Origin: Deltaproteobacteria bacterium
Lineage (GTDB): Bacteria > Bdellovibrionota_B > Oligoflexia > Oligoflexales > RGVZ01
Length of the DNA: 37,312 nucleotides
Direction of reading: 5' to 3'
Assembly: GCA_040381655.1 (NCBI GenBank)
Contig: JBEIGW010000001.1
Location: forward strand, 1-37,312
This document shows positions 1 to 37,312 of the stretch, piece by piece (positions within the stretch are counted from its first letter, which is position 1; each line of letters starts with the position of its first letter). The translations under genes and the position numbers were made by a program. The notes under the pieces were generated by a model that was given only the letters and a program-made list of their open reading frames with translations, ran no database searches and was not told where the DNA came from.

Positions 1-121
1 CGTATGACCGGGCAAGGGCATGTGGTAGGGGCAGGTGATTTTCAAGCACTGAGTTAATTTCATAGAGCCTGGACATAAGGTTTCGGTGAGGGTGTCCGCC
101 AGGCACATTGTAAGGGTCAGA

Positions 122-163
122 AATCAAAATAAAAAAATGCCCGAGGGCTAGAGAGCTCTCGGG
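122..163 (-). terminator. Rho-independent terminator downstream of icd
   Basis: 10-bp stem (140-149 CCCGAGGGCT pairs with 154-163 AGCTCTCGGG, one G.U pair) with an AGAG loop. On the minus strand it is followed by CATTTTTTTATTTT. It lies about 30 nt after the icd stop. Confidence 0.75.
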
Positions 164-194
164 ACAAGCGGCACAATTAAGTAAGCCAGTTTCT

Positions 195-1421
195 CTAGCG
201 CATATTTTTTTGCATATTTTCAGCGAGTTTTCCGAGGAAGTCTGTCGTGTAAAGGAAGCTTCCAGCCGGGGGGTTGTTGCCGTGAATACATACGGCGAGA
301 TCTTTTGTCATGTGACCCGCTTCAACTGTTTGCACGCAAACCTGCTCGAGCTTTTTTGCGAATTCCGTTACTTCTGGAGTTCCATCGAGTTTGCCGCGGT
401 GAGCAAGGCCCTGGGTCCAGGCAAAAATTGATGCGATTGGGTTCGTTGATGTAGGTTTGCCCTTTTGGTGATCGCGGTAGTGACGAGTTACCGTGCCATG
501 CGCGGCTTCAGTCTCGATCGTTCGACCATTTGGACACATGAGCACAGACGTCATAAGCCCCAGGGAGCCAAAACCCTGAGCGACCGTATCCGATTGCACA
601 TCACCGTCATAATTTTTACACGCCCAGACGATTCCGCCTTCCCATTTTAAAACGGCTGCCACCATGTCATCGATCAGGCGATGCTCATAAGTGATACCAG
701 CTTTTGCAAAAGCATCTTTAAATTCACTGTCGAAAATCTGCTGGAATAGGTCTTTAAATCGACCGTCATATACCTTAAGAATCGTGTTTTTGGTCGACAG
801 GTAGACTGGGAACTTGCGATCTAGTCCATAAGCAAAACAGCTCCGTGCAAAGCCTTCAATGCTTTCATCGGTGTTGTACATTCCCATGGCAATACCTGGC
901 GCTTTGAAATCCATGACATCCCAGGTCTGTGTTGCCCCGCCAGCAGAGGGTTCAAAAACCATCTTAAGCTTTCCAGGGCCAGATATTTTCACATCGGTAG
1001 CTTTATATTGGTCGCCATGTGCGTGGCGACCTACCACGATTGGTTTTTTCCAGTTAGGAACAATTCTTGGAACATTTGAGCAGATGATCGGTTCTCTAAA
1101 TACGGTTCCGCCTAGGATGTTTCTGATGGTGCCATTGGGGCTTTTCCACATTTTCTTAAGATTAAACTCTTTAACGCGCGCCTCATCTGGTGTAATCGTC
1201 GCACATTTTATACCGACATCGTATTTCTTGATGGCTTCAGCAGCTTCAATGGTCACCTTGTCGTCGGTTTTATCGCGATTTTCCATACCAAGATCAAAAT
1301 ACTTGATATCAAGGTCCAAGAAAGGATGGATCAGCTTGTTTTTGATCTCGGCCCATATGATGCGGGTCATTTCGTCTCCATCCATTTCAACAACTGGATT
1401 TTTGACTCGAATTTTTGCCAT
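195..1421 (-). CDS. icd: NADP-dependent isocitrate dehydrogenase, homodimeric eukaryote-like (type II) subfamily
   Basis: 408 aa. N-terminus [23 protein letters not shown], plus [28 protein letters not shown] and DGDVQSD are characteristic of the IDH1/IDH2-like NADP-IDH family. Confidence 0.93.
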
Positions 1422-1470
1422 ATTTAATCTCCAATAAAACTAGGGTGGGTGGAACTATCTCAAAGATATG

Positions 1471-2436
1471 TCAGATTTTAAAGTAGTGAATTGACCGAGG
1501 CATGTGAATAAAGTCGCGAATTGGCATCGATAGATTGATTAAAATTATAACTTCCGTTTTTTTACCAGGATCGACGTTACATACGACGCCGTGGCTACTA
1601 TAAAGCATTTTAAAAAGCCCTAAGCCAGCGCCGCCCTTTTTTGTGTCAATAAGGTTATCAGAATCGTTGCGTCGCAAAGCCTTTCGTAAGTATGAAAACC
1701 ACTTGTCCCGTAAGAATGCCCCGAAAGGATCCTCAATTGAAATGGCAAGAAGACGGCTATCGATACCAAATTTCAGAGTGGCCCATTCGTCGGGTAGTAA
1801 TTCCCGTTTTGACGTGCGTTCCATGTCCTCGTAGTGGGTTCGACCGCCTGCAACGGGCGCGTCATAAATAGCATTCATCAACAGCTCTTCCGATATTCCG
1901 TGGGCCATTCTTGATATGTTTTTTCCAGCGCCACAGGCGTCGACCCATTCTAGAACAGTCTTGTTTAAAACCTCTCTATCGGCTGAGCCCTTTACGATGT
2001 GCTTCTGAATGTTGGATTCGGGACTAAGGTATTTTTCAATTCCAAAGATGTCGCGTCGCAGAATTTTTTGCAGGGTGATAGCGATATCCGCTGATGTCCA
2101 CTCCGTATCGAGATTTGCGATGATATGGTCAATTAGTTGAACATCGTTCAACTCTAAGGCTTTTGAGTATTCGTGCATGGGAAGGTCCGTCACGAGAACT
2201 GTCGTGATGTCGTCTCGACAGCGGGCAGCTTTGAACGTTTGTAAATTTGGATCGTTACAAACGAAGGCCCGCAGTTCCGGAGTTGTCTCTATAGTTTGGA
2301 TGGCTTGTTGGACCGAGGACGTTGAAATAACCTTCCAGCCGTTCGTGGCTACTGTTAGCGCCATGGCTGAGCCCAGGGGTTTGCGTCCTGGCACTTCCAA
2401 AACTAATAAAGCTCGCATCTCGTTAGGCTCTGACAT
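1471..2436 (-). CDS. Signalling protein with an N-terminal receiver-like domain and a C-terminal RsbW/SpoIIAB-like GHKL (HATPase) domain
   Basis: 321 aa. N-terminal alpha/beta pattern RALLVLEV...AFVCNDPN...TVLVTDLP resembles a CheY-like fold. The C-terminus has an N-box-like EELLMNAIYDA, a G1-like SIEDPFG and a G2 box KKGGAGLGLF. The start lies 8 nt after the nuoB-like stop. Confidence 0.5.
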   Translation of the reverse strand: MSEPNEMRALLVLEVPGRKPLGSAMALTVATNGWKVISTSSVQQAIQTIETTPELRAFVCNDPNLQTFKAARCRDDITTVLVTDLPMHEYSKALELNDVQLIDHIIANLDTEWTSADIAITLQKILRRDIFGIEKYLSPESNIQKHIVKGSADREVLNKTVLEWVDACGAGKNISRMAHGISEELLMNAIYDAPVAGGRTHYEDMERTSKRELLPDEWATLKFGIDSRLLAISIEDPFGAFLRDKWFSYLRKALRRNDSDNLIDTKKGGAGLGLFKMLYSSHGVVCNVDPGKKTEVIILINLSMPIRDFIHMPRSIHYFKI

Positions 2437-2444
2437 GATTTGCG

Positions 2445-2966
2445 TCAGACCTCTGCGGGTTTTTTTGCGTCCGCTGAGATCTTATCCTGAAGTGTCATGA
2501 GACCTGCAATAACAGCTTCTGGGGTCGGAGGGCAGCCCGCGATATAAACGTCGACGGGTATGATTCGATCGACACCCTGTACAACATGGTATGCGCGGTA
2601 GAAACCGCCGCTCGATGCGCAGGCACCCATCGCCATAACCCATTTTGGCTCTGACATCTGGTCGTACACTTTCTTGATCACGGGGGCCATTTTTTCGGTG
2701 ATCGTACCAGCAACAATCATCAGATCTGCTTGTCGCGGTGAGAACCGGACAACTTCAGCGCCGAACCTGGCGATATCGTATTTAGGGCCAACAACAGACA
2801 TGTACTCAATTCCGCAGCACGCAGTGCCGAAAGGGTAAGGCCAGAGCGCGTTCTTGCGGGCCCACGCCAGCAACTCCTTGTGCTTCGTGAGGAATATGGG
2901 TAGTTCGTCGTTAGATTGGCTGTGCTTCATATCTTCAAGGTCCTTTGTCCCAGAAAACCAACCCAT
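2445..2966 (-). CDS. nuoB: NADH-quinone oxidoreductase subunit B-like (NuoB/Oxidored_q6) Fe-S protein with no adjacent nuo genes
   Basis: 173 aa. [26 protein letters not shown] and [10 protein letters not shown] match the four Cys ligands of the N2 [4Fe-4S] cluster of NuoB/NQO6. Confidence 0.85.
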
Positions 2967-3099
2967 GGTTGGCGTTTAAACAATTCACAACTCCAGGGCC
3001 CAAACTGTTCAAAAATTCAACGTTATTGGCCCTTTATGTCGCCATTCTAGACCAGTGCGCCAAGGAATTCCACTCCCAGTCAAAAAAAGCGAGGGAAAG

Positions 3100-3129
3100 T
3101 TGACTTAAGGTGAACTGAGTCCTTAAAAT
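3100..3129 (+). promoter_or_regulatory. Candidate sigma70-type promoter for the Agl/Glt-like operon
   Basis: TTGACT (3100-3105), 18-nt spacer, TAAAAT (3124-3129). It sits about 50 nt upstream of the AAGGAG RBS and the ATG at 3182. Confidence 0.4.
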
Positions 3130-3181
3130 ATCAGTGAAAGCCAAGCATTAGCAATTTGGGCGCGACTGAAGGAGAGTCAAT

Positions 3182-3847
3182 ATGGAGAAGATTGTACGCT
3201 TGTTTCACGAAGGTGGACCCGCCGTTATGGCGTCGATTGCCATAGTGGGGCTCTATTCGATTATTGTTATTATCGAGCGAGTGGTGCGTTACTGGGTGAC
3301 ATACGACCTTGGAAATAGTGCGGTTTTCATGAGTAACGTGCAGAAGATGGTCATGAATAATTCTATTGAAAACGCAATTAGGCTTTGTAAGAAGCAAAAG
3401 CCCAAGATCCTTCCCGATGTTTTGGTGCAGGGATTAATGCGCGCCAATGATTCTGTTGAGGAAATTGAACTGGCGATGGACTTTGCAACGCTTGAAGCGA
3501 TTCCAAAGGTAACAAAAGGTGTTGGTTTTCTGGGTACTACAGCAAACGTCGCCACTCTTTTAGGTTTGATGGGTACTCTTTTCGGTTTGATGAAGTCGTT
3601 CGCCGCGGCAGCTAATGCGACGGGCGCCCAGAAGCAGACGTTACTTGCAGAGGGTATCGCTGAGGCCTTGATTGCAACGTCTTATGGACTTGGAACGGCC
3701 CTTCTGATTCTCCTTGCCTACGGTATATTGATGACCAAGCAGTCATCTCTTGTAGACGACATTAACTCCAACTCCGCAAGACTTCTGCATATGCTTTATA
3801 ACCGCAAAATGAAAATCCACCGCGGTGGAAGCGATCGCCCAGAGTGA
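3182..3847 (+). CDS. MotA/TolQ/ExbB-family proton channel (AglR-like)
   Basis: 221 aa with three predicted TM segments. C-terminal signature TLLGLMGTLFGLMKSF...LLAEGIAEALIATSYGL is typical of MotA_ExbB. AGGAG RBS 7 nt upstream. Confidence 0.85.
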   Translation: MEKIVRLFHEGGPAVMASIAIVGLYSIIVIIERVVRYWVTYDLGNSAVFMSNVQKMVMNNSIENAIRLCKKQKPKILPDVLVQGLMRANDSVEEIELAMDFATLEAIPKVTKGVGFLGTTANVATLLGLMGTLFGLMKSFAAAANATGAQKQTLLAEGIAEALIATSYGLGTALLILLAYGILMTKQSSLVDDINSNSARLLHMLYNRKMKIHRGGSDRPE

Positions 3848-3932
3848 TCGCTAACGAGTTGTTTGCATGTTGCGTTCTCTAGTTTTGCGCAGTGTTAGTC
3901 GACCGTAAAGAGACGGTCGTGGAGGTCAGGCG

Positions 3933-4490
3933 GTGTCGAGAAAAAAGAAAAGACGGTCGCTACCGTATAAAGATGTAGAGCTTAACATCATGCCGTTTAT
4001 TGACATCTTTTCGATGTTAAACACGTTCTTGTTGTTTTCAGCTGTATTTCTCTCGGTCGGTGTACTCGACGTGCAGGTCCCATTTCTTTCTAATCAGCCT
4101 CCTCCAGATGATCCAAAAGACAGTCGCGTCTTTCAAGTCTTTGTGGATGTCACCAAAGAGCAAGTTGAGATTCAGACGTCATACACTCGCGCTCCGGAAC
4201 AATTGCAAAAGTTTCCGTTTCCTAGCAATTCAGATGGCATCAAGCTGATGCACCAAAAACTTGCCGAGATTAGAAAGCAAAATGCAGGCACCGACAAGGC
4301 AACTGTTACCAGTGATGACGAAGTGACTTGGGAGTCGTTAGCTGCAGTGCTTGATGGCGTGATGTTGCGATTAGAGGGGGATCCTATATTTCCCCCAGCC
4401 AAGGATGCAAAAAACAAAGAGCGGGCTGAGCTGGACGCGAAGATTTATTTATATCCCAAGATTGTCATGGGCAGCGTCATGTTTAAGTGA
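3933..4490 (+). CDS. ExbD/TolR-family protein (AglQ/AglS-like), copy 1
   Basis: 185 aa. GTG start preceded by GGAGG. Basic N-terminus, then a single TM, LNIMPFIDIFSMLNTFLLFSAVF, carrying the conserved membrane Asp. Confidence 0.75.
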   Translation: MSRKKKRRSLPYKDVELNIMPFIDIFSMLNTFLLFSAVFLSVGVLDVQVPFLSNQPPPDDPKDSRVFQVFVDVTKEQVEIQTSYTRAPEQLQKFPFPSNSDGIKLMHQKLAEIRKQNAGTDKATVTSDDEVTWESLAAVLDGVMLRLEGDPIFPPAKDAKNKERAELDAKIYLYPKIVMGSVMFK

Positions 4491-4540
4491 GAGCTTCAAC
4501 CTGAATTTCTTCGGCTAGCCGAATGGTAGGAGATGCGTGA

Positions 4541-5047
4541 ATGGCAAGTGTAGGCGGCGGTAGTAAGGATACTTTAAGTCTTAACCTGAACCCGATGTTG
4601 GATATTTTCTCGATTCTCATCACTTTTTTGCTGATGAGCTTCTCGAGTGATCCCGTGTCTCATGATGTGGATGCAGGTATCGAGCTCCCTCAATCAACAA
4701 CCATCGTAGCTCTTGATGAAATCCCATCGATCATCGTGACAAAGACAGAAGTTCGGGTCAATGATGTGAAGGTCGCCGACATTGTCGCTGGCGATGTCCC
4801 GGAAAAAGATCGAAGCCAGGGCGCTGTTTATCCTGTTTTTACCGAGCTAAAAAAACTTGCTGAAGCCAACAAACGTCTAGCTAAAACAGTAAAGGCGGAT
4901 GACCCCACTGCTAAAGGTAGTACGGGTGCTTTGACCATGGAGATGGATAAGGGTCATCGTTTCAAGCTCATGAAGCGCATTATGATAGCGGCGCAGCAAG
5001 CAGAATTTGTGCAGTTCAAGCTCATGGTGCAGAAGGAACTTAACTAG
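4541..5047 (+). CDS. ExbD/TolR-family protein (AglQ/AglS-like), copy 2
   Basis: 168 aa. LNLNPMLDIFSILITFLLMSF TM segment with the conserved Asp, and an ExbD-like periplasmic domain. AGGAG RBS. Confidence 0.75.
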   Translation: MASVGGGSKDTLSLNLNPMLDIFSILITFLLMSFSSDPVSHDVDAGIELPQSTTIVALDEIPSIIVTKTEVRVNDVKVADIVAGDVPEKDRSQGAVYPVFTELKKLAEANKRLAKTVKADDPTAKGSTGALTMEMDKGHRFKLMKRIMIAAQQAEFVQFKLMVQKELN

Positions 5048-5049
5048 GG

Positions 5050-5823
5050 ATGGTCAGTTGGTTCAGAAAAAATAGTGCAGTTCAGTGTGTGACGGCGACG
5101 ATTGTTGCTGCGCTCTGTGCTTTTTGTACTTTGTCGTCAGCGATCTTTGCCGCGGGCACTCCGGAGCAGTTTGAGAAGTATGAAATTCGGGTTATTAGGC
5201 CGAAGTATTTCGCTAAGACCTCGAGGCTAGAGACGGGCGCTCAGCTCAGCGTGGTCATGAATCAGTCATTTATCTACACCTATCTTGCTACTGGTTTGCT
5301 GGATTACCACTTTTCGGAGCAATGGGCGGGCGAGGGGGCTTTTGCTCTGGGTTTTAGTATCGATAAGGATGACAAACGCTCATTAAAATCTAACTTTAAA
5401 ATTCAGACTCAGATTCTTCGGACGCAGTACTTCATGGAGGGTGGAGCCCTATACACCCCAGTTTATGGAAAATATCAATTAGATTCCGGTGAACTGATTT
5501 ATCTCGATATGTTCTTTTCCGCTGGCGTTGGGATGACCGGAATTAATTATTTGTATGACCATTGTCCGAAGCCTTCAGAGGTTGGCCAGGGGAATTTTGT
5601 TCCAAGTCCGCCGTCACCCACGACCAAAGCCTACCCTACGTTCTACACGGGTCTTGGGCAGAGAATATTTATGGACAAAAAACTCAGTCTTCGATGGGAT
5701 GTTCGCGCACATATTTTTGGATACAACGTGGCCGATGCTGCCTGTGATCCTGAAACAGCAGCAAAGGCGACTAATTCTCAGACAAATATTACGCTTCAGC
5801 TTGGCGCGGGGTACTTCTTATGA
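5050..5823 (+). CDS. Small outer-membrane beta-barrel protein (myxobacterial-type OMP domain, GltA/B/H-like)
   Basis: 257 aa. Signal peptide ...LSSAIFA/AG. YEIRVIRPKYFAKTSRLE...LDYHFSEQW matches my recollection of the myxo-type OM beta-barrel domain. Alternating hydrophobic strands and C-terminal ...LQLGAGYFL. Starts 3 nt after the upstream stop. Confidence 0.6.
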   Translation: MVSWFRKNSAVQCVTATIVAALCAFCTLSSAIFAAGTPEQFEKYEIRVIRPKYFAKTSRLETGAQLSVVMNQSFIYTYLATGLLDYHFSEQWAGEGAFALGFSIDKDDKRSLKSNFKIQTQILRTQYFMEGGALYTPVYGKYQLDSGELIYLDMFFSAGVGMTGINYLYDHCPKPSEVGQGNFVPSPPSPTTKAYPTFYTGLGQRIFMDKKLSLRWDVRAHIFGYNVADAACDPETAAKATNSQTNITLQLGAGYFL

Positions 5824-7394
5824 GACGTCCGGCAGGAACGCGTAGTTTGTTTGGTTCAGCCTTGCAAAGTTTGGGTCTGGTTAGCTTGTGTCTCGTGCTC
5901 ATTCTTCCCCAGCCGGCCATGGCCAGCTACCAGGCAGCGCAACAGCTTATGGCTAGGCGTGATTACGTTGGTGCGGCTTCAGAATACTTTCAGTCGTACT
6001 CCTCGCCGAAGTCTCCTCAGGAAAAAATATATTCGGAGTGGGGGCTTGGAAAGAGTTTGCAGGCGCTTGGCTTTCATTATTCTGCATCAAAGTTTTTTTC
6101 GAATATTGTGCGCAGGGGCCCGACCGGTATGAACCCCTATTTTAGGAGGGCTCTAGAGGAGTTGGGGGCTATCAATGGCACCGTAGCTTTAGGTCAGTCA
6201 CATATTGTGCAATTGGTGCGTGGTGGTGGCGTGGCGCCCGAGAATATTCCAGGAAGGGCTCGTGGTTTTTACTTTTACTACATTGGAGCTGAAGCTTTCA
6301 TCCAGCAGAAGTTTGAAAGAGCTGGAGATTTTTTCAAGAAGGTTCCGTCCGGAAGTGCCTACTATGCAAAAGCTCAATTTCACCTCGGTGTTATTGCGAA
6401 CCGAGCAGGTGCACATAGCCGTGCGATAAGTTATTTTGAGGCTGCCAGATCAGCGCCAGGAGCAGACGCCTGGGTCAGAGAGCAGGCGAATTTGAACATA
6501 GCTCGCGTGCATTATGAGACAAAAAGCTTTACGCAATCCTTGCAATTTTACGCGCAGATTCCCCGGGAATCTGACAACTGGTTGCAAGCAATCTTTGAGG
6601 CGAGCTGGGCGTTTTTCTTGATGGCTAAGCACAATAACGTCTTGGGTAATATTCACACCCTTCACTCTCCATTTTTTGAAAACAGGTTTTTCCCGGAGAG
6701 CTATATTCTCCAGTCGATCACATATTTACGTCTTTGCAGATACGATGAGGTTCAAAATAGTCTTGAAAAATTCCGGGATCGCTACAAGCCAGTATTCAGG
6801 GATCTATCAGCGCTGTTGCGAGAGTACAGTAGCCGTAAAAATGACATGTTTAAACTGGTATACGACTACCGAAACGGAAGTCTTAACAACTACCGTAGCG
6901 CCTGGGCGATACTAGACCAATTAAGTCGATCGGATGCGTACAAAGAGCCCAGCCGAGCCTTTCGCTATGCTGATTCAGAGATCGGACGTTTAAATGGTAT
7001 GGGTGGAAAATGGAGCAGCTCGGGGCTCGCTGAGGATTTAAAGGATTTTTTGAATAAGAAGAAGCAAGTGGCTAGGTCTGACTCCGGCGAGAAGTTGTAT
7101 GATCAGACGGCGGCGGCATTTGAATACCTTCGAACGTTGTCAAACCAGACGAAGCTGATTCAGGCTGATATGTTTGAAGGTCGAGTTGACTCCATTCGTA
7201 GAAGTTTGAATGTGACTCAGGCTAACGATAGGAAGGTTTTTATCGGTGGGTTGCAGCCCCTCCAACTTGATCAGCAGCTAGAATATTGGCCGTTTATGGG
7301 CGAATATTGGGAGGATGAGCTTGGTTACTATGTTTACAATCTGGACGATAAGTGTGGAATGCCAAACAACAAGCCAGGCAATAACAAAAAGTGA
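5820..7394 (+). CDS. Secreted TPR-repeat protein (GltE/AglT-like)
   Basis: 524 aa. Signal peptide ...PQPAMA/SY and TPR-like helical repeats (e.g. YYAKAQFHLGVIANRAGAHSRAISYFEAA). ATGA overlap with the upstream gene (5820-5823). Confidence 0.6.
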   Translation: MRRPAGTRSLFGSALQSLGLVSLCLVLILPQPAMASYQAAQQLMARRDYVGAASEYFQSYSSPKSPQEKIYSEWGLGKSLQALGFHYSASKFFSNIVRRGPTGMNPYFRRALEELGAINGTVALGQSHIVQLVRGGGVAPENIPGRARGFYFYYIGAEAFIQQKFERAGDFFKKVPSGSAYYAKAQFHLGVIANRAGAHSRAISYFEAARSAPGADAWVREQANLNIARVHYETKSFTQSLQFYAQIPRESDNWLQAIFEASWAFFLMAKHNNVLGNIHTLHSPFFENRFFPESYILQSITYLRLCRYDEVQNSLEKFRDRYKPVFRDLSALLREYSSRKNDMFKLVYDYRNGSLNNYRSAWAILDQLSRSDAYKEPSRAFRYADSEIGRLNGMGGKWSSSGLAEDLKDFLNKKKQVARSDSGEKLYDQTAAAFEYLRTLSNQTKLIQADMFEGRVDSIRRSLNVTQANDRKVFIGGLQPLQLDQQLEYWPFMGEYWEDELGYYVYNLDDKCGMPNNKPGNNKK

Positions 7395-7445
7395 CAGCAT
7401 ACTTGGTGTGTATACGCATAGCTTTAAAATGAATGAGGAAACGTA

Positions 7446-10400
7446 ATGTTTGCAAAAGTCCACCTTGGAGCAGCCTTGATTTTGGTTCTGATCATGAGCC
7501 AAGCATTTGCCGAATATGCTCAAGCGGACGCCAGGACGAAAAATCACCGCGAGGTAAACCTCTCGACCGTCGAGTCAAAAAAACGTGAAAAGGGTACCGC
7601 CGAAAAAGCGAGTGGCCCGAGCATGGGTCGCGGCGAGGCGTTCGTGGTGGCGACTGAGGGTAAACTTTCCTCGGAGATCAAGAAAACAATCGAATTTTAC
7701 AAGCGTACCGAGCGTACGTTGCCACCAAAGTCTTCTGCCAGGCTGCAGATGCTTGAGCGCCTAGTTAACCTCTACCTAGAAAGTGCCGTTTACGAGGCGA
7801 ATGCGGAATTTCGTAGATACGATCAGGCCTATGCGAACTGGGTTAGGGCGGGGGGTAAGGGTAAGTCACCCGCCGTTGATAACTCGGCGTCGAAAAACAC
7901 ATGGAAGCAGGTATCTTCAACATCTGCGTATGTCATGAGGCAGTTTCCAAACACGAGAAACTCCGATGTTCTAATGTTTAACCAGGGACTCGCGTTGCAA
8001 TATCTTGGACAAGATAAGCAAAGTGCTCAGGTCTACAGTGACTTGATACAAAAGTACCCTAACAGCGAAAAAGCTGGAGAGGCGTACTTCCAGCTTGGTG
8101 ATTTCTTTTTTGAGAAGAAAGACTTTAAAAACGCCACAAACAACTACAAGCAAGCGTTGCGGTATAAAACCAGCCGTGGCTACGGTTGGTCTCTCTTCAA
8201 GCTTGGATGGTGTTCCTATAACTTGGGCAACTACCCGGAATCTCTTGCTCTTTGGAAGCGAACTGTTGACGTAGCGATTAGCAGCCGCCAGAAGGGCTCT
8301 GATCAGCTGAAAGAGGAAGCTCTTAAGGATATGATATTTGCCTGGGTTGAGATGAAGACGGTCGATCAGGCGATTACGTATTATCGGCAGCACGGCGGCG
8401 AGAAATATATTGGAAAATTTTTGAGCCAATTGGGTGATCAGTTGGTTTATATCGGCAAGTTCAACGATGCCATTCGTATTTATAAGCGATATCAGTCGAT
8501 GTTTCCAAATGCGCCGGATACGCCTGATATGCAAAAAGACGTTATTTCGCTTTATTATGACATCAATAGATTTTCAGAGGTTTGGAAGGAGCTTGATGCA
8601 TTCCCTCGTATGTACGGATCTGGTAGTTCGTGGGCTGCCGCTAACAAAGGCGAACAAGGACTTGTAGAAAATACACAGATAAAAATAAAAGATACAATCA
8701 TCTATTACGCCAAGGTCTTGCACAAGGCTGGGCAAAAAGATGATGACGTAGGCACCTACGCGGAGGCGATTAGGGGATATCAGCTGTTTCTGAAGTATTA
8801 TCCGAACTCAAAGGAAATGCCCGAAGTTAAATTCAACATGGCTGACATCATGTTTGTTCAGCAAAAATATCGGGAGTCCGGCAAACTTTATTTAGAGGTT
8901 GCCGCTCTTGGTAAAGACAAAGCCGTTCAGCTTATTCCGCCTGGAAACAAGGTTGTCAGTCTCCACAAGGACGCTGCTCGATACATGCTGGATAGTTATG
9001 GCTTGATGTTTGAACCCGTATACAAGGTGATGCTGAAGAGGACTCCTGATTTCAGTAAACCGCCACGCCCGTTGCCACAGTCTGCAACCGATTACGTGCA
9101 AGCGTGTAGTGAGTATGGCAAGTGGTATCCTGAAGATAAGAAGGCCGCCAAAGAGTGTGACATCTATGTCACGGCGATTTATTACCGCTACGCGGACAAA
9201 GATAAATCGAAGAAACTTCTCTTTAATATTGCTCAGAAATATCCTAATGAAAAAATTGGCCCAGAGGCTGTCGAATGGCTGATTCCCCTCTACACCGGCG
9301 ATACGAAATCACTGGTTCAAATCGCGGACAATCTTTTGAAACAGCCCGCCTACCAGAAGGGCAAACTCGGCGAGAAGCTTCGAGATCTTCGTCGTGGCGC
9401 TGAGATTGACGAGATTAAAAAGATCGGTGACGTTGCTAAGCGAGCCAAGGCTTTTGAAGATCAAGCCAGAAAAAATCCAAAATCGGCTGATGCAGATAAG
9501 CTGTTTTACAACGCTGCTGTTGATTATATAAAAGCTGGCATGGTCGCCCAGGGTATCGCCGCATACGGGATTGTCGTGAAGAATTATCCCAAATCTGAGG
9601 GCTACCAAGAGGCATTATTACAGCTGGCGAAGCTTTCGGATAAACGTCTTGAATTCCCGACGGCAGCTTCATATTACCTTGCTTATGCCGCAAAATTTCC
9701 AAAGGATAAGCAGGCTGAATCGGGGATCGGCCGCGCTTGCGTACTACAGGTGGCAATGTCTGATGAGCGTGCGGTTCAAACTTGCCTAAATCTTGCAAAG
9801 TTTGATGCCGAGGGTGCGAAAGGACTTTTTGATCGCATGATCCGAGAAGCCGAGTACTCTAAGAATTACGCAAAAATGCAGAAGCTCATCGCGAAGAATT
9901 ATCTCAAGTTTAATTTGTCCGCAGATGAACGCATTATTGCATTCCACAGAATTTATGATGCAGCAAATGGCAAAGGTGCCGCTGGACAGCAGGCAGCTCG
10001 CGAAATTCTTGGTGCTTATAAGAGTGCAGGCGGCAAAGTTGGATCAGAGGCAAGTCGATATGTTGGAGAGATCGTATTTAATAACGTCAACTCAATTATG
10101 CCTAAGTATGCAGCTATTAAGTTAGTGGGTGGTAACGTCGATAAGCTGGCCGCCTCGATCCAAAAGAAAGTCGCTGGTATTCCAGCAGTTGATAAAGCTT
10201 ACGAGCAAGTGACTGCCACAAAAGATGCGTTTTGGGGTGTGGCTGCGTTGTATCAAATGGGGTACGCCCGGGAGCTTCTTGCTAATGAGCTAGATAATCC
10301 GCCGGCTATCGCGGGAGCGAGTGTTGAGGATGTTAAAAAGCAGCTAGCACCGCAGGTTCAGCAAGCAAGGGTGGAAGCCAAGAAGTTTTATCAATTTGCC

Positions 10401-10583
10401 GTGGACTCGATCTCGAAGTTCGCCGTCTATAATGATTGGGCGGGTCGATCAGTATCCGGGTTGGCAAGGATTCAGGGTCAAAAAATCAGTTACGAAGACG
10501 TTGCACTCATTCCTGATTTCGTTGGATCGGAGGTTCCGGCTCCTGTTGCTCAGGCGGTTACCGCAACAAAGGCAGGTGAATAA
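7446..10583 (+). CDS. Large secreted TPR-repeat protein (GltD/AgmU-like)
   Basis: 1045 aa. Signal peptide ...MSQAFA/EY. Many TPR units (AGEAYFQLGDFFFEKKDFKNATNNYKQALRY, WSLFKLGWCSYNLGNYPESLALWKR, etc.). GAGGAA RBS. Confidence 0.6.
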   Translation: MFAKVHLGAALILVLIMSQAFAEYAQADARTKNHREVNLSTVESKKREKGTAEKASGPSMGRGEAFVVATEGKLSSEIKKTIEFYKRTERTLPPKSSARLQMLERLVNLYLESAVYEANAEFRRYDQAYANWVRAGGKGKSPAVDNSASKNTWKQVSSTSAYVMRQFPNTRNSDVLMFNQGLALQYLGQDKQSAQVYSDLIQKYPNSEKAGEAYFQLGDFFFEKKDFKNATNNYKQALRYKTSRGYGWSLFKLGWCSYNLGNYPESLALWKRTVDVAISSRQKGSDQLKEEALKDMIFAWVEMKTVDQAITYYRQHGGEKYIGKFLSQLGDQLVYIGKFNDAIRIYKRYQSMFPNAPDTPDMQKDVISLYYDINRFSEVWKELDAFPRMYGSGSSWAAANKGEQGLVENTQIKIKDTIIYYAKVLHKAGQKDDDVGTYAEAIRGYQLFLKYYPNSKEMPEVKFNMADIMFVQQKYRESGKLYLEVAALGKDKAVQLIPPGNKVVSLHKDAARYMLDSYGLMFEPVYKVMLKRTPDFSKPPRPLPQSATDYVQACSEYGKWYPEDKKAAKECDIYVTAIYYRYADKDKSKKLLFNIAQKYPNEKIGPEAVEWLIPLYTGDTKSLVQIADNLLKQPAYQKGKLGEKLRDLRRGAEIDEIKKIGDVAKRAKAFEDQARKNPKSADADKLFYNAAVDYIKAGMVAQGIAAYGIVVKNYPKSEGYQEALLQLAKLSDKRLEFPTAASYYLAYAAKFPKDKQAESGIGRACVLQVAMSDERAVQTCLNLAKFDAEGAKGLFDRMIREAEYSKNYAKMQKLIAKNYLKFNLSADERIIAFHRIYDAANGKGAAGQQAAREILGAYKSAGGKVGSEASRYVGEIVFNNVNSIMPKYAAIKLVGGNVDKLAASIQKKVAGIPAVDKAYEQVTATKDAFWGVAALYQMGYARELLANELDNPPAIAGASVEDVKKQLAPQVQQARVEAKKFYQFAVDSISKFAVYNDWAGRSVSGLARIQGQKISYEDVALIPDFVGSEVPAPVAQAVTATKAGE

Positions 10584-11731
10584 TGCGAACAACTGGAACG
10601 ATATCGTTTTTGCCCGCTAAATTATTAATCTTGTTGCTTTGGCCCTGGGTGAACGTAGGTTGCTCTGGTGACAAGCGAGAGAAGAAGTCCGAGGAACCTG
10701 TAAGTTCGTCCGCCCCGGCCAGCGGCACTGCTGAAACGCGCGAAGACTCTGGCGCATCGTCTATGACCTCTGAGCGGCGATTTCTGATTAACAGCGTTTC
10801 CAACAATGGACTGACCTCGCGCTCGATCGATAAGGCACGAGCCGCCGATCTGGCTGGGCAATACGGTTCAGGTCGCAGTAAGGACATCAATTCTTTGGCT
10901 GCGGCGATTGCCTCGGGTCGCCTCGCCGGTCAATCTGTAAATGAGGTCATGACCAGTGCTAAGTCCATGGCTGACCTTGAAATGGGGAAGAATATCGAGC
11001 GAGATATCCCTGAAATCGTTCAGTTAGAACTCGGTCTTTCCGGGCTGAATACCGGTCGGCTAGCATTTGCTGAACACTGGTTGGATCCATTAATTAAATC
11101 AAAGAACTCGACAATTCGTGCGTCGGCTATCAATGCCAAAGGCGTGATTGCCATTCGAATGGGTCGTATCCCCGAGGCCGTCGCCATGTTCAAGGAGGCT
11201 CTCTCTGCAAATAATGAATATCGTCCTGCTCTCCTGAACCTTGGGTTTCTAGCTCTTCAGGGCGGTGATGTCACGACCGCAAAGCGTGCACTTGGTGGGA
11301 TGCAAGATGATTGGTACGTGGAATCGGCTCTGGTCTCAGTACTGCGCCTTGAGGGTGAAAGCGACAAGGCAGACACAATCTGTGAAAAGGTTCTTTCGAA
11401 ACGTCCGCGACATAAGCCGACTCTCATAAATTGCGGTATTAACGCTTGGCAGGGTAAAAAAGACTATAAGAAGGCTAAGGATTATCTCAATAAAGCCTTA
11501 TCAGTTGCCGGCGGACTCGCTGTTTGGGACGAAAAAACCGGTCGACTCCTAGGGGCAATCGACACCGAAGAGACGAGGGCCGCTCAGCTCAAGGCCCGCA
11601 AGGAAGACGAGGAGCGCAAAGCCAAGGCCGAGGCGGCTAAGGCTAAGTCAGAGGCTCCAGCAAAAGAGTCCCCAAAGGATTCGGCGGGTGAGCAGTCCAA
11701 ACAAGAAGCGGGGGGCAAGGGGGCCCAATAA
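10583..11731 (+). CDS. TPR-repeat protein, probable lipoprotein, with a Lys/Glu/Ala-rich C-terminal tail
   Basis: 382 aa. TAATG overlap with the upstream stop. Hydrophobic leader ending ...WVNVGC/SGDK (imperfect lipobox). TPR units (EAVAMFKEALSANNEYRPALLNLGFLALQGGD). Tail KARKEDEERKAKAEAAKAKSEAPAKE. Confidence 0.55.
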   Translation: MRTTGTISFLPAKLLILLLWPWVNVGCSGDKREKKSEEPVSSSAPASGTAETREDSGASSMTSERRFLINSVSNNGLTSRSIDKARAADLAGQYGSGRSKDINSLAAAIASGRLAGQSVNEVMTSAKSMADLEMGKNIERDIPEIVQLELGLSGLNTGRLAFAEHWLDPLIKSKNSTIRASAINAKGVIAIRMGRIPEAVAMFKEALSANNEYRPALLNLGFLALQGGDVTTAKRALGGMQDDWYVESALVSVLRLEGESDKADTICEKVLSKRPRHKPTLINCGINAWQGKKDYKKAKDYLNKALSVAGGLAVWDEKTGRLLGAIDTEETRAAQLKARKEDEERKAKAEAAKAKSEAPAKESPKDSAGEQSKQEAGGKGAQ

Positions 11732-11758
11732 AGTTGACCTCTGCTTTAATGGCTTGCA

Positions 11759-11787
11759 TTGGTGTATGGCATAACTTGTGGGATAAT
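11759..11787 (+). promoter_or_regulatory. Candidate internal promoter with an extended -10 upstream of the FHA/TonB-like gene
   Basis: TTGGTG (11759-11764), 17-nt spacer ending in TGg, then GATAAT (11782-11787). Located in the only sizeable gap (135 nt) of the operon. Confidence 0.3.
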
Positions 11788-11872
11788 ATAACGAAAGTTT
11801 AGTTTTATTTGTGCGATTGTGGATTCAGAATCAGACTAAATAATTTTATGTGTTTCCTAGAAAAGGTTGCAA

Positions 11873-14098
11873 ATGGCGTTTGAGTTGCGATTCCAGGTGC
11901 CGGGACAGCTACCCCGCACAATTCCTGCCGACCAATCACGAATGATGATCGGGACGTTGCTCTCGAATCATGTCGTTTTGCGTGCGCCCGGCGTTGATCC
12001 GATTCATGCTCTCATCGAAGAAGTCGAAGCTGGAAAGTGGATCGTTACTGACGTTGGTAGTGAAACTGGCGTCAAGGTTAATGGCGTGCTCATTGATGTT
12101 GAAGCCTCTCTAAAAGTTGGCGATAAAATTTCCGTCGGAAGTGTCGTGCTTGAATTTGCTGAGCAAACGCAAGTCATACCTCCACCTCCTGTTCCAGGTA
12201 TAGGCGCGACGATTCCTGCTCCGGCTAATGTCACGTCAGCAACATCCGCAAAGACGGATGTGAGGGTCAGCGCCGACAAACTCCGCACGCCAGCGGCCAG
12301 TGTTCCCCCACAGACAAACCCCAAAGTCAGCGCCGAAGGTAGAGCAACAGTTCGTCAAGAGGCCCCGTCTGAGGCGCTCGAACGTCGCGTTCAGAAAAAC
12401 GTGCTGTTCCACCCGCGCGATGCAGTTCCCAAAGGTGATACTTTAGAGGTCGTCGCTTATTGGGGCGATACTGTGCTGGATGTTGATCTCTTCCATCCAA
12501 GTTTTAAGAAGTTTGATCATGTGACGATTGGCGTGACCCCGATTGCGCATTTTATTGCTGCAGGTGAAGAGCATTTCGTAAAACACAACCTCGTCAGATT
12601 TAGTTCGAGTGGCGGCTATAAACTTAAACTCCTGAACGGAATGGATACGCGTATCCGACGTGGGGGTAAGGTCGAGAAAATCGACGGTCAAGCCAGCGTG
12701 TCTTTGGACCGTAGGGATATCGCACACATAAAGTTCGGTAGTGTTCGCTATTTTATGCTTTTCGTTAATCCGCCAGAAATTGTCTTGGAGCGTTCTGGTC
12801 CTCGAGATCCCCTTATTGCCTGGTTAACAATTGCGGGCATGCTTTTATATTTTCTGGTAATCCCGTCGCTTTGGATGTCGACTCCGAAGAAAGAGGCGCC
12901 TGAGGAAAACGAAATTTTTGAAATCGTACAGGTGCCTGAGGAGCAAAAACCACCCGAGCCAAAACCACCAGAACCCAAAAAGCCGGAAGTGAAGGTTGAA
13001 GAGAAAAAGGATCCACCCAAGACTCCTAAGCCACCTCCACCGCCGAAACCAAAACCAGTGACGCCGGCTAAGCCAATCGAAAAAGAAAAGGTTGAGCAGC
13101 CGAAACCTGTTGAAAAGCCGGTTGAGAAACCGAAGCCCATGGAGGCTTTGCAACAAAAACCAACACCACCTGCTCCTACTCCGCAAAAGGCGCAAGATGG
13201 AAAACCTGGAGACCCAGCGAAGACGAATTTATCGAGCCTCAGTAAAGCAACGGCTGGTATGGAGTCAACTGGAGCTAAGAAGCCGGACTTTAAATATGCA
13301 GGTGAAAAAAATAACAAACCTCTCGGTGCCGCTGGTGGTCCAAAAGGTTCTGGTAACAATCAGACCGGTGGAGCGATCAAGGGTAAGGAGAGTTTTAGTG
13401 TCCAGGGCGTTGAGGGGCCAAAAAACAATAAGGCGTCCGGTGTCAATTTGGACAAGCTTGGACTTGGAGTTGGAAAGGTCTTGAATAAGACTGGTCCGGG
13501 CGCGATCCAAACGAATTTCCGAAGTGATGTCGGTGGTGCTGGCGGTGGTGCTGGATCAGGCTCCAAAACCTACGGTATGGGCGGCGCAGGCAACGGTAAA
13601 TCTCTTGGTCTTGCAGGTGCAGGCGGTGCTGCCAATAATTTCGGATCTGGATCGGGCGGTGATGGATCGGGTCAGGGTGGAAGTGGTGGTTTTGGCGGCT
13701 CTGGTGGCGGACCAGGTTTTGGAACTGGCGGTGCCGGTAAGGGCGGCGCTGGAGGCCATGGCCGAGCAAATGTGACCATTCCCCCGGGTGATCCGACCTA
13801 CTCCGGCGGTCTGACGGCTCAGGAGATTATGGCGGTGATTCGCGCCCACTTAAACGAAATTCGCCACTGTTATGAGCAGCTGCTTCAGCGCTCTCCAAGT
13901 GCTTCGGGAAAGATAGCAGTCAGCTTTGTCATTGGTTTGTCTGGTGGCGTGACTCGCGTTGGTGTCCAAGAAGCAACACTTAACGACTCTGTGATGAGAG
14001 GTTGTGTGACCGGACGAATACAGCGCTGGACGTTCCCGAAGCCAAGAGGTGGACAGCCAGTTGACGTGAGCTATCCATTCGTCTTCAACCCGCTTTAA
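11873..14098 (+). CDS. FHA-domain / single-TM / Pro-rich / Gly-rich protein with an AgmX/PglI-type TonB_C-like C-terminal domain (GltG/PglI-like)
   Basis: I take the ATG at 11873 (AAAAGG 6 nt upstream) rather than the TTG at 11867. N-terminal FHA-like segment MMIGTLLSNHVVLRAPGVDPIHALIEE...WIVTDVGSETGVKVNG. TM LIAWLTIAGMLLYFLVIPSLW. Pro/Lys/Glu-rich spacer at 12932-13221, Gly-rich tract at 13528-13765. C-terminal LTAQEIMAVIRAHLNEIRHCYEQLL...GCVTGRIQRWTFPKPRGGQPVDVSYPFVFNP. Confidence 0.75.
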   Translation: MAFELRFQVPGQLPRTIPADQSRMMIGTLLSNHVVLRAPGVDPIHALIEEVEAGKWIVTDVGSETGVKVNGVLIDVEASLKVGDKISVGSVVLEFAEQTQVIPPPPVPGIGATIPAPANVTSATSAKTDVRVSADKLRTPAASVPPQTNPKVSAEGRATVRQEAPSEALERRVQKNVLFHPRDAVPKGDTLEVVAYWGDTVLDVDLFHPSFKKFDHVTIGVTPIAHFIAAGEEHFVKHNLVRFSSSGGYKLKLLNGMDTRIRRGGKVEKIDGQASVSLDRRDIAHIKFGSVRYFMLFVNPPEIVLERSGPRDPLIAWLTIAGMLLYFLVIPSLWMSTPKKEAPEENEIFEIVQVPEEQKPPEPKPPEPKKPEVKVEEKKDPPKTPKPPPPPKPKPVTPAKPIEKEKVEQPKPVEKPVEKPKPMEALQQKPTPPAPTPQKAQDGKPGDPAKTNLSSLSKATAGMESTGAKKPDFKYAGEKNNKPLGAAGGPKGSGNNQTGGAIKGKESFSVQGVEGPKNNKASGVNLDKLGLGVGKVLNKTGPGAIQTNFRSDVGGAGGGAGSGSKTYGMGGAGNGKSLGLAGAGGAANNFGSGSGGDGSGQGGSGGFGGSGGGPGFGTGGAGKGGAGGHGRANVTIPPGDPTYSGGLTAQEIMAVIRAHLNEIRHCYEQLLQRSPSASGKIAVSFVIGLSGGVTRVGVQEATLNDSVMRGCVTGRIQRWTFPKPRGGQPVDVSYPFVFNPL

Positions 14099-14131
14099 GT
14101 GATCGTTTCATAGTCATCAAGATTTATCACA

Positions 14132-14157
14132 GGAGATCTCCTCAAAAGGAGATCTCT
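14132..14157 (+). terminator. Hairpin after the operon's last gene; candidate terminator with a weak U-tract
   Basis: GGAGATCTCC (14132-14141), loop TCAAAA, GGAGATCTCT (14148-14157): a 10-bp stem including one G.U pair. Followed only by TTCGTC. Confidence 0.45.
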
Positions 14158-14242
14158 TTCGTCATCAGGTGCCTTGCGAAATCGTGCCGCATTCAGTAAC
14201 CTAGAGGTTTCGCCTTTCTTAGCTAGCCTGGGGAGATATGTC

Positions 14243-15031
14243 TTGGTTCAACGACCGTTGTTTTTAATCAGTAACGATGACGGCGTGCACGCGCCAGGTG
14301 TCAGGGCCATGGCAGCGGCCGTTAGAGAACTAGGGGACGTCGTAATTGTCGCTCCCCACGTGGAAAGATCGGCGTCTAGTCATGCAATTTCCATTCATCT
14401 ACCTTTGAGAATTGAGCAAGTAGAGCCAAATATCTATGCAGTTGAGGGGACTCCCGCCGATTGCATCATGTTGGCTATCAGAAAGCTCCTCAGACGAAAG
14501 CCGACCTGGGTGTTGAGCGGCATCAACCGGGGTGCTAACCTAGGAGTAGACACCATTTATTCTGGAACGGTCGGAGCAGCCATGGAGGGGACGTTGCACA
14601 ACATTCCCTCAATTGCAGTGTCGACATACGGTAAAGCCAGGGAGCACCTCCACTACGAGTCGGCTTGTCAGGTTGTTCGAATGTTACTCAGCAAGGCGGA
14701 TCTCTTTAGTGAGGTCACCAAAACGTCCTTACTGAACGTTAATGTGCCCAACCTGCCCTTTGAAAAGTTGCGGGGAATGGTCGTCACGAGTCTCGGTCGA
14801 AGAATTTATGAAGACGAGATGCAAGAGGGGGTCGACCCTCGAGGACGAGCCTACTATTGGGTGGGCGCTGGAGGCGAGATGTTTGAAGATATTCCCAACT
14901 CGGACTGCGTAATGCTAGAGCAAGGTTATGTCACTGTATCTGTGCTGCGCCCAAGTTTTATTGATGAAAGGGGCAATGCAGCTATTGAGAAGAGTTTTGC
15001 AGGAGTTTTTGACAACTCCTTTGGGTCATGA
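14243..15031 (+). CDS. surE: 5'/3'-nucleotidase SurE
   Basis: LFLISNDDGVHAPGV, SGINRGANLG and YSGTVGAAMEG motifs. I prefer the TTG at 14243 (GGGGAG 7 nt upstream), which gives the usual short N-terminus. The ORF is open from 14174. Confidence 0.88.
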   Translation: MVQRPLFLISNDDGVHAPGVRAMAAAVRELGDVVIVAPHVERSASSHAISIHLPLRIEQVEPNIYAVEGTPADCIMLAIRKLLRRKPTWVLSGINRGANLGVDTIYSGTVGAAMEGTLHNIPSIAVSTYGKAREHLHYESACQVVRMLLSKADLFSEVTKTSLLNVNVPNLPFEKLRGMVVTSLGRRIYEDEMQEGVDPRGRAYYWVGAGGEMFEDIPNSDCVMLEQGYVTVSVLRPSFIDERGNAAIEKSFAGVFDNSFGS

Positions 15032-15069
15032 TGGTGCGCCTAATTCGCCAAACTGTGGAGAGACGACTT

Positions 15070-15948
15070 ATGCCACGTAAATCACTGCTCGCGTTTGTTG
15101 CATCGCTTATGGTGGCATCTGGTTGCGCGACGGTGAATTCCGGCGTGGATCAGCGTGACCGTATCGTACTCGTGAAAGTTAAGAAAAATGACACCTTAAA
15201 CATGATTGCCAAACGCCATGACACCACATGGCAGTCCATTGCCATACTTAACCGAGAACAACTGACCAATGGCTTACGAGAGGGTCAAGAGTTGAGGGTC
15301 AAAAGTGGAAGTACCTACCTGGGTAGCGTGGACTCCGTCGGCGCCGGTTCACAGGCTGATATGGAACACGGGGATGAGTCTGATGACTTTCTCCCTAAAC
15401 GCAAACGTGGACTATTTTTTTCGCCGTCTTCCGCGGAGCCGCCAGCTCTTATGATGCCAGCTCCAGGTCGTGTTTCAAGCCGCTTTGGTAAGCGTGGGAG
15501 ACGATTACACAAGGGTATTGATATCGTGGCCAACGTAGGCACGCCGATCGTGGCGTCTGCTGACGGTGAAGTTATTTTTGCGGGCCGTCAGCGAGGCTAT
15601 GGATCAACCGTGGTGATCGATCACGGGGAGTTTATGACGCTTTATGCTCATGCCAGTAAAATCATTGCTCGCACCGGTGATGTGGTCAAGCAAGGCGATT
15701 TTATCGCAAAAGTGGGAAAAACTGGAAACGCACGCGGAGCCCATTTGCACTTTGAATTACGCGATCGGGACAACAAACCGCTCAATCCTACCCAGCATTT
15801 TCGCGTCGTGAATATAGCCCAATCCGATGCGTCACTTCGTACATCCGAGGAAGCGTCCAATCGGCTCAAGGGTAAATCGGCGAAAAATACGCGTCGACAG
15901 GCTCGCCAAGGTCGGGGTAAGAAGCGACTTTTATACGCTAAGGACTAA
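15070..15948 (+). CDS. LysM + M23 metallopeptidase lipoprotein (NlpD-like murein hydrolase activator)
   Basis: Lipoprotein-type leader MPRKSLLAFVASLMVASG/C. LysM segment VKVKKNDTLNMIAKRHDTTWQSIAILN. M23 motifs HKGIDI, GYGSTVVIDHG and GAHLHFEL. An alternative ATG at 15028 overlaps the surE stop (ATGA). Confidence 0.85.
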   Translation: MPRKSLLAFVASLMVASGCATVNSGVDQRDRIVLVKVKKNDTLNMIAKRHDTTWQSIAILNREQLTNGLREGQELRVKSGSTYLGSVDSVGAGSQADMEHGDESDDFLPKRKRGLFFSPSSAEPPALMMPAPGRVSSRFGKRGRRLHKGIDIVANVGTPIVASADGEVIFAGRQRGYGSTVVIDHGEFMTLYAHASKIIARTGDVVKQGDFIAKVGKTGNARGAHLHFELRDRDNKPLNPTQHFRVVNIAQSDASLRTSEEASNRLKGKSAKNTRRQARQGRGKKRLLYAKD

Positions 15949-16079
15949 AGTTTATACACGTCTTTGGATGTAACCTGTTGAAATTTAAGCTTTGACCTCT
16001 TTCGCTTGACATGCATGCCAAGGTGCGATTTGTTCCGTCTCAACAAAGTGAATGAATCTCTATCTTGGATGTGTACTAG

Positions 16080-16520
16080 ATGCTGACTGATCGCACTATA
16101 TCAAGCCGTATTCGCCACCTTCGAGCTCTTGACGGGGCGTCAAAAGATAATAATTTAACCGAGGCTGGACCCGGTGAGATCATCGTGGTTGGTTTGGGTG
16201 ACCGCATGGTGATTTCTGAGCAGGCGGAGGTTTGGACTATTCGAGGCGTTCTAAGTGATGGCCGTGTTTTGGAAGACGCTGTTGGTGAGATTTCATTTGT
16301 TATGATCCCCGGCCAATTTCAACCGGCAACAGCGGTGGTCGGGTTTATTGCACCGCATGCTCCACACGTTTTAGGAATCAGTGAAGATACGATTTGGCCA
16401 CAGTTACGGGCAATGATTTCTCAGCTGGGCTATGATCTTGACGGCTTTTACGTTTCAATGTCGATTAATGGTCGTCCATTCAACCGTCGCGAAATAGCGG
16501 ATAACAGCAAGGGCCGCTAA
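16080..16520 (+). CDS. Hypothetical protein with no recognisable motif
   Basis: 146-aa ORF with ordinary composition, flanked by non-coding DNA on both sides. No signal peptide or TM segment is evident. Confidence 0.4.
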   Translation: MLTDRTISSRIRHLRALDGASKDNNLTEAGPGEIIVVGLGDRMVISEQAEVWTIRGVLSDGRVLEDAVGEISFVMIPGQFQPATAVVGFIAPHAPHVLGISEDTIWPQLRAMISQLGYDLDGFYVSMSINGRPFNRREIADNSKGR

Positions 16521-16596
16521 CTTAGCGGTTCGTCTACTGTATTTATACAGCCTAAAATCAATAGATTTCGTGCAACCCATTCTGAGTGTGCGCAAT

Positions 16597-17064
16597 TTAT
16601 TGCTTTATACTGTCAGGTCGAAGAAAGAAAAGGGGTATTCTCGAGCTGAACTCGGCCCCTTTGACAGTTTGGAAATGGTACCAACCTCGCATATTACCGG
16701 TTGGTGTTCTTAGCGGACAGCCACTCGTATACTGATAGCTCTGGCCCGGTTGTATCCAAGGCTGTTCACCAACAACACCGTCACCCTCAACCGTATCGAG
16801 AAACCCCGAGCCATCCGTAATTAACCATGTTCTGCCTAGCAGCTGAACCGGTACGGTTGCGCCATTCGTTATTGTGACATGGTATGCATACGAGAAAAAG
16901 AATTGATCGGGGCTCGATCTTTCAGGAAGAAATTCAGGAACCACACGGACGGTAATATCATTTGACGTGACTTGCCATCCGAAAAGACCATCTGGCCTCT
17001 TCTCGCCAAGAGTGCTTCCTATGGTGGGCTGGGTCGACTGACTATGTGAATCGGTATTTTGCAA
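16597..17064 (-). CDS. apaG: ApaG (DUF525) family protein
   Basis: ITVRVVPEFLPERSSPDQFFFSYAYHVTITN...WLITDGSG...VEGDGVVGEQPWIQPGQSYQYTSGCPL...G.MRGWY matches the ApaG fold signature. It has a 35-aa N-terminal extension compared with typical ApaG, so the start is uncertain. Confidence 0.8.
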   Translation of the reverse strand: MQNTDSHSQSTQPTIGSTLGEKRPDGLFGWQVTSNDITVRVVPEFLPERSSPDQFFFSYAYHVTITNGATVPVQLLGRTWLITDGSGFLDTVEGDGVVGEQPWIQPGQSYQYTSGCPLRTPTGNMRGWYHFQTVKGAEFSSRIPLFFLRPDSIKQ

Positions 17065-17245
17065 CGGCTCGCCTCTTAAGGTTCATTCGATGAGTTGACC
17101 TTCTCACCCATGTTCTGCCAAAAAATACCGTTACCTGTCGACAATAAAAGCGGGCGAGCCTTGCGGCGAATTGCACTAAAACGCCTAATTGACCCCAAAA
17201 GCGCAAGATCCGACCAAAAATTCTACTGTGGTCGATGAATTTTGA

Positions 17246-17294
17246 ATAAAAAAACACGCTTCGGTCTCGTCTTTCGATCGGACCAAAGCGTGTT
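17246..17294 (-). terminator. Rho-independent terminator of the KR-ACP-DH-KS-KSlike-reductase operon
   Basis: On the minus strand, AACACGCTTTGGTCC...GACCGAAGCGTGTT forms a stem of about 13 bp with one mismatch, followed by TTTTTTTTATT. It lies 19 nt after the reductase stop. Confidence 0.8.
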
Positions 17295-17312
17295 GGGGCT
17301 ATTATCTACAAA

Positions 17313-18476
17313 TTAGCTTTGTAGATGCGGGTTGCGATACTGGAACTCGGGCATACGGAGCTTGCGGCCCCATTTACTCTCAGTACAGTAGGCAAGAATC
17401 GCTTTACCGTAGGCTTTCCAGTGTGGTGCCGGGATTGCTCCGAGCGACCTGAGGAATGCCGTTGACTTGCGGTTATCGAATACAACGTTCGTACCGGAAA
17501 GGTAGTCATTGTAAACGGCCGCCAGTTCACACGTTCTCCAGAAATCCTCCGACATTAATCGGCGTAGCCAAGTTCCGCGAAGAAGCTTGAATACCCATAC
17601 CGGGATTAAAGGGCGACGTTGAATATTTGTCTGCTCGAATGCGTCGTTAAGAAGCTCATCGATACGAACGCCTTTTTCGGCGCCAGCGGTCAGATAGAAC
17701 GTCTTGCCGAGGCTCTTGCGAGTCATCATAATCTTGTACATTGAGTTGGCGACGAAGTCGACCGGGACAATGTCCAAGCGTGCCTTGCGGCTGCAAGGAA
17801 CGAACGGAATGATGTTTTTGGAGAGAAGTTGTAGCGGCCAGTAGAGCACTTTGAAGTGTGGAGTAAAGCCGTTACGTGAGTCACCAACCACGATCGATGG
17901 ACGATAAATCGTTGTTGGTAAAATTTGCTTGTAGTCACGAACAAGAAGCTCTGCTTCGAACTTACTTTGCTCATATGCGTTAGCGAAGCTCTGTGAACGG
18001 TCTAAGTCGTCCTCAGTTACGACGCCGGACTTGGTGCCAGCGACGAAAGCCGTAGAGACATAGTCGAATCTTTCGAGTTTGCCTTTTTCGCGGCAAACAA
18101 CTGCCAAGTCGAGTAACTTACGGGTTCCCTCGACGTTGATATGTCTGGATTCCTCGATCGGAGCAGCAAAGTCAGTGCTTGCGCCGATATGAAGGATGTG
18201 AGTACAGGAGTTTTCCAGGCGCTCGCGCGTGGTGGAGTCAAGTCCCATCGCGTCTAACGTCAAGTCGCCAGCAACGACCTCCATTTTCGACATCGCGAAA
18301 TCGCGGTCATTGGGTGCAAAAACTTTTTCTACGAGGCTGTTTAAGCGCTCTTTAGCAGGCTGCTTCGGTGAATCCCGAAGTAGTAATAAAATCTTTTTGA
18401 CTTTGTTGTCGCGAACTAGACTTGGTAGCATTGCTGCTCCCAGGAATCCGCTTCCACCTGTAACTAGAATTTCCAT
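17313..18476 (-). CDS. NAD(P)-dependent thioester / fatty-acyl reductase (NAD_binding_4, extended SDR)
   Basis: 387 aa from the ATG at 18476 (GGGAGG 6 nt upstream; the ORF is open to 18524). MEILVTGGSGFLG Rossmann motif, YVSTAFVAG and NAYEQSKFEAE (YxxxK). This is the pattern of fatty acyl-CoA/ACP reductases and NRPS/PKS terminal R domains. Confidence 0.75.
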   Translation of the reverse strand: MEILVTGGSGFLGAAMLPSLVRDNKVKKILLLLRDSPKQPAKERLNSLVEKVFAPNDRDFAMSKMEVVAGDLTLDAMGLDSTTRERLENSCTHILHIGASTDFAAPIEESRHINVEGTRKLLDLAVVCREKGKLERFDYVSTAFVAGTKSGVVTEDDLDRSQSFANAYEQSKFEAELLVRDYKQILPTTIYRPSIVVGDSRNGFTPHFKVLYWPLQLLSKNIIPFVPCSRKARLDIVPVDFVANSMYKIMMTRKSLGKTFYLTAGAEKGVRIDELLNDAFEQTNIQRRPLIPVWVFKLLRGTWLRRLMSEDFWRTCELAAVYNDYLSGTNVVFDNRKSTAFLRSLGAIPAPHWKAYGKAILAYCTESKWGRKLRMPEFQYRNPHLQS

Positions 18477-18546
18477 TGTTGCCTCCCGTTTTGCCCCGTA
18501 AAAACAATTATATTCACTGCACAATAATGCATTAAAACAGTTAAAC

Positions 18547-19728
18547 TTATTCCATCTCTACGATCATGCAGGAGTACTCTCCCCATGTGGATGACCGCAA
18601 TACGACTGCGGTTCGCTTGCCTGAATTAAACTCACCGCCAGTTTTTGTCTTGGATGTGCTAGGAACTGCTTTTTTCGCATAGCAGCTGGACAAGAAAGCG
18701 ATTTCAGCCAAACCGCCAGCTTCCATCATGTTGCCCCATCTAGATGCAGTAGACGCAATAGCAGGCTTGTTGGTTCCACTCCAGATCGTATCGATTGCAG
18801 TTTGCTCTGCGTTGTCGACTGATGCGAGACCAGACCCAGACGTCATCACAATGCCGATATCACTTGCTTGGATCTTCGCATTGGCCAAGGTTTGCTTGAT
18901 CAGGTCTGTCAAAACTGGACTCTGCGAATTGGTCTTATAAGGACCCATAGCATCGGTTGCAGCTGCGCAAGCTACCACTTTACAGATGGGCTTGGCACCG
19001 CGTTTTGTTGCGTTGGCACGCGTTTCGAGGGTGGCAAAAGCCGCGCCCTCGGCAATCGGTGTGCCATCGTAAAGACCGCGCTGTTTCATGGAGGAGATAA
19101 ACTCCTTGTTAGAGTGAGCGGTGTATCCGCCCACGACCGCGCAGTCAAGTCGGCCAAGGCGAAGGGCGCGAGTGGCACCCATGACTGCCATGTGAGAGCT
19201 CGTTTCCATAGTCGTATAGTTCGAGTTCGGACCACGAGCATCTAGCGTCTTTGCACCGTAGCACAAAACGTTATTAGGTAGACTTGTCAATAGAGTCGTA
19301 GGACTCGCTGACCGGAAGTTTTCACCGAAGGCCTTTTCGTTGAGAACCCCGTAAGCATCTACAGACGCCGTAACGGCTTCACTGTAGTTTTCAAGGTCAA
19401 CACACGAAGAGGGGGGAGCACCAACATAGAGTCCTGTACGATCAGGATTGATCGTTTGTGCTGATATCCCTGAGTTTTTAAGACAATCTTCCATAGCGAC
19501 TAGGCCCAAAACGTCGCGATGGGATACTGCTTTGACGACTTTGCGGTCAGTAAGATGCGGAGCTGGGTTAAAACCAACGACTTTGTAATCTTCGGAAGTC
19601 TTTTTTGCATTATCCTGATCAAATGACTGGACGTTGGCCTCAGCTCCAAGCCCTGTGGCTGTAAGCATGCCGACACCAGTGACCACGATGTCATCCGATT
19701 TTTGATTTGTATTCGTAGTAGTACTCAT
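18547..19728 (-). CDS. Beta-ketoacyl synthase-like protein lacking the Cys-His-His triad (chain-length-factor-like partner)
   Basis: 393 aa. Aligns by eye along its length with the adjacent KS. HTACASSG corresponds to TTMETSSH (Cys to Glu), NAHGTSTNLND to MTSGSGLASVD (His to Ser) and TTGHLISAAG to RWGNMMEAGG (His to Asn). Starts 3 nt after the KS stop. Confidence 0.8.
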   Translation of the reverse strand: MSTTTNTNQKSDDIVVTGVGMLTATGLGAEANVQSFDQDNAKKTSEDYKVVGFNPAPHLTDRKVVKAVSHRDVLGLVAMEDCLKNSGISAQTINPDRTGLYVGAPPSSCVDLENYSEAVTASVDAYGVLNEKAFGENFRSASPTTLLTSLPNNVLCYGAKTLDARGPNSNYTTMETSSHMAVMGATRALRLGRLDCAVVGGYTAHSNKEFISSMKQRGLYDGTPIAEGAAFATLETRANATKRGAKPICKVVACAAATDAMGPYKTNSQSPVLTDLIKQTLANAKIQASDIGIVMTSGSGLASVDNAEQTAIDTIWSGTNKPAIASTASRWGNMMEAGGLAEIAFLSSCYAKKAVPSTSKTKTGGEFNSGKRTAVVLRSSTWGEYSCMIVEME

Positions 19729-19731
19729 GAC

Positions 19732-20985
19732 TTAAACTCTCCTCGCAATAAGTGAGGTGTTAGATCCACCAAATCCGACCGAGTTAGACAAAGCATAGGA
19801 ACTTGTCATCGGTGTCGGTGTCGTCGGTGTTACGTTAATTTCACAGGCAGGATCCTGAGATTTAAGGTTAGTCGACGGCGGATATACTTGATGTTTTAGC
19901 GCCATCATGGCGACAGCAAACTCAATCGCACCAGCAGCGGAGATCAAATGCCCTGTGGTACTTTTTGTACTGGACACCTTGGTTGGACAGCTTGTTCTAT
20001 TGAAAACCTTGCTGATGGCAAGAGATTCAACCTTGTCATTCAGATTAGTTGAAGTCCCGTGTGCGTTAATGTAGCCAACTTCATGTGCCTTGATACCGGC
20101 GTCATCGAGAGCCATTTGCATAGACTCAATTACGCCGCGACCTTCAGGGTGAAGGTCAGTGATGCGGTATGCTGACTCCGTAACGCCGTATCCGCAGATT
20201 TCTCCAAGAATCGTTGCACCACGAGCTTTTGCATGCTCATATTCTTCGAAAACTAGCATGCAGGCGCCTTCGCCGAGTACGAAACCATCACGGTCCACGT
20301 CAAAAGGACGAGACGCTTGGGATGGATCGCTCACGCGAGTAGACAGTGCTCCAAGTAGACAGAATCCGGCCATTTGGAATGGGTTAATCATACAGTCAGC
20401 GCCACCTGTCATGACAACGTCATACTCGCCGGTGGCGATCATCTCATAAGCCTCACCAAGAGCTTGTCCTGAGGAGGCGCAAGCAGTGTGAATCGTTGAG
20501 GAAGCACCCTTCGCGCCTAACAGGTTAGCAACCATTGCTGTTAGTGTGCTGGGAAAGTTTTTTCTATGGTTTAAGGTAAATTCGTCACCCTCAAATTTCT
20601 CAGTTAAGTAAGAGCCGTGCTGCCAAGGTAGGCTTGTGCTTCCAACGCCAACACCCAAGCACACGGCAGTTTTTAGTGGGTTCAGTTTACCGTTCTTGAG
20701 AATATTGGCCTGCGTAGCGGCTTCAATTGCCGCGTTCCAACCAAATCGGCCTGCGCGGTTTAAAAGCTGGGAATTAGGATTGCCTTCGAGGCCCATTGTG
20801 TTCATTTTGAAATCTTTAACTTGATACGCAAAATTTGTTGGAAATTTTTCCGCGTCGAAGATCTCGACCGGCCCAACGTTCTTTTTGCCCTCTATGATAC
20901 CGTTCCATGTATCATTCATAGTGTTACCAGCTGGGGTTACAGCTCCCATTCCAGTGATCACTACTCTTTTTTTGTTTGTCTTCAT
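19732..20985 (-). CDS. Beta-ketoacyl-ACP synthase, KAS I/II (FabF/FabB-like), catalytically intact
   Basis: 417 aa. KKRVVITGMGAVTPAG, active-site HTACASSGQALGEA, YINAHGTSTNLND, STKSTTGHLISAAG and GFGGSNTSLI. Confidence 0.9.
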   Translation of the reverse strand: MKTNKKRVVITGMGAVTPAGNTMNDTWNGIIEGKKNVGPVEIFDAEKFPTNFAYQVKDFKMNTMGLEGNPNSQLLNRAGRFGWNAAIEAATQANILKNGKLNPLKTAVCLGVGVGSTSLPWQHGSYLTEKFEGDEFTLNHRKNFPSTLTAMVANLLGAKGASSTIHTACASSGQALGEAYEMIATGEYDVVMTGGADCMINPFQMAGFCLLGALSTRVSDPSQASRPFDVDRDGFVLGEGACMLVFEEYEHAKARGATILGEICGYGVTESAYRITDLHPEGRGVIESMQMALDDAGIKAHEVGYINAHGTSTNLNDKVESLAISKVFNRTSCPTKVSSTKSTTGHLISAAGAIEFAVAMMALKHQVYPPSTNLKSQDPACEINVTPTTPTPMTSSYALSNSVGFGGSNTSLIARRV

Positions 20986-21027
20986 AATCTGCCCCTTTTG
21001 TTTTCAACCTGTGCCGTCGCGCTTTTC

Positions 21028-21879
21028 CTATTGGCTCTGACGGTAGCGGTAACGCCCTCTCAAGATTCTTTTGTCATTCACCAATATTTCAGAGACTGTT
21101 TCAAACTCACTACCATTAGTTTCGGTGACTTTACTTTGAATGATCGCAGTGTCACCTGGTCTGATGAAGGACTTGATCTTCAAATCCTGAACAGCGATTG
21201 GATGAATGATGGTTTGCTTTGACGCATCCTTTGTCATCATGCGCCTGGTGGCTTCAGCAATCATCTCGTTGATTACGACAATCGGCGTTACAGGAAACCT
21301 TGGGAAGTGATCTGGATAGAACGGCTCGTTAGAGTTCATAACTCTAGCGGTTTTGATCGACTTTCCTGGATCCACTTCGAGAACTTGGTCCACTAGACCA
21401 GCAAAGTTAAACGCATCACTTGCCGGATTTGCCGGTAAACCACCGGCGCTTAAGGTTTCGAAGCGCTTACGGGTAACTTCAGGGTCTTCAAGCTCTGCCA
21501 GCGGCATGAAATATCCGCCGCATTCTTTAATTTCGACCACGGTCTTCCCGCCAACTTTGGCGGTACCGGAGAATATGAAGGAGTCTTCACTACGATTCGA
21601 AATCCAAGCTTCCAGGTCTACTGTGCCAGGAGCTGGGATCGAACCACTTAGGTCAATTTGGCTAGCAAACAAGAATACAGGACGGCCAGTGAACTTATTG
21701 TCACGTAAAGCCATCCACGAAACGAGCTGTCCGACTGCTTCGGAAACCACACTCGTCCTGATTTCAGTTTTATTTTCAGAGGACGTACGACGCCAAGGCT
21801 CACCGGCGGAAAAATCCACCTGGCCTTTGATTTTTTCTCCAGTGATGTCCTGGATTCGACTGACAAACAAGAATCTCAT
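21028..21879 (-). CDS. Double hot-dog 3-hydroxyacyl-ACP dehydratase (FabA/FabZ-like motif in the C-terminal half)
   Basis: 283 aa, about twice the length of FabZ. The C-terminal half carries EPFYPDHFPRFPVTPIVVINEMIAEA (FabZ/FabA-type HFPxxPxxP motif). The N-terminal half has no catalytic His motif that I can see. Confidence 0.65.
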   Translation of the reverse strand: MRFLFVSRIQDITGEKIKGQVDFSAGEPWRRTSSENKTEIRTSVVSEAVGQLVSWMALRDNKFTGRPVFLFASQIDLSGSIPAPGTVDLEAWISNRSEDSFIFSGTAKVGGKTVVEIKECGGYFMPLAELEDPEVTRKRFETLSAGGLPANPASDAFNFAGLVDQVLEVDPGKSIKTARVMNSNEPFYPDHFPRFPVTPIVVINEMIAEATRRMMTKDASKQTIIHPIAVQDLKIKSFIRPGDTAIIQSKVTETNGSEFETVSEILVNDKRILRGRYRYRQSQ

Positions 21880-21903
21880 AACCTTAATCCTTTTCCACTG
21901 CCG

Positions 21904-21930
21904 CCAACTACACCAACTACGCCAACTAAG
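21904..21930 (-). repeat. 3 x 9-bp tandem direct repeat in the ACP-dehydratase intercistronic region
   Basis: Plus strand CCAACTACA CCAACTACG CCAACTAAG. The mRNA sense reads CUUAGUUGG CGUAGUUGG UGUAGUUGG. Ends 25 nt upstream of the dehydratase ATG. Confidence 0.7.
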
Positions 21931-21953
21931 AGAGCCTGCTTCAGAATGGGCGG

Positions 21954-21973
21954 GCTAGGCCCGAAGGCCTAGC
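21954..21973 (-). promoter_or_regulatory. Intercistronic stem-loop with a UUCG tetraloop directly downstream of the ACP gene
   Basis: The mRNA sense reads GCUAGGCC-UUCG-GGCCUAGC (8-bp GC-rich stem). No U-tract follows, so it is not a classical terminator. Confidence 0.55.
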
Positions 21974-21995
21974 TCGCCAGAGAGGAATGGGTCGA

Positions 21996-22433
21996 TTAAA
22001 CCGTTGCGGTGGCAGCTTTCGCTTCACCAGCGTTGGTCGTGCTTGTCGGAGAATCTCCGAGTTGCTCAGCAACCATACGCTCGAAGGTCGCTACCGAGAA
22101 CAAGGTTGGGATATCCTTGACTCGAAGACCCGGCTTGATTTTATCAGCCGAAACTTCGGGCATTATTGTACGAAGACGCGCAAGTCCTTTTTCTTGCAGT
22201 ACGCCTTGTACTTCGAACTCGCCATCAGCGAGGTCGCCACGAGCTTTTTGCTCGATTTCACCCTTTGGAAGTTTAATTCCGAAGGTTTTTTCCAGACGGA
22301 AAACGATATCGAGGAAGTCGATACTTTCCGCGCCGAGGTCGGCCATCAGGTTGGCGTCACGAGTGACTTGCTCTTTTTCACAGTAAAGAGCCTCAACGAT
22401 GATGTCCTGGATTTTGTCGAATGTTGATTGCAT
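21996..22433 (-). CDS. Acyl carrier protein with a C-terminal extension of about 65 aa
   Basis: 145 aa from the ATG at 22433 (AAAGGAAG RBS; the ORF is open to 22508). MQSTFDKIQDIIVEAL...ANLMADLGAESIDFLDIVFRLEKTFGI has a PP-binding helix II motif with Ser in GAESID. The sequence continues well beyond the usual length of about 80 aa. Confidence 0.8.
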   Translation of the reverse strand: MQSTFDKIQDIIVEALYCEKEQVTRDANLMADLGAESIDFLDIVFRLEKTFGIKLPKGEIEQKARGDLADGEFEVQGVLQEKGLARLRTIMPEVSADKIKPGLRVKDIPTLFSVATFERMVAEQLGDSPTSTTNAGEAKAATATV

Positions 22434-22524
22434 GTTGTACTTCCTTTCTTGCCTTTTACCTAATTTAAGTAATTGAACCCTTGCCCCTATCGTTTCAACC
22501 GCGAGCATCCCCGCCAGTTGTAAC

Positions 22525-23274
22525 TTACAACTTAATACCGCCGTCGATGTGTACGACCTCGCCCGTCATGTATGACGTCAGGTCCGAAGCAAGAAATACC
22601 GCCATATTTGCGATATCTTCTGGCTTTCCAAAGCGCTTTAGCAGCACGCTCTCAAGGATCTTGTCGCCAGCAGCGTCACGAACATCCTTGCTCATCTCTG
22701 TCTCAATAACTCCTGGCGCTATACAGTTGACTCGAATGTTTCTTGGAGCCAACTCCACGGCCAACGCCTTCGTCATCGTCTCAATGCCGCCTTTCGAGGC
22801 TGCATAGTTGACCTGACCGCGACCAGGACGCGACGCAGCAACTGACGACACGTTAATGATGTTTCCGGATCTCTTGCGCATCATTTGACGGCTTACTGCT
22901 CGGGTTACGTAAAATGCGCCGCCAAGGTTCGTATTAATAACGTCTTGCCAGCCAGCATCTTCCATGGCCATCATGAGGTCGTCTTTAACGATGCCTGCAT
23001 TATTGATTAATACGTCGATCGGACCATGCTCGGCTTCAAGAGCCGCAACGCCGTCATCAACTTCTTTGGAGTTGCGGACGTCCATTTTGCAGGCGTGAGC
23101 TTTAAGTCCCTGAGATTTCAAGCCTCCGACAAAATCGTCGGCAGCCGATTTATTACTGACATAGGTGGCAATAACCGTAGCTCCAGCTTTCGCCAAAGCC
23201 TCCGTCATGGCGCGACCAATACCTCGCACTCCGCCCGTGATTAGGACGTTTTTACCTTGTAGAGATACTTGCAT
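22525..23274 (-). CDS. 3-oxoacyl-ACP reductase-type classical SDR (FabG-like ketoreductase)
   Basis: 249 aa from the ATG at 23274 (GGAGG 7 nt upstream). VLITGGVRGIGRA, NNAGI, SSVAA...YAASKGG (S-Y-K triad) and IRVNCIAPGVIETEM. Confidence 0.88.
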   Translation of the reverse strand: MQVSLQGKNVLITGGVRGIGRAMTEALAKAGATVIATYVSNKSAADDFVGGLKSQGLKAHACKMDVRNSKEVDDGVAALEAEHGPIDVLINNAGIVKDDLMMAMEDAGWQDVINTNLGGAFYVTRAVSRQMMRKRSGNIINVSSVAASRPGRGQVNYAASKGGIETMTKALAVELAPRNIRVNCIAPGVIETEMSKDVRDAAGDKILESVLLKRFGKPEDIANMAVFLASDLTSYMTGEVVHIDGGIKL

Positions 23275-23295
23275 TGGACCGCCTCCTGTAACCAC

Positions 23296-23669
23296 ACCGC
23301 TTCTAACAACTCAACGTCAGCTATTTCCCACTTTGAGGGTTTTCTCCCTCGATGTTTGAGTGTTTACGGGATAAGCAGTGCGGTTGCAAGCATAAAATGA
23401 TTTTAGGAGTGATTACATATGATTATATTTTATTAGAAATAGGTGAGACATTCTAAAAATGAGAATTTGATGAGAAGGAATTTGGTATCAAAAGTATACC
23501 AACCCCTTGAAATTCCTGGTGCGCTCTATAGGTCCAATAGAATTTTTTTATATTTATTTTTTAAGGAAATTAGGCAGTTAGGACAAAAAATAATGGTTTT
23601 TTATGAAACATTAAAGAGCGCTAATTGCCGAATTTATTTGCGTATGTCCCTGAATTTTATGGAACTATA
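23296..23669 (-). promoter_or_regulatory. Anomalously AT-rich leader/promoter region upstream of the KR-led operon
   Basis: My hand count for 23391-23670 gives about 29% G+C, against roughly 50% in flanking genes. Contains the inverted repeat TTGGTAT (23482-23488) / ATACCAA (23496-23502) and long A/T runs. Its only ORF (23443-23670, +) looks spurious. Confidence 0.5.
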
Positions 23670-23710
23670 AACAAAAAGAGGCGCCTGATCGGTCGGACGC
23701 CTCTTTTTTT
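23670..23710 (-). terminator. Bidirectional-looking rho-independent terminator downstream of fabI
   Basis: AGAGGCG (23677-23683) pairs with CGCCTCT (23698-23704). It is flanked by AAAAA on one side and TTTTTTT on the other. Lies 27 nt after the fabI stop. Confidence 0.75.
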
Positions 23711-23736
23711 GAAGCAATTAAACGACAAAGCTCAGC

Positions 23737-24546
23737 TTAATTTTTAGGCAATACGGCCCGACCAGGGCTTCCCATGACATGGTACCCGCAATCCACGTGA
23801 AGTGTTTCCCCCGTGGTTGCAGATGCAAGATCGCTAAGCAGGAATCCAGTTGAACGTCCTACTTCTTCAGCGGTAATGTTTCGCGCCATCGGTGCAATCG
23901 ATTCATACATCATCAACATGTCTGTCGCACCCACAGCTGATGAAGCTAGAGTTTTCACAGGGCCAGCGCTTACGGCATTGACTCGAATACCTCGTGGTCC
24001 CAAATCCCAAGCAAGATATTTTGTCGCAGATTCTAGCGCAGCTTTACACAGTCCCATGAGATTGTATCCACCAACGACACGCTCACCACCGTAGTAGGTC
24101 ATGGTCGCCATGGCACCACCCCGCTCCATGAGCGGCGCGGCGGCCCTGGCACATGCAATGAAGCTATAGCAGCTAATGTCCATGGCATTTAAAAATCCTG
24201 CGCGACTGGCATCAATCGTTGCACACTTTATGTCTTCCATGGGCGCATATGCGATGGAATGAACTAAAAAGTCGATCACACCAAAATGTTCTCTAACGTC
24301 TTTAAAGAAGCGAGTGATATCTTCGTCATTACTGACGTCACAAGGTTTTACAAATGTGATCCCGAGTGGCTCCGCCACCCTCATGACACGGCGAAGCATT
24401 TTTGGCGGACCGTCAGATTTGTCGGGTAGGTGGCTTAATCCAATTTCCGCGCCTTCTTTTTTAAGGAAATCGGCAACGCCAGCGGCCAGGGAGTGTTCGT
24501 TAGCAACCCCCATTATGATTCCTTTTTTACCGGTGAATAGTCCCAT
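23737..24546 (-). CDS. fabI: Enoyl-ACP reductase (NADH) FabI
   Basis: 269 aa. GKKGIIMGVANEHSLAAGVA and YYGGERVVGGYNLMGLCKAALES (Y-x6-K), then IRVNAVSAGPVKTLA. Confidence 0.9.
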   Translation of the reverse strand: MGLFTGKKGIIMGVANEHSLAAGVADFLKKEGAEIGLSHLPDKSDGPPKMLRRVMRVAEPLGITFVKPCDVSNDEDITRFFKDVREHFGVIDFLVHSIAYAPMEDIKCATIDASRAGFLNAMDISCYSFIACARAAAPLMERGGAMATMTYYGGERVVGGYNLMGLCKAALESATKYLAWDLGPRGIRVNAVSAGPVKTLASSAVGATDMLMMYESIAPMARNITAEEVGRSTGFLLSDLASATTGETLHVDCGYHVMGSPGRAVLPKN

Positions 24547-24699
24547 AAATTAACTCTCCATTTTATAACAGTTGAGCGGCATTAAAAGGTTTTGCCCAGG
24601 TAAGACGCGCAACGGAAATTGACTCACCACGGTAGCGGAGGAAAGGGGCCTGTACAAGACGAAATAATCTTTAGTGTGCAGTTGTGGTCTTAATCGTCA

Positions 24700-27594
24700 T
24701 TAGAACAGAGCATCAAAGCCAAATGTCCAATAGGCTTGCCATGTGCGGCCTAAAACTTGCCCAGTGCCAAACCCCATGTTGAAATTAACACCTTTGTTAT
24801 CCAAAAATAGATCTAGACTGTAGCCGTGCGCAGCAGTCAGATCAGTGAGTTTGGGGAGATCAGGCCCCCTCCATGCTGTTCCATAATTGAAAAATCCGCT
24901 GCCCACCATTTTGTCAACGTACACAAGGCCACCCAGGAACTTATCAAAATTTTCAACAATGGGGTGGGTCATTAAAATTCGGGCCCTCGCCTGACTTTCA
25001 CCAAAAGCTGGACTGAATAGACCGTGATCTTCCGTCAGTGCGAAGCTGTTCTGATTTAGTCCTGCTCCAGTTCCTGGAATTAGTGTTTTTAAGGGTTGAT
25101 ACATTTCCTGAAGCTCCCGCCGTCGCGGACCTCTCGTTCTACTGTGATCGAGTGCCGCCTCAACTTTTCCCTTTCCAACTTTGCTACCACCGGTGACCGA
25201 TCCCCCGACAACGTCGTATTGAAAGACTTTGTTCATAGCAGCAGGTGCAAATCGTGTTCGAAATGACAAAGCAGAATAAAAGCGTGAGTACCCTGACATG
25301 GTTGCGCTAATGCCCGCATAGGGTTCATTCAGATGCCCGCTACGACGTGTGGGGCCGATGTAGGGTTTCAAGTGGGAGCTTTTAATGCCCCAATCGTAAT
25401 CCAAAGAAAGGTTCTTCCATTGTTGTCGGTAGAACCCGTCCACTCTTCCGCCTTGTTCCTCAACGAAACCAGATAGGATTTCTTTTGTCACCTTGTCCCG
25501 ATAACGGCCGTTATAAACTTGTGCTCGAAATGCCGTTATGGACCAGGTGGGATCGAAGCGATTCGTCACGAGTGTAACATCATGATAAGGAAATCGGCTT
25601 GCGGTTCCGACTAATACCGTTGCCCGCAATGTTTCATTTTGCATGTGATCCATGAGTGGCACGCTGATAAGTCCTACTTGCGGCCCAAGAGCGTCATCTG
25701 CACCGATCCACGGGAAGGCCAGCACGGGTCGCCCCCGCCACGCAGCGGGTTTGATCTCCGGCAGACTCGCCTCTGTCGGCTCAGCGCCAGTTGATGCTTC
25801 AATCTGCGGAGCATCTTTTTTAGATTCAGCGGAGTCTAGTTGGGGCGTCGTTTCCTGATTTTTGGACCAAATATTTGATCGTTGCATCGCCTCACTCAGC
25901 GAAATCGGTGATGGAGATTGCATCGCCGCAAGCAACGGCGATGATCTCTCTGATAACCCGCGACATGGTTTTAGTGGAAATCGGTTTGAATCCGGCAGCC
26001 GAGCGGGGAAGCCATCAGACGAGAATAAAATGACATGCGGTAAATTGGTGGATGATCCAATGATTCTGACGGGGAAGTCTGAGAGTTCGACGACCCCCAT
26101 GCATTGGAATTGCTCGTTTAGCTTGATTAAGTGGCGCCAAGAACGACTTGCGCCCAGCATCCAAATTGAGTCGCCAGCGCGCGCTAAACTTATGGGGCGT
26201 CCACCCACCGGCGACTTCAGGGTTCTCAGTTGGGATGTGTGTAGATCTACTTCTAGAATATCTTGGCTATCGCCGTGTAACCGTTCAGTGCTGCGCGAAA
26301 GCCACAGGGTTTTTGTAGTTTTTGAGTTAAGATCCTCGTCAGTACCGAGCACTTTTAAAGTCTCTGGCATGTTTGACGACAGAGCACAATTAACGGCACT
26401 TTTTTTGAAGTTTTTTTGTGGTGCTGAACATAGGCTGACCTTTTCAACGTATGTTTCTAGCCACCAGACGCGGTCATCACTTAGCCAAGGTCCGTCAATC
26501 CAGGTACTGTCTCGTTCTAGTGAGCGCCGGATTTTACGATCTGGCGCGAGCACGACTTTGATGCGCTGTTGGTTTGCTTGGGGATAATATGTTGCAATCC
26601 AGGCTTTAGTTTTCCCGTTATCGGCTAGTTGATAGCTTGCAGATTCGGCTGGTGGTCTGACTCTTTGTAGTTTGCCGTCTCTAAATCTCCATGAATAGGC
26701 GCTTTCGGCTTTTGATCCCGCTTCCGATAACAATATGGGTGACGACAACTGTCCCTTCCAATGGGCGGTCGCGTCAATCTTGTATTGTTCATATAGTTCA
26801 AAGCCCGATTTTCCACTAATGGCTTGGAGGGCGCTATCCATCGGAAGAAAGCCGTTTAGCGGAGTCAGAGCCCATGGCCAATACCATGGCATCGATTTCG
26901 CCCTAAAATGTTCTAGTAACTCCGGCAGACGATCGGCTCCATGGGTTTTTAAAATCCATGATACAAACGCGCCACTCGTGGCGTATCCCCGGTAATTGAA
27001 CGGTCCAGTCGTATATAGGCTGTGAATCCTATCCCAGGAGGGCCACTGACCAGACAGAGCTTGATATCGCTCAACTCCGGCCTGTTCATCAGATCCGATG
27101 GCGACGCTTATGGCCTCAGCGAGACCCTCAAGAAACCATGCTTCCATCCAGGGAAGATGAAATATTGCTCCGGCTGGTCCGAAGATATTGTCGAAATGTC
27201 GATACATGGTGGAGTGAACGTATTCATGCCACGCAAGGTCTCGGCCGCCCTGGCCCATGGTCTGTAGCTCGATTGAATCGGTTAAGAAGTTGGCAAATGA
27301 AGCGTTTTGACTGGCGGCCGATATATTGACAATCAAGGGTGAGGATCTTTGAACGTTAAACCACTTTTCGACAGATGGTCTGGCAGCCTCGAGTGCCTTC
27401 AGAGCCAGTTTAGCATCTGCGGGTGCACGCTCATCAAAGTAAACTATGAAATTTGGCGACGTCATTTCCATGAATGTCAGCTCGCCTTGGTTGTAGCCAA
27501 AACCTATGGGCAAAGCGTGGGCACTTTCGACACAGCAAGTGACCTGAACCAACAAAATCAGAATTTTTTGTAAAGTCTCTTTGATCTGACGCAC
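24700..27594 (-). CDS. Secreted gluzincin-like (HExxH...E, peptidase-MA-like) protein fused to a C-terminal outer-membrane beta-barrel
   Basis: 964 aa, GTG start. Signal peptide ...CCVESAHA/LP. AWHEYVHS (HExxH at 27214-27228) is followed about 28 residues later by WFLEGLAEA. The central region is beta-rich. The last 330 aa or so have amphipathic strands and end ...QAYWTFGFDALF, a terminal Phe as in OMP beta-signals. Confidence 0.6.
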   Translation of the reverse strand: MRQIKETLQKILILLVQVTCCVESAHALPIGFGYNQGELTFMEMTSPNFIVYFDERAPADAKLALKALEAARPSVEKWFNVQRSSPLIVNISAASQNASFANFLTDSIELQTMGQGGRDLAWHEYVHSTMYRHFDNIFGPAGAIFHLPWMEAWFLEGLAEAISVAIGSDEQAGVERYQALSGQWPSWDRIHSLYTTGPFNYRGYATSGAFVSWILKTHGADRLPELLEHFRAKSMPWYWPWALTPLNGFLPMDSALQAISGKSGFELYEQYKIDATAHWKGQLSSPILLSEAGSKAESAYSWRFRDGKLQRVRPPAESASYQLADNGKTKAWIATYYPQANQQRIKVVLAPDRKIRRSLERDSTWIDGPWLSDDRVWWLETYVEKVSLCSAPQKNFKKSAVNCALSSNMPETLKVLGTDEDLNSKTTKTLWLSRSTERLHGDSQDILEVDLHTSQLRTLKSPVGGRPISLARAGDSIWMLGASRSWRHLIKLNEQFQCMGVVELSDFPVRIIGSSTNLPHVILFSSDGFPARLPDSNRFPLKPCRGLSERSSPLLAAMQSPSPISLSEAMQRSNIWSKNQETTPQLDSAESKKDAPQIEASTGAEPTEASLPEIKPAAWRGRPVLAFPWIGADDALGPQVGLISVPLMDHMQNETLRATVLVGTASRFPYHDVTLVTNRFDPTWSITAFRAQVYNGRYRDKVTKEILSGFVEEQGGRVDGFYRQQWKNLSLDYDWGIKSSHLKPYIGPTRRSGHLNEPYAGISATMSGYSRFYSALSFRTRFAPAAMNKVFQYDVVGGSVTGGSKVGKGKVEAALDHSRTRGPRRRELQEMYQPLKTLIPGTGAGLNQNSFALTEDHGLFSPAFGESQARARILMTHPIVENFDKFLGGLVYVDKMVGSGFFNYGTAWRGPDLPKLTDLTAAHGYSLDLFLDNKGVNFNMGFGTGQVLGRTWQAYWTFGFDALF

Positions 27595-27795
27595 GATTTG
27601 TCAGGGCTCCCCTTGAATCCAAATGCGAGAAAACAGCTAAAAATATTGAGAATTGTATCAGTTTGATGTCCTTGCTGCGATCATGAATATCAATGTTCAC
27701 CCTCGGCTTTGGGAAATTAATGGATTTTTGCTGGTTTTGATGAAACACATGAACGTGCATGTAGGGGAGACCATAGTTTTGGAGGGCGGGGTTTC

Positions 27796-28842
27796 GTGCA
27801 AAATTTGGGCATCTCATTTCCTTTTATGATCGCGCCCATGGTGGGAATTAGTCATGTGGCTTTTCGCGAGCTCGTGAAGTGCTACACTCCCATCGGAGTC
27901 GACGCCTTGCGATTTACCGAGATGTTATCTACACGCAAGCTACCAAGTGAGCGGCTGCACGTGACAAATGAGCTGAAGACGGCCTTGAATGAGGATTATT
28001 TCGTCCCGCAACTTTTGGGCAACGAAGAGCGTTTTATTGAGCCAAGCGTACGAAAATTAGAGCAGATCAAGCCTTGGGGTTACGACATAAATATGGGCTG
28101 TCCGCAAACGCATGTGCTCCGTCACAATTGGGGCGTTCGGCTCATGGGGGATGCGCAGTATGCTGCCGATGTGGTGCGCATGGTTCGGCGCTGTACGACT
28201 GCTCCTGTTAGTGTCAAGTTACGTGGCGGTGCTGACAAAGATATGGATCTTTTATACCTAACTGATTTCACGGCGGCGCTTGAGGAGGCTGGTGCCGATT
28301 GGTTGACCATTCACGCAAGGCCGCGAGCAGCGAAGCATGATGGTCCAGCCAACTGGGATATCGTGGCTTCTGTATCTGGCAAGCGATCAATACCTGTTGT
28401 GGCAAATGGTGATATTCAGACGGCTCAAGACGCGCTCCGTATTGTTCGAGAATTTGGATGTGGCGGCGCGATGATCGCCCGTGCCGCTACCGCCAGGCCA
28501 TGGATTCTTTGGCAGATTGCCGAAGATCTTGATCTGGGTCTTTTTCCGCCAGGTCGGGGGGGCGACTCGGCGCCTCGCACGCCCGAGGAAGAGGGCCGCG
28601 AGTATTTCCGCGCGTTTTTGACGTTCATTGATCTTGTGGAGACGTATTTTGCGAAAGATTCCGGAGAGCTTGATTTTGCTCTCCAGAAATTACGCTTTTT
28701 CGCGGCAACTGGATCCAAATGGTTTATGTTCGGTCACAGTTTTTGGAAGTTAACCATGAAATCAAAAAGCTTAGACGAAATGAGAGATCTTGTCTCAGCG
28801 TACGCATCGCGAGGAGATCATGCGATGTATTCCCGGATTTAA
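27796..28842 (+). CDS. tRNA-dihydrouridine synthase (Dus family)
   Basis: 348 aa, GTG start. FMIAPMVGISHVAFREL, DINMGCPQ and LTIHARPR...W motifs. Confidence 0.85.
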   Translation: MQNLGISFPFMIAPMVGISHVAFRELVKCYTPIGVDALRFTEMLSTRKLPSERLHVTNELKTALNEDYFVPQLLGNEERFIEPSVRKLEQIKPWGYDINMGCPQTHVLRHNWGVRLMGDAQYAADVVRMVRRCTTAPVSVKLRGGADKDMDLLYLTDFTAALEEAGADWLTIHARPRAAKHDGPANWDIVASVSGKRSIPVVANGDIQTAQDALRIVREFGCGGAMIARAATARPWILWQIAEDLDLGLFPPGRGGDSAPRTPEEEGREYFRAFLTFIDLVETYFAKDSGELDFALQKLRFFAATGSKWFMFGHSFWKLTMKSKSLDEMRDLVSAYASRGDHAMYSRI

Positions 28843-28843
28843 G

Positions 28844-30310
28844 CTAAGAAGCGTTTGACATGATTGGTGCCGGCATAATTCGGCCGTCAGGATAGATTTT
28901 ATTTAGGGCATTAAATGCGGCGATTCTGTAGGCCTCAGCGAGGGTCGGATAGTTGAAAATCATGTTGATCAAGTCGTTCGCACAGCCGCCTTTGAGCATA
29001 AAAGCAAGACCTATGTGAACGAGGTTGGCGGCGTCTTCGCCCATAATATGAATACCTAAAATTCGGTGGGTTTTCCGTTCGATGAGAAGCTTTAAAATCC
29101 CGTGGTTGTCTCCTTTAATGTAGCCGCGCGCTAATTCGTGGTAATACGCACGGCCCACGACGTAATCTATTTTTTGTTCCTGTAGTTGATCTTCGGTTGG
29201 ACCAACACTGGAGAGCTCCGGAATAGTATAAACACCTATGGGGAAGTGTTGTGGGAACTCGCTTTTGATCGTTGCGAACGCATGCAGTGCGCAAAAGCGC
29301 CCCTGCTGCGCGGAGGTGGCTGCTAGTGCGGGCGGACCAATAACATCACCCGCTGCGTAAATGTGCGGTAGGCTGGTCTGAAACACGTCGTTCACACTAA
29401 TAATTCCACGCTCGTTGACTTTGATTCCAATTTTATCAAGTCCTAAGTTCTCGGAGTTCGATATTCGTCCCGCAGCAAAAAACAATACATCAGTTTGGAT
29501 GGTCTCGTCTGACAACCTCACATCCAGTTTCGCGCCGTTTGGTGCGATGCCAGTCAACTCTTGTTTAAATTTTATCTTAACTCCCATGTCCGTCATCGAT
29601 TTTTCAAGAGATTTCACAACCTCGGTATCAGACATGGCGAGTAGCCGGTCTCGCGAGTCGACGAGGATGGTTTCCACGCCGAGCGCGGCAAAAATGCAGG
29701 CGTATTCGCATCCGATGACTCCAGCTCCGTAAATCAGCATGTGTCTAGGGACCGATTCCAGTTGGAGGATTTCGTTACTGTCCACGACACGCCAGCCATC
29801 AAAGGGTATGTTAGAGGGTCTTCGCGGTCGAGATCCGGTGGCGATGACAAAAAACTTGCTCTTAATTGTGTACGGAGCAGATTCAGATGGTTTGACTTTG
29901 ACTGTATGGGGATCCTCAAAACTTGCGAAACCCGAGCAGACTTCTATATTGTTTTTTTTAAGGTAGCGTCGGACCAGAGACTCCTCCTCTTGCGAGACTT
30001 TCTCTGCGCGTTGGTAGAGTTTTGTGGTCCCCACAGCGTCTATCACCCGTTCGACCCAGCCTGGTCCAGCGTGATGTTTTATGGAATGTATCGTCTCGAG
30101 GCTTTCACGTATTGTTTTGGATGGAAGGGTGCCGGTATGGATCCAGGCGCCTCCGAGAGAGTTTGGAGTTTTTTCTATGACGCAGACGCTTTTTTTCAGT
30201 TTAGCCGCTTGCACGGCCGCTTGCACGCCAGCTGGACCTGAGCCGATGACCACCAGATCATACTCGGATTTTTGTGCTCTCTCGGATGTTTTCGCGGATT
30301 CATCAGTCAT
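28844..30310 (-). CDS. sthA: Soluble pyridine nucleotide transhydrogenase (Si-specific) / flavoprotein disulfide-reductase family member lacking the redox disulfide
   Basis: YDLVVIGSGPAGVQAA FAD motif. GGAWIHTGTLPSK occupies the position of the CxxxxC of lipoamide dehydrogenase, as in SthA/UdhA. IYGAGVIGCEYA and IYAAGDVIG. I prefer the ATG at 30310 (GGAG 8 nt upstream); the ORF is open to 30331. Confidence 0.8.
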   Translation of the reverse strand: MTDESAKTSERAQKSEYDLVVIGSGPAGVQAAVQAAKLKKSVCVIEKTPNSLGGAWIHTGTLPSKTIRESLETIHSIKHHAGPGWVERVIDAVGTTKLYQRAEKVSQEEESLVRRYLKKNNIEVCSGFASFEDPHTVKVKPSESAPYTIKSKFFVIATGSRPRRPSNIPFDGWRVVDSNEILQLESVPRHMLIYGAGVIGCEYACIFAALGVETILVDSRDRLLAMSDTEVVKSLEKSMTDMGVKIKFKQELTGIAPNGAKLDVRLSDETIQTDVLFFAAGRISNSENLGLDKIGIKVNERGIISVNDVFQTSLPHIYAAGDVIGPPALAATSAQQGRFCALHAFATIKSEFPQHFPIGVYTIPELSSVGPTEDQLQEQKIDYVVGRAYYHELARGYIKGDNHGILKLLIERKTHRILGIHIMGEDAANLVHIGLAFMLKGGCANDLINMIFNYPTLAEAYRIAAFNALNKIYPDGRIMPAPIMSNAS

Positions 30311-30415
30311 GGCTAGAACTCCAACCTTCATTCAATTCATCATTAGATTTTAGGACGTTTCAATCTCTAGGGAAACGTGTCAAGATTTTGGTGGCATTTT
30401 TAAAGGAGTCTGAGC

Positions 30416-30970
30416 ATGAGTGTCGCCCTAATGGGATTGTTGCCGCTGATCGTTTTCGCAGTAGTGGACATTGTTGCAGGCATGCGGGCAGCGATTATCG
30501 CGGCCATGATCGTCGCCTGTGCGGAGGCGGTTTGGAGTTGGTACCAATTTGGTGAGATTGATAATATTACGTGGCTTTCGCTTGGTCTCATTTTTGTGAT
30601 GGGTTTTATCAGTATCCAGATGAAAGATCCGCGGCTTTTTAAATTTCAACCTGTCGTTTTGGCGGGTGTCTTGGCAGCGTTGCTGGGATGGTTTCAATTA
30701 AGGGGGGAGCCTTTGATGGTACAGATGATGCCTAAAGTTGCGGCCTTACTCCCCGAGGAACAGCGATGGGTCATGAGTGATCCCGGGACCTTGAAGAGGA
30801 TGGCACGCCTTGATTTGATGATGATACCGACGTTTATAGCCCACGGAGCGCTCGTTGCATGGGCTGCATTGCGTAAAAGTACTTTGTTTTGGCTTGTTGT
30901 AAGGGGTGCGGGCATATACCTGTTGATGCTGTTGGTTGTGGTGATAAATGCGTTGCTGCCGATTAATTAG
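30416..30970 (+). CDS. Inner-membrane protein, YciB/IspZ (intracellular septation protein A)-like
   Basis: 184 aa with about 5 TM segments. The N-terminus LLPLIVFAVVDIV and overall size/topology resemble YciB. AAGGAG RBS. Confidence 0.45.
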   Translation: MSVALMGLLPLIVFAVVDIVAGMRAAIIAAMIVACAEAVWSWYQFGEIDNITWLSLGLIFVMGFISIQMKDPRLFKFQPVVLAGVLAALLGWFQLRGEPLMVQMMPKVAALLPEEQRWVMSDPGTLKRMARLDLMMIPTFIAHGALVAWAALRKSTLFWLVVRGAGIYLLMLLVVVINALLPIN

Positions 30971-31143
30971 CTGTAACCTGGGTCTTGATAGTGGTATGAT
31001 TCCCAAAATAATTTCTTGAGTAGAGCGAAGCAGGGCGGGTCATGATTCTTTCGAGGTCAGGGCTTGCGCGGTACAGCAGAGTTGGACTCTGCGCCTAGCT
31101 TGGTTTTTGTGGTGTAAGAGCGACTCTACCAATTGGGGGCAGC

Positions 31144-32259
31144 GTGTTTGAACACAGAATCGGACTTGGAAAGTCGGTAGATTTGCCCTCTGCGCAAATG
31201 TTGCAGCGGCACAAGGGCTGGCTTCTGGGGTTACCCATTCAATGTAGTGCGCCAATGCAGTCATATCCGCTAATACTGGCTATTGGTGGTGGTAAAGGCG
31301 GTGTGGGTAAGAGTCTCATTTCCGCCAACCTTGCGGCTTACCTCGCGAGGCAGGGGTTTAAAGTGGCTGCTTTAGATTTGGATTGCGGTGGCGCCAACCT
31401 ACATACCTACTTTGGAATGGGTGGCGTAGCGACGAGTCTTGGAGACTGGCTAGTTCAAGGCAAGACTGATTTAGCCGGCGTGCTAACTCCGTCACCTGTT
31501 GAAGGTCTTAGTATTGCGTCGAGTCAGCGTGACGATGCTTGGGCGGTCGCAGACATGCTGTCAGGCGTTGGTTTATCCTGCCTATGGGATGGCATACTTG
31601 GTTTGAGTTCAAATGGATATCATGTGGTGCTCTTGGATTTGGGTGCCGGCGCTAGCCGTCACACCATTGATCTTTTCTGTTGCGCTCACGCCGGGATTGT
31701 AACAGCACTTCCTGAACCCACCTCGGTTGAAAATGCTTATTTATTCATGCGGACTGCACTGATGCGGCTGATGGATCATGCATCCCAGCGATTGGGGAAA
31801 CCAGATGAAGGTGCTGGAGTCATCAGCGCTCTGAATCAGGATCTACCAGGCAGCCCAGGGCGCAGTTATACGGATAAGCTTCGGGGGTTGTATCAACAGA
31901 ATCCTGCTTTGATTGGTCCAATGGCAACCGCTTTATCGGGACGTCTTTTGGGTCTTCTTGTGAATCAAACTAGGTCCCAAGCGGACATAGACATGGGTAA
32001 GGCCATGGAAATTGCCGCCCAACGCTATTTTGGTTTTAACGCCACATGTCTTGGCTACCTAAATTATGATGAGGCTGCATGGAGGAGCTTGCGTAACAAG
32101 CGCCTACTGCTTCAAGATTTCCCACAGTCAATTATTGCTCGAAGACTGGCAGAGGCTGCAAATTCGCTGTTAAAGCATTGTGGCGTCGTTATAACCAACG
32201 CCGACGAGTCTCACAGGCCGCCACTAGGGGCTGACGAAACTCTTGGTATTTCGCAGTAA
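31144..32259 (+). CDS. ParA/MinD-family P-loop ATPase
   Basis: Deviant Walker A ILAIGGGKGGVGKSLISANLA, then ALDLDCGGANLH and VVLLDLGAGAS. The start is uncertain: GTG 31144, ATG 31198 or ATG 31255. Confidence 0.8.
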   Translation: MFEHRIGLGKSVDLPSAQMLQRHKGWLLGLPIQCSAPMQSYPLILAIGGGKGGVGKSLISANLAAYLARQGFKVAALDLDCGGANLHTYFGMGGVATSLGDWLVQGKTDLAGVLTPSPVEGLSIASSQRDDAWAVADMLSGVGLSCLWDGILGLSSNGYHVVLLDLGAGASRHTIDLFCCAHAGIVTALPEPTSVENAYLFMRTALMRLMDHASQRLGKPDEGAGVISALNQDLPGSPGRSYTDKLRGLYQQNPALIGPMATALSGRLLGLLVNQTRSQADIDMGKAMEIAAQRYFGFNATCLGYLNYDEAAWRSLRNKRLLLQDFPQSIIARRLAEAANSLLKHCGVVITNADESHRPPLGADETLGISQ

Positions 32260-32296
32260 ACATTTTGTACTTTCATAAACACGGAGGATCATCATC

Positions 32297-33031
32297 ATGA
32301 ACCTTGAATCTCTCAGCAGCACCCCCACAATCCCAGGTCTCGGCGCGAACTTTGCCGTTCCGACCTATTACGATATTTTGAATGTTGATCGTGCAGCATC
32401 TAAATTTACTATTCGAGAGTCCTACTTAAGATTGAAAAATCTCTACGCGAACGGCGGCGATGGGCTCTACGGCGTTGTCGGTGCGAATGATTTGAGCCGA
32501 CATTTGCAGGAGCTCGAGGTGGCCTTTGAGGCTCTCAATGACGATGCGCGACGGGCCGCCTATGATCGCACACTCCTTCACACGAGGTTGGAAGGTTCAG
32601 ATAAAACGCCAGCGGTACAACCTGCTGGGGAAGCTCGCGAGGCACCTACGGCCTTTGCTGGCGCGGAGATTGTTCAAACCAATAGGAGTGTCTTGAGAGT
32701 TACCCGCATTCACGCTCCAGGGTCTGCAGATAATACGTTGCAAACCAGGATGTTAACGATCATTGAGGATGGTGATGTGGGTGACGGGTCCATACTGGTG
32801 GCCCTTAGGCAGGCCGCAGGTGTTGGTCACGGTGAAATGCAGGAACGCACCAAGATATCGCTGGAATATATTCGGGATATGGAAGCTAACCAATTTGATA
32901 GGTTACCTAAAGTCGTTTACGTCAAGGGTTTTATGAGGAGTTATTTGCGCTATTTGAGCGTGCCAAATGCCGAAAAAATTGTTACGGCATACATCGCGCG
33001 TCTTGAGGCCTATCAAGCTGGCCAGAAATGA
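32297..33031 (+). CDS. J-like domain (no HPD) + RodZ-type helix-turn-helix (HTH_25-like) protein
   Basis: 244 aa. TYYDILNVDRAASKFTIRESYLRLKNLYANGGDG...FEALNDDARRAAYDRTL follows the J-domain pattern but has ANG where HPD is expected. C-terminal ISLEYIRDMEANQFDRLPKVVYVKGFMRSYLRYLSV matches the RodZ N-terminal HTH signature. Confidence 0.65.
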   Translation: MNLESLSSTPTIPGLGANFAVPTYYDILNVDRAASKFTIRESYLRLKNLYANGGDGLYGVVGANDLSRHLQELEVAFEALNDDARRAAYDRTLLHTRLEGSDKTPAVQPAGEAREAPTAFAGAEIVQTNRSVLRVTRIHAPGSADNTLQTRMLTIIEDGDVGDGSILVALRQAAGVGHGEMQERTKISLEYIRDMEANQFDRLPKVVYVKGFMRSYLRYLSVPNAEKIVTAYIARLEAYQAGQK

Positions 33032-33035
33032 GTTT

Positions 33036-34088
33036 ATGTCGACCGACCCGAGCACTCGTGAAATAACGGTCGCGCCCCTCGATGAGGGGCGTGTTCGTTT
33101 GGATGTTTATTTGAGCCGCGTCTTACCCGATATGTCCAGATCGAAGGTTCAGGAAATGATCGACGCAGGTCTGGTTCGGGTCAACGGCACTGTTGGTATT
33201 ACTAAGCAGCAGGTCAAATCAGGTGATCACATCGAGTTTTCGGAGCGGCCCAAAGCACTCAGCCATCTTCAGCCCGTTCCGATGGATCTTGAGATACTTT
33301 TTGAAGATGAACATGTCATTGTACTAAACAAGCCTGCAGGTATCGCTGTTCATCCCGGTGCAGGCGAAAAAGGAGCAACGCTCGTTCACGGCTTACTCCA
33401 TCACGCCAAGTTATTGGGAAATAGCTCGGTGGTTGACGATGACCAGGACTTAAGTCTTCAGAGGCCCGGCATTGTTCATCGGTTGGATAAAGAGACAACA
33501 GGAGTCATGGTTGTCGCTAAAACCGATGCGGCTCATGCTGATTTGTCAAAACAGTTTCATGATAAAACCAATTTTCGTCAGTATGTCGCACTTCTAAATG
33601 GCCCGTTTCCTGCCGGTGAGTGGGTGCGCGACAGCTATCTTTACCGTGATCCTAAAGAACGCACTCGCTTTGCTTCGATGGACGTTGCCGAGTATGAGCA
33701 TAAAAAGTCACGTGAGGGCGGCGTTGATCTGTCTGGTTACCGATTTGCCAGAACATTATTTAAAAGTGAGATTCAATATCGAGGTGTCCTTTCGATGGTT
33801 AGCCTGAAGTTGTCTACCGGCCGGACACATCAGATAAGGTTACATGCGCGCGATCTTGGGGCTCCGGTTTTGGGTGACCCTGTCTACGGTGTTCGTCCGA
33901 TTTGCTTGGGGCGGAGTCTTTTCCCTGAAGATTTGGAAGCCACTATTTTGGGCGTCAAGCGTCAGATGTTGCATGCCTGGGTTCTAGGATTTAGTCACCC
34001 CGCTTCAGGAAAGTGGCTTCAGTTTGAGGCGAGCTTGCCAGATGATTTCAGGCAAATTATCGAAGCATTAGAGCCATTTAGAGACTAG
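33036..34088 (+). CDS. rluD: RluA-family 23S rRNA pseudouridine synthase (RluD-like)
   Basis: S4-like N-terminus RLDVYLSRVLPDMSRSKVQEMI, catalytic HRLDKETTGVMVVAK and GRTHQIRLHA. The ATG at 33036 lies 4 nt after the upstream stop; the ORF is open from 32967. Confidence 0.88.
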   Translation: MSTDPSTREITVAPLDEGRVRLDVYLSRVLPDMSRSKVQEMIDAGLVRVNGTVGITKQQVKSGDHIEFSERPKALSHLQPVPMDLEILFEDEHVIVLNKPAGIAVHPGAGEKGATLVHGLLHHAKLLGNSSVVDDDQDLSLQRPGIVHRLDKETTGVMVVAKTDAAHADLSKQFHDKTNFRQYVALLNGPFPAGEWVRDSYLYRDPKERTRFASMDVAEYEHKKSREGGVDLSGYRFARTLFKSEIQYRGVLSMVSLKLSTGRTHQIRLHARDLGAPVLGDPVYGVRPICLGRSLFPEDLEATILGVKRQMLHAWVLGFSHPASGKWLQFEASLPDDFRQIIEALEPFRD

Positions 34089-34207
34089 GTCTGGGTTTTG
34101 AGGCGCGTCTACCAGCCCCCTTGGGTCTTGTGATTAAGCATGAAATCAGACATACTATGGCATTATAACATCTTTACAAGTCACGCTTTTTATCAGGGCG
34201 GGGTTTC

Positions 34208-35221
34208 GTGTCGTATAAGCTTCCAAAAGTAATGTTTCTATGGGTCGCTTTCCTGCCGGCTTCGGCTTGGGCTGTGTCAACCAATCTCGATTCAGGGCCT
34301 GATCAGCAGATGATTTTTTTGACGGTTGATAAGTCAAGAAGCCAGGCCGAACTCAAAACCCTTCCCGAGAATGGGCAGCCTTCTAAAATGTTGCGATCAT
34401 TTAAAATTGCGACGGGTAAAGTTGACGGGGATAAAGAACGACAGGGCGACAACAAAACCCCAGAAGGCATTTACTTCACCACCGGTACAATTCCATCATC
34501 CCAGTTGGCGCCCCAAAAGTATGGTCCACTCGCGATCCCTTTAAACTTTCCCAACCCGATGGATCAGGCTATTGGAAAAACGGGCTATGGCATTTGGTTA
34601 CACGGTGTGGGTGATCGCAGGATCGAAGATGCAAGGGTTACCGAGGGGTGTGTTGCCTTTCAAAATTCCGAGATAACAAGTCTAACCCGATGGCTGCAGC
34701 CAAAGCAGGGTGTAGTTGTTATTGCGCGGGATTCGTCCGAGGTGAATCGCTCTGAAGATGTTCAGGGCGTTTTCGAGGTGGCTAAAGGCTGGGTTGACGC
34801 CTGGCAAAATCGCGATATTGAACGGTACATTAGCTATTACTCGAAGGATTTTGATAGCCAGGGCAAGGATGTTGATCAGTACGAAGTATACAAACGTGCC
34901 GTATTTAAGTCTTACAAGAATATGGTCGTAAAAATGCTAGATATGCGAGTTGTCACGCATGCTAAGTATTCGATTGTAATGATGAACCAGTTTTTTTCGG
35001 GTGATAACCGATTTAAGTCGGATGGTCGAAAGATGATCTACCTAAAAAAAGAACAGGACGGCTCTTGGAAGATAGTTCGTGAGCTTTTTGATAATTTCTT
35101 GATGCGTCCCGTCCAATTTTCAAATGAGGATATTGCAGGCCTCAACAAAGGTGCCTCGCTTGTTGTGCCTGAGAAAAACACAGCAGTCAGTACTATGCCG
35201 GGCGATAGCCAGAGCTTGTAG
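34208..35221 (+). CDS. L,D-transpeptidase (YkuD) with a C-terminal NTF2/SnoaL-like domain
   Basis: 337 aa, GTG start, signal peptide ...PASAWA/VS. KTPEGIYF...YGIWLHGV...VTEGCVAF carries the His and Cys catalytic motif. The C-terminus WVDAWQNRDIERYISYYSKDF...DGSWKIVREL looks NTF2-like. Confidence 0.75.
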   Translation: MSYKLPKVMFLWVAFLPASAWAVSTNLDSGPDQQMIFLTVDKSRSQAELKTLPENGQPSKMLRSFKIATGKVDGDKERQGDNKTPEGIYFTTGTIPSSQLAPQKYGPLAIPLNFPNPMDQAIGKTGYGIWLHGVGDRRIEDARVTEGCVAFQNSEITSLTRWLQPKQGVVVIARDSSEVNRSEDVQGVFEVAKGWVDAWQNRDIERYISYYSKDFDSQGKDVDQYEVYKRAVFKSYKNMVVKMLDMRVVTHAKYSIVMMNQFFSGDNRFKSDGRKMIYLKKEQDGSWKIVRELFDNFLMRPVQFSNEDIAGLNKGASLVVPEKNTAVSTMPGDSQSL

Positions 35222-35332
35222 GCAGTTGTTTCTCCCTTAAAATCTCGGATCAAATTTAAAATTAGCAATCTATCGTTGCACTTTAGTGCTCTATCGAGGT
35301 AGCTTTCTACTAGTAATTTGGAGGGTTTAAAA

Positions 35333-36316
35333 TTGAATGCAATCAGAATATTCACGTTGGGCGTAGCGCTACTGTCAGCAACTGCTTTCGCAGAGGATCT
35401 CTTCACGCTAAATGGTAAATCGACCTCGGACAAGGATCTGACTCCTGCTCAGCAGCAGCAAATTTTTGAATTGAAGACACAGTACTATGAGCACATGAAC
35501 AGCCTGCTGGATAATATTCTATTCGAAAATCATGTGGCTGAGATGGCGAAGAAACAAAACAAAAATCCGGATGAAGTCGAAGATAAAATTCTGGCCGTGA
35601 AGGAGCCTTCTGACAAAGCGTTGAAGGCATTTTTTGAGGCCAACAAGAATCGTATTCCTCCTAATTTTAAATTCGAAGATGTGAAGGGAGAAATCGTTAA
35701 AGCGGTAAAACAAGAGGAGATGCGGAAAAAGAAAGACGAGATCGTATCAAAAATCAGACGCGATCAAAAATTTGCGATGAGCATGTCAAAACCAGAAGCT
35801 CCGGTATTTCAGATTCAGACCGAAGGTTTTCCTCGAAAAGGTAAAGACGATGCAAAAGTCACTATTGTGGAATTTGCAGACTATCAATGTCCCCATTGTA
35901 AGATCGCTTCTGAGAGCCTGAAGAAATTAACTGATAAATTCCGAAACAAAGTACGGTTGGTTTATTTGGATTATCCCATTAACCACTCAGGAGTTAGCCG
36001 AGCGGTGGCGGAAGCATCGCATTGTGCGGACGAGCAAGGGAAGTTTTGGGATTTCCACTACAAAGCATTTGAATCACAGGACAAGCTGGACAAGGATTCG
36101 CCACTAAAGTTGGCAAAAGATGTGAAACTTGATGAGGCGAAGTTTAAAGCATGTATGGATTTGGCAAAAGGCAAAGCTATGGTCGATAAGGCCTTTGCTG
36201 AGGGTGTTCGGATCGGCGTTAGTGGAACGCCCTATCTTGTCATAAACGGTCGTCGCTACCTTGGAGCGCACACAGTCGAAGCTCTTTCCAAGGAAGTGGA
36301 ATCCCAGCTCAAGTAA
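35333..36316 (+). CDS. Periplasmic DsbA-family thiol:disulfide oxidoreductase with an N-terminal helical extension
   Basis: I prefer the TTG at 35333 (GGAGGG 7 nt upstream; the ORF is open from 35318). Signal peptide ...LLSATAFA/ED. VTIVEFADYQCPHCK CxxC motif and GTPYLVING near the C-terminus. Confidence 0.8.
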   Translation: MNAIRIFTLGVALLSATAFAEDLFTLNGKSTSDKDLTPAQQQQIFELKTQYYEHMNSLLDNILFENHVAEMAKKQNKNPDEVEDKILAVKEPSDKALKAFFEANKNRIPPNFKFEDVKGEIVKAVKQEEMRKKKDEIVSKIRRDQKFAMSMSKPEAPVFQIQTEGFPRKGKDDAKVTIVEFADYQCPHCKIASESLKKLTDKFRNKVRLVYLDYPINHSGVSRAVAEASHCADEQGKFWDFHYKAFESQDKLDKDSPLKLAKDVKLDEAKFKACMDLAKGKAMVDKAFAEGVRIGVSGTPYLVINGRRYLGAHTVEALSKEVESQLK

Positions 36317-36353
36317 CCGGTAAGTTTTATATAGTTAGACTTGAACAATCGTG

Positions 36354-36385
36354 ACGGGGCAATTTTTGCCCCGTTAAGTATTTTT
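36354..36385 (+). terminator. Rho-independent terminator after the DsbA-like gene
   Basis: ACGGGGCAA (36354-36362), loop TTT, TTGCCCCGT (36366-36374), then TAAGTATTTTT. Confidence 0.6.
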
Positions 36386-36430
36386 ACATGTCACCGATCT
36401 CCTTCTTGTCTGAAAATGCGGGGAGTCGCT

Positions 36431-37312
36431 GTGACGTCTGGATTCAAAAATTTCATCATGTATATGACAGTCGGTGCCTGCTTTTACGCTGGCCGTGGTC
36501 ATGGCGCAGATGTGACTCGATTTGAGCGTGATATTGTGGCCGAGGCCCGAATGAAAGTGCAAAGCGTTTTGCAGAAGTTTTGCGCAGAAGCTTGTGAACT
36601 TATAGACATCGATGCAGATGCGGCTCAGATTTCCGGTGAATCAGAAGACTTGGGTTTTGAAAACGTGACAAATCCAACTGATGTCGGGGTCAAAATAAGC
36701 CGGATGGTCGTCGATATTCAGGTGGACGACCGGGTTGGAGGCGCTGATCAAGATCGCCTCGGCAAATTGATCGTCAATGCTTTACGTGGTCTTGGCGCTG
36801 TGCCATCGGTTCGATGGAGTAACGTGGCATTCCCGCAGATTGGTGTTTCTGCTGAGGTTGAGGATAGGCTGAAGCAAGAACTGCAACAACGAATACAGGG
36901 TTCAGTTCAGCAAATTATCGATGCTTATTGCCCTGGCGAATGCGTTTTAGCTAGTGTCACAGTTGACGGGAAGTTAGCATCCCCGGATGAGGTCAGGGGT
37001 GTTGCTGAACGGGAGTTGGTTCGCGAGCGGGGCGGTCGGGGTATTTTGAGAGTCCAAAATGTTGATATTGACCTGAGTGTGGACGACAAAGTCCCCGAAG
37101 ACACTCGTTCAAAAATCATGAACCTTATTAGAGCTAAGAGCCGGTTCGTTAGTCCTGTGAATGTCAATATCGTTCCAGTCGATTTCCCTGAGACATCCTC
37201 GAGCAGCGCTCAAAAAGATCCGTGGGGACTAGATCGTCTCCGCCAGACACTCCAAATTTTCCGAGATCTTGCCGGGACAAAAGAAATTATCACAAGTACC
37301 ACCCAAAATACG
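36431..37312 (+). CDS. Secreted hypothetical protein, 3'-truncated by the window edge, with two tandem CxxxC-containing modules of about 105 aa
   Basis: Not in the supplied ORF track because it has no stop. The frame is open for 294 codons from the GTG at 36431 (GGGGAG 5 nt upstream). Hydrophobic leader FKNFIMYMTVGACFYAGRGHGA. The internal duplication is described in the findings. Confidence 0.6.
   Translation, partial: MTSGFKNFIMYMTVGACFYAGRGHGADVTRFERDIVAEARMKVQSVLQKFCAEACELIDIDADAAQISGESEDLGFENVTNPTDVGVKISRMVVDIQVDDRVGGADQDRLGKLIVNALRGLGAVPSVRWSNVAFPQIGVSAEVEDRLKQELQQRIQGSVQQIIDAYCPGECVLASVTVDGKLASPDEVRGVAERELVRERGGRGILRVQNVDIDLSVDDKVPEDTRSKIMNLIRAKSRFVSPVNVNIVPVDFPETSSSSAQKDPWGLDRLRQTLQIFRDLAGTKEIITSTTQNT

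Follow-up and report, generated by a model that had tools for sequence, protein, structure and literature searches.

A six-gene fatty-chain cassette of Oligoflexales-type bacteria with an AcpXL-like carrier protein and a terminal thioester reductase: probable reductive release of a long-chain product

What does a bacterium make with fatty-chain elongation genes that bring their own acyl carrier protein and end in a reductase? The question is raised by a 37,312-nucleotide stretch of DNA (here, the window) from an uncultured, Oligoflexales-type freshwater bacterium. An ORF check of the window found six co-directional reading frames on the minus strand (17313-23274), in the order KR-ACP-DH-KS-KS'-TR and with intergenic gaps of 91, 116, 42, 3 and 70 nt (Table 1). 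This content and order, proposed in the original prediction, were verified by ORFs, Pfam, NCBIfam and catalytic-residue checks, and all expected Pfam families were matched by the six proteins. Gene starts were chosen from ortholog lengths and from the AGGAGG visible ahead of the KR ATG; all six predicted reading frames are present, but the KR end first placed at 23295 is the GTG of the longest ORF, and the ATG at 23274 is better supported (KR orthologs are 249 aa long). The reading we favor, with somewhat better than even confidence, is that the six genes form a dedicated fatty-chain elongation module working on its own AcpXL-related ACP, from which the chain would be released reductively as a long or very-long, largely saturated aldehyde or alcohol.

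Table 1. Positions of the cassette genes and flanking signals in the window
Feature	Positions	Strand	Basis
fabI, enoyl-ACP reductase, separate transcription unit	23737-24546	-	own terminator ~23671-23710
AT-rich leader/promoter region	23275-23736	-	sequence inspection and comparison with relatives
KR, FabG-type 3-oxoacyl-ACP reductase, 249 aa	22525-23274	-	ATG after AGGAGG
ACP, 145-aa acyl carrier protein of a long, AcpXL-like type	21996-22433	-	PP-binding domain
DH, double hot-dog dehydratase, 283 aa	21028-21879	-	FabA domain and N-half profile
KS, active elongating ketosynthase, KAS II type, 417 aa	19732-20985	-	Pfam, TIGR03150, triad
KS', triad-less KS paralogue, 393 aa	18547-19728	-	Pfam and alignment; start 3 nt past KS stop
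TR, stand-alone thioester reductase, 387 aa	17313-18476	-	NAD_binding_4
Intrinsic terminator, operon end	17246-17294	-	dG -26.3 kcal/mol, z -6.68, then U7

Both upstream boundaries claimed for the operon, an AT-rich leader of ~440 bp and a separate fabI terminator, are seen in the sequence. Conservation in relatives extends over the ~200 nt of the leader nearest the KR gene, where a palindrome and a small hairpin showing a compensatory change are located; a comparison of the leader with Rfam gave no match. Downstream, the strong terminator was borne out by its folding energy relative to shuffled sequences (z -6.7), none of 200 shuffles folding equally well. A consensus terminator scanner missed it solely because the scanner's loop limit is 8 nt.

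KR matches Pfam adh_short_C2 (1e-66) and the KR domain, and scores 287.5 bits with TIGR01830, slightly below the 297.75 cut-off. KS carries both ketoacyl-synt domains (N, 6e-42; C, 3e-33) and an intact C169/H309/H346 triad, with 423 bits to the fabF model TIGR03150 (cut-off 493.75). Its neighbor KS' matches the same two domains more weakly (1e-14 and 6e-10), and alignment confirmed that an intact KS is accompanied by a dead paralogue: the Cys is replaced by E, the first His by S (MAFFT) or G (BLASTP), and the second His by N. KS' belongs to a small family, with 82 relatives of at least 30% identity among 5.8e9 clusters, and we presume that KS' is a non-catalytic, chain-length-factor-like heterodimer partner of KS. 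In DH, Pfam FabA covers residues 162-273 (5e-11), a C-terminal FabZ-like domain with a DHFP motif; a profile of the N-terminal half built from 18 orthologs matches FabZ structures across the whole domain (E 1.8e-11), in agreement with the predicted double hot-dog. The catalytic His is missing from this N-terminal pseudo-FabZ domain, whose SEAxGQL motif contains an invariant Glu.

Could the cassette simply be the organism's only, housekeeping type II FAS, with the reductase an unrelated neighbor? Since fabI adjoins the cassette and is the sole further fab gene in the 37-kb window, the idea deserves mention, but we regard it as scarcely credible. As predicted, the whole window is devoid of fabD, fabH, plsX and a short acpP. 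KS, KR, DH and ACP all score below the NCBI equivalog cut-offs for FabF, FabG, FabZ and AcpP; the ACP is 145 aa long and AcpXL-like, and one KS is catalytically dead. In every TR-type locus the reductase remains part of the operon, some metagenome-assembled genomes (MAGs) hold two copies of the cassette, and the same core is found in Legionellaceae, which have a normal FAS II. The claim that this is not the housekeeping system is upheld only indirectly, from the equivalog scores and from close relatives in lineages with ordinary FAS II.

The carrier protein has the predicted 145-aa length and PP-binding domain (6e-10), with a phosphopantetheine attachment Ser in LGAESIDFLD. Some 45 aa are inserted behind helix II, and the tail is disordered. 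Its top PDB match by sequence is 2kw2/3lmo, the AcpXL of R. palustris (PMC9234698), and the same two entries top the Foldseek list for its AlphaFold model (pLDDT 83.5), aligning over ~125 columns as against only ~60 for housekeeping ACPs. By sequence and by predicted fold, therefore, its nearest solved relative is AcpXL, carrier of very-long-chain lipid A fatty acids, although its score with the NCBI AcpXL-type model (58.9 bits) is below the cut-off of 83. All of the best 120 homologs are 116-163 aa long, nearly all of them 141-163.

The terminal gene was predicted to encode an NAD_binding_4-type reductase, and Pfam (8e-60) and motifs agree; TIGR01746 matches at 1e-46, and TGGSGFLG, the catalytic Thr142 and Y168xxxK172 (YEQSK) are invariant in 23 homologs. 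In a sequence search of the PDB the MxaA R domain ranks first (3e-28). With Foldseek, the entire AlphaFold model (pLDDT 90) aligns with terminal R domains that act on carrier proteins; the top hits are MxaA R, a coelimycin PKS TR, CAR R domains and a plant FAR (TM 0.70-0.78). The PKS/NRPS R domains (MxaA, coelimycin CpkC TR, CAR R) and plant FAR/DPW share with TR the NAD_binding_4 fold, the TGxxGxxG motif and the Thr/Tyr/Lys residues; TR differs in having no FAR_C ('Sterile') domain and in being a stand-alone protein of a type II system, not part of a megasynthase. Weaker Pfam matches to Epimerase, 3Beta_HSD and GDP_Man_Dehyd, and sugar epimerases further down the Foldseek list, might instead suggest an extended SDR whose substrate is a sugar nucleotide or keto group, with release left to an unlinked thioesterase or acyltransferase. 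We consider this very improbable: NAD_binding_4 is by far the best family (202 bits against 55 or fewer), R domains that depend on a carrier protein lead both the sequence and the fold searches, with full-length matches that take in the C-terminal subdomain, and TR is strictly kept at the off-loading position. Whether TR makes an aldehyde or an alcohol is a choice between two- and four-electron reduction, which its sequence does not distinguish.

A gene-neighborhood comparison recovered the KR-ACP-DH-KS-KS'-TR order at 23 or more genome loci, all from Oligoflexales-type or unclassified MAGs. In the genome scan these are L001-L023, among which L014 and L018 have no DH and a few contigs end early; the order is also found in metagenome contigs L039 and L043-L046 and in the P0049 contig. 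Every relative of the cassette is a MAG or a metagenome contig. Across these loci KS' identity falls from 96% to 34% and TR identity to 45%, and flanking genes vary while the cassette order stays. TR follows KS' after 0-70 nt or after an intervening AcpS gene (L004, L008, L009). The loci compared share no neighboring gene, such as an aminotransferase, wax synthase or glycosyltransferase, that would use an aldehyde or alcohol, and our literature search found no published description of it.

A second, sister set of cassettes (L024-L038, L041, L042, L047) comes from Legionellaceae, Verrucomicrobiota, Acidobacteriota and Binataceae MAGs. These share KR, a long ACP (~137-150 aa), KS and KS' with the window, most have a double hot-dog DH, and all end at the TR position in a Lip_A_acyltrans gene, of the LpxL family, giving the layout (FabL)-FabG-ACP-(DH)-KS-KS'-(AcpS)-Lip_A_acyltrans. 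Gene order is the same as in the window, with identities of 45-51% for KR (~33% in the Legionellaceae-type L041 and L042), 44-51% for the ACP, 26-31% for DH, 40-55% for KS and 26-33% for KS'. Among the differences, DH is missing from the Binataceae-type loci, and the KS' proteins of the whole sister set keep the His-His pair behind a first residue that is Cys, Ala or Ser, where the window KS' has lost all three residues. We found no publication on these cassettes either. In neighbor-joining trees of both KS and KS' the two groups are sisters, and the KS/KS' duplication is therefore older than their split. In some acyltransferase-type cassettes AcpS is fused to the acyltransferase; AcpS in the same slot of three TR-type loci supports the positional equivalence of the two off-loading enzymes. 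Given the AcpXL-like ACP and the LpxL-family acyltransferase that ends the sister cassettes, these data suggest that off-loading changed from acyltransferase to reductase, and the position of TR, held by the acyltransferase in the cassettes of other phyla, suggests that the Oligoflexales lineage swapped its chain exit route: it has a reductase where related bacteria pass the chain to outer-membrane lipid A.

The statement that the operon has no enoyl reductase of its own holds literally but needs qualification. The fabI gene (Pfam adh_short_C2, 2e-76; FabI models, 291 bits) lies within a few kb in two arrangements, upstream in L001-L011 and downstream in L012, L021 and the P0049 contig; many sister cassettes, in contrast to the window operon, hold a FabL within the cluster, upstream in some (338.7 bits, cut-off 328). 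Because fabI is near in two arrangements across distant members and FabL occurs in many sisters, full reduction is likely, and the adjacent fabI probably supplies the missing step; fabI was not found in the examined flanks of L013, L015, L019, L020, L022, L043 and L045, so full reduction is not assured.

These loci lacking a nearby fabI bear on an alternative that we rate as unlikely, namely a highly reducing type II PKS of the aryl-polyene/ishigamide type that iterates without enoyl reduction and releases a conjugated polyene aldehyde as pigment or signal. Like the ApeO/ApeC, ApeI/ApeP and Iga11/Iga12 systems, the window combines a KS and its non-catalytic partner with a KR and with a hot-dog DH of ApeI-like kinship (DH homologs are annotated PF22818 ApeI-like), has no enoyl reductase inside the operon, and gives weak NCBIfam matches to the cispentacin type II PKS-like AmcB, AmcE and AmcF. 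The predicted resemblance is remote. NCBIfam Ape models match none of the cassette proteins; starter-unit ligase, thioesterase, lipid-anchoring (LPLAT/GT) and export (MMPL) genes were not found in the window or related loci; and the ACP is AcpXL-like, not ApeE/F-like. The Cys position of KS' is Glu or variable, as against Gln in priming chain-length factors, and, unlike in aryl-polyene systems, enoyl reductases are linked to relatives of the cassette: fabI adjoins it in two arrangements, and many sister cassettes have a bona fide FabL and deliver to a lipid A acyltransferase.

The best lead, as the original prediction had hinted, is the rhizobial/Agrobacterium acpXL-fabZXL-fabF2XL-fabF1XL-adhA2XL-lpxXL cluster, which makes the 27-OH-C28:0 very-long-chain fatty acid of lipid A (PMC11901934): AcpXL is the top solved match of the ACP, and a lipid A acyltransferase is the last gene of the sister cassettes. 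Both operons have a specialized ACP, their own dehydratase and two adjacent KAS II-type synthase genes, and neither has its own fabD or fabH. Unlike that cluster, the window has a FabG, one dead KS, no Zn-ADH, an ACP with an insertion (145 aa, against 93 aa without it in AcpXL), a fused double hot-dog instead of a single FabZ, and a thioester reductase in place of the LpxXL acyltransferase. A parallel for the release step is tambjamine BE-18591 biosynthesis, in which the discrete fatty acyl-ACP and acyl-ACP reductase TabQ/TabE yield a C12 aldehyde (bioRxiv 10.1101/2025.08.11.669332). The logic is the same, in that a discrete reductase frees a dedicated ACP-bound chain as an aldehyde; TabE reportedly lacks the usual acyl-ACP reductase signatures whereas TR has canonical motifs, and the tab genes include a thioesterase and a transaminase but no such KS/KS'/DH/KR set.

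In the elongation-and-release route that we favor, malonyl units would be loaded onto the long ACP, presumably via the cell's FabD, after activation presumably by the AcpS of the cell, no phosphopantetheinyl transferase being encoded in the window. KS, paired with the dead KS', would condense these units onto a putative starter; the FabG-like KR would reduce every 3-oxo group, the double hot-dog DH would dehydrate, and the neighboring FabI would probably reduce the enoyl intermediate. TR would then cleave the finished acyl-S-ACP with NAD(P)H to the aldehyde or, by a four-electron reduction, to the alcohol. In all probability short of certainty, this would be a saturated fatty aldehyde or alcohol with a long or very-long chain, a length suggested by analogy with AcpXL.

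A special case of this route concerns the presumptive fate of the product, which, instead of entering the free lipid pool, might still reach the envelope as an ether- or acetal-linked very-long chain of lipid A or another outer-membrane glycolipid, with transferases encoded elsewhere; the cassette would then functionally replace VLCFA-lipid A. This version, which we hold to be a minor possibility, accords with the sister relationship to lipid A acyltransferase-type cassettes and with the placement of the cassette in a conserved core-genome neighborhood, not an island, but no transferase is conserved alongside. At a single locus, L043, genes for a LolCDE-like ABC transporter, a glycosyltransferase and a LolA-like protein flank the cassette.

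The original prediction of a compact six-gene operon proved accurate: six co-directional minus-strand open reading frames lie between 17313 and 23295, just where they had been placed, and Pfam and NCBIfam confirmed the domain assignment of every one. From the first gene to the last they encode a FabG-type ketoreductase (KR), a long acyl carrier protein (ACP), a double hot-dog dehydratase (DH), an intact ketosynthase (KS), a triad-less KS paralogue (KS') and a stand-alone thioester reductase (TR), with intergenic gaps of 91, 116, 42, 3 and 70 nt. The most likely gene starts were chosen from ortholog lengths together with an AGGAGG eight bases 5' of an ATG. Folding bore out the strong terminator proposed downstream; a consensus scan of the window for promoters and terminators gave counts at background level and missed this hairpin because of the scanner's loop-length limit. 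Upstream, the predicted AT-rich leader (440 nt) is present in the sequence, with fabI and its own terminator beyond it. Acyltransferase and phosphopantetheinyl transferase are both missing from the operon, which itself encodes no enoyl reductase.

Genes of the reductase-ended operon and its terminator in the window
Feature	Coordinates	Strand	Length or property
KR	22525-23274	-	249 aa
ACP	21996-22433	-	145 aa
DH	21028-21879	-	283 aa
KS	19732-20985	-	417 aa
KS'	18547-19728	-	393 aa
TR	17313-18476	-	387 aa
Intrinsic terminator	17246-17294	-	hairpin -26.3 kcal/mol, z = -6.7, then U7

The carrier protein, whose attachment motif is LGAESIDFLD, bears on the type of chain involved. [quoted passage not shown] A Foldseek search with the AlphaFold model of the ACP (pLDDT 83.5; tail 127-145 disordered) likewise placed AcpXL structures on top, with ~125 aligned columns as compared to only ~60 for housekeeping ACPs. 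The best 120 sequence relatives span 116-163 aa, nearly all of them 141-163 aa, and an insertion after helix II, ~45 aa long in the window protein, is shared by cassettes that end in TR (TR-type) and sister cassettes with a Lip_A_acyltrans gene in that place (acyltransferase-type). Since the protein scores 58.9 bits against the AcpXL-type NCBIfam model PRK06508, below the cut-off of 83, we call it AcpXL-like rather than AcpXL.

The two ketosynthase genes have diverged sharply at their active sites. KS retains the full triad (Cys169/His309/His346), whereas KS' carries Glu at the Cys position, Asn at the second His, and Ser (by MAFFT) or Gly (by BLASTP) at the first His. The Cys position is occupied by E, S, D or V among relatives, and the triad of KS' is wholly lost in all TR-type cassettes. 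By contrast, acyltransferase-type KS' proteins keep both His residues, with Cys (Verrucomicrobiota, Acidobacteriota), Ala (Legionellaceae) or Ser/Gly (Binataceae) at the first triad position. KS' has 82 relatives at ≥30% identity among 5.8e9 clusters; a search of plasmid proteins with it gave NodE/NodF and otherwise only unrelated KS genes, at 24-28% identity, and no acpXL-type reference.

Both hot-dog domains predicted for DH could be recovered. The C-terminal half carries a DHFP motif and matches FabA/FabZ in Pfam. Pfam found no match in the isolated N-terminal half, nor in the ACP C-half or the C-terminal part of TR, and scans of the N-terminal halves of single members were weak; only a PDB search with a profile of 18 N-halves revealed the second hot-dog, aligning the whole domain with FabZ crystal structures (E 1.8e-11). 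This domain lacks the catalytic His but retains an invariant Glu on its central helix. In a set of 1.84e9, the DH family counts 34 representatives at E ≤1e-30 and 249 at ≤1e-10. One member of the family, P0259, is 726 aa long; the double hot-dog DH takes up its first 287 residues, and it may represent a fusion of DH to a downstream enzyme.

The last gene sets the operon apart. TR matches NAD_binding_4 (PF07993) far better than any other Pfam family (202.6 bits, cut-off 20.1), and the protein has the features of that family, a TGxxGxxG motif and Thr/Tyr/Lys catalytic residues: TGGSGFLG, Thr142 and Y168xxxK172 are invariant across 23 homologs. Against the TIGR01746 subfamily it scores 158.5 bits, under the cut-off of 213. 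The best solved relative by sequence is the MxaA terminal R domain (3e-28), followed by a PKS thioreductase, an M. tuberculosis NRPS R domain and carboxylic acid reductases. The structural model (pLDDT 90, pTM 0.90) fits R-domain relatives and a plant fatty acyl reductase over its own full length, with TM scores of 0.70-0.78. Members of these relative families (R domains, CAR, FAR) act on thioesters bound to a carrier protein or to CoA, which they reduce to aldehydes or alcohols. That the enzyme acts instead on something other than a thioester is very unlikely, given the lead of NAD_binding_4 over other Pfam families and the full-length fit to R domains.

To define the distribution of the cassette, one genome per species was scanned for the gene pattern and the result extended by tblastn, yielding 38 loci. 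Of these, 23 (L001-L023) bear the label Oligoflexales, 'Pseudomonadota' or 'Proteobacteria bacterium', and some few have names that are apparently misassigned; all are metagenome-assembled genomes (MAGs), mainly from lakes. The KR-ACP-DH-KS-KS'-TR order recurs throughout the 23, except in L014 and L018, which have no DH, and in truncated contigs, while KS' identity falls from 96% to 34%. Metagenome contigs found through KS' or TR homologs hold the same cassette in quite different neighbourhoods, and in an all-against-all comparison of flanking ORFs fabI alone was conserved beside the six genes. It is an upstream neighbour in L001-L011 and a downstream one in L012, L021 and on the P0049 contig; near several other TR-type cassettes there is no enoyl reductase. 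In the window and its close relatives the cassette lies within a conserved core-genome stretch (FHA protein, surE, M23 peptidase, apaG, fabI, dus) and not in a genomic island. P0112 proved to be a locus of a short ACP plus a KS, unrelated to the cassette. The nearest public relative of the window, L001 (CAYOEM010000003.1, 94-99% protein identity), and L010 (CAZUYQ010000069.1) were deposited as 'uncultured Polynucleobacter sp.' MAGs; this label is probably a misassignment, as both the genes they carry and every other relative indicate Oligoflexales.

Two TR-type cassettes occur together in each of three MAGs: JAPLFY01 (L014, L017), CAIWTN01 (L015, L018) and JAYWBY01 (L013, L023). In two of the second copies, L014 and L018, the dehydratase gene between ACP and KS is missing. 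This duplication, together with strict retention of TR in the operon, argues against the cassette being the housekeeping fatty acid synthase, as does the failure of every component to reach its NCBIfam equivalog cut-off (FabF 423 against 493.75; FabG 287.5 against 297.75; FabZ 64-70 against 113-155; AcpP 51 against 70.45). As the original prediction had it, no plsX, fabH, fabD or 78-aa acpP occurs among the ORFs of the window, and membership in the housekeeping type II system was rejected on these grounds; we consider such a role exceedingly improbable.

Among characterised systems, the closest is the acpXL-lpxXL cluster of rhizobia and Agrobacterium, whose product is a C26-C34 (omega-1)-hydroxy fatty acid and whose elongation part the window cassette resembles. 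The rhizobial order is acpXL-fabZXL-fabF2XL-fabF1XL, and these systems make C26-C34 chains in rhizobia (PMC11901934). In the window, too, a dedicated dehydratase and two adjacent KAS II-type synthase genes stand by the carrier (ACP-DH-KS-KS'). The differences are an insertion in the ACP, a fused DH, a dead KS' and the presence of FabG; moreover, the window lacks LpxXL (Lip_A_acyltrans, PF03279), the defining feature of the cluster. The domain was absent among the window ORFs scanned, and tblastn with the sister-cluster acyltransferase found no match in any TR-type locus. Membership in two other known classes was rejected. Aryl-polyene (APE) clusters combine KS/CLF, KR and DH with an ApeH-type starter ligase, ApeK thioesterase, ApeD/ApeJ lipid-anchoring and ApeM/L/N export; this accessory set is missing here, only six genes are conserved across TR-type loci, and the window neighbours are housekeeping genes. 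In aromatic type II PKSs, the chain-length factor carries Gln where a KS has its Cys, and cyclase/aromatase genes are present; KS' lacks this Gln and the window has no cyclase domains.

A sister group of cassettes is informative about the origin of the operon. Loci L024-L038 and contigs L041, L042 and L047, from Legionellaceae, Verrucomicrobiota, Acidobacteriota ('Acidoferrum'), Binataceae and unclassified proteobacterial MAGs, share the core of FabG, ACP (137-150 aa), double hot-dog DH, KS and KS' (for example, L042:6552-12113 and L035:5877-12552), although the Binataceae type has no DH. After KS' they carry an LpxL-family (Lip_A_acyltrans) acyltransferase and no TR, and many are headed by a FabL enoyl-ACP reductase (338.7 bits, cut-off 328). 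In the Binataceae type, an AcpS phosphopantetheinyl transferase is fused to the acyltransferase (L025:11320-12522); the matching slot between KS' and TR holds a free AcpS gene (PF01648, about 123-132 aa) in three TR-type loci (L004:11748-12119, L008:11761-12132, L009:11143-11541) and none in the window. An ArnT-like PMT_2 gene comes after the cassette in one acyltransferase-type locus. In a joint neighbour-joining tree of KS and KS', which is a distance tree only, the paralogues split first, and the two cassette types are sisters within each. This topology indicates that the KS/KS' pair predates the split and that, judged from sequence, the cassette types differ essentially in their off-loading enzyme.

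We propose that the window cassette is a dedicated AcpXL-like elongation module; analogy with AcpXL systems suggests that its product chain would be long or very long. As the operon has neither an acyltransferase nor a phosphopantetheinyl transferase, the cell's FabD and AcpS would load and activate the ACP. KS would then condense malonyl units; it probably pairs with the inactive KS' in a heterodimer, given the 3-nt gene spacing and the analogy with KS/CLF pairs. KR and DH, whose catalytic residues are present in the sequence, would process the beta-carbon. The enoyl intermediate would probably be reduced by the neighbouring FabI, since fabI lies beside the cassettes of L001-L012, L021 and P0049 and FabL occurs in sister cassettes. 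The lack of an enoyl reductase within the operon and the ApeI-like Pfam label of the DH family would also suit a polyene-forming, highly reducing type II PKS, which we regard as unlikely. In the proposed elongation module, TR would then release the chain reductively, as its family, fold and position suggest. Terminal R domains are one precedent for such release; another, from a discrete fatty acyl-ACP, is TabQ/TabE (bioRxiv 10.1101/2025.08.11.669332).

We read the cassette as a clean exchange of off-loading chemistry in evolution, with no mechanistically unprecedented element. Only tentatively, these observations could mean that uncultured freshwater Oligoflexales-type bacteria make a new class of lipid, for the envelope or for storage. 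Its precursors would be very-long-chain fatty aldehydes or alcohols, possibly (omega-1)-functionalised, that are assembled on the AcpXL-like carrier, an ancient lipid A very-long-chain acylation cassette having been re-purposed by exchanging its acyltransferase for TR; the sister cassette would then underlie the long lipid A chains of Legionellaceae, Verrucomicrobiota and Acidobacteriota. A non-exhaustive literature search returned no description of a cassette ending in a reductase or of lipids of Oligoflexia to account for it, nor of the sister cassette as a long-chain lipid A gene set, although it is a plausible genetic basis of such fatty acids outside Rhizobiales. If the proposal of an elongation module with a changed off-loading enzyme is right, such enzymes are exchangeable on a conserved type II module, and through the exchange the chain no longer goes to lipid A but leaves as a free aldehyde or alcohol. 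The six genes are a compact candidate pathway to bacterial long-chain fatty aldehydes or alcohols directly from acyl-ACP, which bears on lake lipid biomarkers and engineered fatty alcohol production, and they suggest that this uncultured and probably predatory lineage has a distinctive lipid. The sister cassette makes it testable which genes supply unusual long lipid A chains outside Rhizobiales.

The operon leader showed conservation of its own. In window 23296-23520 (-), ~200 nt are conserved between the window/L001 and L002/L003. They contain the palindrome TTGGTATACTTTTGATACCAA as well as a hairpin, GAGGG-AGAAAA-CCCTC, with a compensatory stem change to GGGGG/CCCCC in relatives; this stretch may be an operator or leader element. 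Rfam gave zero matches in the window, leader included. Because sigma-54 activators flank distant members, a sigma-54 promoter was sought by eye in the window leader, where no GG-N10-GC arrangement was seen. The activator genes lie divergently upstream of two distant TR-type cassettes, fused to a Ser/Thr kinase in L045:2984-5008 and adjacent to one on the P0049 contig (2519-6250), which hints at regulated expression.

Several neighbouring genes may also be recorded. Before the cassette of L043 (672-4878) lie genes for a LolA-like TP_0789 protein, a MacB/FtsX-type ABC transporter and a GT1 glycosyltransferase, which could be a lipid export or modification set. In the window, a 964-aa ORF (24700-27594, -) adjoins fabI and shows 54-88% identity across L001-L009; its N-terminus is signal-like, and it matches no Pfam family. 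On the other side, after an ExbB/ExbD-type set and large TPR proteins (3182-11731), a 743-aa protein (11867-14098, +) combines an FHA domain (seen in the L039 ortholog), a long low-complexity middle that is Pro/Lys-rich and Gly-rich, and a TonB-like C-terminus.
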